Shown: positions 1 through 64,000 of the stretch, in pieces
Position numbering within the stretch: position 1 is the stretch's first letter
Layout: the number at the start of each line of letters is the position of its first letter
Made by a program: the position numbers and the translations under genes
Notes under the pieces: model-generated
Database searches by the model: none
The model's input: only the letters and a program-made list of their open reading frames with translations
What the model was told of the DNA's origin: nothing
Assembly: GCA_002269645.1 (NCBI GenBank)
Contig: NIVC01002394.1
Coordinates: 1 to 64,000, forward strand
Direction of reading: 5' to 3'
DNA: 64,000 nucleotides
Source of the DNA: Macrostomum lignano
Taxonomy: Eukaryota

Positions 1-1141
1 AGTATTTTGATTGCACTCCCGACGCAGTTGTTCACCCACGGGCAGTGATGATCCATCTTGCGGATGCACCGCCGGCAGACGCTGCAGTGATGCGAGCGGT
101 CGGGCTTAATACTGGAGCACTTGCCGCACTTGTACACAATGCGGTCGGCGCCCTCGGACCCGCAGCCCAGACTGCGGATGTTCTCCTCTGTGGCGTTGCC
201 GAGCGGTACGGCGCCCTTGGGAGGATTTGGCAGACAAATTCAATCCCAAACTGTGATTAGAGTGACAGAAGTTGAGATCTCAAACTGGGATTAGAGTGAC
301 AGCAGTTGAGATCTCAAACTGGGATTAGAGTGACAGCAGTTGAGATCCCAAACTGGGATTAGAGTGACAGCAGTTGAGATCCCAAACTGGGATTATTAGA
401 ATGACAGCAGTTGAGATCTCAAACTGGGATTAGAGTGACAGCAGGAGTTGAGATATCAGTTTGGGATCTGAGTGACAGTAATAACCATAGAAACCAGTCG
501 TTTTAAAATGGAAAAAAACTATGGTTAGAATTAACGTTATGATTTAGACTGACAACCGTGAGCTGAAAAGTGCAAACTGTTCAAGTGCATTAAACAGAAC
601 TCACGGGATCCGAGAACATTGCCTTGCAATGGGACCAGAATGACAGTCCGATCAGCGAGTGAAAAATGGCACCAGCGATCCAGTTGAAGACGGCGGACTC
701 CGAGTTGGCCAGAATGACGGTGCACGCGACATACTCGGCGAACACCAGCAGCAGCCAGGTGAAGATGGCGCAGAAGACGCCGCAGACGTCCATCACCAGC
801 CAGCAGCCGCGCGGCGGGAACTGCCTGACACCGAAGAGGCCGCACAGCCAGTTGCAGCGGAAGACGGCCAGCTTCTTGGGCGGTTTGACGGGGTCCTGGC
901 CGCGCCTGCCGGACACAGTCTTGACTACGATTTTTGCCACCTTTGGCGCCCCGGGGTACTGGCTAATGCCGCCGCTGCCGCTGGCACCCATGCTGACAGC
1001 AGACTGATCCGCTCCATTGTCCTCCAGCGACACTGCCACCATAGAGGAGCGCTCGGTTAGCTGACCACCACCCGGAGGGCCATCAATGCTTGATGCTGCT
1101 GAAAATATCATTTGAGTAGGCTTTGAGGTCTCACTGCTCAT
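1..1141 (-). CDS. ZDHHC3: DHHC palmitoyltransferase, ZDHHC3/7-like (5' part; runs off the window)
   Basis: Exon 1141(ATG; start uncertain)-605 has two TM helices and ends ...CKAMFSDP|GTGAGT. Exon 205-1 reads [17 protein letters not shown]...[40 protein letters not shown], the DHHC-CRD motif. Two apparent 1-nt homopolymer deletions lie at about 5-8 and 18-20. Confidence 0.93.
245..480. repeat. 34-bp minisatellite (~6.5 copies) in the ZDHHC intron
   Basis: Unit GATTAGAGTGACAGCAGTTGAGATCTCAAACTGG, with an internal near-palindrome CAGTTGAGATCTCAAACTG. Confidence 0.9.
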
Positions 1142-2274
1142 ATTACTCAAAGTAATATTATAGGGACTTTTTTGTTATGGCCTTAGCTTGATTGCAAATG
1201 CAGTCACTTTTAGTTGGGGCTCAAATGGAAGCTTAGCTTGAGTCTGCTCATGCAATAAATCCCCTTGAGGGCCAACCCCAAAGCATAGAAAGTATACATG
1301 CCTGAGAATTAGAAATTCAGGGCCACTGTTATACTATATGTGAGTCGTCTATATGTGACTATATATTTATCTATACACTTGTGTGCCTGCTCAGGGAGCT
1401 AGCAGAATGGGCAGTAATACCTCTTGCTAATTGTGTGGCAAAGCTACTTAAAGTGTCCTAGAAGGCATGCAGCCTCCCTGCCTTTAATAAAGAGGGTCTA
1501 ACAAAAGTTATATAGGTATAAACATAAATGAATAAGATATAGCTTAGAAGTTAGATAAAATCAAAGTTTTGGTTTAAGTAGAATTGGGATTTTAATTTCT
1601 ATTAGGATCTTGGGATTTTGAGATTATAGTAATAAAACCAGAATCCCCAGGCCTTAGCCCCCCCTATCTAATTACAAGGATATATAAAGGCTAAATAAGA
1701 TCAATTTTTAGGATTGTAATCTCAGTTTTTCTAGGATTCGATGATTTTAAGATTAGGAATATTCTTATGTCATCCCAGAGTCAAGAAGGTGGCAAAGTAT
1801 GTATTGGAATAAACTTTGGAAGGCAATCTATATATTGCATATTAGCTATATATGCTATCTGGGGACTATTTTTTCTATACTCTAATCCTAATCCTAGGCT
1901 ATAGAAATTAATTTGCAGAAACATAAAAAATATACCAAAATTAAATATCTAAAAGAGGTAAGTTAGATAAAAAAATACTTTGTTTTTGACAAATTCATAT
2001 AGGCCTAATTCTTAGATTAGAATTCATACTGACTAGTCACTACACAACAAATGTATGGTTTCATGCCAAAGATTCAGTGTGTAATAGAGTTGTGTCCCAC
2101 ATGAACCAGTTGTATAGCCAAAAACTTTGGCTTTCCAGTTGTAGTTGCAAAGTTAAAGTGCCAGGTGCGCTCAGCTGCTTTATTTAAAAGTGAAAGTACA
2201 GAACAAAACAAACCAACAAAAGTAATGACATTAGCAGTAGAGTACTGTATTAATTTATCATTCATCTTTGACAG

Positions 2275-5200
2275 TCTCGTTCCGCCTCAGCTACTGTAAA
2301 GTAAACTTCCTTAGATCTTAGGCTCTTCTTCTTCGTAACACAACTAGAGTAGACATGCAAACGTTGCGTTGTTGAAAATATCTAGAAATTTTCAAGTTAA
2401 ATGTGTGCTTAGTGTATTTCAGCAGAAACGTACAGTTAAACGAAATACAATATGAATTAAAAAACTATCAACTACTGATTATTAGAAAGTTACATATACG
2501 AACAACTACATAAAATCAATTGTCACAAAGAATTTGAAAGATAAATTTTATTAGTCTTAGATTGTATACGATAATAAATTTAACACGTGCAAGTCTGAAC
2601 CTAAATTAATATATGCAAACGTTCCGAAATCCAAAGGTCTGCTTACCACCAGACCGATAACAGGAATCAGTGATCAAGTCTAGTTTACTGTCCAGCCAAA
2701 GAAATATTTTAACTCACACTGTTTTAGTGTAACTGTGTAATTAAGCTATAAATATCATGGCATTGGCAGCCTATTCTTCTGTGATAAAACGACCATCCAA
2801 AATTCACACTGCCACAGTAAGTTATGTCTGTTAAAGAGGCTTTATAGGTAAATGATGTAGTCTATCAACAATGCTAGCTTCGATGAAAATTATAAATGCA
2901 ACAAATAGATTTTTTATTTCTCATATGTAGCTACATACTCAGCTATGGAGTATGTATGGCTCAAATAAAATAGCTAAATATGCTTTGTATAGGTATAGCC
3001 TTTGCGTATAGCTAATGCATTATTTTAATCAAATAACAGACTTTAGAATTAGAAAAAGAATGTCAGCTTGAAGAATTAAAATACTTTTTCCATCACAGCA
3101 AAGGTATTGTAGAGCATTTTATCAGTTTAGGCCTTTTTATCATTTAGATAGGCTATATTAAAATAGGATATCAAAAAGCAAACTGGGATACTAAAATTCC
3201 ATACTTTAAAGCATGAAAACTTAAGACTTAAGATAGGCCTATTATATTATATTATTACTTTTAGGTACCAGGCCAATAGGTCTATATAACCATTTTTGCT
3301 AGAAGAAAAATATGCTATTTATAATAATGTTTTAACATCAACTTATTGTTCAAAGCAAAATTTTAGCAATGTTTTATGCCATAGGGCCAGGATTTTTCCT
3401 AAAAACATGACCAATTTTTATTCAAAAGCCAAAAGTTTGTTAGCTAACCCTTTGCCTCTCCTAGATTGTTTTTATGAGCTATTGTAATTAAGTAGCAATT
3501 TATAATAAGTATGACCTATAAATCTATGATACCCTGCTTATTATTATATGAATAAATATAATATTTTTATTTAATAATGCTAGTACTCATGAAATGCTTT
3601 TGCTTTATTTATTATATAAACTTAATTTTATGTATTTTTCCTAAAGCTTTTTATTTCCCATTTCTATAATTATTAATATGATACTCTTATTAAGCTCCTT
3701 ATAATACAAGTAGTGTAAAAGGGCTGTTTCAGTTTTAATGATAATGCTACTTTTATCTAAAAACCTACTTACCTTATTTTTCCTATTCAGTTAGTTTTCC
3801 TACATGGCCTTGGCGACAATGGACATGGATGGTCAGAGATTCTTTGGCCACTGCTGCCACCCTACTGCCGCTTGGTGTGCCCTCATGCGCCAGTGCGACC
3901 CCTCACTGTCTATGGTGGCGAGCAAATTCCCGCCTGGTTTGATGTGCTTGCTAGGAGTCCCAGTTCGGCTGTGCAGGTGAATCTAGAACTTCAAAAAGTT
4001 TATAGTCATCCTTCTCGCCTTTCATAGTGTTGACACAGTCTATGATATATTAGACTTTGGGGGGGGAGGCGTAGCCTAGTGGTCTAGCGCGGCGCTCCGA
4101 TGTGTCAGCGGCTCTCAGGCTCGATTCCAAGTGCAGTCACATTAATTTTTGGGTTGAATTTGGAATCTCGGCTTGGCTCTGCTCGTGCAATTAACGCCCC
4201 GAGAGCCAATCCCCAAGGAACAGTGAGGTGTACATGCCTAACAATAAATAAAGTTATCTCGCCTCGCCTCTCTCCAGTTGTGTGAAAATTTCGCCTAATG
4301 GCTGGTTCACGTTACTGCTAGTAGCTCCGCGGGTCCAAGATTGATCAAATCAATTTCAACATGGGTCTGAACCAACTGCAAATTGATTTGATCAATCTTT
4401 GGACCCACGTAGCTGCTAGCGGTAATGTGAACCCCACCTTGTAATGTGAATGCACACAGCCCTCCTGCCTCTCGAAAAGTATTAGACTTTGGGAGCTTGA
4501 ATTCATCTGAAAATTCTTGCTACAGCCTCAAATGAGTAGCTACTTTATGAAATCTGTTTTCTTTCATGAGATATTAAATATACTCAGCAACCCCTCAATT
4601 TACTTGTTCTATCAAGAGGCACAGAAGTCATTAACCTTTATTTACACGTTACTGAATCCTCAATGGCATTGCTTAACTTCCGTTCCGCATGACGTAAGCG
4701 TAAGTTAAGGCGCTGCTGAGTAAAATTACAGTCTGAATTGCAGAAACTTATTACTTGATTGTTATTTTTGATGATGTAGCAGCATTTGTAGTAGTAGGGA
4801 AGTACCAAAAAGTAGTGATACTTTTAACCGTTGCTCTCGTTCTATAGCTTCCTGTGATTAAACATTTTATGAACTGATAGCGGCAAATCTCTTCTACAGA
4901 CTGCTTTTTGAATTTAAAAAATTGATACTAGAGAACAAAAGTTATACCCACGAAAGAAACAGTACCTGTACCATAGAGTTACACAAATTATAGGCTGAGT
5001 TTCACGAGATCCATGCCGAGTAAGCTTCGATGAATTGTTGATTTCGGCTTGTCCAACCTGTCAGCGATCTCTCTAATGGTCAAGAAGATCCAGAATGGAG
5101 TCCGCCAGTAGATCAGGTCGATGAACGTATGGCCGCCACGTCCGATGCTGATCTGCCAAGTCAGTCGTTCCCTTGCTGAACTGCTCCATCTATCGATAAA

Positions 5201-7969
5201 CTGTCATTTTGCTGACCGCAGAGGATCCGTGCGCAGAGCAAAGTTTTGCGTGAATTTCTGAGGCTCTATGGCCAGCGCCCCAAAGAGTGAAGATGGTATT
5301 GGTTTTGACAATCAATATGAGAAAATGGACAATCAAAATGAAAACAGCCGTAGATCTGTATGCATTCCTGTACAGCCTCACGATGCGATGAGCAGTTGAA
5401 CTTGACAGCTGAAGGATTATTGCTGCGTCCTTGACCGGTGTGCCTCGATGAGCCGACGTCTGTCATCTGGATTCACAGGTGGTGCCATCACCAGCAAACT
5501 GGAGAGATGGCTAAGAAAGATGGCTGGCTAATGCTTAAATGTGCTGCCTCGCTAAACTAACCGCGCGTTGCCATTTTGATTGTCCAATTCTCATTTCGAT
5601 CGTCAAAAGTCTATGGCCTAAGCCGCAGCTGCTGCGAAGCTGAGCTGAGCTGCTGCATGCAGATCTACGGCTGTTTTCATTTTGATTGTCCATTTTCTCA
5701 TATTGATTGTCAAAACCAATACTTTGCTGAGCAACAACTGAGTGCACATCCATGTGTGTTGTCGAGTATGGGCAATGAAATCATGAACGAATCGCAAAAT
5801 GCAAGCTCCTCTGTTTGCAAGTAAATTAATGAATTTAATGCTTTTATTTTTCTGCGCATGATCCCGTCCATAGACAAATTTCAGTCAGTCACAGTGAGCA
5901 TCATTTTGCAGTTGGGCTTTGGTATTGCTTAAACAAGACATTTATCGATGCCTTCTTAATGAATGAGTGCAGAAGTCGACTATTATAAATTTCGATATAG
6001 TTTGTGTAAATCTATGGTACAGGTACTGTTTCTTTCGTGGATATAACTTTTGTTCTCTAGTATCAATTTTTTAAATTCAAAAAGCAGTCTGTAGAAGAGA
6101 TTTGCCGCTATCAGTTCATAAAACTTTAAATCACAGGAAACTATAGAACGAGAGCTACGGTTAAAAGTATCACTACTTTTTGGACACCCCTCGTAGTTCC
6201 ATTTTTAATGCTTTAGAAACCAATAATCCACAAGACCCTTGGTAACTCTCTGGTGGATTTCCCCGCTTTGCGCTTCCACCTGAATGTTGCCATGCCTGCA
6301 AACTCGATCCAGGACCCATCCAGCGTAGCCGAAGCTGTCAGCAGTTTGAACCGGCTGCTAGCAGCCGAAGTCGCCGCATTGCCGTCGACCGGCCGGCTAC
6401 TCCTTGGTGGCTTCTCCCAGGGCGGCGCGCTCGCCCTGTACGCGGGACTCGCTGGAGGTTTGAGCTGCCGCCTGGCTGGCCTTGTTGGCCTGTCCTGCTA
6501 CCTGCCGCTGATGGAGCAGGCGTACGGCAAGACTGAATGTAGGCGCGACTGTTTAATTTTTTGTTAACTTTTAGATAACCTTTCTGACTGGTTCAGTAGG
6601 TGTTCCTACTGTGTTCAATGGGTTCCCAATGAGCTCTTGGCTTACCTTATAACAGTAATAGGGTAAAAGCGGAGTCAGGACGTGGCTTGATTTTCAATCT
6701 GCATTTTCAATATTTTTCACCCTGCAGGAATAACACGAGCTTAAGGGTATTGGCAAAGATCGCCACTTGAACAAACGTCACTCTAAAGGCCAGTTTCGTT
6801 CGTATAGCTTGGGGCTTATTAGCTAGATGTAGAGTTGTAAACCAGGTGAAAGTGAGAGTTGGTCTTTTGATAGTTGATGGGTGTAATACTACTTTACACT
6901 GTTTCATAATAATTTCAAACATCTCCAATTCTCCATCAAATACTTGTGCTCCATACACTTCTTCAAGTCTTATTTCTAAATCTAAACCCAGGTTCGATCT
7001 TCTATCAATTTTAAATGCAACAAAGCCAATTGCGTTGTCCCATATGGCGCAATCATTAAAATATGAATACCTTTGCTACGAGAAGGTCAGGACCGCTGTA
7101 CTAATGCTCCATGTCGGACAGCGGCATTGCAATCGCTAATCCACAGCTACAAACTCTGCAGGCGGTGTTGCATCGGGCAGCGGCCAGTCGCAGCCGCCCG
7201 TGTTCCTCGCCCACGGCGACGCCGATGAAGTTGTGCTGCCAGAGAGAAGCCGGGCAGCTGGCCAGCTGATGCGGGAGAAGCTGGGCGTGACCGATCTGCG
7301 CTATCACGTCTACCCAGGACTGGAGCACTGCAATGGCAATCAGGCGAGTTCTCAACTTCCTGGCGTTGCTTGCTATTTTAACCAATGTGCTGGTAGGTAG
7401 ATGCAGCTTCTGGTAGTAGTCAATCTGCAGCCAACGATGTAGCCGTTAAGATTGTCTCTTGATCCTCTGACCCCCCTGACCCATGAATGGCAGGTTAAAC
7501 TCCGGCAACAAGGTTGCATTTTAGTCTTTTTCATCCTCTTCCTATTTTGTATCTATTGTAGTCTTATGCAAAGCGAGACATTTACCTGTAGCTGGTTCAA
7601 TCGTGTCTGTGCAACTTTAAGAAAATCAGACAGTGTACATACCTGTAGCTACCATGCAGTGTACCGCAACGGTTTAATTAGCTCGTACCTTCTTGAGCGT
7701 CCATCTTCATGCACCGTTTCCATCCCCAATGAACGAATACAGCTACATGTATTTATAATTAGTTGACTCACTGGATTTCACCTGAACCCTTATAGCTAGG
7801 CTTTCATAGATTCAACTCAGACTGAGAATACAGACTATACATTTTCAGTTTGATCACCGTAGATCACTCTACATCTATACACATGTAGAGCCTATATAAA
7901 TATCCATTTCAGGAGATGGCCGACTTAAAAGACTTCATCTGGTCCGTGCTGTCGGAGAAGCAACCTTAA
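2275..7969 (+). CDS. LYPLA1: Acyl-protein thioesterase / lysophospholipase (APT1/2, LYPLA-like)
   Basis: Exons 3791-3976 (LVFLHGLGDNGHGW...CPHAP...PAWFD), 6313-6538 (GGFSQGG), 7162-7343 (HGDADEVV...GLEH) and 7913-7969 (EMADLKDFI...*). The Ser-Asp-His triad is complete. A candidate 21-nt microexon 2275-2295 (SRSASAT) is tentative, and the start codon was not resolved. Confidence 0.92.
4062..4479 (+). mobile_element. tRNA-derived SINE-like insertion with a 14-bp target-site duplication
   Basis: A-box TAGCCTAGTGG at ~4072 and B-box-like GGCTCGATTCC at ~4118-4128. TATTAGACTTTGGG flanks it at 4048-4061 and 4480-4493. Confidence 0.7.
4304..4433. mobile_element. Palindromic MITE-like element (~130 bp)
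   Basis: ~53-bp imperfect inverted arms GGTTCACGTTAC...GATCAAATCAATTT / AAATTGATTTGATC...GTAATGTGAACC. Confidence 0.7.
4805..6193 (-). mobile_element. Decayed Tc1/mariner element in an APT intron
   Basis: ~190-bp inverted repeats (4805-4990 vs ~6000-6193); the right end GGACACCCCTCG is followed by TA. The minus strand encodes an HTH-like remnant EIHAKLCSAHGSSAVSKMTVYR* with stops. Confidence 0.75.
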
Positions 7970-10139
7970 AAATGAAAGACCGGCATGCTGAAAATCGCAT
8001 TTACTGCTGCTGCTGTAACAGTTGTTGCTTGTGTTGAGCTAATTTTGTCATCGATTTAGCCAGAAATTCTGTCACATTCATAATTATAAGGATAACGGCA
8101 AGTTCATCCAACTGATGATGTATAGCGCTAAGCTTAATATTAATCACCGATGTCATATCTGCCTGTCAATTCTGCATATCTATTTCCATAAGCCATAAGA
8201 GGGATCAATTGTCAAGATGGAAGCTCAGATTTTTACAGATTAGTGGATAGATTTATGATCTGAGAAAATTACAAAAAGATTACGCCTTTTCACTATCGAG
8301 GGGAGGGCGCTGCCACACCCCCCCCCCCCCCGATCGCCCCGGAATCATTAGTGCGGGTCTCCGCTCGCGAAGTTAAAATGAGAAAGGAGAAGGAAAATAG
8401 AGAGGAAAGGGATCAAGGAAGGAGGGCACGAGGATGGGGGGGGGGCAGAAGGAAGTGGAAAAGGGAGGGAGATCATCTCAACCATCCAATGAAAATCTCA
8501 CCCCTGATAGCATCCCCAAACAGTAGTTTGTGTGACGGAGAACTGAATTCATACATGTACCTGTATCATAGGGCTAGAATGAGCTCTCAGACACACCTCA
8601 AACCTCATCTCAACATCAAACAAGCTTGAGTTTCTGTGACTGAGAGTTTTGGCGGACAATACTTTTAACATTGAATAAAGTAAAACAAGTGACAAAGTCT
8701 CAAAACTCAAAACGGCTCTCTGACCAAACCACCGTAATAAACGAAGTCTAAGTAAAAAAATAATAGCTACGATGTGAGAAATTTATTGATAGTGGTGTCT
8801 CTGGCAGATTGACGTCGCAATTGAACTCACAATGTCGAAAACTCTAGCAAGGGCCGAACACTATACTGCATAGTTCTTGTTATATTAAATTTTCGACGTG
8901 GAATTTCGAGCTTATGAAGTTTCAACCTTGTGAGAGTGGCTGCTATTGGCTCTCTGCAGTGCAGTCTGACAAAACTTAATTATGGTCATGCAATTGTAGA
9001 TGTCCAGTTATGAAAATATTGGTTTGCTTGACAAAAAGACAAGCAACTTTGAATCAAGATTGACACATTTTCGATTCCGGCTATAAATGTTAATTAACTT
9101 TAGTACGTATAGAGTAACATCACATGAAATCCAATCATGTGATATGATTATGAAACACGTATATTAATTGCAAGCGTTTTAAAGACGACGGCTATATATA
9201 CAATTTTCATAAAGAAATTTCGAACAACTAATTGTTGAAAAGCAATTATTCAAAGCGAATTGAATGAGAAAAACAAGTACATGAAAATCAATATTAAAAA
9301 TGTAGCCAACTATAGCTAATGATGGGGGGGCAAGTGGATTTTGCCGAAGAACAAGCCATGCAGCTCCTCATCGGCCTCATCTGGGTCTTGACCCTTCTCC
9401 GGGATAAAGACCCACTCCAGCAGCTTGAATAGCGCACCTAGGTGAAGAGAACTAGCTATATGGTAATTTGCAGTGTTGTGAGTTGAAGTCAAACTTTTAC
9501 TCAAAGCGGGTTCTTATAGCTTTTTTGAGTTGCAAGTAGAGAGTTAGCCAGCAACTATATAGCTATGCCTATTTTTTACAACCGAGAACTCTGTCTAAAG
9601 AGTTCTGATAGATCGAGTTACTACTCAGACTAATGGTCGCGGAAATTGCTTATTTCTTAAAACCTATATGCAAATGGCTTTGCAAGTCGGCAACACAAAC
9701 TCATAAATGCACCAATTATAGCTATGTACTGGTAGAACTTCATATCCGCAAATACGCTTTGGTTTCCATTCGGACATTTATCCGACTGTAAAAGTCCTGG
9801 GACAACTATATAGCAATGTATACGAGCGTACTGAATATATGGGATCGATCCTCCAATTGACACATTAAAACTAATGGGATTTTTATGGAATTCACAATTT
9901 TGTTTCAAATAGTATAAGCTAAAAACTTAATGTTAGCCACCACCAATCTTTTGCACCTTGGTCCTACGAGTACAAGATGATTGCCAGTTTTGTCTATTTA
10001 ATAATTACTAACTATTCTATATGCTTTATAGTTATAGTCTTGTTTTATCGCGCAGCCATTTGACTGAAAAGTGTACAGCTTGTATAATTACTCTCATATC
10101 CCGGAGATTTGTACACGCAAGTGCATGGATCGGATGAAG

Positions 10140-13100
10140 CTATGAACAAGATCCGTCACTCGGCGTCCCCGACACCGGGGGAATCCGATGCAGCCAGAGC
10201 ATGGCCAGCGGCCCTCCTCGCATGAGCCGGCCGTCCGGCACGGGCCCGGCCAGTTTCTGCGGCCGAATCCGGCGCAACGGCTCTCGGCCGATCGTACCAG
10301 CGTCCCAGACGGTCAGCGGCAAGCGCAGGCCCTCTGACCAGCTGCAGTTGGCTAGGCACAGGTCCAGCAGGGAGGCGCCAACGAATGCGCCTGGTTGGGA
10401 AGGCGCCAAACGGGACAGCAGCGTCACGAGATGGTGGCTGGTGTTCACAGTGAGGATGGCCGACCTGCTGTGCTGGTCCAGCGGTGTCCAGGGTGGCACG
10501 TCTCTGTGACATGTGAATAGGTTGTAGAATTAAGCAAAATACTCCTATAAAATGTTTCTGCATGTAGTTACATGTAATTCATTACATCCACTGTACATGT
10601 ACATGCACATTCATCCACTGTACTTGAAGCGTATTACCTATAGCTAGAAAATGATTTTCATTTGTTGGCCCTAAGTCGCGGGGGGGGGGGCAAGGGGGTC
10701 CTGTCCGCGCCCCCTTCCCTATTCAATAGGCTGACAAGAATTATGGCGCCCTCGCGGAAAATTGTATCCAATTTTAGCAGCGTTCCCTAAAAAACTTCCA
10801 AAGCTTTAGAGCGATTTTGAATTGACTCTAACGGATTTCTCGGTCATCCAATTTAGTACAATGAAGGAACTGAATTGTCGAGGCTTTTAGTTATTGAAAG
10901 TGGCCTTTTTTACTGTACTTAATTATTGTCTTTAGATTCCAATTAAATTTACTCAATCAACAGTACAGTTGCAATTGCGACAGGCCGCGGTGCCCCCCTA
11001 CGTGACTCGCTCGTTGCATACTATCTTTCTTGAAGGCGGCGAGCTCTGGTACATAAATGTACACTGTAGATGTACATGTAATCAGTAACCTTTACGCTTG
11101 CATGTAATTGTGCCAAGTCCCATTCCGCCCCTGCAATTAGAGTTCCATTGAATCAAAACTCCAAAGCGGTCAAAAAATACGTGTCATATACATCCACCAT
11201 TATTCTTATGTCCTATGTCCAAGGTTTTGTCTTATGTCCCAGCAGCCATCAGCACATTATTAGTGTTATTTAGTAATTAGCCACTACCTGACCACTGTAG
11301 CAGAATCTGCATGGTTTTAAAGCCGCTAGGAATTTTGCTTTCCCTATATACTTTTTCCCTCGTCATATTTCCTCCATTTTGCTGGGGAGGGGGCTGCATG
11401 GTTTGCACGCTAATCCCCCTTCTAATAGTCAAGTCGAAGGCCGAAAACCTTTAAATTAGCCATACGAGTGTAGCCTCGCTCTTGTAGTTAAGAATTGCTT
11501 GATGGGATTGCAATAATTTGTCGACGTCACTGCAGACTGGGAGCTCTCCACAATTGCCTAATTTTACAGTCCCGTCAGCCTGCGTTACATGTTAAGTCCT
11601 CCGTAGGGGGTCCATGGCGCCAGAGCCATATAAGTTCGCTAATTGTCTCTGGCGGCTCTGCCGGCCACTGGCTGCACTGACCTGAAATTTGTACTTGCGA
11701 CTTTTCACTGCTGAAGCCGGTTCGCATTACCGCCTGTAGCTCTGTTTGTTAAACATTGCTCAAATCAAGCTAAAAATGGGCTTGAACCAAGGGCTGCGTG
11801 GATTCGGGGCCGCCGTCATTAAATTTGATTGGACACCATTTCATTGACTAAAGCGCCATTTCATTGACTAAAGCGCCATTTCATTGACTAAAGCGCCATT
11901 TCATTGACTAAAGCGCCATTTCATTTGACTAAAGCGCCATTTCATTGACTAAAGCGCCATTTCATTTGACTAAAGCGCCATTTCATTTGATTAAATTGCC
12001 ATTTCATTTGATTAAATTGCCATTTCATTGACTAAAGCGCCATTTCATTGACTAAAGCGCCATTTCATTTGATTAAATTGCCATTTCATTTGATTAAAGC
12101 GCCATTTCATTTGACTAAAGCGCCATTTCTTTTGACTAAAGCGCCATTTCATTTGATTAAATTGCCATTTCATTTGATTAAATTGCCATTTCATTGACTA
12201 AAGCGCCATTTCATTGACTAAAGCGCCATTTCATTTGATTAAATTGCCATTTCATTTGATTAAATTGCCATTTCATTTGATTAAATTGCCATTTCATTGA
12301 CTAAAGCGCCATTTCATTGACTAAAGCGCCATTTCATTTGATTAAATTGCCATTTCATTTGATTAAATTGCCATTTCATTTGATTAAATTGCCATTTCAT
12401 TGACTAAAGCGCCATTTCATTGACTAAAGCGCCATTTCATTTGATTAAATTGCCATTTCATTTGATTAAAGCGCCATTTCATTTGACTAAAGCGCCATTT
12501 CTTTTGACTAAAGCGCCATTTCATTTGATTAAATTGCCATTTCATTTGATTAAATTGCCATTTCATTTGATTAAATTGCCATTTCATTTGACTAAAGCGC
12601 CATTTCATTGACTAAAGCGCCATTTCATTTGACTAAAGCGCCATTTCATTTGATTAAATTGCCATTTCATTTGATTAAATTGCCATTTCATTGACTAAAG
12701 CGCCATTTCATTGACTAAAGCGCCATTTCATTTGATTAAATTGCCATTTCATTTGATTAAAGCGCCATTTCATTTGACTAAAGCGCCATTTCTTTTGACT
12801 AAAGCGCCATTTCATTTGATTAAATTGCCATTTCATTTGATTAAATTGCCATTTCATTGACTAAAGCGCCATTTCATTGACTAAAGCGCCATTTCATTTG
12901 ATTAAATTGCCATTTCATTTGATTAAATTGCCATTTCATTTGATTAAATTGCCATTTCATTGACTAAAGCGCCATTTCATTGACTAAAGCGCCATTTCAT
13001 TTGATTAAATTGCCATTTCATTTGATTAAATTGCCATTTCATTTGATTAAATTGCCATTTCATTGACTAAAGCGCCATTTCATTGACTAAAGCGCCATTT

Positions 13101-16100
13101 CATTTGATTAAATTGCCATTTCATTTGATTAAAGCGCCATTTCATTTGACTAAAGCGCCATTTCTTTTGACTAAAGCGCCATTTCATTTGATTAAATTGC
13201 CATTTCATTTGATTAAATTGCCATTTCATTTGATTAAATTGCCATTTCATTGACTAAAGCGCCATTTCATTGACTAAAGCGCCATTTCATTTGATTAAAT
13301 TGCCATTTCATATGATTAAATTGCCATTTCATTTGATTAAATTGCCATTTCATTGACTAAAGCGCCATTTCATTGACTAAAGCGCCATTTCATTTGATTA
13401 AATTGCCATTTCATTTGATTAAAGCGCCATTTCATTTGACTAAAGCGCCATTTCTTTTGACTAAAGCGCCATTTCATTTGATTAAATTGCCATTTCATTT
13501 GATTAAATTGCCATTTCATTGACTAAAGCGCCATTTCATTGACTAAAGCGCCATTTCATTTGATTAAATTGCCATTTCATTTGATTAAATTGCCATTTCA
13601 TTTGATTAAATTGCCATTTCATTGACTAAAGCGCCATTTCATTGACTAAAGCGCCATTTCATTTGATTAAATTGCCATTTCATTTGACTAAAGTGCCATT
13701 TCATTTGACTAAAGTGCCATTTCATTGACTAAAGCGCCATTTCATTTGACTAAAATGCCATTTCATTTGACTAAAGCGCCATTTCATTTGACTAAAGCGC
13801 CATTTCTTTTGACTAAAGCGCCATTTCTTTTGACTAAAGCGCCATTTTTGACTAAAGCGCCATTTTTTTACTACAGCGTCATTTCATTTGACTAAAGTGC
13901 CATTTCATTTGACTAAAGTGCCATTTCATTGACTAAAGCGCCATTTCATTTGACTAAAATGCCATTTCATTTGACTAAAGCGCCATTTCATTTGACTAAA
14001 GCGCCATTTCTTTTGACTAAAGCGCCATTTCTTTTGACTAAAGCGCCATTTTTGACTAAAGCGCCATTTTTTTAGTACAGCGTCATTTCATTTGACTGTA
14101 GTGCCATTTCATTTGATTGGGGAGCCATTTCATTTGACTTGGGTGTCATTTTATTTGATTCGCCTCTTGTGAATATTGAATGGCCTAATAAACAAATAGT
14201 AAAAAAACACGATTTTATGATTTTAAGCTTTTCCAATACGACTAAACGATTAATTTGACGATTAACCTCAGAATAGACTTTAGGTAATATTGAAGATAGC
14301 CGTATGAAGTCACTGGTGAGGTTTAGGAAACAAGATCCACTATAATTCCAATGCAGAATCAGAGTTCAAAATGCTTGCCCGAATCTGTGTTAAGTTGCAT
14401 GTTAGCTACAGCTATCTGCTTTTTCCTTGTGCACACAAAAGCTGATGCCAATGCTTTCCTGTCTCACAGCAGCTGATGGTGTCATTATATAACGAGCATT
14501 TCCTCAGAGTTAGGCGTTGAGTCAACAGTGCTCACAGAGAAAGATGCATCACGAGGCTATGTTTGCAATTTGCATACCAGCTATAGAGTTTGAACTGCTT
14601 AGTCTCACACTTGGTGAATGTGATGAACGTGGATTCCATTCAGAATGAGTCACTTATCCAGTTGAGAATGAGTCACTTATCCAGTGGAGAATGAGTCACT
14701 TATCCAGTTGAGAATGAGTCACTTATCCAGTTGAGAATGAGTCACTTATCCAGTTGAGAATGAGTCACTTATCCAGTTGAGAATGAGTCACTTATCCAGT
14801 TGAGAATGAGTCACTTATCCAGTTGAGAATGAGTCACTTATCCAGTTGAGAATGAGTCACTTATCCAGTTGAGAATGAGTCACTTATGCAGTTGAGAATG
14901 AGTCACTTATGCAGTTGAGAATGAGTCACTTATCCAGTTGAGAATGAGTCACTTATCCAGTTGAGAATGAGTCACTTATCCAGTTGAGAATGAGTCACTT
15001 ATCCAGTTGAGAATGAGTCACTTATGCAGTTGAGAATGAGTCACTTATCCAGTTGAGAATGAGTCACTTATGCAGTTGAGAATGAGTCACTTATCCAGTT
15101 GAGAATGAGTCACTTATCCAGTTGAGAATGAGTCACTTATCCAGTTGAGAATGAGTCACTTATCCAGTTGAGAATGAGTCACTTATCCAGTTGAGAATGA
15201 GTCACTTATCCAGTTGAGAATGAGTCACTTATGCAGTTGAGAATGAGTCACTTATGCAGTTGAGAATGAGTCACTTATCCAGTTGAGAATGAGTCACTTA
15301 TCCAGTTCAAAATGAGTCACTTATCCAGCTCTCACTTAGCCTTGATGACAGTGAGCACTCCGCTCCTGCTCAGCTGCCTGATTTCGCTCTCGAGCTGGCC
15401 AACCAGTCCGGACTCGGTGAGGGCCCGGAGACCGGGGCTGGCAAAGCCGCCGGCCTGCCAGATGGTGTAGCTCCGGTCGTGAGTCACGCCTGCGGGTTGG
15501 TTGTCAGGTAGGCGGGCACCTGGCTGAAGCGGCACCTTGTTTGAAATCGATCGAATTCTAAACGAACCGGAGGTCGAACTTGAAACCCAACCGGCAATCC
15601 AGCCACGAACCCAACCGGAACTCCAAGCAGGAACCAAATCGGAACTCCAATCAGGAACCAAGCCGGAACTCCAATCACGAAACAAACCGGAATTCCAATC
15701 AGGAACTCAACCGGAACTCCAATCAGGAACCCAATTAACTTGAAATCCCAGTAAAAACCCAACCGGAAATCCAGTAGAAACCCAACCGGAACTACAATCA
15801 GGAACCCAACCAGAATTCCGATCAGAAACCCAACCGGAACTCCAATCAGGAACCCAACCGGAACTCCAATCAGGAACTTAACCGGAAATCACAGCAGGAA
15901 CCCAACCGGAAATCCAACAGCAAATCTAACCGAAAGCCCAACTGAAATTTCAAGCAGGAGTCGACATCAAAGCAGTACTCACCAAGCAGCTGGGACCAGG
16001 CCAGGCGAGCTGCACTCCTGGCCGACGGCAGTAGCCGCCAGGGCAGCGCCAGGCTCTGGAACTGCAGCTGGTAGTTGGCCGAGCCACAGGCACAGCACTC

Positions 16101-16718
16101 GGCCGCGGGCAGGCGCAGCAGGGCCGGGTCCCCCAGCACCGGAGCCCGGCAGAGCACCCGGCTGTCGCGGACCCACCAGCCTGCCCGGCCAGCTCCATCG
16201 GTCTCCAGCTCGGCCAGAGCGCGAAGTTCGACGCACTCGGCAGTGTCGGAGCTCGCCGCCGACGGCGCCGTCCAGTCGAATTCCAGCTGGCTGCGCTGCC
16301 GCCGTCCTCTTCGCCAGCAGTCGGCGGCGCAGGTAAAAGAGACGCAGTCGGCGTCCGGTACGTCGGTCAGGGGCTCCCTGGCCAGCAGGCGGCCGACGTC
16401 GCGCCCGACAGTCCGGTGAGGCCTGATGCCGACTGTGTAGGCACGAAGCTTGGCGCCCGACTCGGCCAGCACGGCGATGACGTAATCACCGTCTGGCTGG
16501 TAGTGCCCGCCGAGCAGCATGGCGTTGAGCTCGTCCGAGTCCGTCGCGCCCTGGGCAGGAAACAACCGGATCCGCAGCGGCTTCACCGGCGCCACTGCTG
16601 CCGCGGCCGCCGCCGGTCTGCTGAGGTTGCGGCAGCTGTCGAGAGCCGCACCGAAACCAGCGACGATGCAGGCCGTTGCAGCAATGAACAGCCAGCGAAT
16701 GGCCGGGCCCGTCCGCAT
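10140..16718 (-). CDS. Spondin-1/F-spondin-like secreted protein (Reeler + Spondin_N, no TSR repeats), ~417 aa
   Basis: Phase-compatible exons 16718-15983, 15489-15336 and 10503-10140. Signal peptide, Reeler-like FDWTAP...CVELRA, CCACGSANYQLQF, YTIWQAGGFASPG...VLTVIKAK and DLC...WDAGT match the Spondin_N pattern. Confidence 0.85.
11836..14150. repeat. 20/21-bp minisatellite (~110 units) in spondin intron 2
   Basis: Units CCATTTCATTGACTAAAGCG and CCATTTCATTTGATTAAATTG occur in recurring blocks. Confidence 0.95.
14641..15330. repeat. 23-bp minisatellite (~30 copies) abutting the spondin exon 2 donor
   Basis: Unit GAGAATGAGTCACTTATCCAGTT. Confidence 0.95.
15575..15950. repeat. Degenerate 24-bp repeat in spondin intron 1
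   Basis: Variants of the unit AACCCAACCGGAACTCCAATCAGG. Confidence 0.85.
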
Positions 16719-17509
16719 TGAGGTTTCTTAGAATAGGAAAAACACAGAACGCTACTGTAGGCTTAGCGGCCCAGTTTGTAAGTTGCTTTCTGCTCTGCTC
16801 TTAACCCCTCAGTCCTCTCGTCTCCACCCAGTCCCGCACCGCCGCTCGCGAATCTCTCTCTCTCTCTCTGTCTGTCCTGTGTCTCTCAGCTGGGAGCAAA
16901 AGCCAATTTCCCGAGGTTTCCTCTTCAACTCCGATACTCCTCCCTGCACGTAATCTTGCAGACTCTCCACTCTGTCTTTCTAGTTTCAGCTATGGGCTTT
17001 CAGGCAGCTCTTCCCCATTCTAACAGAGGATTGTAATTAAAATTTGGCGCACCGCTTGACCAACGCGAGAACTGGGAGGAGGGGAGGGGGGCAGACGAAG
17101 GCCAAAGTCTGGAAAAGTAGTTTTGAAAGAATTATCGCGCCCGGACACAAAGTGGGCGGGCGCGGCACCCCTGGGAGGCTGAGGGGTGGATTCCGCATTC
17201 AATACAATTCCAGCTGACCACAGATGATCGCCACAGGGAGCTGCTCTGCTGTTGGGAAGGGGTTTCCAGTGTCATGGAGGGAGGGGCGGGCATTGCCCAG
17301 TAGGAGCTCACGCAGCTGTCTGAATCCCATCCCGGATTTCATTTCTTTCCTTTCGAACTGCAGTTTCCCCATCTCCGCGTGCTTGTTTTTGCCAATTGTT
17401 TTAAAGCTGGCGGAAAGTGCCTGACGGTGGGGAGCAAAATCTGAATAGCAGATAGCAACGCAAATACAAATGATTTGTCCATGCGACTGTCTGCCTGTCC
17501 GTTTGTCTT

Positions 17510-17998
<489 letters not shown>

Positions 17999-18250
17999 CT
18001 TCTATCGATATAACATGTCTGTGTTATTACATAGAATGCAGTTGAAATGTCTATGGCCATTCTTTCTTTTGATTTGCGAGCTCTGGGCCATAGACGAAGT
18101 TTTGATGGTCCAGGTCTAGAGATGGACAGTAAAACTGAAGGAGCTAGAAAAATGTTAAATGTATATTTTTTCAAATCTGTCAGGACTAAGCTGTGCTTGA
18201 GTTCTGAAAATGATCAACCATTTAATTAATTATTCCAATCTGCCGGGAGA

Positions 18251-19628
18251 ATGGTTTCCGGTATGTCGACCGAAGAGCTGGCGTGGGTATCATCCGAGTC
18301 GAACAGCCGGTATTTGGAGGAACTGAGCGAAGAATTTGCGCGCAAGATAGAATCAGAAGAGATTCTCGACATTCCGGAGGACGTGATGCAAAAGTTAAAT
18401 CAGCTTGAACAAAATGGAATACCGGACTCCTCCGCCCGGCAGATGGAGGACAATGTGAGCCGCTTCAAGACTTTTCTGGAAGAAATGAAACTGTCAACGG
18501 ATCTGCTGCGAATTCCAAAGTCGATTCTGGCTAATTATTTGCGTTTCTTCTATTCGACACTGCGAACAAAGGACGAGCGGTACTATGCTCCAGCAAGTCT
18601 CATCTGCATTAGAGCCGGACTGCATCGCTTCTTCTGTCTCAGTCGCCCAGAGATTAACATTATTGCGGACATGGCCTTCGCAAATGCGAATCGGATGTTC
18701 CTATCGATGGTTTAGAAGTACAAGCTAGCCAATCAACCAAAATCGCGAGATGGATTTGCTGTGATCGAGAAAAGTGACCTCCAGAAGATCATGAGCTACT
18801 TTGACAGATCAAGTGGTGACGCACTCCAGAAAGAGGTCATGTTCCATTTAATTTATTATTTTGGACTGCGTGGACGGGAGACCCTACCAACACTGACGAG
18901 GGAGAGTTTCGTGTTTCAAGTGGATTCTGAAGGCCGTGACTATGTCGCTCTGAACCATGACCTTCTTAGTAAGAATTCTAAGGCATCTCTGAAGAAGACC
19001 GAGTTCCAGGATGCAAAGCTAGCACGCATGTATTCGGATTCTGAGAATCGGAATTGCTCTGTTGCTGCCTTGAAGAGGATCTGTCTGTCTACAGTGCCTA
19101 GCGGATCTACACATCGAATCGCTTTTACCGAAGCCGTGCGTCAATGTTTCGAAAGGTACGTCCGGTAAGCGATGGTACTGTGTCTCCCGTACACTGGGCA
19201 AGAACACGATCGATCAACTCATGAGTCAACTGTCAACAAATCTCGGTCTCTCTAAACGCTATACGAATCATTGCATTCGTGTAACGCACGTCACGGTTTT
19301 GAAAGAGCACGGATTTTCGAATGCAGCGATTGCTAGCAGCACCGGTCACAAGAATCCGGAGAGTGTTGAACGATACTGTCGAATGAGGAGAGACGCCGAC
19401 TTTCGAGCGATGTCAGAGGCGCTGAGCGTTGATGCCAGCGCATCGACCGTGTGCGTTAAACGTGTGGGCCCTACTGGTGTGGTGTCGATAAAGGAAGCAG
19501 TAGCTACGTGCAAAGATCGTCTTGCTGAAGGACAAGTTGAGCAGGCTGCGCCAGCTCCATCGGTCAGTGTGAATTTCTCTGGAACATTTCAAAATTGTAC
19601 GTTCGATTTCCACGGCCTGAAAGACTAA
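18251..19628 (+). mobile_element. Crypton-type tyrosine recombinase (DUF3504-like), disabled by one stop and one frameshift
   Basis: YFGLRGRE, WYC...LGKNT, YTNHCIR.T, GHKN..S...Y give the R-H-x-x-R-H-Y catalytic set. In-frame TAG at 18713-18715 and a frameshift at about 19075-19110. Confidence 0.8.
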
Positions 19629-20023
19629 TTTAATTTAACTAACTGATCGTCTCTCTTTGCATGCTTATAAGCGCATAAACTTCTGCTGTTATTTGTTGGC
19701 CTCTGTTTCACACTGTTGTTCTATTTCGCTCTATTACTGAAATAGAAAATACCATAGACAATTCAAGGCACGAATTCCCACATTGACGCCCGGAAAAGGG
19801 ACGCTTAAGCCCGCAAAATTTAATGACAATACTTCTTATCTTGCAACCCATATCTATGGTATGAGTCCTATTCATATGCATGCTTTGGAAGTATCATTTT
19901 CAATTGTCTATTATACTCGTAATAGTCAGGTTTTTCTCAAAGAAGCCAGTAGATTATAAACTACAGCAGACACAAACTTTCCTAATTACTTACTTGCCCG
20001 GCAACCAAGACTAGTTTACAGCA

Positions 20024-23000
20024 ATGTCTCACCTTAAGAGTCAACAGCGACGCAGGGTCAACTGCAGGGACTGCACTCTCGACATCCGCGTTTCCATGGT
20101 GCTCCTGGAGATCCAGCCGGGTGAATCTGAGCACTCCGATGGCGCCGAGTCCGTATCGTCCTGCGCCTCGCCGGTGCAAAATGATGAGGAAAAACCGGTA
20201 AGCTACTTAAAGTAGTTTACTAGCTAGTTATTTTCTGGGGTGCAAGCAGTCAGATTCATTCGGCTGACCCCTGAGCAGGCGCACGCTCACACAGAATGTG
20301 CAGCGCTCCAGACGTTCTCATTGTCAGGCGAGCTTTGCAAGCTCTCCCTGTGAAAGTGAAAATGTTCTGAAACTTTGAATTTAATAAACGAAAAATCCTG
20401 GGATTGTAAAAAATCTTGCAGGAGGGAGTTTCTGAGCAGCGCCGAGTTGGTAGCGATGAATCAGCCTTCGGCGAAGGCAGCTGGTCGAGCTCCTCGTTCC
20501 CACCGACCAGCCATCTTGTCTGTCGCCTGACCAACAGTTCCGACAGCTGCAGCAGCGGCGGCGATTCTGCGATTGTGCGATCGCCAGTTGAGTCCGCGGT
20601 ACAGCCTGGCAGAGCGAGGCCTGTGTACACGGCGGACAGTGAGTCTAGGGGGCTCCGTGGTAACCATGGCAACATCGCTTGTGCTTGCTTGAGAAGCTTA
20701 TAATTTACTTAGCAAATTTTTGTGTAGATAGAGCGTTGGGCGCCAGAATGAGTATTCCGTGCTTAAATGAATACTCGGTGCCTAGATGAATACTCGGTGC
20801 CTAGATGAATACTCGGTGCCTAGATGAATACTCGGTGCCTAGATGAGAATTCGGTGTCTAGATGAGTACTCGGTGCCTAGATGAGTACTCGGTGCCTAGA
20901 TGATTTCTCGGTGCCTAGATGAGTACTGGGTGCCTAGATGAGCATTCGGTGCCTAGACGATTATTCGGTGTCTAGATGAGTACTCGGTGCCTAGATGAGT
21001 ACTCGGTGCCTAGATGAGTATTCGGTGCCTAGATGAGTATTCGGTGCCTAGATGAATACTCGGTGCCTAGATGAATACTCGGTGCCTAGATGAGTACTCG
21101 GTGCCTAGACGAGTATTCGGTGTCTAGATGAGTACTCGGTGCCTAGACGAGTATTCGGTGCATAGATGAGTATGAGCTTCATATGGTGTACTCTATTATC
21201 TTTCCAATATATAGTACTAAAATCTCAATCTTTGTATCTTTATCTCTATCTTTTATATCTGACTCTAACACAAAAAATTATAAAGGTAGTTTTCTCAAGT
21301 TCGCACTCAGGGATCATAGTTAATTTTTAAATCCAAATATAGAAAAAATGGCCTTGAAACGTAAAATATGTTTCTCCTTCAAATACTCGTATGTTGTCCG
21401 TTTTATGCGAAACTTGTCACTACTCATTAGTAGAGAGATAGAAACATGTACAGTAAAATTTAGTAGTAGCGAGTTTTACCAACTGGCGAATTTCTTTTCA
21501 GCTGACACAGAAAACTGTACCACCGATTTTACTTACGCTTCCGTGGTCTCTCGTCTCGAGTCGGATGACAGCGACACCCTGCCCGCGCTTCCTGTGCAGC
21601 TGCCTGCCGAACTACCGACAGTGCAGCAGCAGACGCAGTGTTGCTGGCTCTGCCAGAAAGCTGACCCAGTCTCTGCTGTCAAATGGTGAGCTCTTTATAG
21701 TCTGAGCTGGATTGCTGCAAACCAGCTGTGTGCACTGACCCGCGTAGGATCTCTCTGACCCGCGTAGGACCTCTCTGACCCGCGTAGGATCTCTCTGACT
21801 CACGTAGGATCTCTCTGACCCGCGTAGGATCTCTCTGACCCGCGTAGGACCTCTCTGACCCGCGTAGGATCTCTCTGACCCGCGTAGGATCTCTCTGACC
21901 CGCGTAGGATCTCTCTAACCCGCGTAGGATCTCTCTGACCCGCGTAGGACCTCTCTGACCTAGGTAGGATCTCTCTGACCCACGTAGGATCTCTCTGACC
22001 CGCGTAGGATCTCTCTGATCCGCGTGGATCTCTCTAACCCGCGTGGATCTCTCTGACCCGCGTAGGATCTCTCTGACCCGCGTAGGACCTCTCTGACCCG
22101 CGTAGAATCTCTCTGACCCGCGTAGGACCTCTCTGACCCGCGTAGGATCTCTCTGACCCGCGTAGAATCTCTCTGACCCGCGTAGGACCTCTCTGACCCG
22201 CGTAGGATCTCTCTGACCCACGTAGGATCTCTCTGACCTGCGTAGGACCTCTCTGACCCGCGTAGGATCTCTCTGACCCGCGTAGGATCTCTCTGACCCG
22301 CGTAGGATCTCTCTGACCCGCGTAGGATCTCTCTGACCCGCGTAGGATCTCTGTGACTCACGTAGGTTCTCTCTGACCCACGTAGGATAACGCTGACCCA
22401 AAGCTGTTCACTGCGACCCAAAAATTCTTGTTCTAAAAGCCGCTTTCTAATTGACGAAAAGTGTTGCTATTTAAAGTCAAACTGATAAAAATTGTTTTGA
22501 CTGAAGCATGGAAAGTTATGCAAAATTTCCTCATTTATAAATAATTTGTTTTCCCAGTCCCTCAAACGGCCGCCGAGACGCCGCCACCCAGACGGTGGGC
22601 GGAAAAGTTGCTCCGCCTTCCAGAGTCGCTGCCGGATTGCCAGCTGCGCAGAGTCACCGGCGAACAGCTGAAAGGTGCAATCACTTCACCCATAGTGGCA
22701 GCTCAGTTCTGATAACCAGTTGACTCAGGAGTGTGAGATCTGCTCAGCAATGATTCAGGAGTGTGAGATCTGCTCAGCAATGATTCAGGAGTGTGAGATC
22801 TGCTCAGCAATGATCCAGGAGTGTGAGATCTGCTCAGCAATGATTCAGGAGTGTGAGATCTGCTCAGCAATGATTCAAGAGTGTGAGATCTGCTCAGCAA
22901 TGATTCAGGAGTGTATGATCTGCTCAGCAATGATTCAGGAGTGTATGATCTGCTCAGCAATGATTCAGGAGTGTGAGATCTGCTCAGCAATGATTCAGGA

Positions 23001-23891
23001 GTGTATGATCTGCTCAGCAATGATTCAGGAGTGTGAGATCTGCTCAGCAATGATTCAGGAGTGTATGATCTGCTCAGCAATGGTTCAGGAGTGTATGATC
23101 TGCTCAGCAATGATTCAGGAGTGTGAGATCTGCTCAGCAATGGTTCAGGAGTGTGAGATCTGCTCAGCAATGATTCAGGAGTGTATGATCTGCTCAGCAA
23201 TGATTCAGGAGTGTGAGATCTGCTCAGCAATGATTCAGGAGTGTGAGATCTGCTCAGCAATGATTCAAGAGTGTGAGATCTGCTCAGCAATGATTCAGGA
23301 GTGTGAGATCTGCTCAGCAATGATTCAAGAGTGTGAGATCTGCTCAGCAATGATTCGGGAGTGTGAGATCTGCTCAGCAATGATTCAGGAGTGTGAGATC
23401 TGCTCAGCAATGATTCAGGAGTGTGAGATCTGCTCAGCAATGATTCAGGAGTGTGAGATCTGCTCAGCAATGATTCAAGAGTGTGAGATCTGCTCAGCAA
23501 TGATTCGGGAGTGTGAGATCTGCTCAGCAATGATTCAGGAGTGTGAGATCTGCTCAGCAATGATTCAGGAGTGTGAGAAACTTCAGTTAAGACCACTTCA
23601 TTGCTTAAACTATTTTCGATTTCGTATTCAAAGATATCCCTTAATCCCCACGTGTTCAACAGCCGCTCCGCAGGTGCAGCAGCCGCCGCCCATCTCTGGA
23701 CTCGGTCGAGCTTCAGTCCAAGTCAGCGTCAGCAACAAGTGCAAAACCGGGCCAAAACCGACCCCAGAACCATCAACAGTTCTCCAGGACTCAGTCGGAG
23801 GTTTCCGACTAGCCAGATGCCGCTAAAGTGCATTTCCGGCAGCTGGGGCAAGCGTCGCGAACTCTGGAAAGAGTGGAGACCCACCAGCTAG
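20024..23891 (+). CDS. Uncharacterised low-complexity Ser/Pro/Gln-rich protein (5 predicted exons)
   Basis: Phase-compatible GC-rich exons 20024-20197, 20422-20638, 21502-21685, 22558-22674 and 23663-23891 with GT/AG sites. The last acceptor is ambiguous and no family was recognised. Confidence 0.55.
20752..21175. repeat. 19-bp minisatellite (intronic)
   Basis: Unit GATGAGTACTCGGTGCCTA. Confidence 0.93.
21735..22400. repeat. 20-bp minisatellite (intronic)
   Basis: Unit CTCTCTGACCCGCGTAGGAT; it explains the repetitive ORFs 21679-22421. Confidence 0.95.
22725..23578. repeat. 30-bp minisatellite (~28 copies, intronic)
   Basis: Unit TGCTCAGCAATGATTCAGGAGTGTGAGATC; it explains the MIQECEICSA and SRSHTPESLL ORFs. 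Confidence 0.95.
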
Positions 23892-24228
23892 AAGAGCTGG
23901 CGCATTCTATGCACATGTTTTATGGCTTCAGTCCCAGGAATCATTTTGGCTTCCGTTTCATGAACCGCTCAGGTTGCAATTTTAACCACTGAAGGTTATT
24001 TTTTTTGCTTTTCCCTAGGGAACCACCAGTAGTACTTCAAGTAAGACCATTCGCATTTCTACCCTGCATTCTAAGTCGTTAAGATGCAGCTGCTCGTGTA
24101 GTCAGAAAGCTTCTTCAGCGAGCCGGCCTAGAATTTTCCTACTTTCATTGTGTTATTTAAATATACGAGTAAATGTGTTTGCCAGCTCCAATGCAGCTGC
24201 TCTTCCATGCATTTCTTTTTTGTCTGCG

Positions 24229-27136
<2,908 letters not shown>

Positions 27137-27949
27137 GGTCTGTGGTCCTTCTAGTAGATATTCCGAATCGAAAATTGTCGCATTAAATCGTCAGGCACAG
27201 AGCTTACATATGAAGGAAATGCAAGCACTGTTTAGCCCATATCCCCCACACTCTCTCACCCTGCTCTGTGTAGTCACCTTCTTCTCAGCCCAGCCCAGTT
27301 GAGCAGGGCTGACTCAGTTGCAAGCGGCACTGCTGTCGCCCCTCAGTGTTTCTGTACTCGATTTTTTTACTCAGAATCGAAAAAATGTTTTCAGGTACGT
27401 GCGCGGCTGCATTTTCGGTAGGGTGGGGGCAGATTTTCTAATAAAGCTGGGGTTGCCAGGGCAGGCAGGCAGGCATGCAGTGCTATCGCAGGGCACAACG
27501 GTGATTTTATTGAGCTGTTTAGGCGGCTGCTCTCCCAACCTGCTCCAATTCTAAGCTATTGATTTTTACCCGTTTCGTGCCTGGATCACGGATTCGAGAG
27601 TGAGCGCGAGTGTGTGTGCGAGGGGGTGGATTTTTAGAAACATTGAAATAACACATTGCAGAACTGGAGATTTCCCCGGTCCTGTTGAACCAATATACGA
27701 ATCTCTCTATTTGAGAAAAATAACTTTGTTTGGAGAAAATGAGAGCATAGTTTCTGGGTCATGGCTCAAGTAGTCCTGTCTTGTCGCGTGAACTGCAGCT
27801 TCGCTTAATTAAATAAAGGACACTTGAAGCACCAACCGTTCAAGTCTATCTCATTTGACTCTCTGGCCTCTGAATCGCGCTCATTAAACTCCTACAGAAT
27901 GCATTGGCAAAAAAATTTGATGTACTCTTATGAACCAAAATAAATTGAT

Positions 27950-28317
27950 AGAGGGAGGGTGAGAGATGAGAGAAGAGAGAGGAGAGAGAGGAGAGAGAGA
28001 GAAGAGGAGAGGAGAGAGGAGAGAGGGGAGCGAGAAGAGAGCGTGGGAGACTAGAGAGGAGGGAGAGGAGGAGAGAGAGAGGAGAGAGGAGAGAGGGGAG
28101 CGAGAAGAGAGCGTGGGAGACTAGAGAGGAGGGAGAGGAGGAGAGAGAGAGGAGAGAGGAGAGAGGAGAAGGAAAGGGAGAGAAGGTGAAAGAAGAGACA
28201 GAAGAGAGGAGAGGAGAGGGTAGAAGAAAAGGAAAAGAATGAGGGATAGGAGAGAGAGGAGAAATGAGAAGGAAAGGGAGAGAGGGAGAGAGGAGAGAAG
28301 GGGGAAGTAGAAAGGAA

Positions 28318-28388
<71 letters not shown>

Positions 28389-28505
28389 GGAAGGAGAGGA
28401 AATTGAAGAGTGGAGAGAGAAGAGAGAGGGGGGAGAGGGGGAGAGAGAAGAGACAGGAGAGAGGGGGAGAGAGAAGAGGCAAGGACAGGAGAGAGGGGAG
28501 AGATG
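27950..28505. repeat. GA-rich polypurine tract including (GA)n
   Basis: Almost purely purine on the + strand, with an internal duplication containing GAGCGAGAAGAGAGCGTGGGAGACTAGAG. Confidence 0.93.
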
Positions 28506-29436
28506 GAAACAAAGAGTTGAATCAGTTTATTCAACTCAAATCAACCGGTAAAGTTAGTAGACTTTCGCGCCTCTCAAGGCCAAGTAAGCAGTGCTCAGCA
28601 GTGCTCAGTAATGCTAGCCTATTTAATTTGTTTACAATCTTTCTTGTCTCCCCTCTCACTATCCATACAACTTACCCCTGAAAAACTAGCACAAAGTACT
28701 GCCGGAAACGCTGGGACTTAGGATTAGACATTGGCGCTATGCCTGTAGCCAGTTTTAATCTTATCAGTGAGCGCCTATCTATCGCTCGCAATGCAGAGCT
28801 CAGAACTCAGAGACTACTGAGGGTTGGTGTGCCCAATGAATTTCTACATTTGGCATTGTAGAGTCTCGACTTTCCATGCTTCTTATCCGAAGGGCGCTCT
28901 CTCTGTCCATACTTGATGCCCCCTGCTGAGAATTCGTTAATTCCTTTTGAGTCGCCGCCGCCCTGCCGCTGTCACCGCCATTTTTGAAACAATAAAAACT
29001 CGTTACACTAAAAGTTTATAACAAAATTTTCAAACGTGTGTTTTTCTCTATTGCTGCCTTTTCCGTCCAGTCTTTTGCCTTTTAACAACACTATTTTTGA
29101 CTGCCTGAGGCCTGACTCACCTCAATACAGTGTTTTCTCTATCTTTTATTCGCCAACTCTCGCTATAGGTTCTGTCTGATTTTGCTCCAGGGCAAATACA
29201 GCAGTTGCTCGTCAAGGAGAACTAAAAACCTGTATCTGGAGTGTCAACACCCTCACGCATTCAGTCAGTCTGGTTTTTCACCTGGATTATCGCATTTCGA
29301 ATCATTAATCACTCTAGTATAGCTAATCTCTATCAGGGCACGCGTTTACCGGTCATAACGTTTCTTATCTAATAATGCAAGTTTGAAAAAGACAGTTGAG
29401 CCGTTTTATTAAATGTCGGTTAAATATAACTCTGCC

Positions 29437-29670
29437 TAAGAGACTGAAGCCAAAATGATTCAGGAGACTGAAGCCAAAATGATTCAGGAGACTGAAGCCA
29501 AAATGATTCAGGAGACTGAAGCCAAAATGATTCAGCAGACTGAAGCCAAAATGGTTCAGGAGACTGAAGCCAAAATGATTCAGCAGACTGAAGCCAAAAT
29601 GGTTCAGGAGACTGAAGCCAAAATGATTCAGCAGACTGAAGCCAAAATGGTTCAGGAGACTGTAGCCAAA
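29437..29670. repeat. 24-bp minisatellite (~9.5 copies)
   Basis: Unit GAGACTGAAGCCAAAATGATTCAG. Confidence 0.92.
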
Positions 29671-30034
29671 TTTATTCAGCAGATAAGCAGAGGTTGTGAA
29701 AAAATAAAAAATAAATGACAGTGTGCTGTTCGTAAGCATAACTAAACAGATTTTCATTGCGTTAATAACTGATATCAGTTTGCAATCCAGATGCTCTGTT
29801 TAAGGTGTCCTTGACTGCGCACTACACGATCAAGTACTCGAGTTTTTCTGTTGGTGGGGGTGGGTGCGCTGGGGGGAGGGGCGAGCAGCACAGGACGGGT
29901 CCGCAATAGCCTGGGGGGTCTGTCTGAGCTGTGGGTTGGGGCGGCAGTGTGCGGGCGCTATAAACCCGAGGCTGTTGCTGAGTCTGCTCAGAGCCGACCT
30001 CAGTCTGATTCAAAATCTTCCCTTTGCGCCACCA

Positions 30035-32280
30035 ATGGCCGACGCAGAGATACAACCTGCGGCTTCATCGGCTGCAGCAGCGCCGGACGAGAAGTCCAAG
30101 TCCAAGTCGAAGTCCAAGTCGAAGTCGAAGTCCAAGTCCAAGAGACCGGATGATGCCGTGAAGCTGGGCTGCGGCGGGCTGTTTCGTCGGCGCAAAAAGA
30201 AGGCCGCCGCCTCGGACGCCGAGGCCGACGATGGAGACGCCTCGAAGGCGCCGATCGAGAAGCCAAAAAAGGAGGCCAAGCCGGTGGCCGGGGTCAAGGT
30301 GAGGATTGCAGCTGGCGTAAAATATTCTTGAAGAATCTCACTTTTAGAGGAGAAGCTCATATTAGAGGAAAACCTCATCCGTAGAGAATACAAGTAATCT
30401 CACCTGTAGAGAATAATCTCATCCGTAGAGAATAATCTCACCTGTAGAGAATAATCTCACTTGTAGAGAATAATCTCACTTGTAAAGACTTAATCTCACC
30501 TGTAGAGAATAATCTCACCTGTAGAGAATAATCTCACTTGTAGAGAATAATCTCACTTGTAAAGACTTAATCTCACCTGTAGAGAATAATCCCACCTGTA
30601 GAGAATAATCCCACCTGTAGAGAATAATCCCACCTGTAGAGAATAATTCCACCTGTAGAGAATAATCTCACCTGTAGAGAATAATCTCACCTGTAGAGGA
30701 GAATCTCACTTGTAGAGAATAATCTCACCTGTAGAGAATAATCCCACCTGTAGAGAATAATCTCACCTGTAGAGAATAATCTCACCTGTAGAGAATAATT
30801 CCACCTGTAGAGAATAATCTCACCTGTAGAGAATAATCTCACCTGTAGAGAATAATCTCACCTGTAGAGAATAATCTCACCTGTAGAGAATAATCTCACC
30901 TGTAGAGGAGAATCTCACCTGTAAAGGAGAATCTCACCTGTAAAGAATAATCTCACCTATGGAGAATAATCTCACCTGTAGAGGAGAATCTCACTTGTAG
31001 AGGAGAATATCACCTATGGAAAAGAATCAATGTAAGTGCCTTGTAGACTTGCAGAATAGTGAAGTAATGTACAATGTAATTGGAAAACATTTAATTAACT
31101 AGTTTTTATTGCGCCTATTCTCGCATAAGTATAAGCATGAGCTGTTCGGCAATTTAAGGTGAGTAGGTACTCACAGCTCATGCTAATTACATAGGCCATT
31201 ATGCTTTGGATAGCCGCGCAGTCATACAGGCGTGAGCTGACAGACATTGCAGTCCACCTTTACTCTCCCATCACGTGAAAAGGCTTTGTTGTTTGCATGC
31301 TTCAGCTAGCTCGTATGCGCAGCTAAAGTGAGAAGTTCATTTAAGTTCACTATTATTTCTCTGTTGAGTACTCTGGCAAACTACTCACAGTAGACTGGAA
31401 TGGTTTTCAGCATTATTTTTAGGAATAATTTTACAGACGATTTTAGTAATGCCAACATTTTTAATTTACATATACATGGTCTACTTTCTACTGCGTAAGT
31501 AGGCAATCATGAAAATGATAGTATTTTTGTTGAAATTATTTTTATCTGGCGCAGGACTCGTGTGTAAAAGAAATGCAAAAACCGGAAAACAGTGACGGGG
31601 CTCAGCCGGGGCAGCAGAAAGTTGATGATGAGGAATCGGTCAAGCCAGACCACGTGGCGGAGCAGGAGTCCAAGCTGGCTGCAGTAGACAAAGAGGCGCA
31701 ACAGCCTGAAGTGACTCCTGACAAAGAAACTGGACAACTTGAGGGGACACCTGACCGTGATGCTGAACAGCCTGAAGAGACTCCTGACCGTGACGCTGAA
31801 CAGTCTGAAGAGACTCCTGACCGTGACGCTGAACAGTCTGAAGAGACTCCTGACCGTGATGCTGAACAGCCTGAAGAGACTCCTGACCGTGACGCTGAAC
31901 AGTCTGAAGAGACTCCTGACCATGATGCTGAGCAGCCTGAAGAGACTCCTGACCGTGACGCTGAACAGCCTGAAGTAACTCCTGACTGTGACGCTGAACA
32001 GTCTGAAGAGACTCCTGACCATGATGCTGAGCAGCCTGAAGAGACTCCTGACCGTGATACTGAACAGCCTGAAGAGACTCCTGACCGTGATACTGAGCAG
32101 CCTGAAGTAACTCCTGACCGTGACGCTGAACAGCCTGAAGTAACTCCTGACTGTGACGCTGAACAGCCTGAAGTAACTCCTGACCGTGACGCTGAACAGC
32201 CTGAAGTAACTCCTGACTGTGACGCTGAACAGTCTGATGAAGAAACAGCTCTTGCTGCCGTTGTTGTAAGAACTCGATAG
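30035..32280 (+). CDS. Uncharacterised acidic repeat protein (~329 aa, 2 exons)
   Basis: Exon 30035-30298 (MADAEIQ...(KS)n...LGCGGLFRRRKKK...AGVK|GTGAGG) joins in phase 0 to exon 31555-32280, which carries ~15 copies of a 33-bp/11-aa unit EQPEETPDRDA. Confidence 0.7.
30395..31020. repeat. 19-bp minisatellite (intronic)
   Basis: Unit GAGAATAATCTCACCTGTA. Confidence 0.93.
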
Positions 32281-32713
32281 CTGATGACGTCATCAAAAAA
32301 GTGTGCGGCGAATTCTCTTTGAGTGAAGTGTGCTCACGATTAACTGTCTGACTTGATCAACCTAACCCTACTGAGTCCGATTGAGGTGACAGTTAAGCTG
32401 GTGCAGTTTTTTAGGCGAAAGCCATTGCCACGGTTAACAATTTTACGGAGTTGAATAGTTTTCTTCATAACAAATACCTCATACAGGGACTCCTTAAACA
32501 ACATCCCTGCATAATTCACAGCTAATATAGTATCACGTGATGTCTTTGATAATTTAAAAGATGAAACCAAGAACCTACATTAGTAAGTGAATCGATTGCA
32601 ACTTGATTAATCTTCTAACAATTATAGTGCTACAATATCGATTGCTGCCTGCTAGAGAGGTCTTTGTGCTTTGCAGTGCTTTGTAGAACATAACTACTCT
32701 TTAAGTTCAGAAA

Positions 32714-33525
32714 CTACTAACAGTAGCAATCGGTCACGTGACTCAAAGCTCTCGCCCGCCCCAGTAAAGACACTACTGACAGTAGCAATCGGTCACGTGA
32801 CTCAAAGCTCTCGCCCGCCCCAGTAAAGACACTACTGACAGTACCAATCGGTCACGTGACTCAAAGCTCTCGCCCGCCCCAGTAAAGACACTACTGACAG
32901 TAGCAATCGGTCACGTGACTCAAAGCTCTCGCCCGCCCCAGTAAAGACACTACTGACAGTACCAATCGGTCACGTGACTCAAAGCTCTCGCCCGCCCCAG
33001 TAAAGACACTACTGACAGTAGCAATCGGTCACGTGACTCAAAGCTCTCGCCCGCCCCAGTAAAGACACTACTGACAGTACCAATCGGTCACGTGACTCAA
33101 AGCTCTCGCCCGCCCCAGTAAAGACACTACTGACAGTACCAATCGGTCACGTGACTCACAGCTCTCGCCCGCCCCAGTAAAGACACTACTGTCAGTACCA
33201 ATCGGTCACGTGACTCAAAGCTCTCGCCCGCCCCAGTAAAGACACTACTGACAGTACCAATCGGTCACGTGACTCAAAGCTCTCGCCCGCCCCAGTAAAG
33301 ACACTACTGACAGTAGCAATCGGTCACGTGACTCAAAGCTCTCGCCCGCCCCAGTAAAGACACTACTGACAGTACCAATCGGTCACGTGACTCAAAGCTC
33401 TCGCCCGCCCCAGTAAAGACACTACTGACAGTAGCAATCGGTCACGTGACTCAAAGCTCTCGCCCGCCCCAGTAAAGACACTACTGACAGTACCAATCGG
33501 TCACGTGACTCAAAGCTCCCACCCG
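32714..33525. repeat. 59-bp tandem array (14 units) carrying CCAAT/GCAAT, GTCACGTGAC and GC-box motifs
   Basis: Unit CTACTGACAGTA(C/G)CAATCGGTCACGTGACTCAAAGCTCTCGCCCGCCCCAGTAAAGACA; it ends ~40 nt before the profilin ATG. Confidence 0.95.
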
Positions 33526-33562
33526 CCCCACCCTGCAGTGGGAGGACGGGCCGCACTCGCAG

Positions 33563-33952
33563 ATGTGGACGAACATCGTCAACAACAGCCTCGTTGGCAT
33601 CGGTGTCTTCAGCCGGGCCGCGGTCGCTAGCCTCGACAGCGGCGGCGTCTTCGCCAGCAATCCGACAGCGTTCGCGCCGACGCCAAGCCAGGTGGCGGCT
33701 CTGCGCGACAATTTCGACAGTCGGGGCGGCGCGCTGAGCTCGGGTTTCGGCGTCGGCAGCACCGTCTACCGGCTGCAGGAGGAGACCAGCTCGCCAGAGA
33801 TCCTGTGCGGGGTCAGCCAGGACGACACCGAGGGTCTGCTGGTGGCGCAGACCAACACTGCGCTGTTGTTTTGTGCCTACACCAAGGACCTGGATCAGGC
33901 TGCGGAGATGCTCGCCGAGCTGCGCAAAAGCTTCATCAGTCAGGGATGCTGA
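33563..33952 (+). CDS. Profilin family protein (129 aa, single coding exon)
   Basis: MWTNIVNNSLVG...RAAVAS.DSGGVFA...LLVAQTNTALLFCAY...LRKSFISQGC follows the profilin size and pattern. Confidence 0.8.
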   Translation: MWTNIVNNSLVGIGVFSRAAVASLDSGGVFASNPTAFAPTPSQVAALRDNFDSRGGALSSGFGVGSTVYRLQEETSSPEILCGVSQDDTEGLLVAQTNTALLFCAYTKDLDQAAEMLAELRKSFISQGC

Positions 33953-34433
33953 ACTGCTACTTTCAGTCTGAGGCGAGAATGTAGTTTTGAAGGGGCCGAC
34001 TAATAAATTAAGTAACTTTTTAATGTTTTACCGTTTCAAAATACTTGATTTCAGCCTTTAACTACTGCAAGTAAGAAGGCGAGCCGCTTTGAAGTGTTCA
34101 ACAAGTAATTTGAAAGCATGTGACATCTGTTTATAACTCTTGCTTCGAAATATTGCGCTAGATAAAATTAGTTGCGTTGCTTTTTTGCCATCTAATTGAC
34201 ACCATGCAACAGTACAGTACATCATAGCTGAATTAGTAGGCTTCAGTGTGTAAACCCTGAGCTCTCTTGTCCTATTCTGTAATTTTGATTCAGCTCAAAC
34301 ACTTTGAGGCTAAACTGCTCGATTCAGTTTTAATACACTGGTTATTGGCTTTTGAATTCATGCTCTCCTCTGTCATCGGAAATCATGTGTTAAACCTGAC
34401 TGCATGGTTTTTTTGAGTGTAGAGATGATGGAT

Positions 34434-34613
<180 letters not shown>

Positions 34614-34774
34614 GAATAGGATTATAATTAGCATTCCATTCTCCAGTGGAACTCTATGGTTCAAAGTGCACCACAGGCCGTGGCAAGCAGCAGATTGATT
34701 GATCGCACCCGAAAACCGCGCATTCGTCCTGGATTCGCCACTACTGCACTGCGAAGCGGAACAATTTAGGAGTC

Positions 34775-37700
34775 ATGCCGCTGTCACGTGAGCGACTGCC
34801 GCAGATTCTGTCGCTGCCCTACGGGCTGGCTGGCCGGGCCGCCAGCTTTCGAGGCATTTACGGCTCTCAGGTGGGGCGCGCGGCCCTGCCCAGGCAGAAG
34901 ATTCTCCTGCTTGGCAGCATGAGCGACAGTGCGTGAGTGCGAAGGATGGGGGAGAGCTTGCGCAAGTTTAATCTGCTGATGTCCCAGCACTAAGCGGTGC
35001 CAACACCAAGCAGCCTAATCTTCAATTTGGCAACGAAACGGGATGGCAGTGGCTTTAAAAATCATGCATTGTGGAGTATCAAGTTCAATATTGATCAAAT
35101 ACTTTCTTTCGCTTCACAGGATCCGCGAACCCCTTAACAGTCTCGGCTACGCCCAGACTGGTGACGAGACAGCTTCCAATGACCTGGCAACGGAAGCGGA
35201 CCAAAACAAACTCAATATTGTGATTACCTGTGCCGGCCAGAGTCACCCCCTGCTGTGTGAGCCAAAACTTTTAACAAGAGTGTTTCGCTTAAACATGTAT
35301 TTCATTTTTTCGATTACTTGGTTTTTGTCTGAAGGTAGCTACCTGACCCATCTCGCACCTGTCCCTCTCCGCTATCAGACGGTGTCCCAACTACCTGACC
35401 CAGTCTCGCACCTGTCCCTCTCCGCTATCAGACGGTGTCCCAACTACCTGACCCATCTCGCACCTGTCCCTCTCCGCTATCAGACGGTGTCCCAACTACC
35501 TGACCCATCTCGCACCTGTCCCTCTCCGCTATCAGACGGTGTCCCAACTACCTGACTCAGTCTCGAACCTGTCCCTCTCGTCTATCAGACGGTGTCCCAA
35601 CTACCTAATCCAGTCTCGCACCTGTCCCTCTCGTCTATCAGACGGTGTCCCAACTACCTGACCCAGTCTCGCACCTGTCCCTCTCCGCTATCAGACGGTG
35701 TCCCAACTACCTAATCCAGTCTCGCACCTGTCCCTCTCGTCTATCAGACGGTGTCCCAACTACCTAATCCAGTCTCGAACCTGTCCCTCTCGTCTATCAG
35801 ACGGTGTCCCAACTACCTGACCCATCTCGCACCTGTCCCTCTCCGCTATCAGACGGTCCTAACTACCTGATTCTCCGGCCGTACACCAGCCGCATGTACC
35901 GGATGTGCAGCAAGTGGCTTCTTGTCCGCTCTCTTCGCCAGGCTGAGGAGAAGATGCTGCAGAGAGGCCTCAGCTACTCAACAGGATCCGGGGACATTTT
36001 CAGTCACGAAGAGTTCACGCCATTCACAGTCAGCATGGCTGACGATAATTTAGAATCAGTTTTGAGTAGGTTGCATCCCCTTTTGACGGCATTTATACAG
36101 ACTTGAAACAAAAATCTGTGCAACTTCTTGCAGGAAATCACCCTGGCACCTACCTGGCGAAGACAGTTTCGTGAGTTTATTTAAAATTGGGATTCGGTCA
36201 GTTTGCTACTTTGTCGAGGGGGAGGTGGGCGCTGCCGCAATTCAAGGCCACAGTCGAACCGCAGGCAGTGAGTAGACCAGCAGTCATGCCCATTCCTCTG
36301 ACTCCTGACGACCTGAGCATATGCAAGCGCACCAATGCCTACTGTACTCATACACACGCTCACACAGGCTGAAAAACGGCCCTGACTTTCTAATCGTCAG
36401 GCATGTACCCTCGCTGTGCCTTTGGGTAGTTGGCCCTCATGGCTATGAATCGCACGACAACCCTCGGACATGCTTTGAGGTAGTCAACAAGTCAAGTCAA
36501 CAAATGACTTGAGTGTTACCTGTGCATGGTATTGCATGCACCTCATGCTTCGTACGTGCGCATGCAATACCAGAGTGTCGCTCGATTTCAGCGGCAGCAT
36601 GGGCAACAAGATACAGCTAGTGAGGATCCGACGCGACCACGTCCGGGAAGACCTGCTCAGCTTTTTGATCAGCAGCGAGTTTCAGGACATGCCCAGCGAT
36701 CAAGTCATCATGCAGCGCTACATTGAGCGGCCGCTGGTGGCCGACAAGCGCAAGTTCGACCTGCGAGTCTACATGCTGGTGATCAATGCTAAACGAGTTG
36801 GAACCGATTCCGCTTGCGGCGACGGTGCGTTCGTCTTTATATACCTGACCCATTCTCTCACCTGTCCGGCTCCACTATCAGTGTCCCAACTACCTGACCC
36901 ATTCTCTCACCTGTCCGGCTCCACTATCAGTGTCCCAACTACCTGACCCATTCTCTCACCTGTCCGGCTCCACTATCAGTGTCCCAACTACCTGACCCAT
37001 TCTCTCACCTGTCCGGCTCCACTATCAGTGTCCCAACTACCTGACCCATTCTTTCACCTGTCCGGCTCCACTATCAGTGTCCCAACTACCTGACCCAGTC
37101 TCGTACCTGTCTGTCTCCGCTATCAGACGGTGTCTTAACTATACCTGGTATAGTCTCAAACCTTGTACGCTCGATTAGTGCAATACCCTTTGAAAACTTT
37201 GCTTCCGTTTAAGCAAAAGCAAGGTGTAAATGATTGAAGGAACCACCTGAGGGAACCCTTTTAAGGAAATCTGCAATAAAGGTATCACTAAAAAAAGAAA
37301 TCCAAACGGAGGTAACTAAGTGAACCCGAACCAATCCATAGCCCAAAGGGAATTGCCTAAAAACCCCACGAGGAAGCCCACAATCGGAACCCAACAGAAA
37401 TGGCAAAGTCCCGTCTAGCCCGGCTCCCAGCTGATGCACAAGCATGCGCGCATCCGCAGCCAGTCAGCTGGGCTACTTCGTCTTCATGCACCCGGGCTTC
37501 GTGCGGTTCAGCTCGCTGCCCTACGACGCCGCCTCGCCGGACCTGGCCGTCCACCTCACCAACCAGAGCGTGCAGGCCAAGCAGACCAGGACGTTCAGCC
37601 AGCTCAAGGAGGTCACCACCTGGTTTCCGGACGAGCTCAACGACTACTTCAACAAGCGGCACCGGCTGCGGGATCGCGACTGGGCCAAGCGGGAGCTGTA

Positions 37701-38067
37701 CCCGAAGATCGGCGCCCTGCTAGGCTACGTGTCGGCCGTGTTCCGCTACTTCCTCGACGATCGCGACTGTCCGAGCAACGCGTTTCGCATCCTCGGCGTC
37801 GACTTTCTGATCGACGACGAGCTCCGAGTCTACCTGCTGGAGTTCAACGCCTACCCGGCCTGGGGCTGCCAGACCTCCGTGCTTGCCGAGCTGAAGCCCA
37901 GCCTGTGGCGCGAGGCCGTCTGCCTGTCCAGCGAGGTGGCGATTCGCTTCCGGAGCCGCCTGCCGGTGGCCGAGCAGCACCTCGTCACCAGGCAGGACTT
38001 CGGCCTGGTGTTCAGCTCCGAGGAGCCGGAACTGGCCCGGCGAAATGTTGCTAAGTTGTACAAATGA
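34775..38067 (+). CDS. TTLL10: Tubulin-tyrosine ligase-like protein, TTLL10-like (candidate glycylase)
   Basis: Phase-compatible exons 34775-34932, 35120-35256, 35853-36065, 36134-36170, 36592-36824 and 37460-38067. TTL motifs QRYIERPL...RKFDLRVY, HLTNQSVQ and GVDFLID...LLEFN. The segment PYD...DL..HLTNQ..Q.K...LKE.T.W...LN.Y resembles TTLL10. Confidence 0.82.
35339..35871. repeat. 52/53-bp minisatellite (~10 units) ending in the exon 3 acceptor of TTLL
   Basis: Unit ACCTGACCCATCTCGCACCTGTCCCTCTCCGCTATCAGACGGTGTCCCAACT. Confidence 0.95.
36841..37148. repeat. 49-bp minisatellite (~6 units), related to the 52-bp array, in a later TTLL intron
   Basis: Unit ACCTGACCCATTCTCTCACCTGTCCGGCTCCACTATCAGTGTCCCAACT. 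Confidence 0.93.
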
Positions 38068-38423
38068 GTGCTCAGCTGCACTGCTTGTCATTTTAATTAC
38101 TTGCACTTTTTTGACTCGGTCATTTCTTCTCTCAACTGTTCTTGATGCATAAATGACGCAGTTTATACAAATATGCGATATTGAAATCAGTTTGATTTTT
38201 AACTGGTGAAATGGCACATTATGATCTGATTACTTATTGACATTTCAATCACGAGCACTAATGATATGCATGTACATTTACATGTATCTGATGGTTGCAC
38301 GAATTCCAAAAGCCATTTAAACAATATTAGATGCTGGCAAAGACTACTCAAGTAAGGACGGCAAACCACGTCGTTTCTTGGAAACTTTTATTACGAGGCA
38401 GACTTTACCAGAAATTACATTAC

Positions 38424-39524
38424 TGTAGCGGACACATGTACTTTTGACAGAGCCAGCCACTGCTGCTCAAACTGTCTATGGCCCAAATAAACTCGAGCCG
38501 TAAAAGGCCCAGCCGCAGCACTTTATTAAAAGACAAGCGGTCTTCATCTCGCCGCACGCAAGCCGCTTCAGTGGTGAGCCCGACTATACTCAGCCGTAGC
38601 TGAGTATTTCAAGCTTTTCGCCCGTTGCCTCGTCACAGTTTCGGCCACCAGGTTTTCCGAGTCCAGCCAAAGCCATCGGCCACCTCGATCCCTGCATCCG
38701 GCTCAGCGCTTCTGACTGGAGCCGCATCAAAGTGACCATGACCGATTCCTGGTCACTGCGGTTATGCAGTAGGTGAGCAGTGCACTCCGGGTAAAGGGCT
38801 CTCGCCTGCCAAAGTTTGCTTGCAACGCCCCACCCGACGCTGCGACGTCGATGCGGCTCACCTCGGCAACGCCTTGTCCCAGCAGCACAGGCGGACACGT
38901 CGGACGAAGCATCGGTGCACTTTTCTGCGCTGCAGGCCCCACCACGCTACCGACGGATCACCACCACAATGGCATACGTACCAGCAGCATCATCATCAGC
39001 ACAACCATCCACTGCTGCCGCTGCCCTCGGCCTCGAGGATGCTGGTGCCTATGACCTCAACTGTCCCACAACGCCACCGGCCCGCAGCTCGATCTATCAG
39101 CAGCGAAGTGCTCACACTTTTGGACAGTCCCTGAACAACTGCCATCGAGCCAGCCAAATACTCTGCACGCTTTCGATTTCTGTGCTACTAACAGTTTCAC
39201 ATTACCAATTTAGACGCCCCAACCCGGTCATCCACTGCCGGTGACCCTTTTCCAACCCAGTCGTTTCCATTGCGTTAGTGACAAAGTAATCGCAGCCGAC
39301 CCAGCCGTTTGCCACAGCAGCTGAGCTCCCGACGAGCACAATACAAGAGCAACATTGTCTGGCTCTGGGGGGAGTTGTGTAGTGGACACATGTACTTTTG
39401 ACAGAGCCAGCCACTGCTGCTCAAACTGTCTATGGCCCAAATAAACTCGAGCCGTAAAAGGCCCAGCCGCAGCACTTTATTAAAAGACAAGCGGTCTTCA
39501 TCTCGCCGCACGCAAGCCGCTTCA
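38424..39524 (+). mobile_element. Non-autonomous LTR retrotransposon (TRIM-like), 1101 bp
   Basis: 147-bp TG...CA LTRs at 38424-38570 and 39378-39524 with one difference seen. 4-bp TSD TTAC, PBS TGGTGAGCCCGAC at 38572, and PPT GGGGGGAG at ~39367-39374. Confidence 0.92.
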
Positions 39525-42500
39525 TTACGGAGAATTTTCATTTTTAGCACAAGATTTTTTATTGCTTTCGATAGGAGGCAGACACAGTGTTCATCTTTTG
39601 ACATGTACTTGCCCTTCTTATAGCTCTATTGGTATTCGTAGCGCTTTTGTTTAGAATAAAAGGCTTTAATTATACATGTATTAGGCTAAAACAGTGTACT
39701 ATGAGAAAAGCATAGCCCAGAATAGTCTCTCTGAATGGTTGAATCCTTGTATAGTTAAAGAATCCATTTTGTTACACAACCAATAAAACATTCATGATAA
39801 AAAAGATTCATGAAATTAACATCGAATCCTAATTTTCTAAACAAAAAAGCTCTATGAATGCGAGCTATCAAATAGAGCTATAGGAATTAAGGCAATTGTC
39901 ATATAAAAAGACGAACAATAAGTCTGCCTCCTATCAAAAGCAATTTACAGATTTTTGTGCTGAAACAATGATCAACTTCGGACAATTTCCTATAATGTAC
40001 TTTTCGGTGAAGCCTTCTAAAATTTCGAAGAAACGTTGTTTTCCGTCCGTCTACTTCAGTAGTCCTTGTTAATAACTTTTAGACATTTTTAATTGTTGCA
40101 TACATGTAAACTAGAATTTGAAACATAATGTACATGTACTTTGTACAGCAGATTTATAATACGAGCGTACTGCATACATGTACATACTGATATTGAGGGT
40201 TCTCATATAGAGTGTACTTGTAACATAATTTAGCAGGCAGGTACGTTGCGTTTAGTTATAGTTAGTCAGTTAGTATTTACACACAAGTGCATCTTTAGAA
40301 CTAACTGTTTTTGTGATGAATGCAATCTTAAGATATCTGATGCACTGAACATTTTTTTAACATATACTCGTATGTACGAGCGTATTCCGTCACCATTTAA
40401 TGCGCTAGAAATGATCGAACTACATAACATGATGTATGCATCTGAATAGATATATAGACACAACAAGCTGTGCTTTAAAACATAGTCGAGTCAATATCCA
40501 AAGGTCAATTGAATTCTGACCCGGAATTTTAGTGGTACTTTCTGCAGTACTTAGGGTACTGAATTATGCTGTAGGGAATTGAATATTAATCAATGCGTGA
40601 TTCTTATTCATCATTCACAATTGGACTTTAAATCACATAGTTACCTCAGTCGTCCTTGATCATTCAGTGCACATGCATTGTCAGTATTCAGACGTTACGT
40701 AGTTCCATCAATTAGTTGATCAAGAATTTATGTCATGATGAAGAGGTGCTTAACGCAGGGTTCCAGCAAATTTCAGCGAAGGAATTCGGAATAAGAAATT
40801 TGAAGGCGAAAATAAAAGCCTAATTTAATTAACGTTTTCGGCGGTTTGATTTTTTCCCCGATTGATGAACAACGAATCGGCTATTCCTCACTTCAATCCT
40901 AGAGCTAAAAATCAAGGACCACTGTTTTATAAATGTTATACTACATTACTTCTAGCTAAAAGTATTTCTGTAAGCATAAAATTTTTTAGCAAAACTATAC
41001 TCACATGTACCAATTTTTGCAGATCAATAATGTAGAGAAAAAGCGTGTCCTCAGGCAAAATATTAGTAAAAAAACTATTCAAATCTCATTAATCTTATTT
41101 TTTAACTTCAGTCATTCAAATTTAATTGTGCTGTGATTCTGTACACAATAATATTGAGCCCCTGGGTTTTGATGCTACATTTTTCTGTATGTAAACGAAC
41201 CCATTCGTTATTTTACAGTTAAGCGAGCGACTTCTGAATAAACTATAGGGTCAAATGATATTTACAAGCAGTGACTTTAGCAGGTTTTTGCAATAATCGT
41301 GCTATCTTTTCCAAATTTATTACGAATATTTGTTTTAAAATTCCATCTTTACAACTTTTTAAACTTGCCATTGTAAATGAATATTGTTTTGTAAATCTTC
41401 TATAATCTATATACTACATTTGGGGCGTTGTGGGGGGGATTTTATAGATATAAGCTTAGAAAAATAAGTAAAAGCCTTTAATTTTTTCAGTTTGGCCTAT
41501 AAACTGCTTTTCATTGACTGCGGCTCGTAGGTCTACTGCACTCTGTAGGCCTACTTGTACTTGTTAACTTGAACTTAGACCTAGGCTAGTAGTAGTTTTG
41601 ATTGTGTTGTCATCATGTCATAGGTTGCGCTTCTCACCAAATTTTCTAGCGCAGAAATGATTATTTGCCACACACAGCGCGCAGCCCACGCATCTCCTCA
41701 GTTCTATGCCACAAAGTACCAGCTAAGGCCTAGGGGCCTAATCTAAGTTCTAACTCACATTTCAAGTGTTTAATTTCATTTTCAAGAAATGCCTAGCATT
41801 GTTTAAAATGCATTTTTAGCCCTAAACCTATGCAGTGCAGATTCATGCTTGAAAATAGTGCACATATAATACATGACAGATGGTGCATAGAATGTCTCCC
41901 AAAAATTAATTTTAGAATTATTAGTTTCAATGGTGAGGTGGGATGTTAAGCCCATTAACCAATAACCACTCCTTTGTGGGCAGAAATGGAAGGCTCCAAG
42001 GGCACTATTAAGGTGATATTAAAATGACATGAGCAGAATATACTTCTATAAAGGTAGGCCCTATAGCAAGGTGGAGAATCTCAAGTCAAAGACTAAGTCA
42101 GAACTCTAGTTAGGTCCTATTTGGGTAGGCCTAGGGTGCCAGTTGTTTTGTTTGCCAATAGTTTGTTTACTAAGTAGGGCCTAGCCTAGACAAAAAGTTT
42201 CTCTTTTTAAAACCATTTGTCTATTAGGAAATGGATAGGGGGCCTACATACATATAAACTTGGCAATAAACAAATTTGGTGACAGTGAAATCTTTGAATT
42301 TTTTTAATAGTTTCATTTTCATTGGTTTCAGATGTTAAATGTATACCATGAAGTAGTTTGTTGAAATTATGGAACTTATAGCATTTTTAGTCATTAACAG
42401 AGTATAGAGACATTGTTTAATGGTTCCCTTTCCCATTTCCTATCTGACCCCATTCCTTTCCCTTTTTATATTTCCTAATAGACATTCTTTACTTGTTTAC

Positions 42501-43899
42501 CTATACTTATTTCTACTAATCTGCATTGTTTTTTTCATTCTAAAGATAACTATAGCTACTGATATCAATTAGTTATAGTTTGATAGGATTAGGCCTATAA
42601 TTTTTCTCTATGGAAGTTTTTGATAGGCTTAACTTGCTGAATTTTTTATTTAAGCTTTATTACAATTCCTTCCTAGATCTCCTCATTCTCCTAATTTATC
42701 TACCTTATCTACAATAGACCCCATGCCTCTATTGAAGTTTAGGTACATCAAATCAATCCCTATGAAGATTCTCCCCAAACCCCTTACCATTCCCCATGCC
42801 TTATTGTTGGTGGTTATTAGCCTCCCCTCACTCCTACCCAACCTTCTAAGACTTGCTTTTTCCCCTTAGCCTCCAAATTTATCTACCTAATCTACAATAG
42901 ACCCCTATGCCTCTATTGAAGTTTAGGTATATAAAATCATTCTCTATGAATATTCTCCCCACACTAAAACCCCCCATTCACCATGCCCCAGTGGTTGGCT
43001 TTAAGCTACAAAAAATGAAGCTCAAATTTGAAATCAGCACTATCAAAAACCTTCATTGAGACAAAATTATGATCGTATAAAAACTGAAACTATTTTATCT
43101 CCTTAAAGTTCAAGAAGTCCAATAAATGATCTAGAAACCCTTAGGCACATACATGCGCAACCCCCCTGATTTACACTGGCCATGCGACTTACTTTTTGAC
43201 CAAAAATGGGACTTACCTGTGAAAGAAACCCTAAAGCAAAATTAATGCAATTTTGGGTAAACGGCAGGAGTAACTATGACTGTCTAATAAGGACTAAATG
43301 CCTTGTCATCTAATTAGTACTATGTCTGTATTCTTTGGGATGGGCATTTTTGCGACTTACCCCTGGTCCACCATAATTTACAGTGGCCAGGTCGGCTAGC
43401 AGTTGCGCATGTATACTTGGGCATATATGTGGCTAGGTTAGTCCTAGAGCCTATGATTTGTAAAAGGTAAATTGGGCCAATATGTATGAAATACAAGCAT
43501 GAAATAAGCCTAGGCCTAGATATTAAAATTATATACATTGGGGTAATAAAAGGCCTACTACTCAATTGCTAACTTAGTCAATTATTATATTAGTGCAACT
43601 AGTTTTCCTCTAACAGGTTTAACTTAAGGCCTAGTGATTGACTTATCAAATATAGTGCTTTATTTAGCTTTCTCAAAACATAAATTACTAAATAATAGTT
43701 TTCTATTTCTATTTTTCTAATCATTTAGCTACTAAATGATATCTTTTAGCCTATTATATATAAGACCCCAATAGGTACATAGTCATTTCATATGCTACTT
43801 TACCATATGTTAGCAGACAAAACAACTTTTTGAAAATAAAATATTTACATATATAAGATATTCCAAAAGTTTTGCAATTTGACTAGTTAAAGTTATTTC

Positions 43900-44340
43900 T
43901 GCCAAATGTCTATATTATAATCCTTCAAAGTAGACTTCTTGGAACTATAAATACTTGTTTGCTCTTCAAAGCCACTTGTTCATAAGGCCCTTGAACTCTT
44001 CAATGGGATGCCATCAATTGCCTCCTTTGCCACCTGCTCTAGCTCCTTGTTGGACTAAAACCTGCACCCCCTAAGTGACTTTTAGGGGGGTAAGTAGGGT
44101 AAGTGTGATGGACAATGCCCTCTTGGTCTAGGAATGCTCAAGTTGCAATAGCCATGTGGGTGGGGACATTGTTGTAATGAGCTTCTGCCCTCATATTCCC
44201 ATCCTTGCCACCCTCTGGGTCACATTGTCAATCAGAACTGGCAAGCTCTCTTCAGTGTACCATTGAGCAGTGACAATAGCTTGACCCTCTAGCTTCACTA
44301 TCGCCACCACACCATATGAGTGTTGTTGAATTTCGTTTTT
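43900..44340 (-). pseudogene. Decayed mariner transposase C-terminal relic
   Basis: The minus strand reads KSLRGCRF*SNKELEQVAKEAIDGIP, then after a frameshift W L*RANK...VYFEGL*, matching a mariner C-terminus. Confidence 0.6.
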
Positions 44341-44619
44341 TGATCATCGAAGGGCTAAATAGTAGAACTTTGGACTCTTGATTGCTCTTCAGAGTTTTTA
44401 AACATGATAAATCAAGTATTTGATTAAAATCAAGTCAACAAATTTTATGTACATAAAAAGTTTCATTAAAAACAATTTTAAAAAAATGGCACCTTTCTTT
44501 TTTTAGTTTCAAGTATTGTGTCACAAATTTACAATATCAAGATCAAAGTTTAATGATCTTGTTGCTTGTAAAGTTCAGTTAGGGCTTGTACAAAAAAGGA
44601 CTGGCTTGATTGAATAGTA

Positions 44620-44923
44620 CGAGGGGTGTCCCAAAAGTTCCCGGAATGTCTAACGTAGCTCTTCAACAGAGCCATGAAATTTCACGCCCATGGTGTCAAA
44701 TGAAAAAATTATTGCCATAGATTGTTGAGGTTGTGTAACACTACCCCTGACCTTTGCGCACGTTTCTTGCTGTAGCTCTTGAATAAAAAAAGATATCAAC
44801 ATGATTTTAACTTTGTATTCTTTGTGACAAAATTTCCTTTCATTTGACACCATGGGCGTGAAATTTCATGGCTCTGTTGAAGAGTTACGTTAGACATTCC
44901 GGGAACTTTTGGGACACCCCTCG
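44620..44923. mobile_element. Mariner-type MITE (304 bp, ~87-bp TIRs, TA TSD)
   Basis: TA|CGAGGGGTGTCCCAAAAGTTCCCGGAATG...CATTCCGGGAACTTTTGGGACACCCCTCG|TA. Confidence 0.92.
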
Positions 44924-45132
44924 TAGAACGTTCGAGTGATTTTTGGACCAAGTTATTCAGTTTCAAAAAATGTTTCGCTTCCTGGCAACCGAAGCGAACA
45001 ATGAGGCGTCCCTGCTAAAATAAGAGACATACCTCTCTACTTTTAGTAGTCTCAGAGTTTTTACTTAATCTTTAGTTTTTACTACTTAGTTAATCCAGCA
45101 TCCCTGCCAACATCCCCGATGCAGCTAGTGCA

Positions 45133-45417
45133 ATGACCAAGGGTACCACCAGTTTTGGAAAGCGGCACAACAAGTCGCACACCCAGTGCCGCCGCTGCGG
45201 CCGCAAGTCCTATCACGTGCAGAAGAAGACTTGCTCCTCCTGCGGCTACCCGGCCGCCAGAATCCGGCACTTTAACTGGGCCAAGAAGGCGCAGCGCAGG
45301 CGCACCACTGGCACCGGGCGGATGCGCCATCTCAAAGTTGTGCACCGCCGGTTCAACTATGGATTCCGCACTGGCCAGACAAAACCGTGCGCTCCTAAGG
45401 CTGCTGGCAACGCTTGA
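45133..45417 (+). CDS. RPL37: 60S ribosomal protein L37 (intronless)
   Basis: [23 protein letters not shown]...CSSCGYP...[12 protein letters not shown], with an intact zinc finger. Confidence 0.97.
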
Positions 45418-46163
45418 ATGCGCTGATCAAACTGATTGAACTATAGCTCATTGGAAGGGACTGGATGTCTGATTGGTGGACTAAGATGTTAGTCACTATG
45501 TTGCTGCCTGTGCCCTGATGTGCACGTGTTGAACTGATTGGTAAAAAAAGTAAATTGAAACAAGCTGTCCCTCGTCTTCTGCGGAATCAAACGTTTTTCA
45601 ATTTGTCTTCTTTATTTTTTGCTTGCATTTTTACTTTAAGTAGTTCAAGTAGCTTTGTTTAAGTTAGCTCACGTATTAAGCATATTCCCATGTTGAGAGG
45701 GGTTGTAGCCTAGTGTTTAGACTGTCGGACTCACTAAAGGTGCCAGCAATCATGAAGGCTTCACATTTTCCCCGGAGGCTCAGAGTTTCTACCCAGCTGT
45801 GCATAGTTAATCGCCTATCCATCAATTATCAACAGAGCGCGCGCTCACTGAAGAATGATCCCAAAATTGAGGGCATAAAAATTATAACAAATAGATTTCT
45901 AAGAAACAGCATAAAATGACGGCGAAGGCGAGTCGCATTTGCAGTCCCGAACTTAGTGAAGCTGTCAGGCATATCGATAGCAGCTTCCTGCATTTCTGAG
46001 CCCAGAGAGACTGGCTTCAGTTGGATAAATTGAATTTTCTGATTTTCTCCTAGAAGATTTTCTGCACAATTTCTGTCGCGTGTGTCTGAGCGGGCTTAAA
46101 GGCTCGCTAATCTCTCGAATTCTTTCGTCTTGGCAGTTGATTTTTTTGCAAGCACAATGCTCC

Positions 46164-46460
46164 GGGGTTGTAGCCTAGTGGTTACAACAAGCGCCGGACT
46201 CACGACTGAAAGGTCGGGGGTTCGATTCTCAACCCACTCGGAACAATTTGTGTCATTGAGCAAGACACTTAACTCTGTATTGCTTCGGTTCACCCAGCTG
46301 TAAAATGGGTGCCAGCATTAGCTGGGGTAATTAAGGGTTTACATAGCGACCCCCAGTCCTTGGACTGAACAGCCGTACGCATCCTTCAGATGCGCCGGGC
46401 AATAGCTGCGGCTGAGCTGTCGGTTGCACATCTTGGTCATTAGGCAGGTGTAATAAAAAA
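46164..46460 (+). mobile_element. tRNA-derived CORE-type SINE
   Basis: A-box TAGCCTAGTGG at 46171 and B-box GGTTCGATTCT at 46219. The segment TGTGTCATTGAGCAAGACACTTAAC...CCAGCTGTAAAATGGG resembles the CORE domain (TGTGACCTTGGGCAAGTCACTTAAC...CTGTAAAATGGG). The 3' end is approximate. Confidence 0.8.
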
Positions 46461-46733
46461 GATTTTAATAATTTTGCTCAACTCGGGAGTTCTCTGTTAG
46501 ATTTTTATTTACTGCTTTATATTTATTAGAGATGTTGCTCAGATCAGTGCGCGAACTATTTCAAAAGTAAGAGTTTAATTGTTAGTTTATTAGTGCAATT
46601 ATAAACTCAGACGGGTGCTTTCTTTAGGAGATTTGTGTCAGTGTAGTGTGCTGTTCGGTTATGATAATATTCCAGTCAGGATGGTTATAATCAGAGTTTG
46701 CAAAGTTCCGCTAAGCACATTGGCCTTGCATCC

Positions 46734-49068
46734 TCAATGGTGAGACCTGCCGCCCTGCTCGAAGAACATGAAGTCCTGCGGGTTAGCAACGGTGGAAGAA
46801 AGTGCTCTGGTTAATAAATGCGCGCTGAACAAGAAGGCCTGTCTCTGTAATTTGATCGTTCAAATTTAAACAAAAGAACTAGCATACTGGTGAAGCTAGT
46901 TAATTAGCATAGCCATAGCCGCTTATTGATTTGTTAGTTCAGGTACCAGGAAGGCTTAAGCAACTTACAATGAGAAAGCAGGCCCCAAGCACTACAGCCT
47001 TGAGCTTCACGTCCAAATCGAGGGGAAATGCGATGCCGAAATTGTCAGCATCCGTGAAGTATTCCTGCATCAGGTTGGACCATTGTTTAGATACGCGGCC
47101 TATTTCTAATCCGCTTTCCTTGGCAACAAGCTGCAATTATTGAATGCATATTATCGATCTTTGAGTTAGTTAGCATTAGAGCATTGAAAGTTTGAATTTG
47201 GCTCACCTTGAACGGTATATCGTCTCCTGGGCAGTAGCACTTACAATAGGACGGCCCGTCTATAATAAACACGGTGTTGTCGCGCTCGTCAATAATGTTA
47301 TACCTGATCTGGCAGGCCCCGTACACCTGGGTCACCTTGCCCACTTTGACACCGGGAGGCGCTTCCACTGTCACTTCGTCGAAGCAGCACTTGCAACAGG
47401 AGAATAGCTGATGGTAGCACATGCACTTGTACGGCCGGCTCACGTGGATCACCTCGTTGCCCATGTTGTCCTCGATGGCCAGTTCGAATGGGCGCTGTGG
47501 TCCGCAGCACTGCCTGACGCAGGTGTCGGAGGCTGCAATTTCAATAAATTCCTTTAGCAAATCAAAGCGATGCGCTATGAAATTTGACTCGAAAAAAACC
47601 TAAAATTTTAAAAAATCAACTCTTAGAAGTGTCTAACACGAGGCAAACTATGAAAAAGATTTTTTAAAATCGACAAAAATGGTACGCTGCTTTTCAAAGT
47701 AAAGTATCTATTGTGATCATTTTAGTCGGAGAGAACAATAGTAGAATTTAATCATGAATAGATTATTCATTAAGGGTTGTCTAAGAAGCTATGTTTACTT
47801 TTCATTGTGGCGAAAGCGACTCAAAATTCCCTGCTGTAATACTTGTCTTAACTATTCTACTTCATGCGAGACGCTAGCGAGCCAGGATGCGAGCCCGAGG
47901 CATGTTAAAAGAATACCGCATTGTCGGCCGCCGCCTGCCCTCCGAAGCGGTGCCGCAGCCGCCGCTCTACGAGATGCGCATTTTCGCCACCGACTCGGTG
48001 ACCGCCAAGTCCCGATTCTGGTACTTTGTGCGCCATCTGAAGAAGCTAAAGAAAATGCACGGCGAGGTGCTCCAGTGCAAGATTGTGCCGCCAAAGAAGG
48101 CCCTGCGCGTGAAAAACTACGGCGTTTGGCTGCGCTACAACTCGCGTAGCGGCACTCATAATATGTACAAGGAGTACCGGGACATGACCCCGGCCGCCGC
48201 CATCACCCAGTGCTACCGGGAGATGGGTGCCAGGCACAGGGCTAGAGCCTCCTCTATTCACATCCTCAAGATCAAGGAGATCGCCTCCAAGGACTGCAAG
48301 CGCCCCTGCGTTACGCAGTTCCACGACAGCAAGCTGAAGTTCCCGCTGCCGCACCGCGTTCACCGCAGGCTGCACGCTCCTCGGTTCACCACCGTTCGGC
48401 CGAAGACCACCTTTTGAATGAGTAGCTTTATGAATTTGCGAGGGCTTGTTACCCTCAGACTGTGAATTTTGATTGTTCCGCTTGCTGCGACCCGGCCATT
48501 GTTGGCTATTTTGAGACCGAGACAATAAATGGTCTGAGTTGGATTGTTTCTCCCACTTCGTCATCTGGGAGCATGGAATAAGAAAAAACTATTCTTGAAA
48601 TTATTGTTTTTTACTTTCTGCAGCTTAAATTGAGCTCTATTTATCTGGGGATGGGGCATGGCATCTCTTGAAGAAAATGATTGAGCCATAAAACTATATT
48701 AGAACGTACACTCTTTAGCGTAGTAGACCTGCTGGCCCATTGAGTTGCGGACAACGTACTTATTCTGCATCTCGATGCCCGACATCACTGCAATCGGCGT
48801 TGGGAGATGGATTGGAAGATTTGCACAAGGGACTAAATTATTTAAAAGAATTATTAAAATTGAGTTCACTTTCAAAGAATTCCTTTTTCTGTTTGATTAG
48901 CACCTGATCCAGCACGGTGAGGTATTCGAGGCCGTTTGGGCAACCGCTTGTCACGGCTGTAGGCTGGGACATCCATTGCATTTGCTGACCGGTTATTGCC
49001 GGTATGGTAACTGGCTGTTGCTGCGGCTGCTGCTGCTTCTGGGCCATTGGTTGCACCTTGTTGTCCAT
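46734..49068 (-). CDS. Phospholipid scramblase (PLSCR family), 268 aa
   Basis: Exons 49068-48870, 48787-48710, 47532-47207, 47130-46969 and 46775-46734, all phase-compatible. Motifs [16 protein letters not shown] and [36 protein letters not shown]. Confidence 0.95.
47887..48417 (+). CDS. RPL18A: 60S ribosomal protein L18a (intronless; nested antisense in scramblase intron 2)
   Basis: LKEYRIVGR...AKSRFWYF...[24 protein letters not shown]...MGARHRAR; intact 176 aa, with a downstream AATAAA at ~48523. Confidence 0.97.
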
Positions 49069-49499
49069 TCCTTTTCCTAGCGGCTTTTGAGTTGCAGAGT
49101 TAAATAGTTATCGGCTGACTTCAGTCGAAGGCCATCAACTCAATTTCATGGCGATGCCTGTTATGCCAACAAGCCTTTTTGCCGCTATCAAATTTCTACG
49201 GATTTTCGACGCCAAGAATCTTTGTCTAGAAACAGCTTGAGTTACGTTGTCATGGAAATTTGCCAACAAAGTTTCCTTTGACTAGCTAACGGAATCTAAC
49301 GGTCCTTTGTCAGAATCCCTTTGTTAGTTTGTGGATCTTTAACCTTTTGTCTCTACATAAGCCACGCTGCCTTAACAGTCTCATTTTGTTTTATTAAACT
49401 CTTCTGTGTCAAAATTTTTTCCAACAACAATCGACTGGCCTAATATAGTCAGATTTAATACTTTATTTTAGATGGCTTTGTTGATCTGAAAAAGCCTCA

Positions 49500-50356
49500 A
49501 AATTTGCACAGGTCCCCTTGTCTATAGAAGCTCATTCCAAATTTGCACGAGCCCTCTTCTGATCTATAGAAGCTCATCCTACATTTGCACGGGCCCTCTT
49601 CTGATCTATAGAAGCTCATCCCACATTTGCACGGGCCCTCTTCTGATCTATAGAAGCTCATCCCAAATTTGCACGGGCCCTCTTCTGATCTATAGAAGCC
49701 CATCCCACATTTGCACGGGCCCTCTTCTGATCTATAGAAGCTCATCCCACATTTGCACGGGCCCTCTTCTGATCTATAGAAGCCCATCCCACATTTGCAC
49801 GGGCCCTCTTCTGATCTATAGAAGCCCATCCCACATTTGCACGGGCCCTCTTCTGATCTATAGAAGCTCATCCCACATTTGCACGGGCCCTCTTCTGATC
49901 TATAGAAGCTCATCCCACATTTGCACGGGCCCTCTTCTGATCTATAGAAGCTCATCCCACATTTGCACGGGCCCTCTTCTGATCTATAGAAGCCCATCCC
50001 ACATTTGCACGGGCCCTCTTCTGATCTATAGAAGCTCATCCCACATTTGCACGGGCCCTCTTCTGATCTATAGAAGCTCATCCCACATTTGCACGGGCCC
50101 TCTTCTGATCTATAGAAGCTCATCCCACATTTGCACGGGCCCTCTTCTGATCTATAGAAGCTCATCCCACATTTGCACGGGCCCTCTTCTGATTTATAGA
50201 AGCCCATCCCACATTTGCATGGGCCCTCTTCTGATCTATAGAAGCTCATCCCACATTTGCACGGGCCCTCTTCTGATCTATAGAAGCCCATCCAACATTT
50301 GCACGGGCCCTCTTCTGATCTATAGAAGCTCATCCCACATTTGCACGGGACCTCTT
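49500..50356. repeat. 42-bp minisatellite (~20 copies)
   Basis: Unit CCACATTTGCACGGGCCCTCTTCTGATCTATAGAAGCTCATC. Confidence 0.95.
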
Positions 50357-50974
50357 CTTTCCTCAAGATTTGCTCGAACTCTCTTGATCTATAGAAGCCA
50401 CTTAGACCATTTTAAACCGTTCTAGGCCACCGATTCCATGGTCTGGCATTGATGTTTATTGTATTGTAAATATATACGGTGTATAAGTAGCGAGTACCAT
50501 ACTATACAGCACTTATTAGCCTCACCGTTCGCAATGTCCTGTATCTTCGAAGGTTCTCACCGATCGACGTTCAGTAAAGATTGCTCAGCAACGTTACCCG
50601 TGTTCAAGCTTCTATTTTTTTCTATTTGCATTTCTCTTTTAACCTGGGCTTATCTTCACACTGCTTCTCCCACCTTTCTATGTACTTCCAATGAGTGCAC
50701 TTGTTAGACTACCCGACTCGGTCCAATCGCCTGAGCGCTTGATTCTCACTCGTTGTCATGGCAACTATTGTTGAAACTGTGCTTCTTAAGTTTAAAAAAA
50801 GACCGGCTGGAAAAAAACAAGTTCGCATTCCACCGCTTGGGATTCCGTGTGTGACAAGCAAATATTGAAGACAATGTTTAAAGATTTCTTTGAAAGCGCA
50901 CACATTTCCACACTTACAGCGGGCCTTAAGATTAGCAGAAATTCTCTTGTAGTCTTGTTTAGCACCGGGTGCAG

Positions 50975-51905
50975 GACACTGGAGGGTGTAAGGACACCAG
51001 GTGAAGGACACTGGAGCTGGAGGGTGTAAGGACACCAGGTGAAGGACACTGGAGGGTGTAAGGACACCAGGTTAAGGACACTGGAGGGTATAAGGACACC
51101 AGGTTAAGGACACTGGAGGGTGTAAGGACACCAGGTTAGGGACACTGGAGGGTATAAGGACACCAGGTTAAGGACACTGGAGGGTGTAAGGACACCAGGG
51201 GATGGACAATGGAGGGTGTAAGGACACCAGGGGATGGACAAAGGAGGGTGTAAGGACACCAGGGGATGGACAATGGAGGGTGTAAGGACACCAGGGGATG
51301 GACACTGGAGGGTGTAAGGACACCAGGGGATGGACACTGGAGGGTGTAAGGACACCAGGGGATGGACACTGGAGGGTGTAAGGACACCAGGGGATGGACA
51401 ATGGAGGGTGTAAGGACACCAGGGGATGGACACTGGAGGGTGTAAGGACACCAGGTTAAGGACACTGGAGGGTGTAAGGACACCAGGGGATGGACAATGG
51501 AGGGTGTAAGGACACCAGGGGATGGACACTGGAGGGTGTAAGGACACCAGGTTAAGGACACTGGAGGGTGTAAGGACACCAGGGGATGGACAATGGAGGG
51601 TGTAAGGACACCAGGGGATGGACACTGGAGGGTGTAAGGACACCAGGGGATGGACAATGGAGGGTGTAAGGACACCAGGGGATGGACAATGGAGGGTGTA
51701 AGGACACCAGGGGATGGACAATGGAGGGTGTAAGGACACCAGGTTAAGGACACTGGAGGGTGTAAGGACACCAGGGGATGGACAATGGAGGGTGTAAGGA
51801 CACCAGGGGATGGACACTGGAGGGTGTAAGGACACCAGGTTAAGGACACTGGAGGGTGTAAGGACACAAGGTGAATGACACTGGAGGGTGTAAGGACACC
51901 AGGGG
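50975..51905. repeat. 32-bp G-rich minisatellite (~28 copies)
   Basis: Unit GGACACCAGGGGATGGACACTGGAGGGTGTAA. Confidence 0.95.
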
Positions 51906-52140
51906 AGGGAGACTAGAATGATGGACAGCGTGTGTAAAGCGAAACGGTTCTTAAATGGTGTGCCAGCACTTCCTCTTACCTGGGATGCACTTTAATTTAA
52001 AATACAGATACAACGATCAAACAGAAAATGATTGAAGTTGACTTTGATCATCTGTGAGCAGCAATTTTCGTGAAGGACGCATGAGATTTTTGACGGATTA
52101 ACTATCTATACATGTACACCGCAAATGCTCAGTGAGCGAT

Positions 52141-52318
52141 CAGTGGCGTAGCCAGGATTGGGTCGGGAAAGGGGTGTCTGTGCTAATCTGGCTGCTTTCA
52201 GTGGCGAACTTTTAAGAACTTGGCAATTCACCGCCTCGCCCTCCTTAACTGGATGGGCTTTGATATCCCTTCCTTGCGGCAACAACTTGCGCTGTGGATG
52301 ATCCTGGCTACGCCACTA
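52141..52318. mobile_element. Short MITE with 17-bp TIRs (hAT-like termini)
   Basis: CAGTGGCGTAGCCAGGAT ... ATCCTGGCTACGCCACT; no clear TSD. Confidence 0.65.
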
Positions 52319-52417
52319 CAACAACGAAGCAACTGCAACAAAAAACTGTGCAACAAGCTGGTTTGAGTTGTAATTAACACGTATATGAGCCGTAAGTAGT
52401 TTGTACCCGCTTTGCTC

Positions 52418-52446
52418 TATCTATCTATCTATCTATCCATCTATCC

Positions 52447-52486
<40 letters not shown>

Positions 52487-52510
52487 GTCTGTCTATCTAT
52501 CTATCTATCC

Positions 52511-52549
<39 letters not shown>

Positions 52550-52550
52550 C

Positions 52551-52602
<52 letters not shown>

Positions 52603-52603
52603 G

Positions 52604-52638
<35 letters not shown>

Positions 52639-52639
52639 G

Positions 52640-52703
<64 letters not shown>

Positions 52704-52740
52704 CTATCTATCTATTCATCTATCTATCTATCTATCTATT
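52418..52740. repeat. (TCTA)n microsatellite
   Basis: Direct reading. Confidence 0.96.
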
Positions 52741-52756
52741 GAGCATCTACATGTAT

Positions 52757-53072
52757 TCAGCTCTGGCCGCCCCCTCCGCCGTCCTCGAAGTACTCCGGAC
52801 CGACGTTGCACTCCTGCTGTCTCCAGGCGGCCACCTTGTAGGAGTTGTGCTTCACGGCCCTCCTGCTCACTGACCGGTTGTCCGCGTCAACCGAAGTGCC
52901 CACCGCGGCCGAGCGAACTCGGCTTCGCGTCATCGAGCGGCTGGCTGTTGGGGCGCTCTGGAAACTGCGGCCGCCGTTCTCCGCCCCGGCGCCTCCGCCG
53001 CCACCGCTGCTGCCGCCGCCGCCACCCAGCGTTGCCGGCGTTGCAGTCATTGAAGCGTCCAGTGCGATGTAC
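52757..53072 (-). CDS. Orphan GC-rich terminal exon (Gly/Ser-rich), parent gene unresolved
   Basis: Acceptor CCTCTTCGCAG|G, then an open frame [12 protein letters not shown]...[12 protein letters not shown]. Confidence 0.4.
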
Positions 53073-53380
53073 CTGCGAAGAGGCGAACAGAGGGAAGCCA
53101 CGCCTAAAGACACCCGTGCTTGCTGGGGGCAGAGCAGCTCAGCGAGGTAAACGCATCTGACTCTCTGACTCTCGACCCCAGGTTCGATTCTGTTCTGTCC
53201 TGTTCCCCCGAGGAACAGAGAGTGTGCATCATTCCTAACGATAAACAAAGTTAGGGACACTGTACCCCCTCTGTGTGAGCGTGTCAGGGGCCAGCGGAAT
53301 GGTCATGACTAGCTAGCTAAGCCCTGGCTATTATCCGTGAGCCATGCCTGAAACTACAAACTAAAACCATAATTAAAACT

Positions 53381-55828
53381 TCATGAAGGTGCCACTGCAA
53401 CAAGTGAGCCCTTAGCTCCAGCCTCCAACCGTTCATTGTCGCTGACAGCTCCGCCTCCTCCAACGTCCACGCCTGTCGCGTCTCCGCCGCCGCCGCCGCC
53501 GCCACCGCCGCACGGCAGCCTGACTGCCAACGTCAGCGACAGCAGGACGCCGAGCACAGCGAAGGCGCAGCAGGCAACGAAGGCGGGCAGGAAATTGCCG
53601 CCCAGGCTGTCGGTGACAATGGACAGCAGAGTTGGCGGCACCAGGCTGGCCAGGCTGAAGGCTAGGTTCATCAGCACCAGCCCAGCCGGCGTGTCAGCCG
53701 GGTTGGTCAGCCGGGCCACCAGAGTCGGCAGGGAGGTGATCACCAGGGACTCGCCGATGGCCGTGATCCCGGCAGCCAGGAACAGCACTGGCAGGCTGGC
53801 TGTCTGCAGGCCAGTCAGCAGGGTGAGCAGCCCCCACAGGAGCAGGGACTGGTTGATCGGCAGCGCGCACAGCAGGCGGCTCCGGATGCAGTCGGTGGCG
53901 GCGGCGAGTCCGACCAGGCAGCGGAGCAGCGCGTTGGAGAAGCCCCGCGCCATGTAGACGTAGGCAACCAAAGGCAGCTGCGCCTTGGAGAGCCGGGCCT
54001 TGGCGCACTCCATCAGCATCATCCAGGGGTAGAAAAGGCCAGAGTACAGGCACAGTACCGACAGGAATAGGGTCAGGTAGCGACGGTTTCTCAGCACCCT
54101 AGCGGTGAGCAGCTCTGTGAGCAGGGGTACCGGGGTTCGAACCCATTTCTGCAGCAGCAGGAAGTCGCGGTTGGCCCGCCAGAACTGCGTGTACACCAGC
54201 CCGGGCAGGGACAGGACCGCCAGCAGCAGAAAGGAGAACCGGACGCCGAGCTGAGCATTCAAGACGCTGACGCCGATGGACAGCAGGCCGGAGAACATGC
54301 CGCTACCGCTGGAGGTGATCCCGGCCGCGATGCTCATGCGGCGGTTGAAGTTGTGGCTCAGGATGGTCGCCTGCAGCGTGGTCTGCGGGATGGAGAAATG
54401 CGGGGCTTCTTCAACCTCGCCGTCTTCCCTCCCTGATCTTCCCAATCTCATCGAATATCTGCCATTATCTCCATTCTTCCCGCTTCTACATTTCTTCTTG
54501 TTCTCTGAACCATTGTTGTCCAGCTTCCCCCGCCCCAGATTCTTGAATGCCTCATCTCCTCTCAGATTCCCAGATGCCTCGTCACTCCTCTGATTCTGAG
54601 ATGCCTAATCTCTCCAAAGATTCCTAGATGCCTCATCTTCTTTCAGAATCCCAGGTGCCTCATCATCACTAAGATTCGATAAAGCCTCGTCATCCAGATT
54701 CTTCAATGCCTCATCACCCCATAGATTCCGCAAGGCTTTATCACACAGCTTCTCAATGCCTCATCACCCAGCTTCTCAATGCCTCACCAACCAGCTTCCC
54801 AATGCCTAACTCATCATCACACAGATTCCACAGAGCCTCATCACCCAGCTTCTCAATACCTCATCACCCAGCTTCTCAATACCTCATCACCCAGCTTCTC
54901 AATACCTCATCACCCAGCTTCTCAATGCCTCATCACCCAGCTTCTCAATGCCTCATCACCCAGCTTCTCAATGCCTCATCACCCAGCTTCTCAATGCCTC
55001 ACCAACCAGCTTCCCAATGCCTAGCTCATCATCACACAGATTCCACAGAGCCTCATCACCCAGCTTCTTAATGCCTCATCACCCAGCTTCCCAGGCCAAT
55101 GGTGACCTGAGACACTCTGATGAGCATGCCTTATCACTCAGCTTCCCAATGCGCCGTCTACCAAAAACAAAATTCCACATCGGCTTTATCATCCAGCTTC
55201 CCAATGCCTCATCACCCAGATTCCACATCGTATCCCACACCTGAATGGCCAGCCCCAAGCCGGCGGTGACGCTGAAGTGCATGAGCAGCAGGCCGCTGTG
55301 CCGCCTGAAGTCGGTGAGGGCGCTGAGGAACAGGCCCAACGCAGTCAGCAACGCGCCCATGAAAGCAAAGTCGGACAGTCGGCGAACCCGGTTGGAGTGC
55401 AGCAGAATGACGGGCGTGGTCAGGTACAGCAGGCAGTTGTGCACCGTGCCCACCGTGGTGAGCAGCGGCAGGCTCGGGCCCGCAGCCTCCGCACAGGCCG
55501 CTGCGGTGGTGGCATTCCGCCCGCAGCTGGTCGCGGCTGCCGAGGACACGTCGTCGACAATCCCGGATAGCAACAGGCCGTAGGCGAATCCCACGCCATT
55601 GGTGATGCCGTTGGAGATCCAAGTGCTGACCACAAGGAACCAGGCCGTGCCACCGTCCGGGACGATCCTGTCCAGGATGAAGCCGATCTCAGAGTCGCTA
55701 ATCGCCTGCACCGCGTTCCTCTTTTGCTCTTTGATCTCGTCCAGGTGGCATCTCTCCCAGGTGTCCAGGATGCCGATGGTTCGCTTCACGCGCGGGTCCA
55801 AGCGCTCCTCCTCGTCCAGGGTGTCCAT
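53381..55828 (-). CDS. MFS monocarboxylate transporter-like (SLC16), ~529 aa
   Basis: Exons 55828-55241 and 54382-53381 (phase 0). VPDGGTAW matches the SLC16 PDGGWGW motif, RRMSIAAGITSSGSG follows, and ~12 hydrophobic helices are present. Confidence 0.88.
54640..55230. repeat. Degenerate 23-bp minisatellite in the SLC16-like intron
   Basis: Unit CCTCATCACCCAGCTTCTCAATG. Confidence 0.88.
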
Positions 55829-56084
55829 GGCCGAGGGATGGAGACACCTGGCTTGAGCGCTTAATAGTTGACGTACTCAATTATTGATCTGGAAATCGGA
55901 AGTCAGAATAAAGCTTCTCCCAGTTTAATCTTCTATACTCAGATTAATGAGCTTTGGCCATAGAGAGACTGGCGCTTGAGCATTGCAACTCCCCCTTTCG
56001 TTGCCCCAACGTATTTTTGAGAATAACTGCTTATGAATAGCAGCTTCCTCGTCTCAGAAGTTGAACTCGATGGATTTAATGTGT

Positions 56085-56472
56085 CACCAGATACAAGTGA
56101 CCAGATACCAGTGACCAGATACCAGTGACCAGATACCAGTGACCAGATACCAGTGACCAGATACCAGTGACCAGATACCAGTGACCAGATACCAGTGACC
56201 ATATACCAGTGACCAGATACCAGTGACCAGATACCAGTGACCAGATACCAGTGACCAGATACCAGTGACCAGATACCAGTGACCAGATACCAGTGACCAT
56301 ATACCGGTGACCAGATACCAGTGACCAGATACCAGTGACCAGATACCAGTGACCAGATACCAGTGACCAGATACCAGTGACCATATACCATGTGACCATA
56401 TACCAGTGACCAGATACCAGTGACCAGATACCAGTGACCAGATACCAGTGACCAGATACCAGTGACCAGATA
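56085..56472. repeat. 14-bp minisatellite upstream of the SLC16-like gene
   Basis: Unit GTGACCAGATACCA. Confidence 0.95.
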
Positions 56473-57066
56473 GCACCAGTAACTAGGTACTTAGTGATCC
56501 GTGACTAGGTGTCAACTGTGCCCAATGTTATAGCACAGTGGATGAACTTCTATTGAAATACACATTTTACCTTGATCACAAGAAAGCAAAATAGCAAATC
56601 AAGAAAACGGCATTGCTATTTCTGAAGAAACAGCTCAGAGCCGACTTCTCAGCAACGCAGTCGCTAAATCGATCCATGATTCATTCTGGCCTACGCGGCG
56701 CTTGCGTAGATGCGCGATGACGCACGGGCTGAGCTCATTGACTGGCTAGGTACTACCTAGCTACCATTAACTAGCAACAATAAGCTCAGACCTTGAAGGC
56801 GGTTTCTCGAACGCCTAGTCTAAGAATAGACTCAAAGAGAAGCAACTTCACCTAAATTAGGCAACACGGGCCGCAGCTACAGTATATGACAATTTCAGTT
56901 TTCGCCTATGCTCGGGAATTCCCTCCCGACCCGCGGCGGCGCTGGAGCTAAAAATAGCCGGGATTCCCGCGACCGAGCCGACTTGAAGGTCATAAATAGA
57001 TGGGCCGTAGAGGCCGCATTTTGGATTCGTTTCAAGCATTGCAAGTTCGCAAATCAAGAGTTAATC

Positions 57067-57537
57067 ATGCATCGGTACTGCCTGGCTCTGCTTCTGCTGC
57101 TCCTGCAGCTGGCCCAGCTGCCCTTGGCTTCATCATCGCTTCGGGCTCATCGCTCCCTGCTGCCCAACGGCTGCCCTCTGCCGCTGCCCTCCCTGGTCGG
57201 CTGCGATGACCGCCTCGCCGGTCGCGTCCACCTCCACAGCAAGGCGCCCTCGCCGATGCCACTCAACAACTCGACGACAAGTTCATCAGCCGAGATTCAC
57301 GAAGTCAGCGGCTGCAAGCTAGTGTCCGTACACCAAATCGAAGGTCGCCGGTGCCGCGGCGGCACCGTTTCGAAGGCCTGCTACGTCACGGAGGCCTGCG
57401 AGGATCCGCGGCGGTGCCGGGAGGTGCCCGAGCCGCGGCGCCAACTGGCTGAAGTATTTCTCGGGCCCTGTCTGGGCGAGTTCGCCTACCAGTGGGTGCC
57501 GGTGACCGCCAGCCGCTGCCTGCCAGTCCGGCATTAG
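57067..57537 (+). CDS. Small secreted Cys-rich protein (156 aa), divergent cystine-knot-like
   Basis: ATG at 57067, Leu-rich signal peptide MHRYCLALLLLLLQLAQLPLASS, and a C-terminal 7-Cys domain. Confidence 0.72.
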   Translation: MHRYCLALLLLLLQLAQLPLASSSLRAHRSLLPNGCPLPLPSLVGCDDRLAGRVHLHSKAPSPMPLNNSTTSSSAEIHEVSGCKLVSVHQIEGRRCRGGTVSKACYVTEACEDPRRCREVPEPRRQLAEVFLGPCLGEFAYQWVPVTASRCLPVRH

Positions 57538-58014
57538 TCACGTGACCCTAGCACGCCTATTTCCGATTGTATACACTCCGTTTTATTCCTATTTCAATTT
57601 TATTCCAGAATTGTTAAACTTCGTTTATTTCTACTTACAAGTAGGGTTGCTGAGATATTTTCCTCCAAAAAAATAAAAAACATTAAAAGCGAGGCTCTGC
57701 ATGTGCAGGCGAAATCCTGGTCTCCGTCTGTCTTGCCTAAACGCACAGAACCTAGAAAAGAACTTGGAGAGAAGAAAAACATCAGAAAAAAGTCCTAGAA
57801 AAGTTCCCAGGCCTGTCATGATCGGAGTGTAACGATATGGGCCAGATGTTTCGTTTCGTGTGATAAGCAGTATTTAGAAGCGTTATGGTTGGTCTGGCTT
57901 GGTTAATTGGAAGCCGTGAAGCGGCAGTCATAAATGAACTATTATATACGTGTTGCAGATTTTATAGACAGACAGGCAGACAGACAGACAGGCTAATGTA
58001 AGCTAGTATTGTTG

Positions 58015-58702
58015 GACTGTGGGTCACTCATTGCCCCATACTGACTGGCTGTGGGTCGCTCATTGCCTCATACTGACTGACTGTGGGTCACTCATTGCCT
58101 CATACTGACTGACTGTGGGTCACTCATTGCCTCATACTGACTGACTGTGGGTCACTCAATGCCTCATACTGACTGACTGTGGGTCACTCATTGCCTCATA
58201 CTGACTGACTGACTGTGGGTCACTCATTGCCTCATACTGACTGACTGTGGGTCACTCATTGCCTCATACTGACTGACTGACTGTGGGTCACTCAATGCCT
58301 CATACTGACTGACTGTGGGTCACTCATTGCCTCATACTGACTGACTGTGGGTCACTCAATGCCTCATACTGACTGACTGTGGGTCACTCATTGCCTCATA
58401 CTGACTGACTGACTGTGGGTCACTCATTGCCTCATACTGACTGACTGTGGGTCACTCATTGCCTCATACTGACTGACTGACTGTGGGTCACTCAATGCCT
58501 CATACTGACTGACTGTGGGTCACTCATTGCCTCATACTGACTGACTGTGGGTCACTCAATGCCTCATACTGACTGACTGTGGGTCACTCATTGCCTCATA
58601 CTGACTGACTGACTGTGGGTCACTCATTGCCTCATACTGACTGACTGTGGGTCACTCATTGCCTCATACTGACTGACTGACTGTGGGTCACTCATTGCCT
58701 CA
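58015..58702. repeat. 32/36-bp minisatellite
   Basis: Unit CTGTGGGTCACTCATTGCCTCATACTGACTGA(+CTGA). Confidence 0.95.
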
Positions 58703-59176
58703 CACAGACTGGAAGAATGATCATGAAAAGCAATATCAACCCCACCATCTTTTAGCGAGTGAATTTAAGCAAATCTCATTGCACAGATTCAAGGCTAAAT
58801 GTTTAAACTTTGCTGGGCAGGTAAACAAACAATACGAATAGTTAATCCTTTAGCCTGCCAGTGTTAAAATACATCTAAGCGGCAACTGCTAGGCAAGTAT
58901 GAGTGGGTGCTGGCACTGCTGCGAAACTGACTGTGCCAAATGCCTTCCATATTTGTGCATCTGCACTGGCGGTAACGCCTCGAAATTCAAACAAAATACG
59001 CACTCGGGCTTAGCGAGATGAGGCGCCCAGCATCATTTTTGCACTGCCGTTTGGCCGGAAGCTCATAGCAGCCTTATGCTTATCATGCTTAGCTGAGTGA
59101 AATTCGGGCTGCCATGCAGCTCTGATTTCCTGCGTTTTACTGGCAAATTGGGCGGACAGAGTTCACTGTAATAATG

Positions 59177-60067
<891 letters not shown>

Positions 60068-60539
60068 GCATGTACCTCTCCGCAGTATCGTAAAAGTAAA
60101 AGGTTCAGTGCATCAGTACTGAGGGATTTTATGCATCAGATAGCGGTAAAATCTGCGGCAAGATAAACTGTTGGAAATCAAAACCGATCCGCACTGAGCG
60201 CAGCCTGAAGACTTCAGCCTGCATGCTGACTGCTGTCCCAGTTAAAGTCCCAAGCCGGCCATGTTGACAGCTGCCGCACAAATCTGGCTGACAGGGATAA
60301 AATGAGGCCAATTGGCATTTACAGCCAGTGACCGGGAAAAACTTTGCCTAACGGTGGAACCACTGCGAAAGGGGTCTGACGACACGACGGGTGAAGACAC
60401 TTAGAGGGAAGCGAAATGACTGGCAGTCACTCCAGTCTGAAGATGGGGAGGCCGATACAGTCAGGTAAGGAACAGGGCGGGCAGGAAAAAGATCGAAAAA
60501 GTTTTTGAGGCAGGAAGGCACTACTAGAAAGAGAGTCAT

Positions 60540-62148
60540 GCAGAGATAGCTAGAGAGTCAGACAGAGATAGCTAGAGAGTCAGACAGAGATTGCTTGAGA
60601 GTCAGACAGAGATTGCTAGAGAGTCAGACAGAGATTGCTTGAAAGTCAGACAGAGATTGCTTGAGAGTCAGACAGAGATTGCTTGAGAGTCAGACAGAGA
60701 TTGCTTGAGAGTCAGACAGAGATTGCTTGAGAGTCAGACAGAGATTGCTAGAGAGTCAGACAGAGATTGATAGAGAGTCAGGTACAGATTGCTAGAGTCA
60801 GGTACAGATTGCTAGAGTCAGGTACAGATTGCTAGAGAGTCAGACAGAGATTGCTAGAGAGTCAGGTACAGATTGCTAGAGTCAGGTACAGATTGCTTGA
60901 GAGTCAGACAGAGATTGCTAGAGAGTCAGACAGAGATTGCTAGAGAGTCAGGTACAGATTGCTAGAGTCAGGTACAGATTGCTTAAGAGTCAGGTACAGA
61001 TTGCTTGAGAGTCAGACAGAGATCACATGAGAGTCAGACAGAGATAGCTAGAGAGTCAGGTACAGATTGCTAGAGAGTCAGCCAGAGATCACTTGAGAGT
61101 CAGACAGAGATCACTTGAGAGTCAGACAGAGATCACATGAGAGTCAGACAGAGATTGTTAGAGAGTCAGGTACAGATTGCTAGAGAGTCAGACAGAGATC
61201 ACTTGAGAGTCAGACAGAGATTGCTTGAGAGTCAGACAGAGATTGCTAGAGAGTCAGACAGAGATTGATAGAGAGTCAGGTACAGATTGCTAGAGTCAGG
61301 TACAGATTGCTAGAGTCAGGTACAGATTGCTAGAGAGTCAGACAGAGATTGCTAGAGAGTCAGCCAGAGATCACTTGAGAGTCAGACAGAGATCACTTGA
61401 GAGTCAGACAGAGATTGCTAGAGAGTCAGGTACAGATTGCTAGAGAGTCAGACAGAGATCACTTGAGAGTCAGACAGAGATTGCTTGAGAGTCAGACAGA
61501 GATTGCTAGAGAGTCAGACAGAGATTGATAGAGAGTCAGGTACAGATTGCTAGAGTCAGGTACAGATTGCTAGAGTCAGGTACAGATTGCTAGAGTCAGG
61601 TACAGATTGCTAGAGAGTCAGACAGAGATTGCTAGAGAGTCAGCCAGAGATCACTTGAGAGTCAGCCAGAGATCACTTGAGAGTCAGCCAGAGATCACTT
61701 GAGAGTCAGACAGAGATCACTTGAGAGTCAGACAGAGATTGCTAGAGAGTCAGGTACAGATTGCTAGAGAGTCAGACAGAGATTGCTAGAGAGTCAGACA
61801 GAGATAGCTAGAGAGTCAGGTGCAGATTGCTAGAGAGTCAGACAGAGATCACTTGAGAGTCAGACAGAGATCACTTGAGAGTCAGACAGAGATTGCTAGA
61901 GAGTCAGGTACAGATTGCTAGAGAGTCAGACAGAGATTGCTAGAGAGTCAGACAGAGATAGCTAGAGAGTCAGGTACAGATTGCTAGAGAGTCAGACAGA
62001 GATCACTTGAGAGTCAGACAGAGATCACTTGAGAGTCAGACAGAGATTGCTAGAGAGTCAGGTACAGATTGCTAGAGAGTCAGACAGAGATCACTTGAGA
62101 GTCAGACAGAGATCACTTGAGAGTCAGACAGAGATTGCTAGAGAGTCA
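60540..62148. repeat. 22/20-bp minisatellite
   Basis: Units GAGAGTCAGACAGAGATTGCTA and GAGTCAGGTACAGATTGCTA. Confidence 0.95.
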
Positions 62149-62605
62149 GCTGGGGACTATTCTTGATCTAGTAAAGAGGATATTGTTATTTTTAAAAGCT
62201 GCGTCATTTCCACTGTGCACGCACACTCCGCGGGGGGGGCGAACCGCAGGGTCCCCAGCCCCCCTCCCTAAACCCCCGGCGCCCGTGCTAAATGAACAGC
62301 AGTGTATATTTTCACTGGCTGTGTGAGCGCGGCCTTCAACCGCACACAGGAAGGGCACAGGAGGGGTTGGCGCTGACCAAGTACTCGCTCATTGGCTCCA
62401 AGCTGTACTCGCCCGCCGGGCAGTGCAGTAAGTATTTCCGAACAGGCTTCCAGGCTAGATAAAGCGCACTCTTTTAAATGCAACCCAAATTTTTCCGCCA
62501 GCCTTCAATAAGTCAGGGGCAGTGCAGTTGAAAAATTATTTTTAAAAACACACAGTCACGAAACTTACAGCCGCCCGCAGCACCGATGCCACACAAGCTG
62601 GGACA

Positions 62606-64000
62606 ATGCTACTGGCCAATGCGATGACGCCACTGCTGCTGCTCCTGTTGATTCTGCCAGCCAGAGCTACGGACCTGAAGATATGCAAGTCTGTCGAGCT
62701 CACACAGGGCAACTTTGAGCAGCATAGAAACACTGGCAGGCTGTACAGGGAGCTCAAAGCCCGGGTCAGCAACTGCCAGTACATACACGGCGACCTCACC
62801 ATCAAGAACATCGGCGTGAACCTCATGAACGAGGCACTGCTGCTGGACACGGAGGTGCGCAACATGAGCACCGACTTTCTGGACTCCATCGAGGAGATCA
62901 GCGGCCGCCTGCTCGTGTTCCGCGTCAACCTTCGCGTGCTCCGCCTGGCCAGTCTCAGGGCTATCCGCGGCTACAACCAGTTGGGCGAGTCGCCCTACTA
63001 CCCGCTAGAGATTCGCCAGTCGCCCTATCCCATGCAGCTGCAGCTGCCCAGCCTCGGCGCCATCCTGCAGGGCTCTGTGCTGCTCAGCGGCGAGCTGCAC
63101 GAGATTCTCTACTGCCACCTGACCCGCAGCGTCGCCTGGAACGAGCTGTTTAAATCGGCCAGCCAGAGACTGCAGGACCGCGTCACCGCGGTGGCTCCAG
63201 TGGGGAACTACAGCTCTGAGGTCCGGTTGAACACGTCCGATGCCTGTCTGTCGGGCGATCCGCAGCTGAACTGCCACGGAAGCTGCAAACTGGACGTCGA
63301 CAGAGGCCAACGCATCTGCTGGTCTGCCGGGCCCAACGGCTGTCAAAGCTCCAGTCGGTGCAGCAGCGACCACAGCGGCTGCGGCTCCTGCTTCCAGGAT
63401 GCTGGCAGGGAGGCCTGCTGCGACAGCTACTGCCTCGGCGGCTGCAGCTCACGTGGACGCAGCGCCTGCTTCTCCTGCCGAGACGTCAGCCGCGATGGCA
63501 AGTGCGAAAACGCCTGCCCGACGGACTACGACCCGGGCAAGGGCGTCATCGTGAGCCGCAACGACAGCACCCTGCAGGTTGGCAACATCTGCGTCCGGAC
63601 CTGCCCGCCCGGCTTCCAAGAGAGCTCGGACAGCCGGTTCTGCCTGTCCGAGTGTCCGGTCCAGGTGCCCGGAGACGATCGGCGACGCGGCGAATTGCCA
63701 GTCAACGGAATCTGCCGGCCCTGCGAGCGAGCAGCCGACTGCAGAGCCTGCCGTCTGTCGGCGGCGATCTTTACGGACGCCGAGGCTGACCGCCTGCGGG
63801 CTGACGGCTGTCCCGTCTGGCAGGCCTCCGAGCTGCAGCCGATGCTGGACGTCGACCCTCAGAGGCTCAGCAACGCAAGCCTGCAAGTTCTCGGTCAGCT
63901 GCGCTACCTGTACGGTAACTTTGTGGTGAAGAGAGTCAAGGGCAGCCTGGACTTCCTGACCAACCTCACCTTTGTATCGGGCAACCTGGGCCTCATGATG
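62606..64000 (+). CDS. EGFR/ErbB-family receptor ectodomain (signal peptide, L1, furin-like Cys-rich, start of L2); partial, runs off the window
   Basis: 465 open codons translated by hand: NCQYIHGDLTI, FLDSIEEISGRLLVF...LASLRAIRG, CWSAGPNGCQ, CCDSYCLGGC, CFSCRD...CENACP, CVRTCP. It is absent from the ORF track because no stop falls in the window. Confidence 0.88.
   Translation, partial: MLLANAMTPLLLLLLILPARATDLKICKSVELTQGNFEQHRNTGRLYRELKARVSNCQYIHGDLTIKNIGVNLMNEALLLDTEVRNMSTDFLDSIEEISGRLLVFRVNLRVLRLASLRAIRGYNQLGESPYYPLEIRQSPYPMQLQLPSLGAILQGSVLLSGELHEILYCHLTRSVAWNELFKSASQRLQDRVTAVAPVGNYSSEVRLNTSDACLSGDPQLNCHGSCKLDVDRGQRICWSAGPNGCQSSSRCSSDHSGCGSCFQDAGREACCDSYCLGGCSSRGRSACFSCRDVSRDGKCENACPTDYDPGKGVIVSRNDSTLQVGNICVRTCPPGFQESSDSRFCLSECPVQVPGDDRRRGELPVNGICRPCERAADCRACRLSAAIFTDAEADRLRADGCPVWQASELQPMLDVDPQRLSNASLQVLGQLRYLYGNFVVKRVKGSLDFLTNLTFVSGNLGLMM

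What the first reader, a model, noticed from the sequence alone, without database searches (positions are those of the whole stretch)
1..7969. S-palmitoylation writer and eraser genes arranged head-to-head
Seen: a DHHC palmitoyltransferase (-, start ~1141) and an acyl-protein thioesterase (+, 5' exon at or before ~2275) diverge across roughly 1 kb. Known: ZDHHC3/7 add palmitate to protein cysteines and APT1/2 remove it. Inference: this may be a co-regulated palmitoylation-cycle gene pair on a bidirectional promoter. Adjacency by chance is possible.
Basis: partly seen in the sequence, partly recalled or inferred. Interest (0 to 1): 0.7.

Follow-up and report, generated by a model that had tools for sequence, protein, structure and literature searches.

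The report
Flatworm palmitoylation writer–eraser gene neighbours
In the flatworm Macrostomum lignano, a gene that adds palmitate to proteins and a gene that removes it sit head to head 1.6 kb apart, but seven loci in six other animals lack this adjacency and nothing here shows shared regulation, so it is most likely an ordinary lineage-specific neighbourhood.

Summary
The window is the first 64 kb of Macrostomum lignano contig NIVC01002394.1 (assembly GCA_002269645.1). Both genes are real. A ZDHHC3/7-type DHHC palmitoyltransferase lies on the minus strand (exons 605-1141 and 1-215) and is cut by the contig start just after its DHHC motif. A complete five-exon APT1/2-type acyl-protein thioesterase lies on the plus strand (2757-7969, 236 aa, catalytic Ser/Asp/His present). 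They are head to head.

Two details need correction. The first APT coding exon starts at 2757, not about 2275. The start codons are therefore 1615 bp apart, or 1673 bp using the start annotated on sister contigs.

All three M. lignano copies of the locus keep the pair, but these copies are 95-99% identical, so this is weak evidence. No such adjacency occurs within 10 kb at the M. lignano ZDHHC3-like paralogue, nor in Lottia, Bugula, Tetranychus, Tyrophagus, Branchiostoma or a drosophilid. The spacer is AT-rich (33% GC), has no CpG island and contains a 300-bp dispersed repeat.

Transcription start sites and expression could not be examined. Best reading: two ordinary conserved genes in a lineage-restricted adjacency. 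A shared promoter is possible but unsupported. Interest is low.

The parts
1..215 (-). DHHC palmitoyltransferase exon 2 (partial). It encodes [17 protein letters not shown]...[23 protein letters not shown] and is cut off by the contig/window start.
   Evidence: Translation. Pfam DHHC E=1.4e-16. 100% tblastn match to residues 161-226 of P0121.
243..478 (.). 34-bp minisatellite (about 6 copies) inside DHHC intron 1 (216-604). It is expanded in sister contig L002.
   Evidence: TRF. Multiple offset blastn matches at L002 7081-7737.
605..1141 (-). DHHC exon 1: the N-terminal extension plus TM1-TM2. The ATG at 1139-1141 is in frame only on this contig. The start annotated on sister contigs corresponds to 1081-1083.
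   Evidence: Three-copy alignment showing the 1-nt deletion. tblastn.
1099..1104 (-). TTTCAG, a candidate 3' splice or SL trans-splice acceptor 15 nt upstream of the sister-copy ATG. This is inferred only.
   Evidence: Motif scan. It matches the [T/C]TNCAG SL-acceptor motif reported for M. lignano in PMC8629364. No RNA data.
1142..2756 (.). Divergent intergenic spacer: 1615 bp, 33% GC, no CpG island, no ORF with a family match. The putative promoter(s) of both genes would lie here.
   Evidence: 93-98% identical to homeologue L002, against 90-95% for introns and 99-100% for exons.
1186..1491 (.). Dispersed repeat (probably derived from a transposable element), starting 45 bp upstream of ATG 1141.
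   Evidence: 72% identity over 313 bp to the unrelated M. lignano locus L004 14055-14358, plus a partial copy elsewhere in the window.
2757..2816 (+). APT exon 1 (MALAAYSSVIKRPSKIHTAT). It has no Cys2.
   Evidence: Cys positions.
3791..3976 (+). APT exon 2 (LVFLHGLGDNGHGW...). The GenBank model on this contig (174 aa) skips it.
4805..6183 (.). Foldback/TIR element inside APT intron 2: 188-nt terminal inverted repeats 96% complementary, with a nested 69-nt inverted repeat.
6313..6538 (+). APT exon 3, containing the GFSQG nucleophile elbow (catalytic Ser117).
7162..7343 (+). APT exon 4, containing the catalytic Asp (HGDAD) and His (LEHC). It ends at a GC-AG intron donor.
   Evidence: The GC donor is identical in all three contigs.
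7913..7969 (+). APT exon 5 and the stop codon.

Best explanation
Two ordinary, separately conserved animal genes lie head to head in Macrostomum lignano. One is a Golgi-type ZDHHC3/7-family protein S-acyltransferase. The other is an APT1/2-family acyl-protein thioesterase.

By homology, the first transfers palmitate from palmitoyl-CoA to substrate cysteines through its DHHC cysteine. The second hydrolyses such thioesters with a Ser-Asp-His triad.

The adjacency most likely arose by rearrangement in the macrostomid or flatworm lineage and carries no dedicated joint mechanism. Each gene probably has its own core promoter within the 1.6-kb AT-rich spacer, and the DHHC gene may be SL trans-spliced. 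Any co-expression would be the generic, modest kind seen for close neighbours.

Shown here: gene identities, gene structures, orientation, spacing, retention in the three assembly copies, and absence of the adjacency in seven other loci. Inferred: the enzymatic functions, the independent promoters, and the chance origin of the adjacency.
For: - Gene identities: Pfam DHHC E=1.4e-16 and Abhydrolase_2 E=2.2e-44. Human APT1 E=9e-41 and APT2 E=4e-38, against LYPLAL1 E=5e-19, with the GFSQG Ser, Asp and His aligned. Top named homologues are ZDHHC3 at 55-62% identity over the conserved core.
- Source: M. lignano NIVC01002394.1, with identical coordinates.
- The pair is present on all three contigs, but these are 98.6% and about 95% identical in DNA. 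They are recent copies, not independent evidence.
- No adjacency at the M. lignano ZDHHC3-like paralogue, Lottia, Bugula, Tetranychus, Tyrophagus, Branchiostoma or Zaprionus. A tblastn check for uncalled genes was also negative.
- Spacer: 1615 bp, 33% GC, CpG-poor over 1100-2200, and 300 bp of it is a dispersed repeat.
- In Lottia the ZDHHC3 gene has an unrelated divergent neighbour (RNase PH) only about 320 bp away. This shows that close head-to-head partners of this gene are not functionally constrained.
- No paper describes the pair.
Against: - The a priori probability that these two particular families are neighbours is small, well under 1% per genome.
- In human cells ZDHHC3/7 are the specific enzymes that S-acylate APT2, and that acylation is needed for its activity (bioRxiv 10.1101/2020.06.18.157545). 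The subfamily match is therefore biologically suggestive.
- The spacer is slightly better conserved between homeologues (93-98%) than the introns are (90-95%).
Confidence: 0.6

Rival explanations
1. The pair is a co-regulated palmitoylation-cycle module. The 1.6-kb spacer acts as a shared bidirectional promoter, so writer and eraser are made in a fixed ratio.
For: - Divergent orientation and short spacing relative to the roughly 8 kb per annotated gene in this genome (71,499 genes in 580 Mb, PMC8629364).
- The pair is retained in all three copies.
- The spacer is slightly more conserved than the introns.
- There is a functional link between ZDHHC3/7 and APT2 in mammals.
Against: - Start codons are more than 1 kb apart.
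- There is no GC-rich or CpG-island core.
- A dispersed repeat occupies 1186-1491.
- The adjacency is absent from seven other loci.
- Retention among 95-99% identical copies is expected regardless of function.
- No transcription start site or expression data are available.
Confidence: 0.2
2. The pair is an enzyme-substrate module. The neighbouring DHHC enzyme S-acylates the APT itself, as ZDHHC3/7 do to APT2 Cys2 in human cells. Linkage would keep the activator and its client co-expressed.
For: ZDHHC3/7-dependent acylation of APT2 Cys2 is required for its membrane binding and activity. The DHHC gene here belongs to that subfamily.
Against: - The M. lignano APT starts MALAAYSS and has no cysteine before residue 46, in all copies. 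The mammalian site is therefore absent.
- The adjacency is not conserved elsewhere.
Confidence: 0.07
3. Divergent transcription causes antagonistic regulation, with interference or promoter competition. Writer and eraser would then be expressed reciprocally rather than together.
For: There is only general precedent that divergent pairs can be anti-regulated (PMC2871058 introduction).
Against: No data here bear on it. A 1.6-kb separation makes direct interference unlikely.
Confidence: 0.05

Closest known systems
ZDHHC3 / ZDHHC7 (GODZ/SERZ-beta) Golgi protein S-acyltransferases
   Same: It has the DHHC cysteine-rich domain with the [23 protein letters not shown] motif. The SDPGAVP(L/K)GNAT linker is typical of this subfamily. 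Hydrophobic segments flank the domain. Best named hits are ZDHHC3 at 55-62% identity over the core.
   Different: It has an N-terminal extension of about 90 residues before TM1. The copy in the window is truncated by the contig end. It also carries a 1-nt indel near the start relative to the sister copies. M. lignano has a second ZDHHC3-like paralogue, 43% identical, at another locus.
Acyl-protein thioesterases APT1/APT2 (LYPLA1/LYPLA2)
   Same: The Abhydrolase_2 fold matches over the full length. The GFSQG serine, HGDxD aspartate and catalytic histidine align to human APT1. The match to APT1/2 is far stronger than to LYPLAL1 or to bacterial carboxylesterases.
   Different: It is only about 36-41% identical to any non-Macrostomum homologue. 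It lacks the N-terminal Cys2 that is S-acylated in human APT1/2. It contains a GC-AG intron.
Divergent gene pairs with bidirectional promoters (e.g. HSPD1/HSPE1, histone H2A/H2B)
   Same: The orientation is head to head, the intergenic distance is short, and the two genes act in one pathway.
   Different: The textbook pairs are conserved across phyla and lie <1 kb apart (PMC2871058). This pair is 1.6 kb apart between start codons, was not found outside M. lignano, and has no transcription start site or co-expression evidence.

Membership tests
DHHC protein S-acyltransferases (ZDHHC3/7 subfamily) | DHHC cysteine-rich domain with an intact Asp-His-His-Cys motif and flanking Cys/His zinc ligands | tested here: met
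   Pfam PF01529 E=1.4e-16, above the curated cut-off. CxxC...HHCxxC...C...[10 protein letters not shown] was read directly.
DHHC protein S-acyltransferases (ZDHHC3/7 subfamily) | Four transmembrane segments with a cytosolic DHHC domain between TM2 and TM3 | tested here: inconclusive
   A hydropathy scan of the full-length sister-copy protein P0244 gives three strong hydrophobic segments (93-128, 230-258, 267-297). A weaker one around residues 135-160 was identified only by eye and fell below the scan threshold. The window itself holds only TM1-TM2. No dedicated TM predictor was run.
DHHC protein S-acyltransferases (ZDHHC3/7 subfamily) | Orthology to ZDHHC3/7 rather than to other DHHC subfamilies | tested here: met
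   Nearly all named top hits outside M. lignano are ZDHHC3 or ZDHHC3-like, one is named ZDHHC7, and a few carry only generic names. This rests on similarity ranking only; no phylogeny was built.
DHHC protein S-acyltransferases (ZDHHC3/7 subfamily) | Palmitoyl-CoA-dependent autoacylation and substrate S-acylation | not testable with these tools
   Needs a biochemical assay.
Acyl-protein thioesterase APT1/2 (LYPLA1/2) | Abhydrolase_2 alpha/beta-hydrolase domain over the whole protein | tested here: met
   PF02230 E=2.2e-44, residues 8-228 matching profile positions 4-214 of 217.
Acyl-protein thioesterase APT1/2 (LYPLA1/2) | Catalytic triad Ser (GxSxG), Asp, His | tested here: met
   GFSQG, HGDAD and LEHC align to the human APT1 GFSQG, HGDCD and MMHS.
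Acyl-protein thioesterase APT1/2 (LYPLA1/2) | Closer to APT1/2 than to LYPLAL1 or bacterial carboxylesterases | tested here: met
   APT1 E=9e-41, APT2 E=4e-38, LYPLAL1 E=5e-19, bacterial carboxylesterases E=1e-20 to 7e-24.
Acyl-protein thioesterase APT1/2 (LYPLA1/2) | N-terminal Cys2 S-acylation site. This is a feature of the mammalian enzymes, not strictly family-defining. | tested here: not met
   The N-terminus is MALAAYSS and the first Cys is at residue 46. The site is described.
Bidirectional-promoter gene pair | Divergent (head-to-head) orientation | tested here: met
Bidirectional-promoter gene pair | Transcription start sites less than about 1 kb apart | not testable with these tools
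   Only CDS starts are known, and they are 1615-1673 bp apart. 5' UTRs and possible SL trans-splicing are unknown. No RNA data could be reached.
Bidirectional-promoter gene pair | Correlated expression of the two genes | not testable with these tools
   No expression data are available. Literature searches for the locus tags returned nothing.
Bidirectional-promoter gene pair | Adjacency conserved in other species | tested here: not met
   The pair is absent within 10 kb in Lottia, Bugula, Tetranychus, Tyrophagus, Branchiostoma and Zaprionus, and at the M. lignano paralogue.

The most novel reading that the evidence does not exclude
In macrostomid flatworms the ZDHHC3/7-type writer and the APT eraser have been brought under one shared divergent promoter. 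This would form a self-balancing palmitoylation-turnover cassette, possibly with the DHHC also controlling the APT's membrane recruitment as ZDHHC3/7 do for human APT2. It would be the first genomic coupling of a palmitoylation writer and eraser.
Probability: 0.1. Interest if true: 0.45.

Novelty: new member of a known kind. Interest (0 to 1): 0.2.

Why it matters
If the pair were truly co-regulated, it would be a natural example of stoichiometric coupling between a palmitoylation writer and eraser. M. lignano allows transgenesis and RNAi, so it would also offer a convenient system for studying acylation cycling.

As the evidence stands, it matters little. Both genes are already annotated orthologues of well-known enzymes, and the arrangement appears confined to one lineage.

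The practical value is in corrections to the gene models. The APT model on this contig wrongly skips exon 2. The DHHC start codon differs by a 1-nt indel that probably reflects an assembly error.

Tried and rejected
- Locus tags. I searched the paper library for Mlig001722, Mlig011223 and Mlig020880, hoping for expression data. No hits.
- Prior descriptions. I searched for any report of a DHHC/thioesterase bidirectional pair, or of bidirectional promoters in M. lignano. There were none. The one paper containing the words (PMC2871058) gives only general gene-order statistics.
- Closer relatives. No other Macrostomum or flatworm orthologue appeared among the top 120 hits of either protein search. 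The Logan hit P0130 turned out to be a 5.2-kb intronless transcript with no neighbours.
- Phylogenetic footprinting of the spacer. The homeologues are too similar (93-98%) to resolve motifs.
- Hidden genes or RNAs in 1-9000. ORFs in the spacer are no longer than 63 aa and none resembles an APT exon. Rfam gave only sub-threshold palindrome hits to miRNA families at 4320-4419, and ARAGORN found no tRNA.
The ORF at 2165-2299 has no APT similarity. An ATG at about 2226 followed by splicing from 2297 to 2722 would run into a stop codon. At most this is a non-coding exon.
- The bacterial promoter/terminator scanner was not used, because it does not apply to a eukaryote.
Full report
**Source of the window.** The APT gene coordinates returned for GenBank contig NIVC01002394.1 of Macrostomum lignano assembly GCA_002269645.1 are 2757-7969 in a locus that begins at base 1 of the record. 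These are identical to the window's coordinates. The window is therefore the first 64 kb of that contig. This explains why the DHHC gene runs off the left edge.

**The DHHC gene.**
- On the minus strand, 605-1141 is a single open exon that ends in ...FSDP followed by GTGAGT.
- After an AG at 216-217, the exon at 1-215 continues [17 protein letters not shown]...[23 protein letters not shown].
- The joined 250 residues match Pfam DHHC (E=1.4e-16) and the DHHC domains of solved human enzymes.
- They are 99% identical to M. lignano palmitoyltransferase A0A1I8HF81.
- Outside M. lignano, the best named hits are almost uniformly ZDHHC3 or ZDHHC3-like, with one named ZDHHC7, at 55-62% identity over the conserved core.
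- The full-length 362-aa protein on sister contigs shows hydrophobic segments on both sides of the DHHC domain.
Aligning the three genomic copies shows that this contig lacks one C in CCTCCC.
  - On both sister contigs the annotated start (MALPGGG...) corresponds to window 1081-1083, and the ATG at 1141 is out of frame.
  - On this contig the reverse holds.
  - Two of three copies agree and the assembly is based on long reads, so an assembly error is the simplest reading. This is an inference.
- Fifteen bases upstream of the sister-copy ATG is TTTCAG (1099-1104, minus strand). This fits the [T/C]TNCAG acceptor motif reported for M. lignano spliced-leader trans-splicing, which affects about 30% of its genes (PMC8629364). 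The DHHC mRNA may therefore be trans-spliced, which would decouple its mature 5' end from its transcription start site. This is only a lead.

**The thioesterase gene.**
- It has five plus-strand exons: 2757-2816, 3791-3976, 6313-6538, 7162-7343 and 7913-7969.
- All have canonical junctions except a GC donor after exon 4.
- They join into a 711-nt ORF of 236 residues.
- The product is identical to M. lignano PAA92002.1 and 99% identical to PAA61157.1.
- It matches Pfam Abhydrolase_2 end to end (E=2.2e-44).
- It matches human APT1 (E=9e-41) and APT2 (E=4e-38) far better than LYPLAL1 (E=5e-19) or bacterial carboxylesterases.
- The GFSQG serine, the HGDxD aspartate and the catalytic histidine all align.
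- The GC donor is identical on all three contigs, so it is probably a real GC-AG intron.
- The GenBank model on this particular contig (PAA58257.1, 174 aa) skips exon 2. That exon encodes the LVFLHGLGD strand and loop, so the model is probably an annotation error.
- There is no coding exon at or before about 2275. A non-coding exon ending at the GT near 2297 is conceivable, and a GT is kept there in all copies, but no RNA evidence was available.

**Geometry and the spacer.**
- The genes are head to head. The start codons are 1615 bp apart in the window, or 1673 bp using the sister-copy start. On contig NIVC01002065 the distance is also 1673 bp.
- The spacer is 33% GC against about 60% in the exons, and it is CpG-poor with no island.
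- It holds no ORF longer than 63 aa.
- Positions 1186-1491 are a dispersed repeat, also found at an unrelated M. lignano locus.
- The 1.6-kb distance exceeds the conventional <1 kb criterion for bidirectional promoters (PMC2871058). That criterion refers to transcription start sites, which are unknown here.

**Is the linkage conserved?**
- Within M. lignano, all three assembly copies keep the pair. On L002 the DHHC gene was not called, but tblastn finds all of its exons.
- These copies are 98.6% and about 95% identical in DNA. They are alleles or recent homeologues, and their agreement says little.
- Exons are 99-100% identical between the window and L002, the spacer 93-98%, and the introns 90-95%. 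That is a mild hint of constraint on the spacer, but far too little divergence to interpret.
- Outside this locus family the pair is not found:

| Locus | Gene queried | What lies within 10 kb |
|---|---|---|
| M. lignano paralogue (43% identical) | ZDHHC3-like | no APT |
| Lottia gigantea | ZDHHC3 | divergent neighbour is an RNase PH gene about 320 bp away |
| Bugula neritina | ZDHHC3/7 | a HECT ligase gene and an unknown gene |
| Tetranychus urticae | ZDHHC3 | RINGv and catalase genes |
| Tyrophagus putrescentiae | APT | no DHHC neighbour |
| Branchiostoma floridae | APT | no DHHC neighbour |
| Zaprionus (drosophilid) | APT | no DHHC neighbour |

- A tblastn cross-check of most of these loci (L004-L007 and L009-L011; the Zaprionus locus was fetched afterwards) found no uncalled partner.
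- From general knowledge, human LYPLA1, LYPLA2, ZDHHC3 and ZDHHC7 lie on four different chromosomes.
- Close relatives could not be reached. No other flatworm orthologue appeared in the searches.

**Chance.** For this named pair, adjacency is a priori rare, well under 1% per genome on reasonable gene counts. But the pair was noticed post hoc among all conceivable functionally related neighbours. A genome with tens of thousands of adjacent pairs is expected to contain dozens of such coincidences. Without conservation or expression data, chance remains the leading explanation.

**What makes it slightly more than trivial.** In human cells ZDHHC3 and ZDHHC7 are the enzymes that S-acylate APT2 on Cys2, and this step is required for its membrane residence and activity (bioRxiv 10.1101/2020.06.18.157545). 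The flatworm neighbours therefore belong to exactly the two families that form an enzyme-client pair in mammals. However, the M. lignano APT begins MALAAYSS and has no cysteine before residue 46, so that particular site is not conserved.

**Verdict.** The gene identifications are right. The co-regulation hypothesis is untested, and the lack of conservation beyond M. lignano does not favour it. Both genes are already annotated in GenBank as consecutive entries (PAA61158.1 and PAA61157.1). No publication comments on the arrangement. I rate it an ordinary, lineage-restricted divergent gene pair with a modest chance (about 0.1-0.2) of meaningful shared regulation. Interest is 0.2.

Noticed in passing
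window 1073-1084 (minus strand): This contig has a 1-nt deletion (CCTCC versus CCTCCC) relative to both sister contigs, which shifts the usable DHHC start codon from 1081-1083 to 1139-1141. It is probably a long-read homopolymer error, but it could be a real allele.
   Followed up: yes
window 2757-7969: The GenBank APT model on this contig (PAA58257.1, 174 aa) omits exon 2 (3791-3976), which encodes the conserved LVFLHGLGD region. The 236-aa model annotated on the sister contigs fits this contig perfectly.
   Followed up: yes
window 7344-7912: APT intron 4 has a GC-AG boundary (CAG|GCGAGT). It is identical in all three genomic copies.
   Followed up: yes
window 243-478; L002 7081-7737: A 34-bp minisatellite in DHHC intron 1 has about 6 copies here and roughly three times as many in the homeologous contig.
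   Followed up: partly
window 4805-6183: A foldback or TIR element of about 1.4 kb lies in APT intron 2. It has 188-nt terminal inverted repeats (96% complementary) and a nested 69-nt inverted repeat (99%). The interior differs in L002.
   Followed up: partly
window 4060-4260 and 1186-1491: By eye, a tRNA-like head (about 4068-4130) followed by a tail resembling part of the 1186-1491 repeat suggests a SINE family. ARAGORN calls no tRNA there. The 1186-1491 copy matches L004 14055-14358 at 72%.
   Followed up: partly
window 47087-47560 (-) and 47887-48417 (+): A phospholipid scramblase exon (Pfam Scramblase E=2e-26) and a ribosomal protein L18a gene (E=1.5e-24) lie on opposite strands about 330 bp apart. 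The scramblase 5' exons were not located, so it is unclear whether this is a second divergent pair or a nested gene.
   Followed up: partly
window 18251-19628 (+): Three consecutive ORFs carry a QRICH1-like domain (E=7e-5, below cut-off) and a tyrosine-recombinase (Phage_integrase) C-terminal part (E=5e-6). This looks like a decayed Crypton-type transposon.
   Followed up: no
window 11836-14139, 24221-27143, 59177-60067, 60530-62149 and many others: The window has an extreme load of tandem repeats (39 TRF rows). Examples are a 2.9-kb (TGTCTGTC)n array and a 2.3-kb array of 21-bp units. These generate many long spurious ORFs.
   Followed up: no
window 36509-38067 (+); 53381-55828 (-): Exons of a tubulin-tyrosine-ligase-family gene (TTL E=1.6e-18) and of an MFS transporter (E=7.6e-12) are the other recognisable genes in the window.
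   Followed up: no
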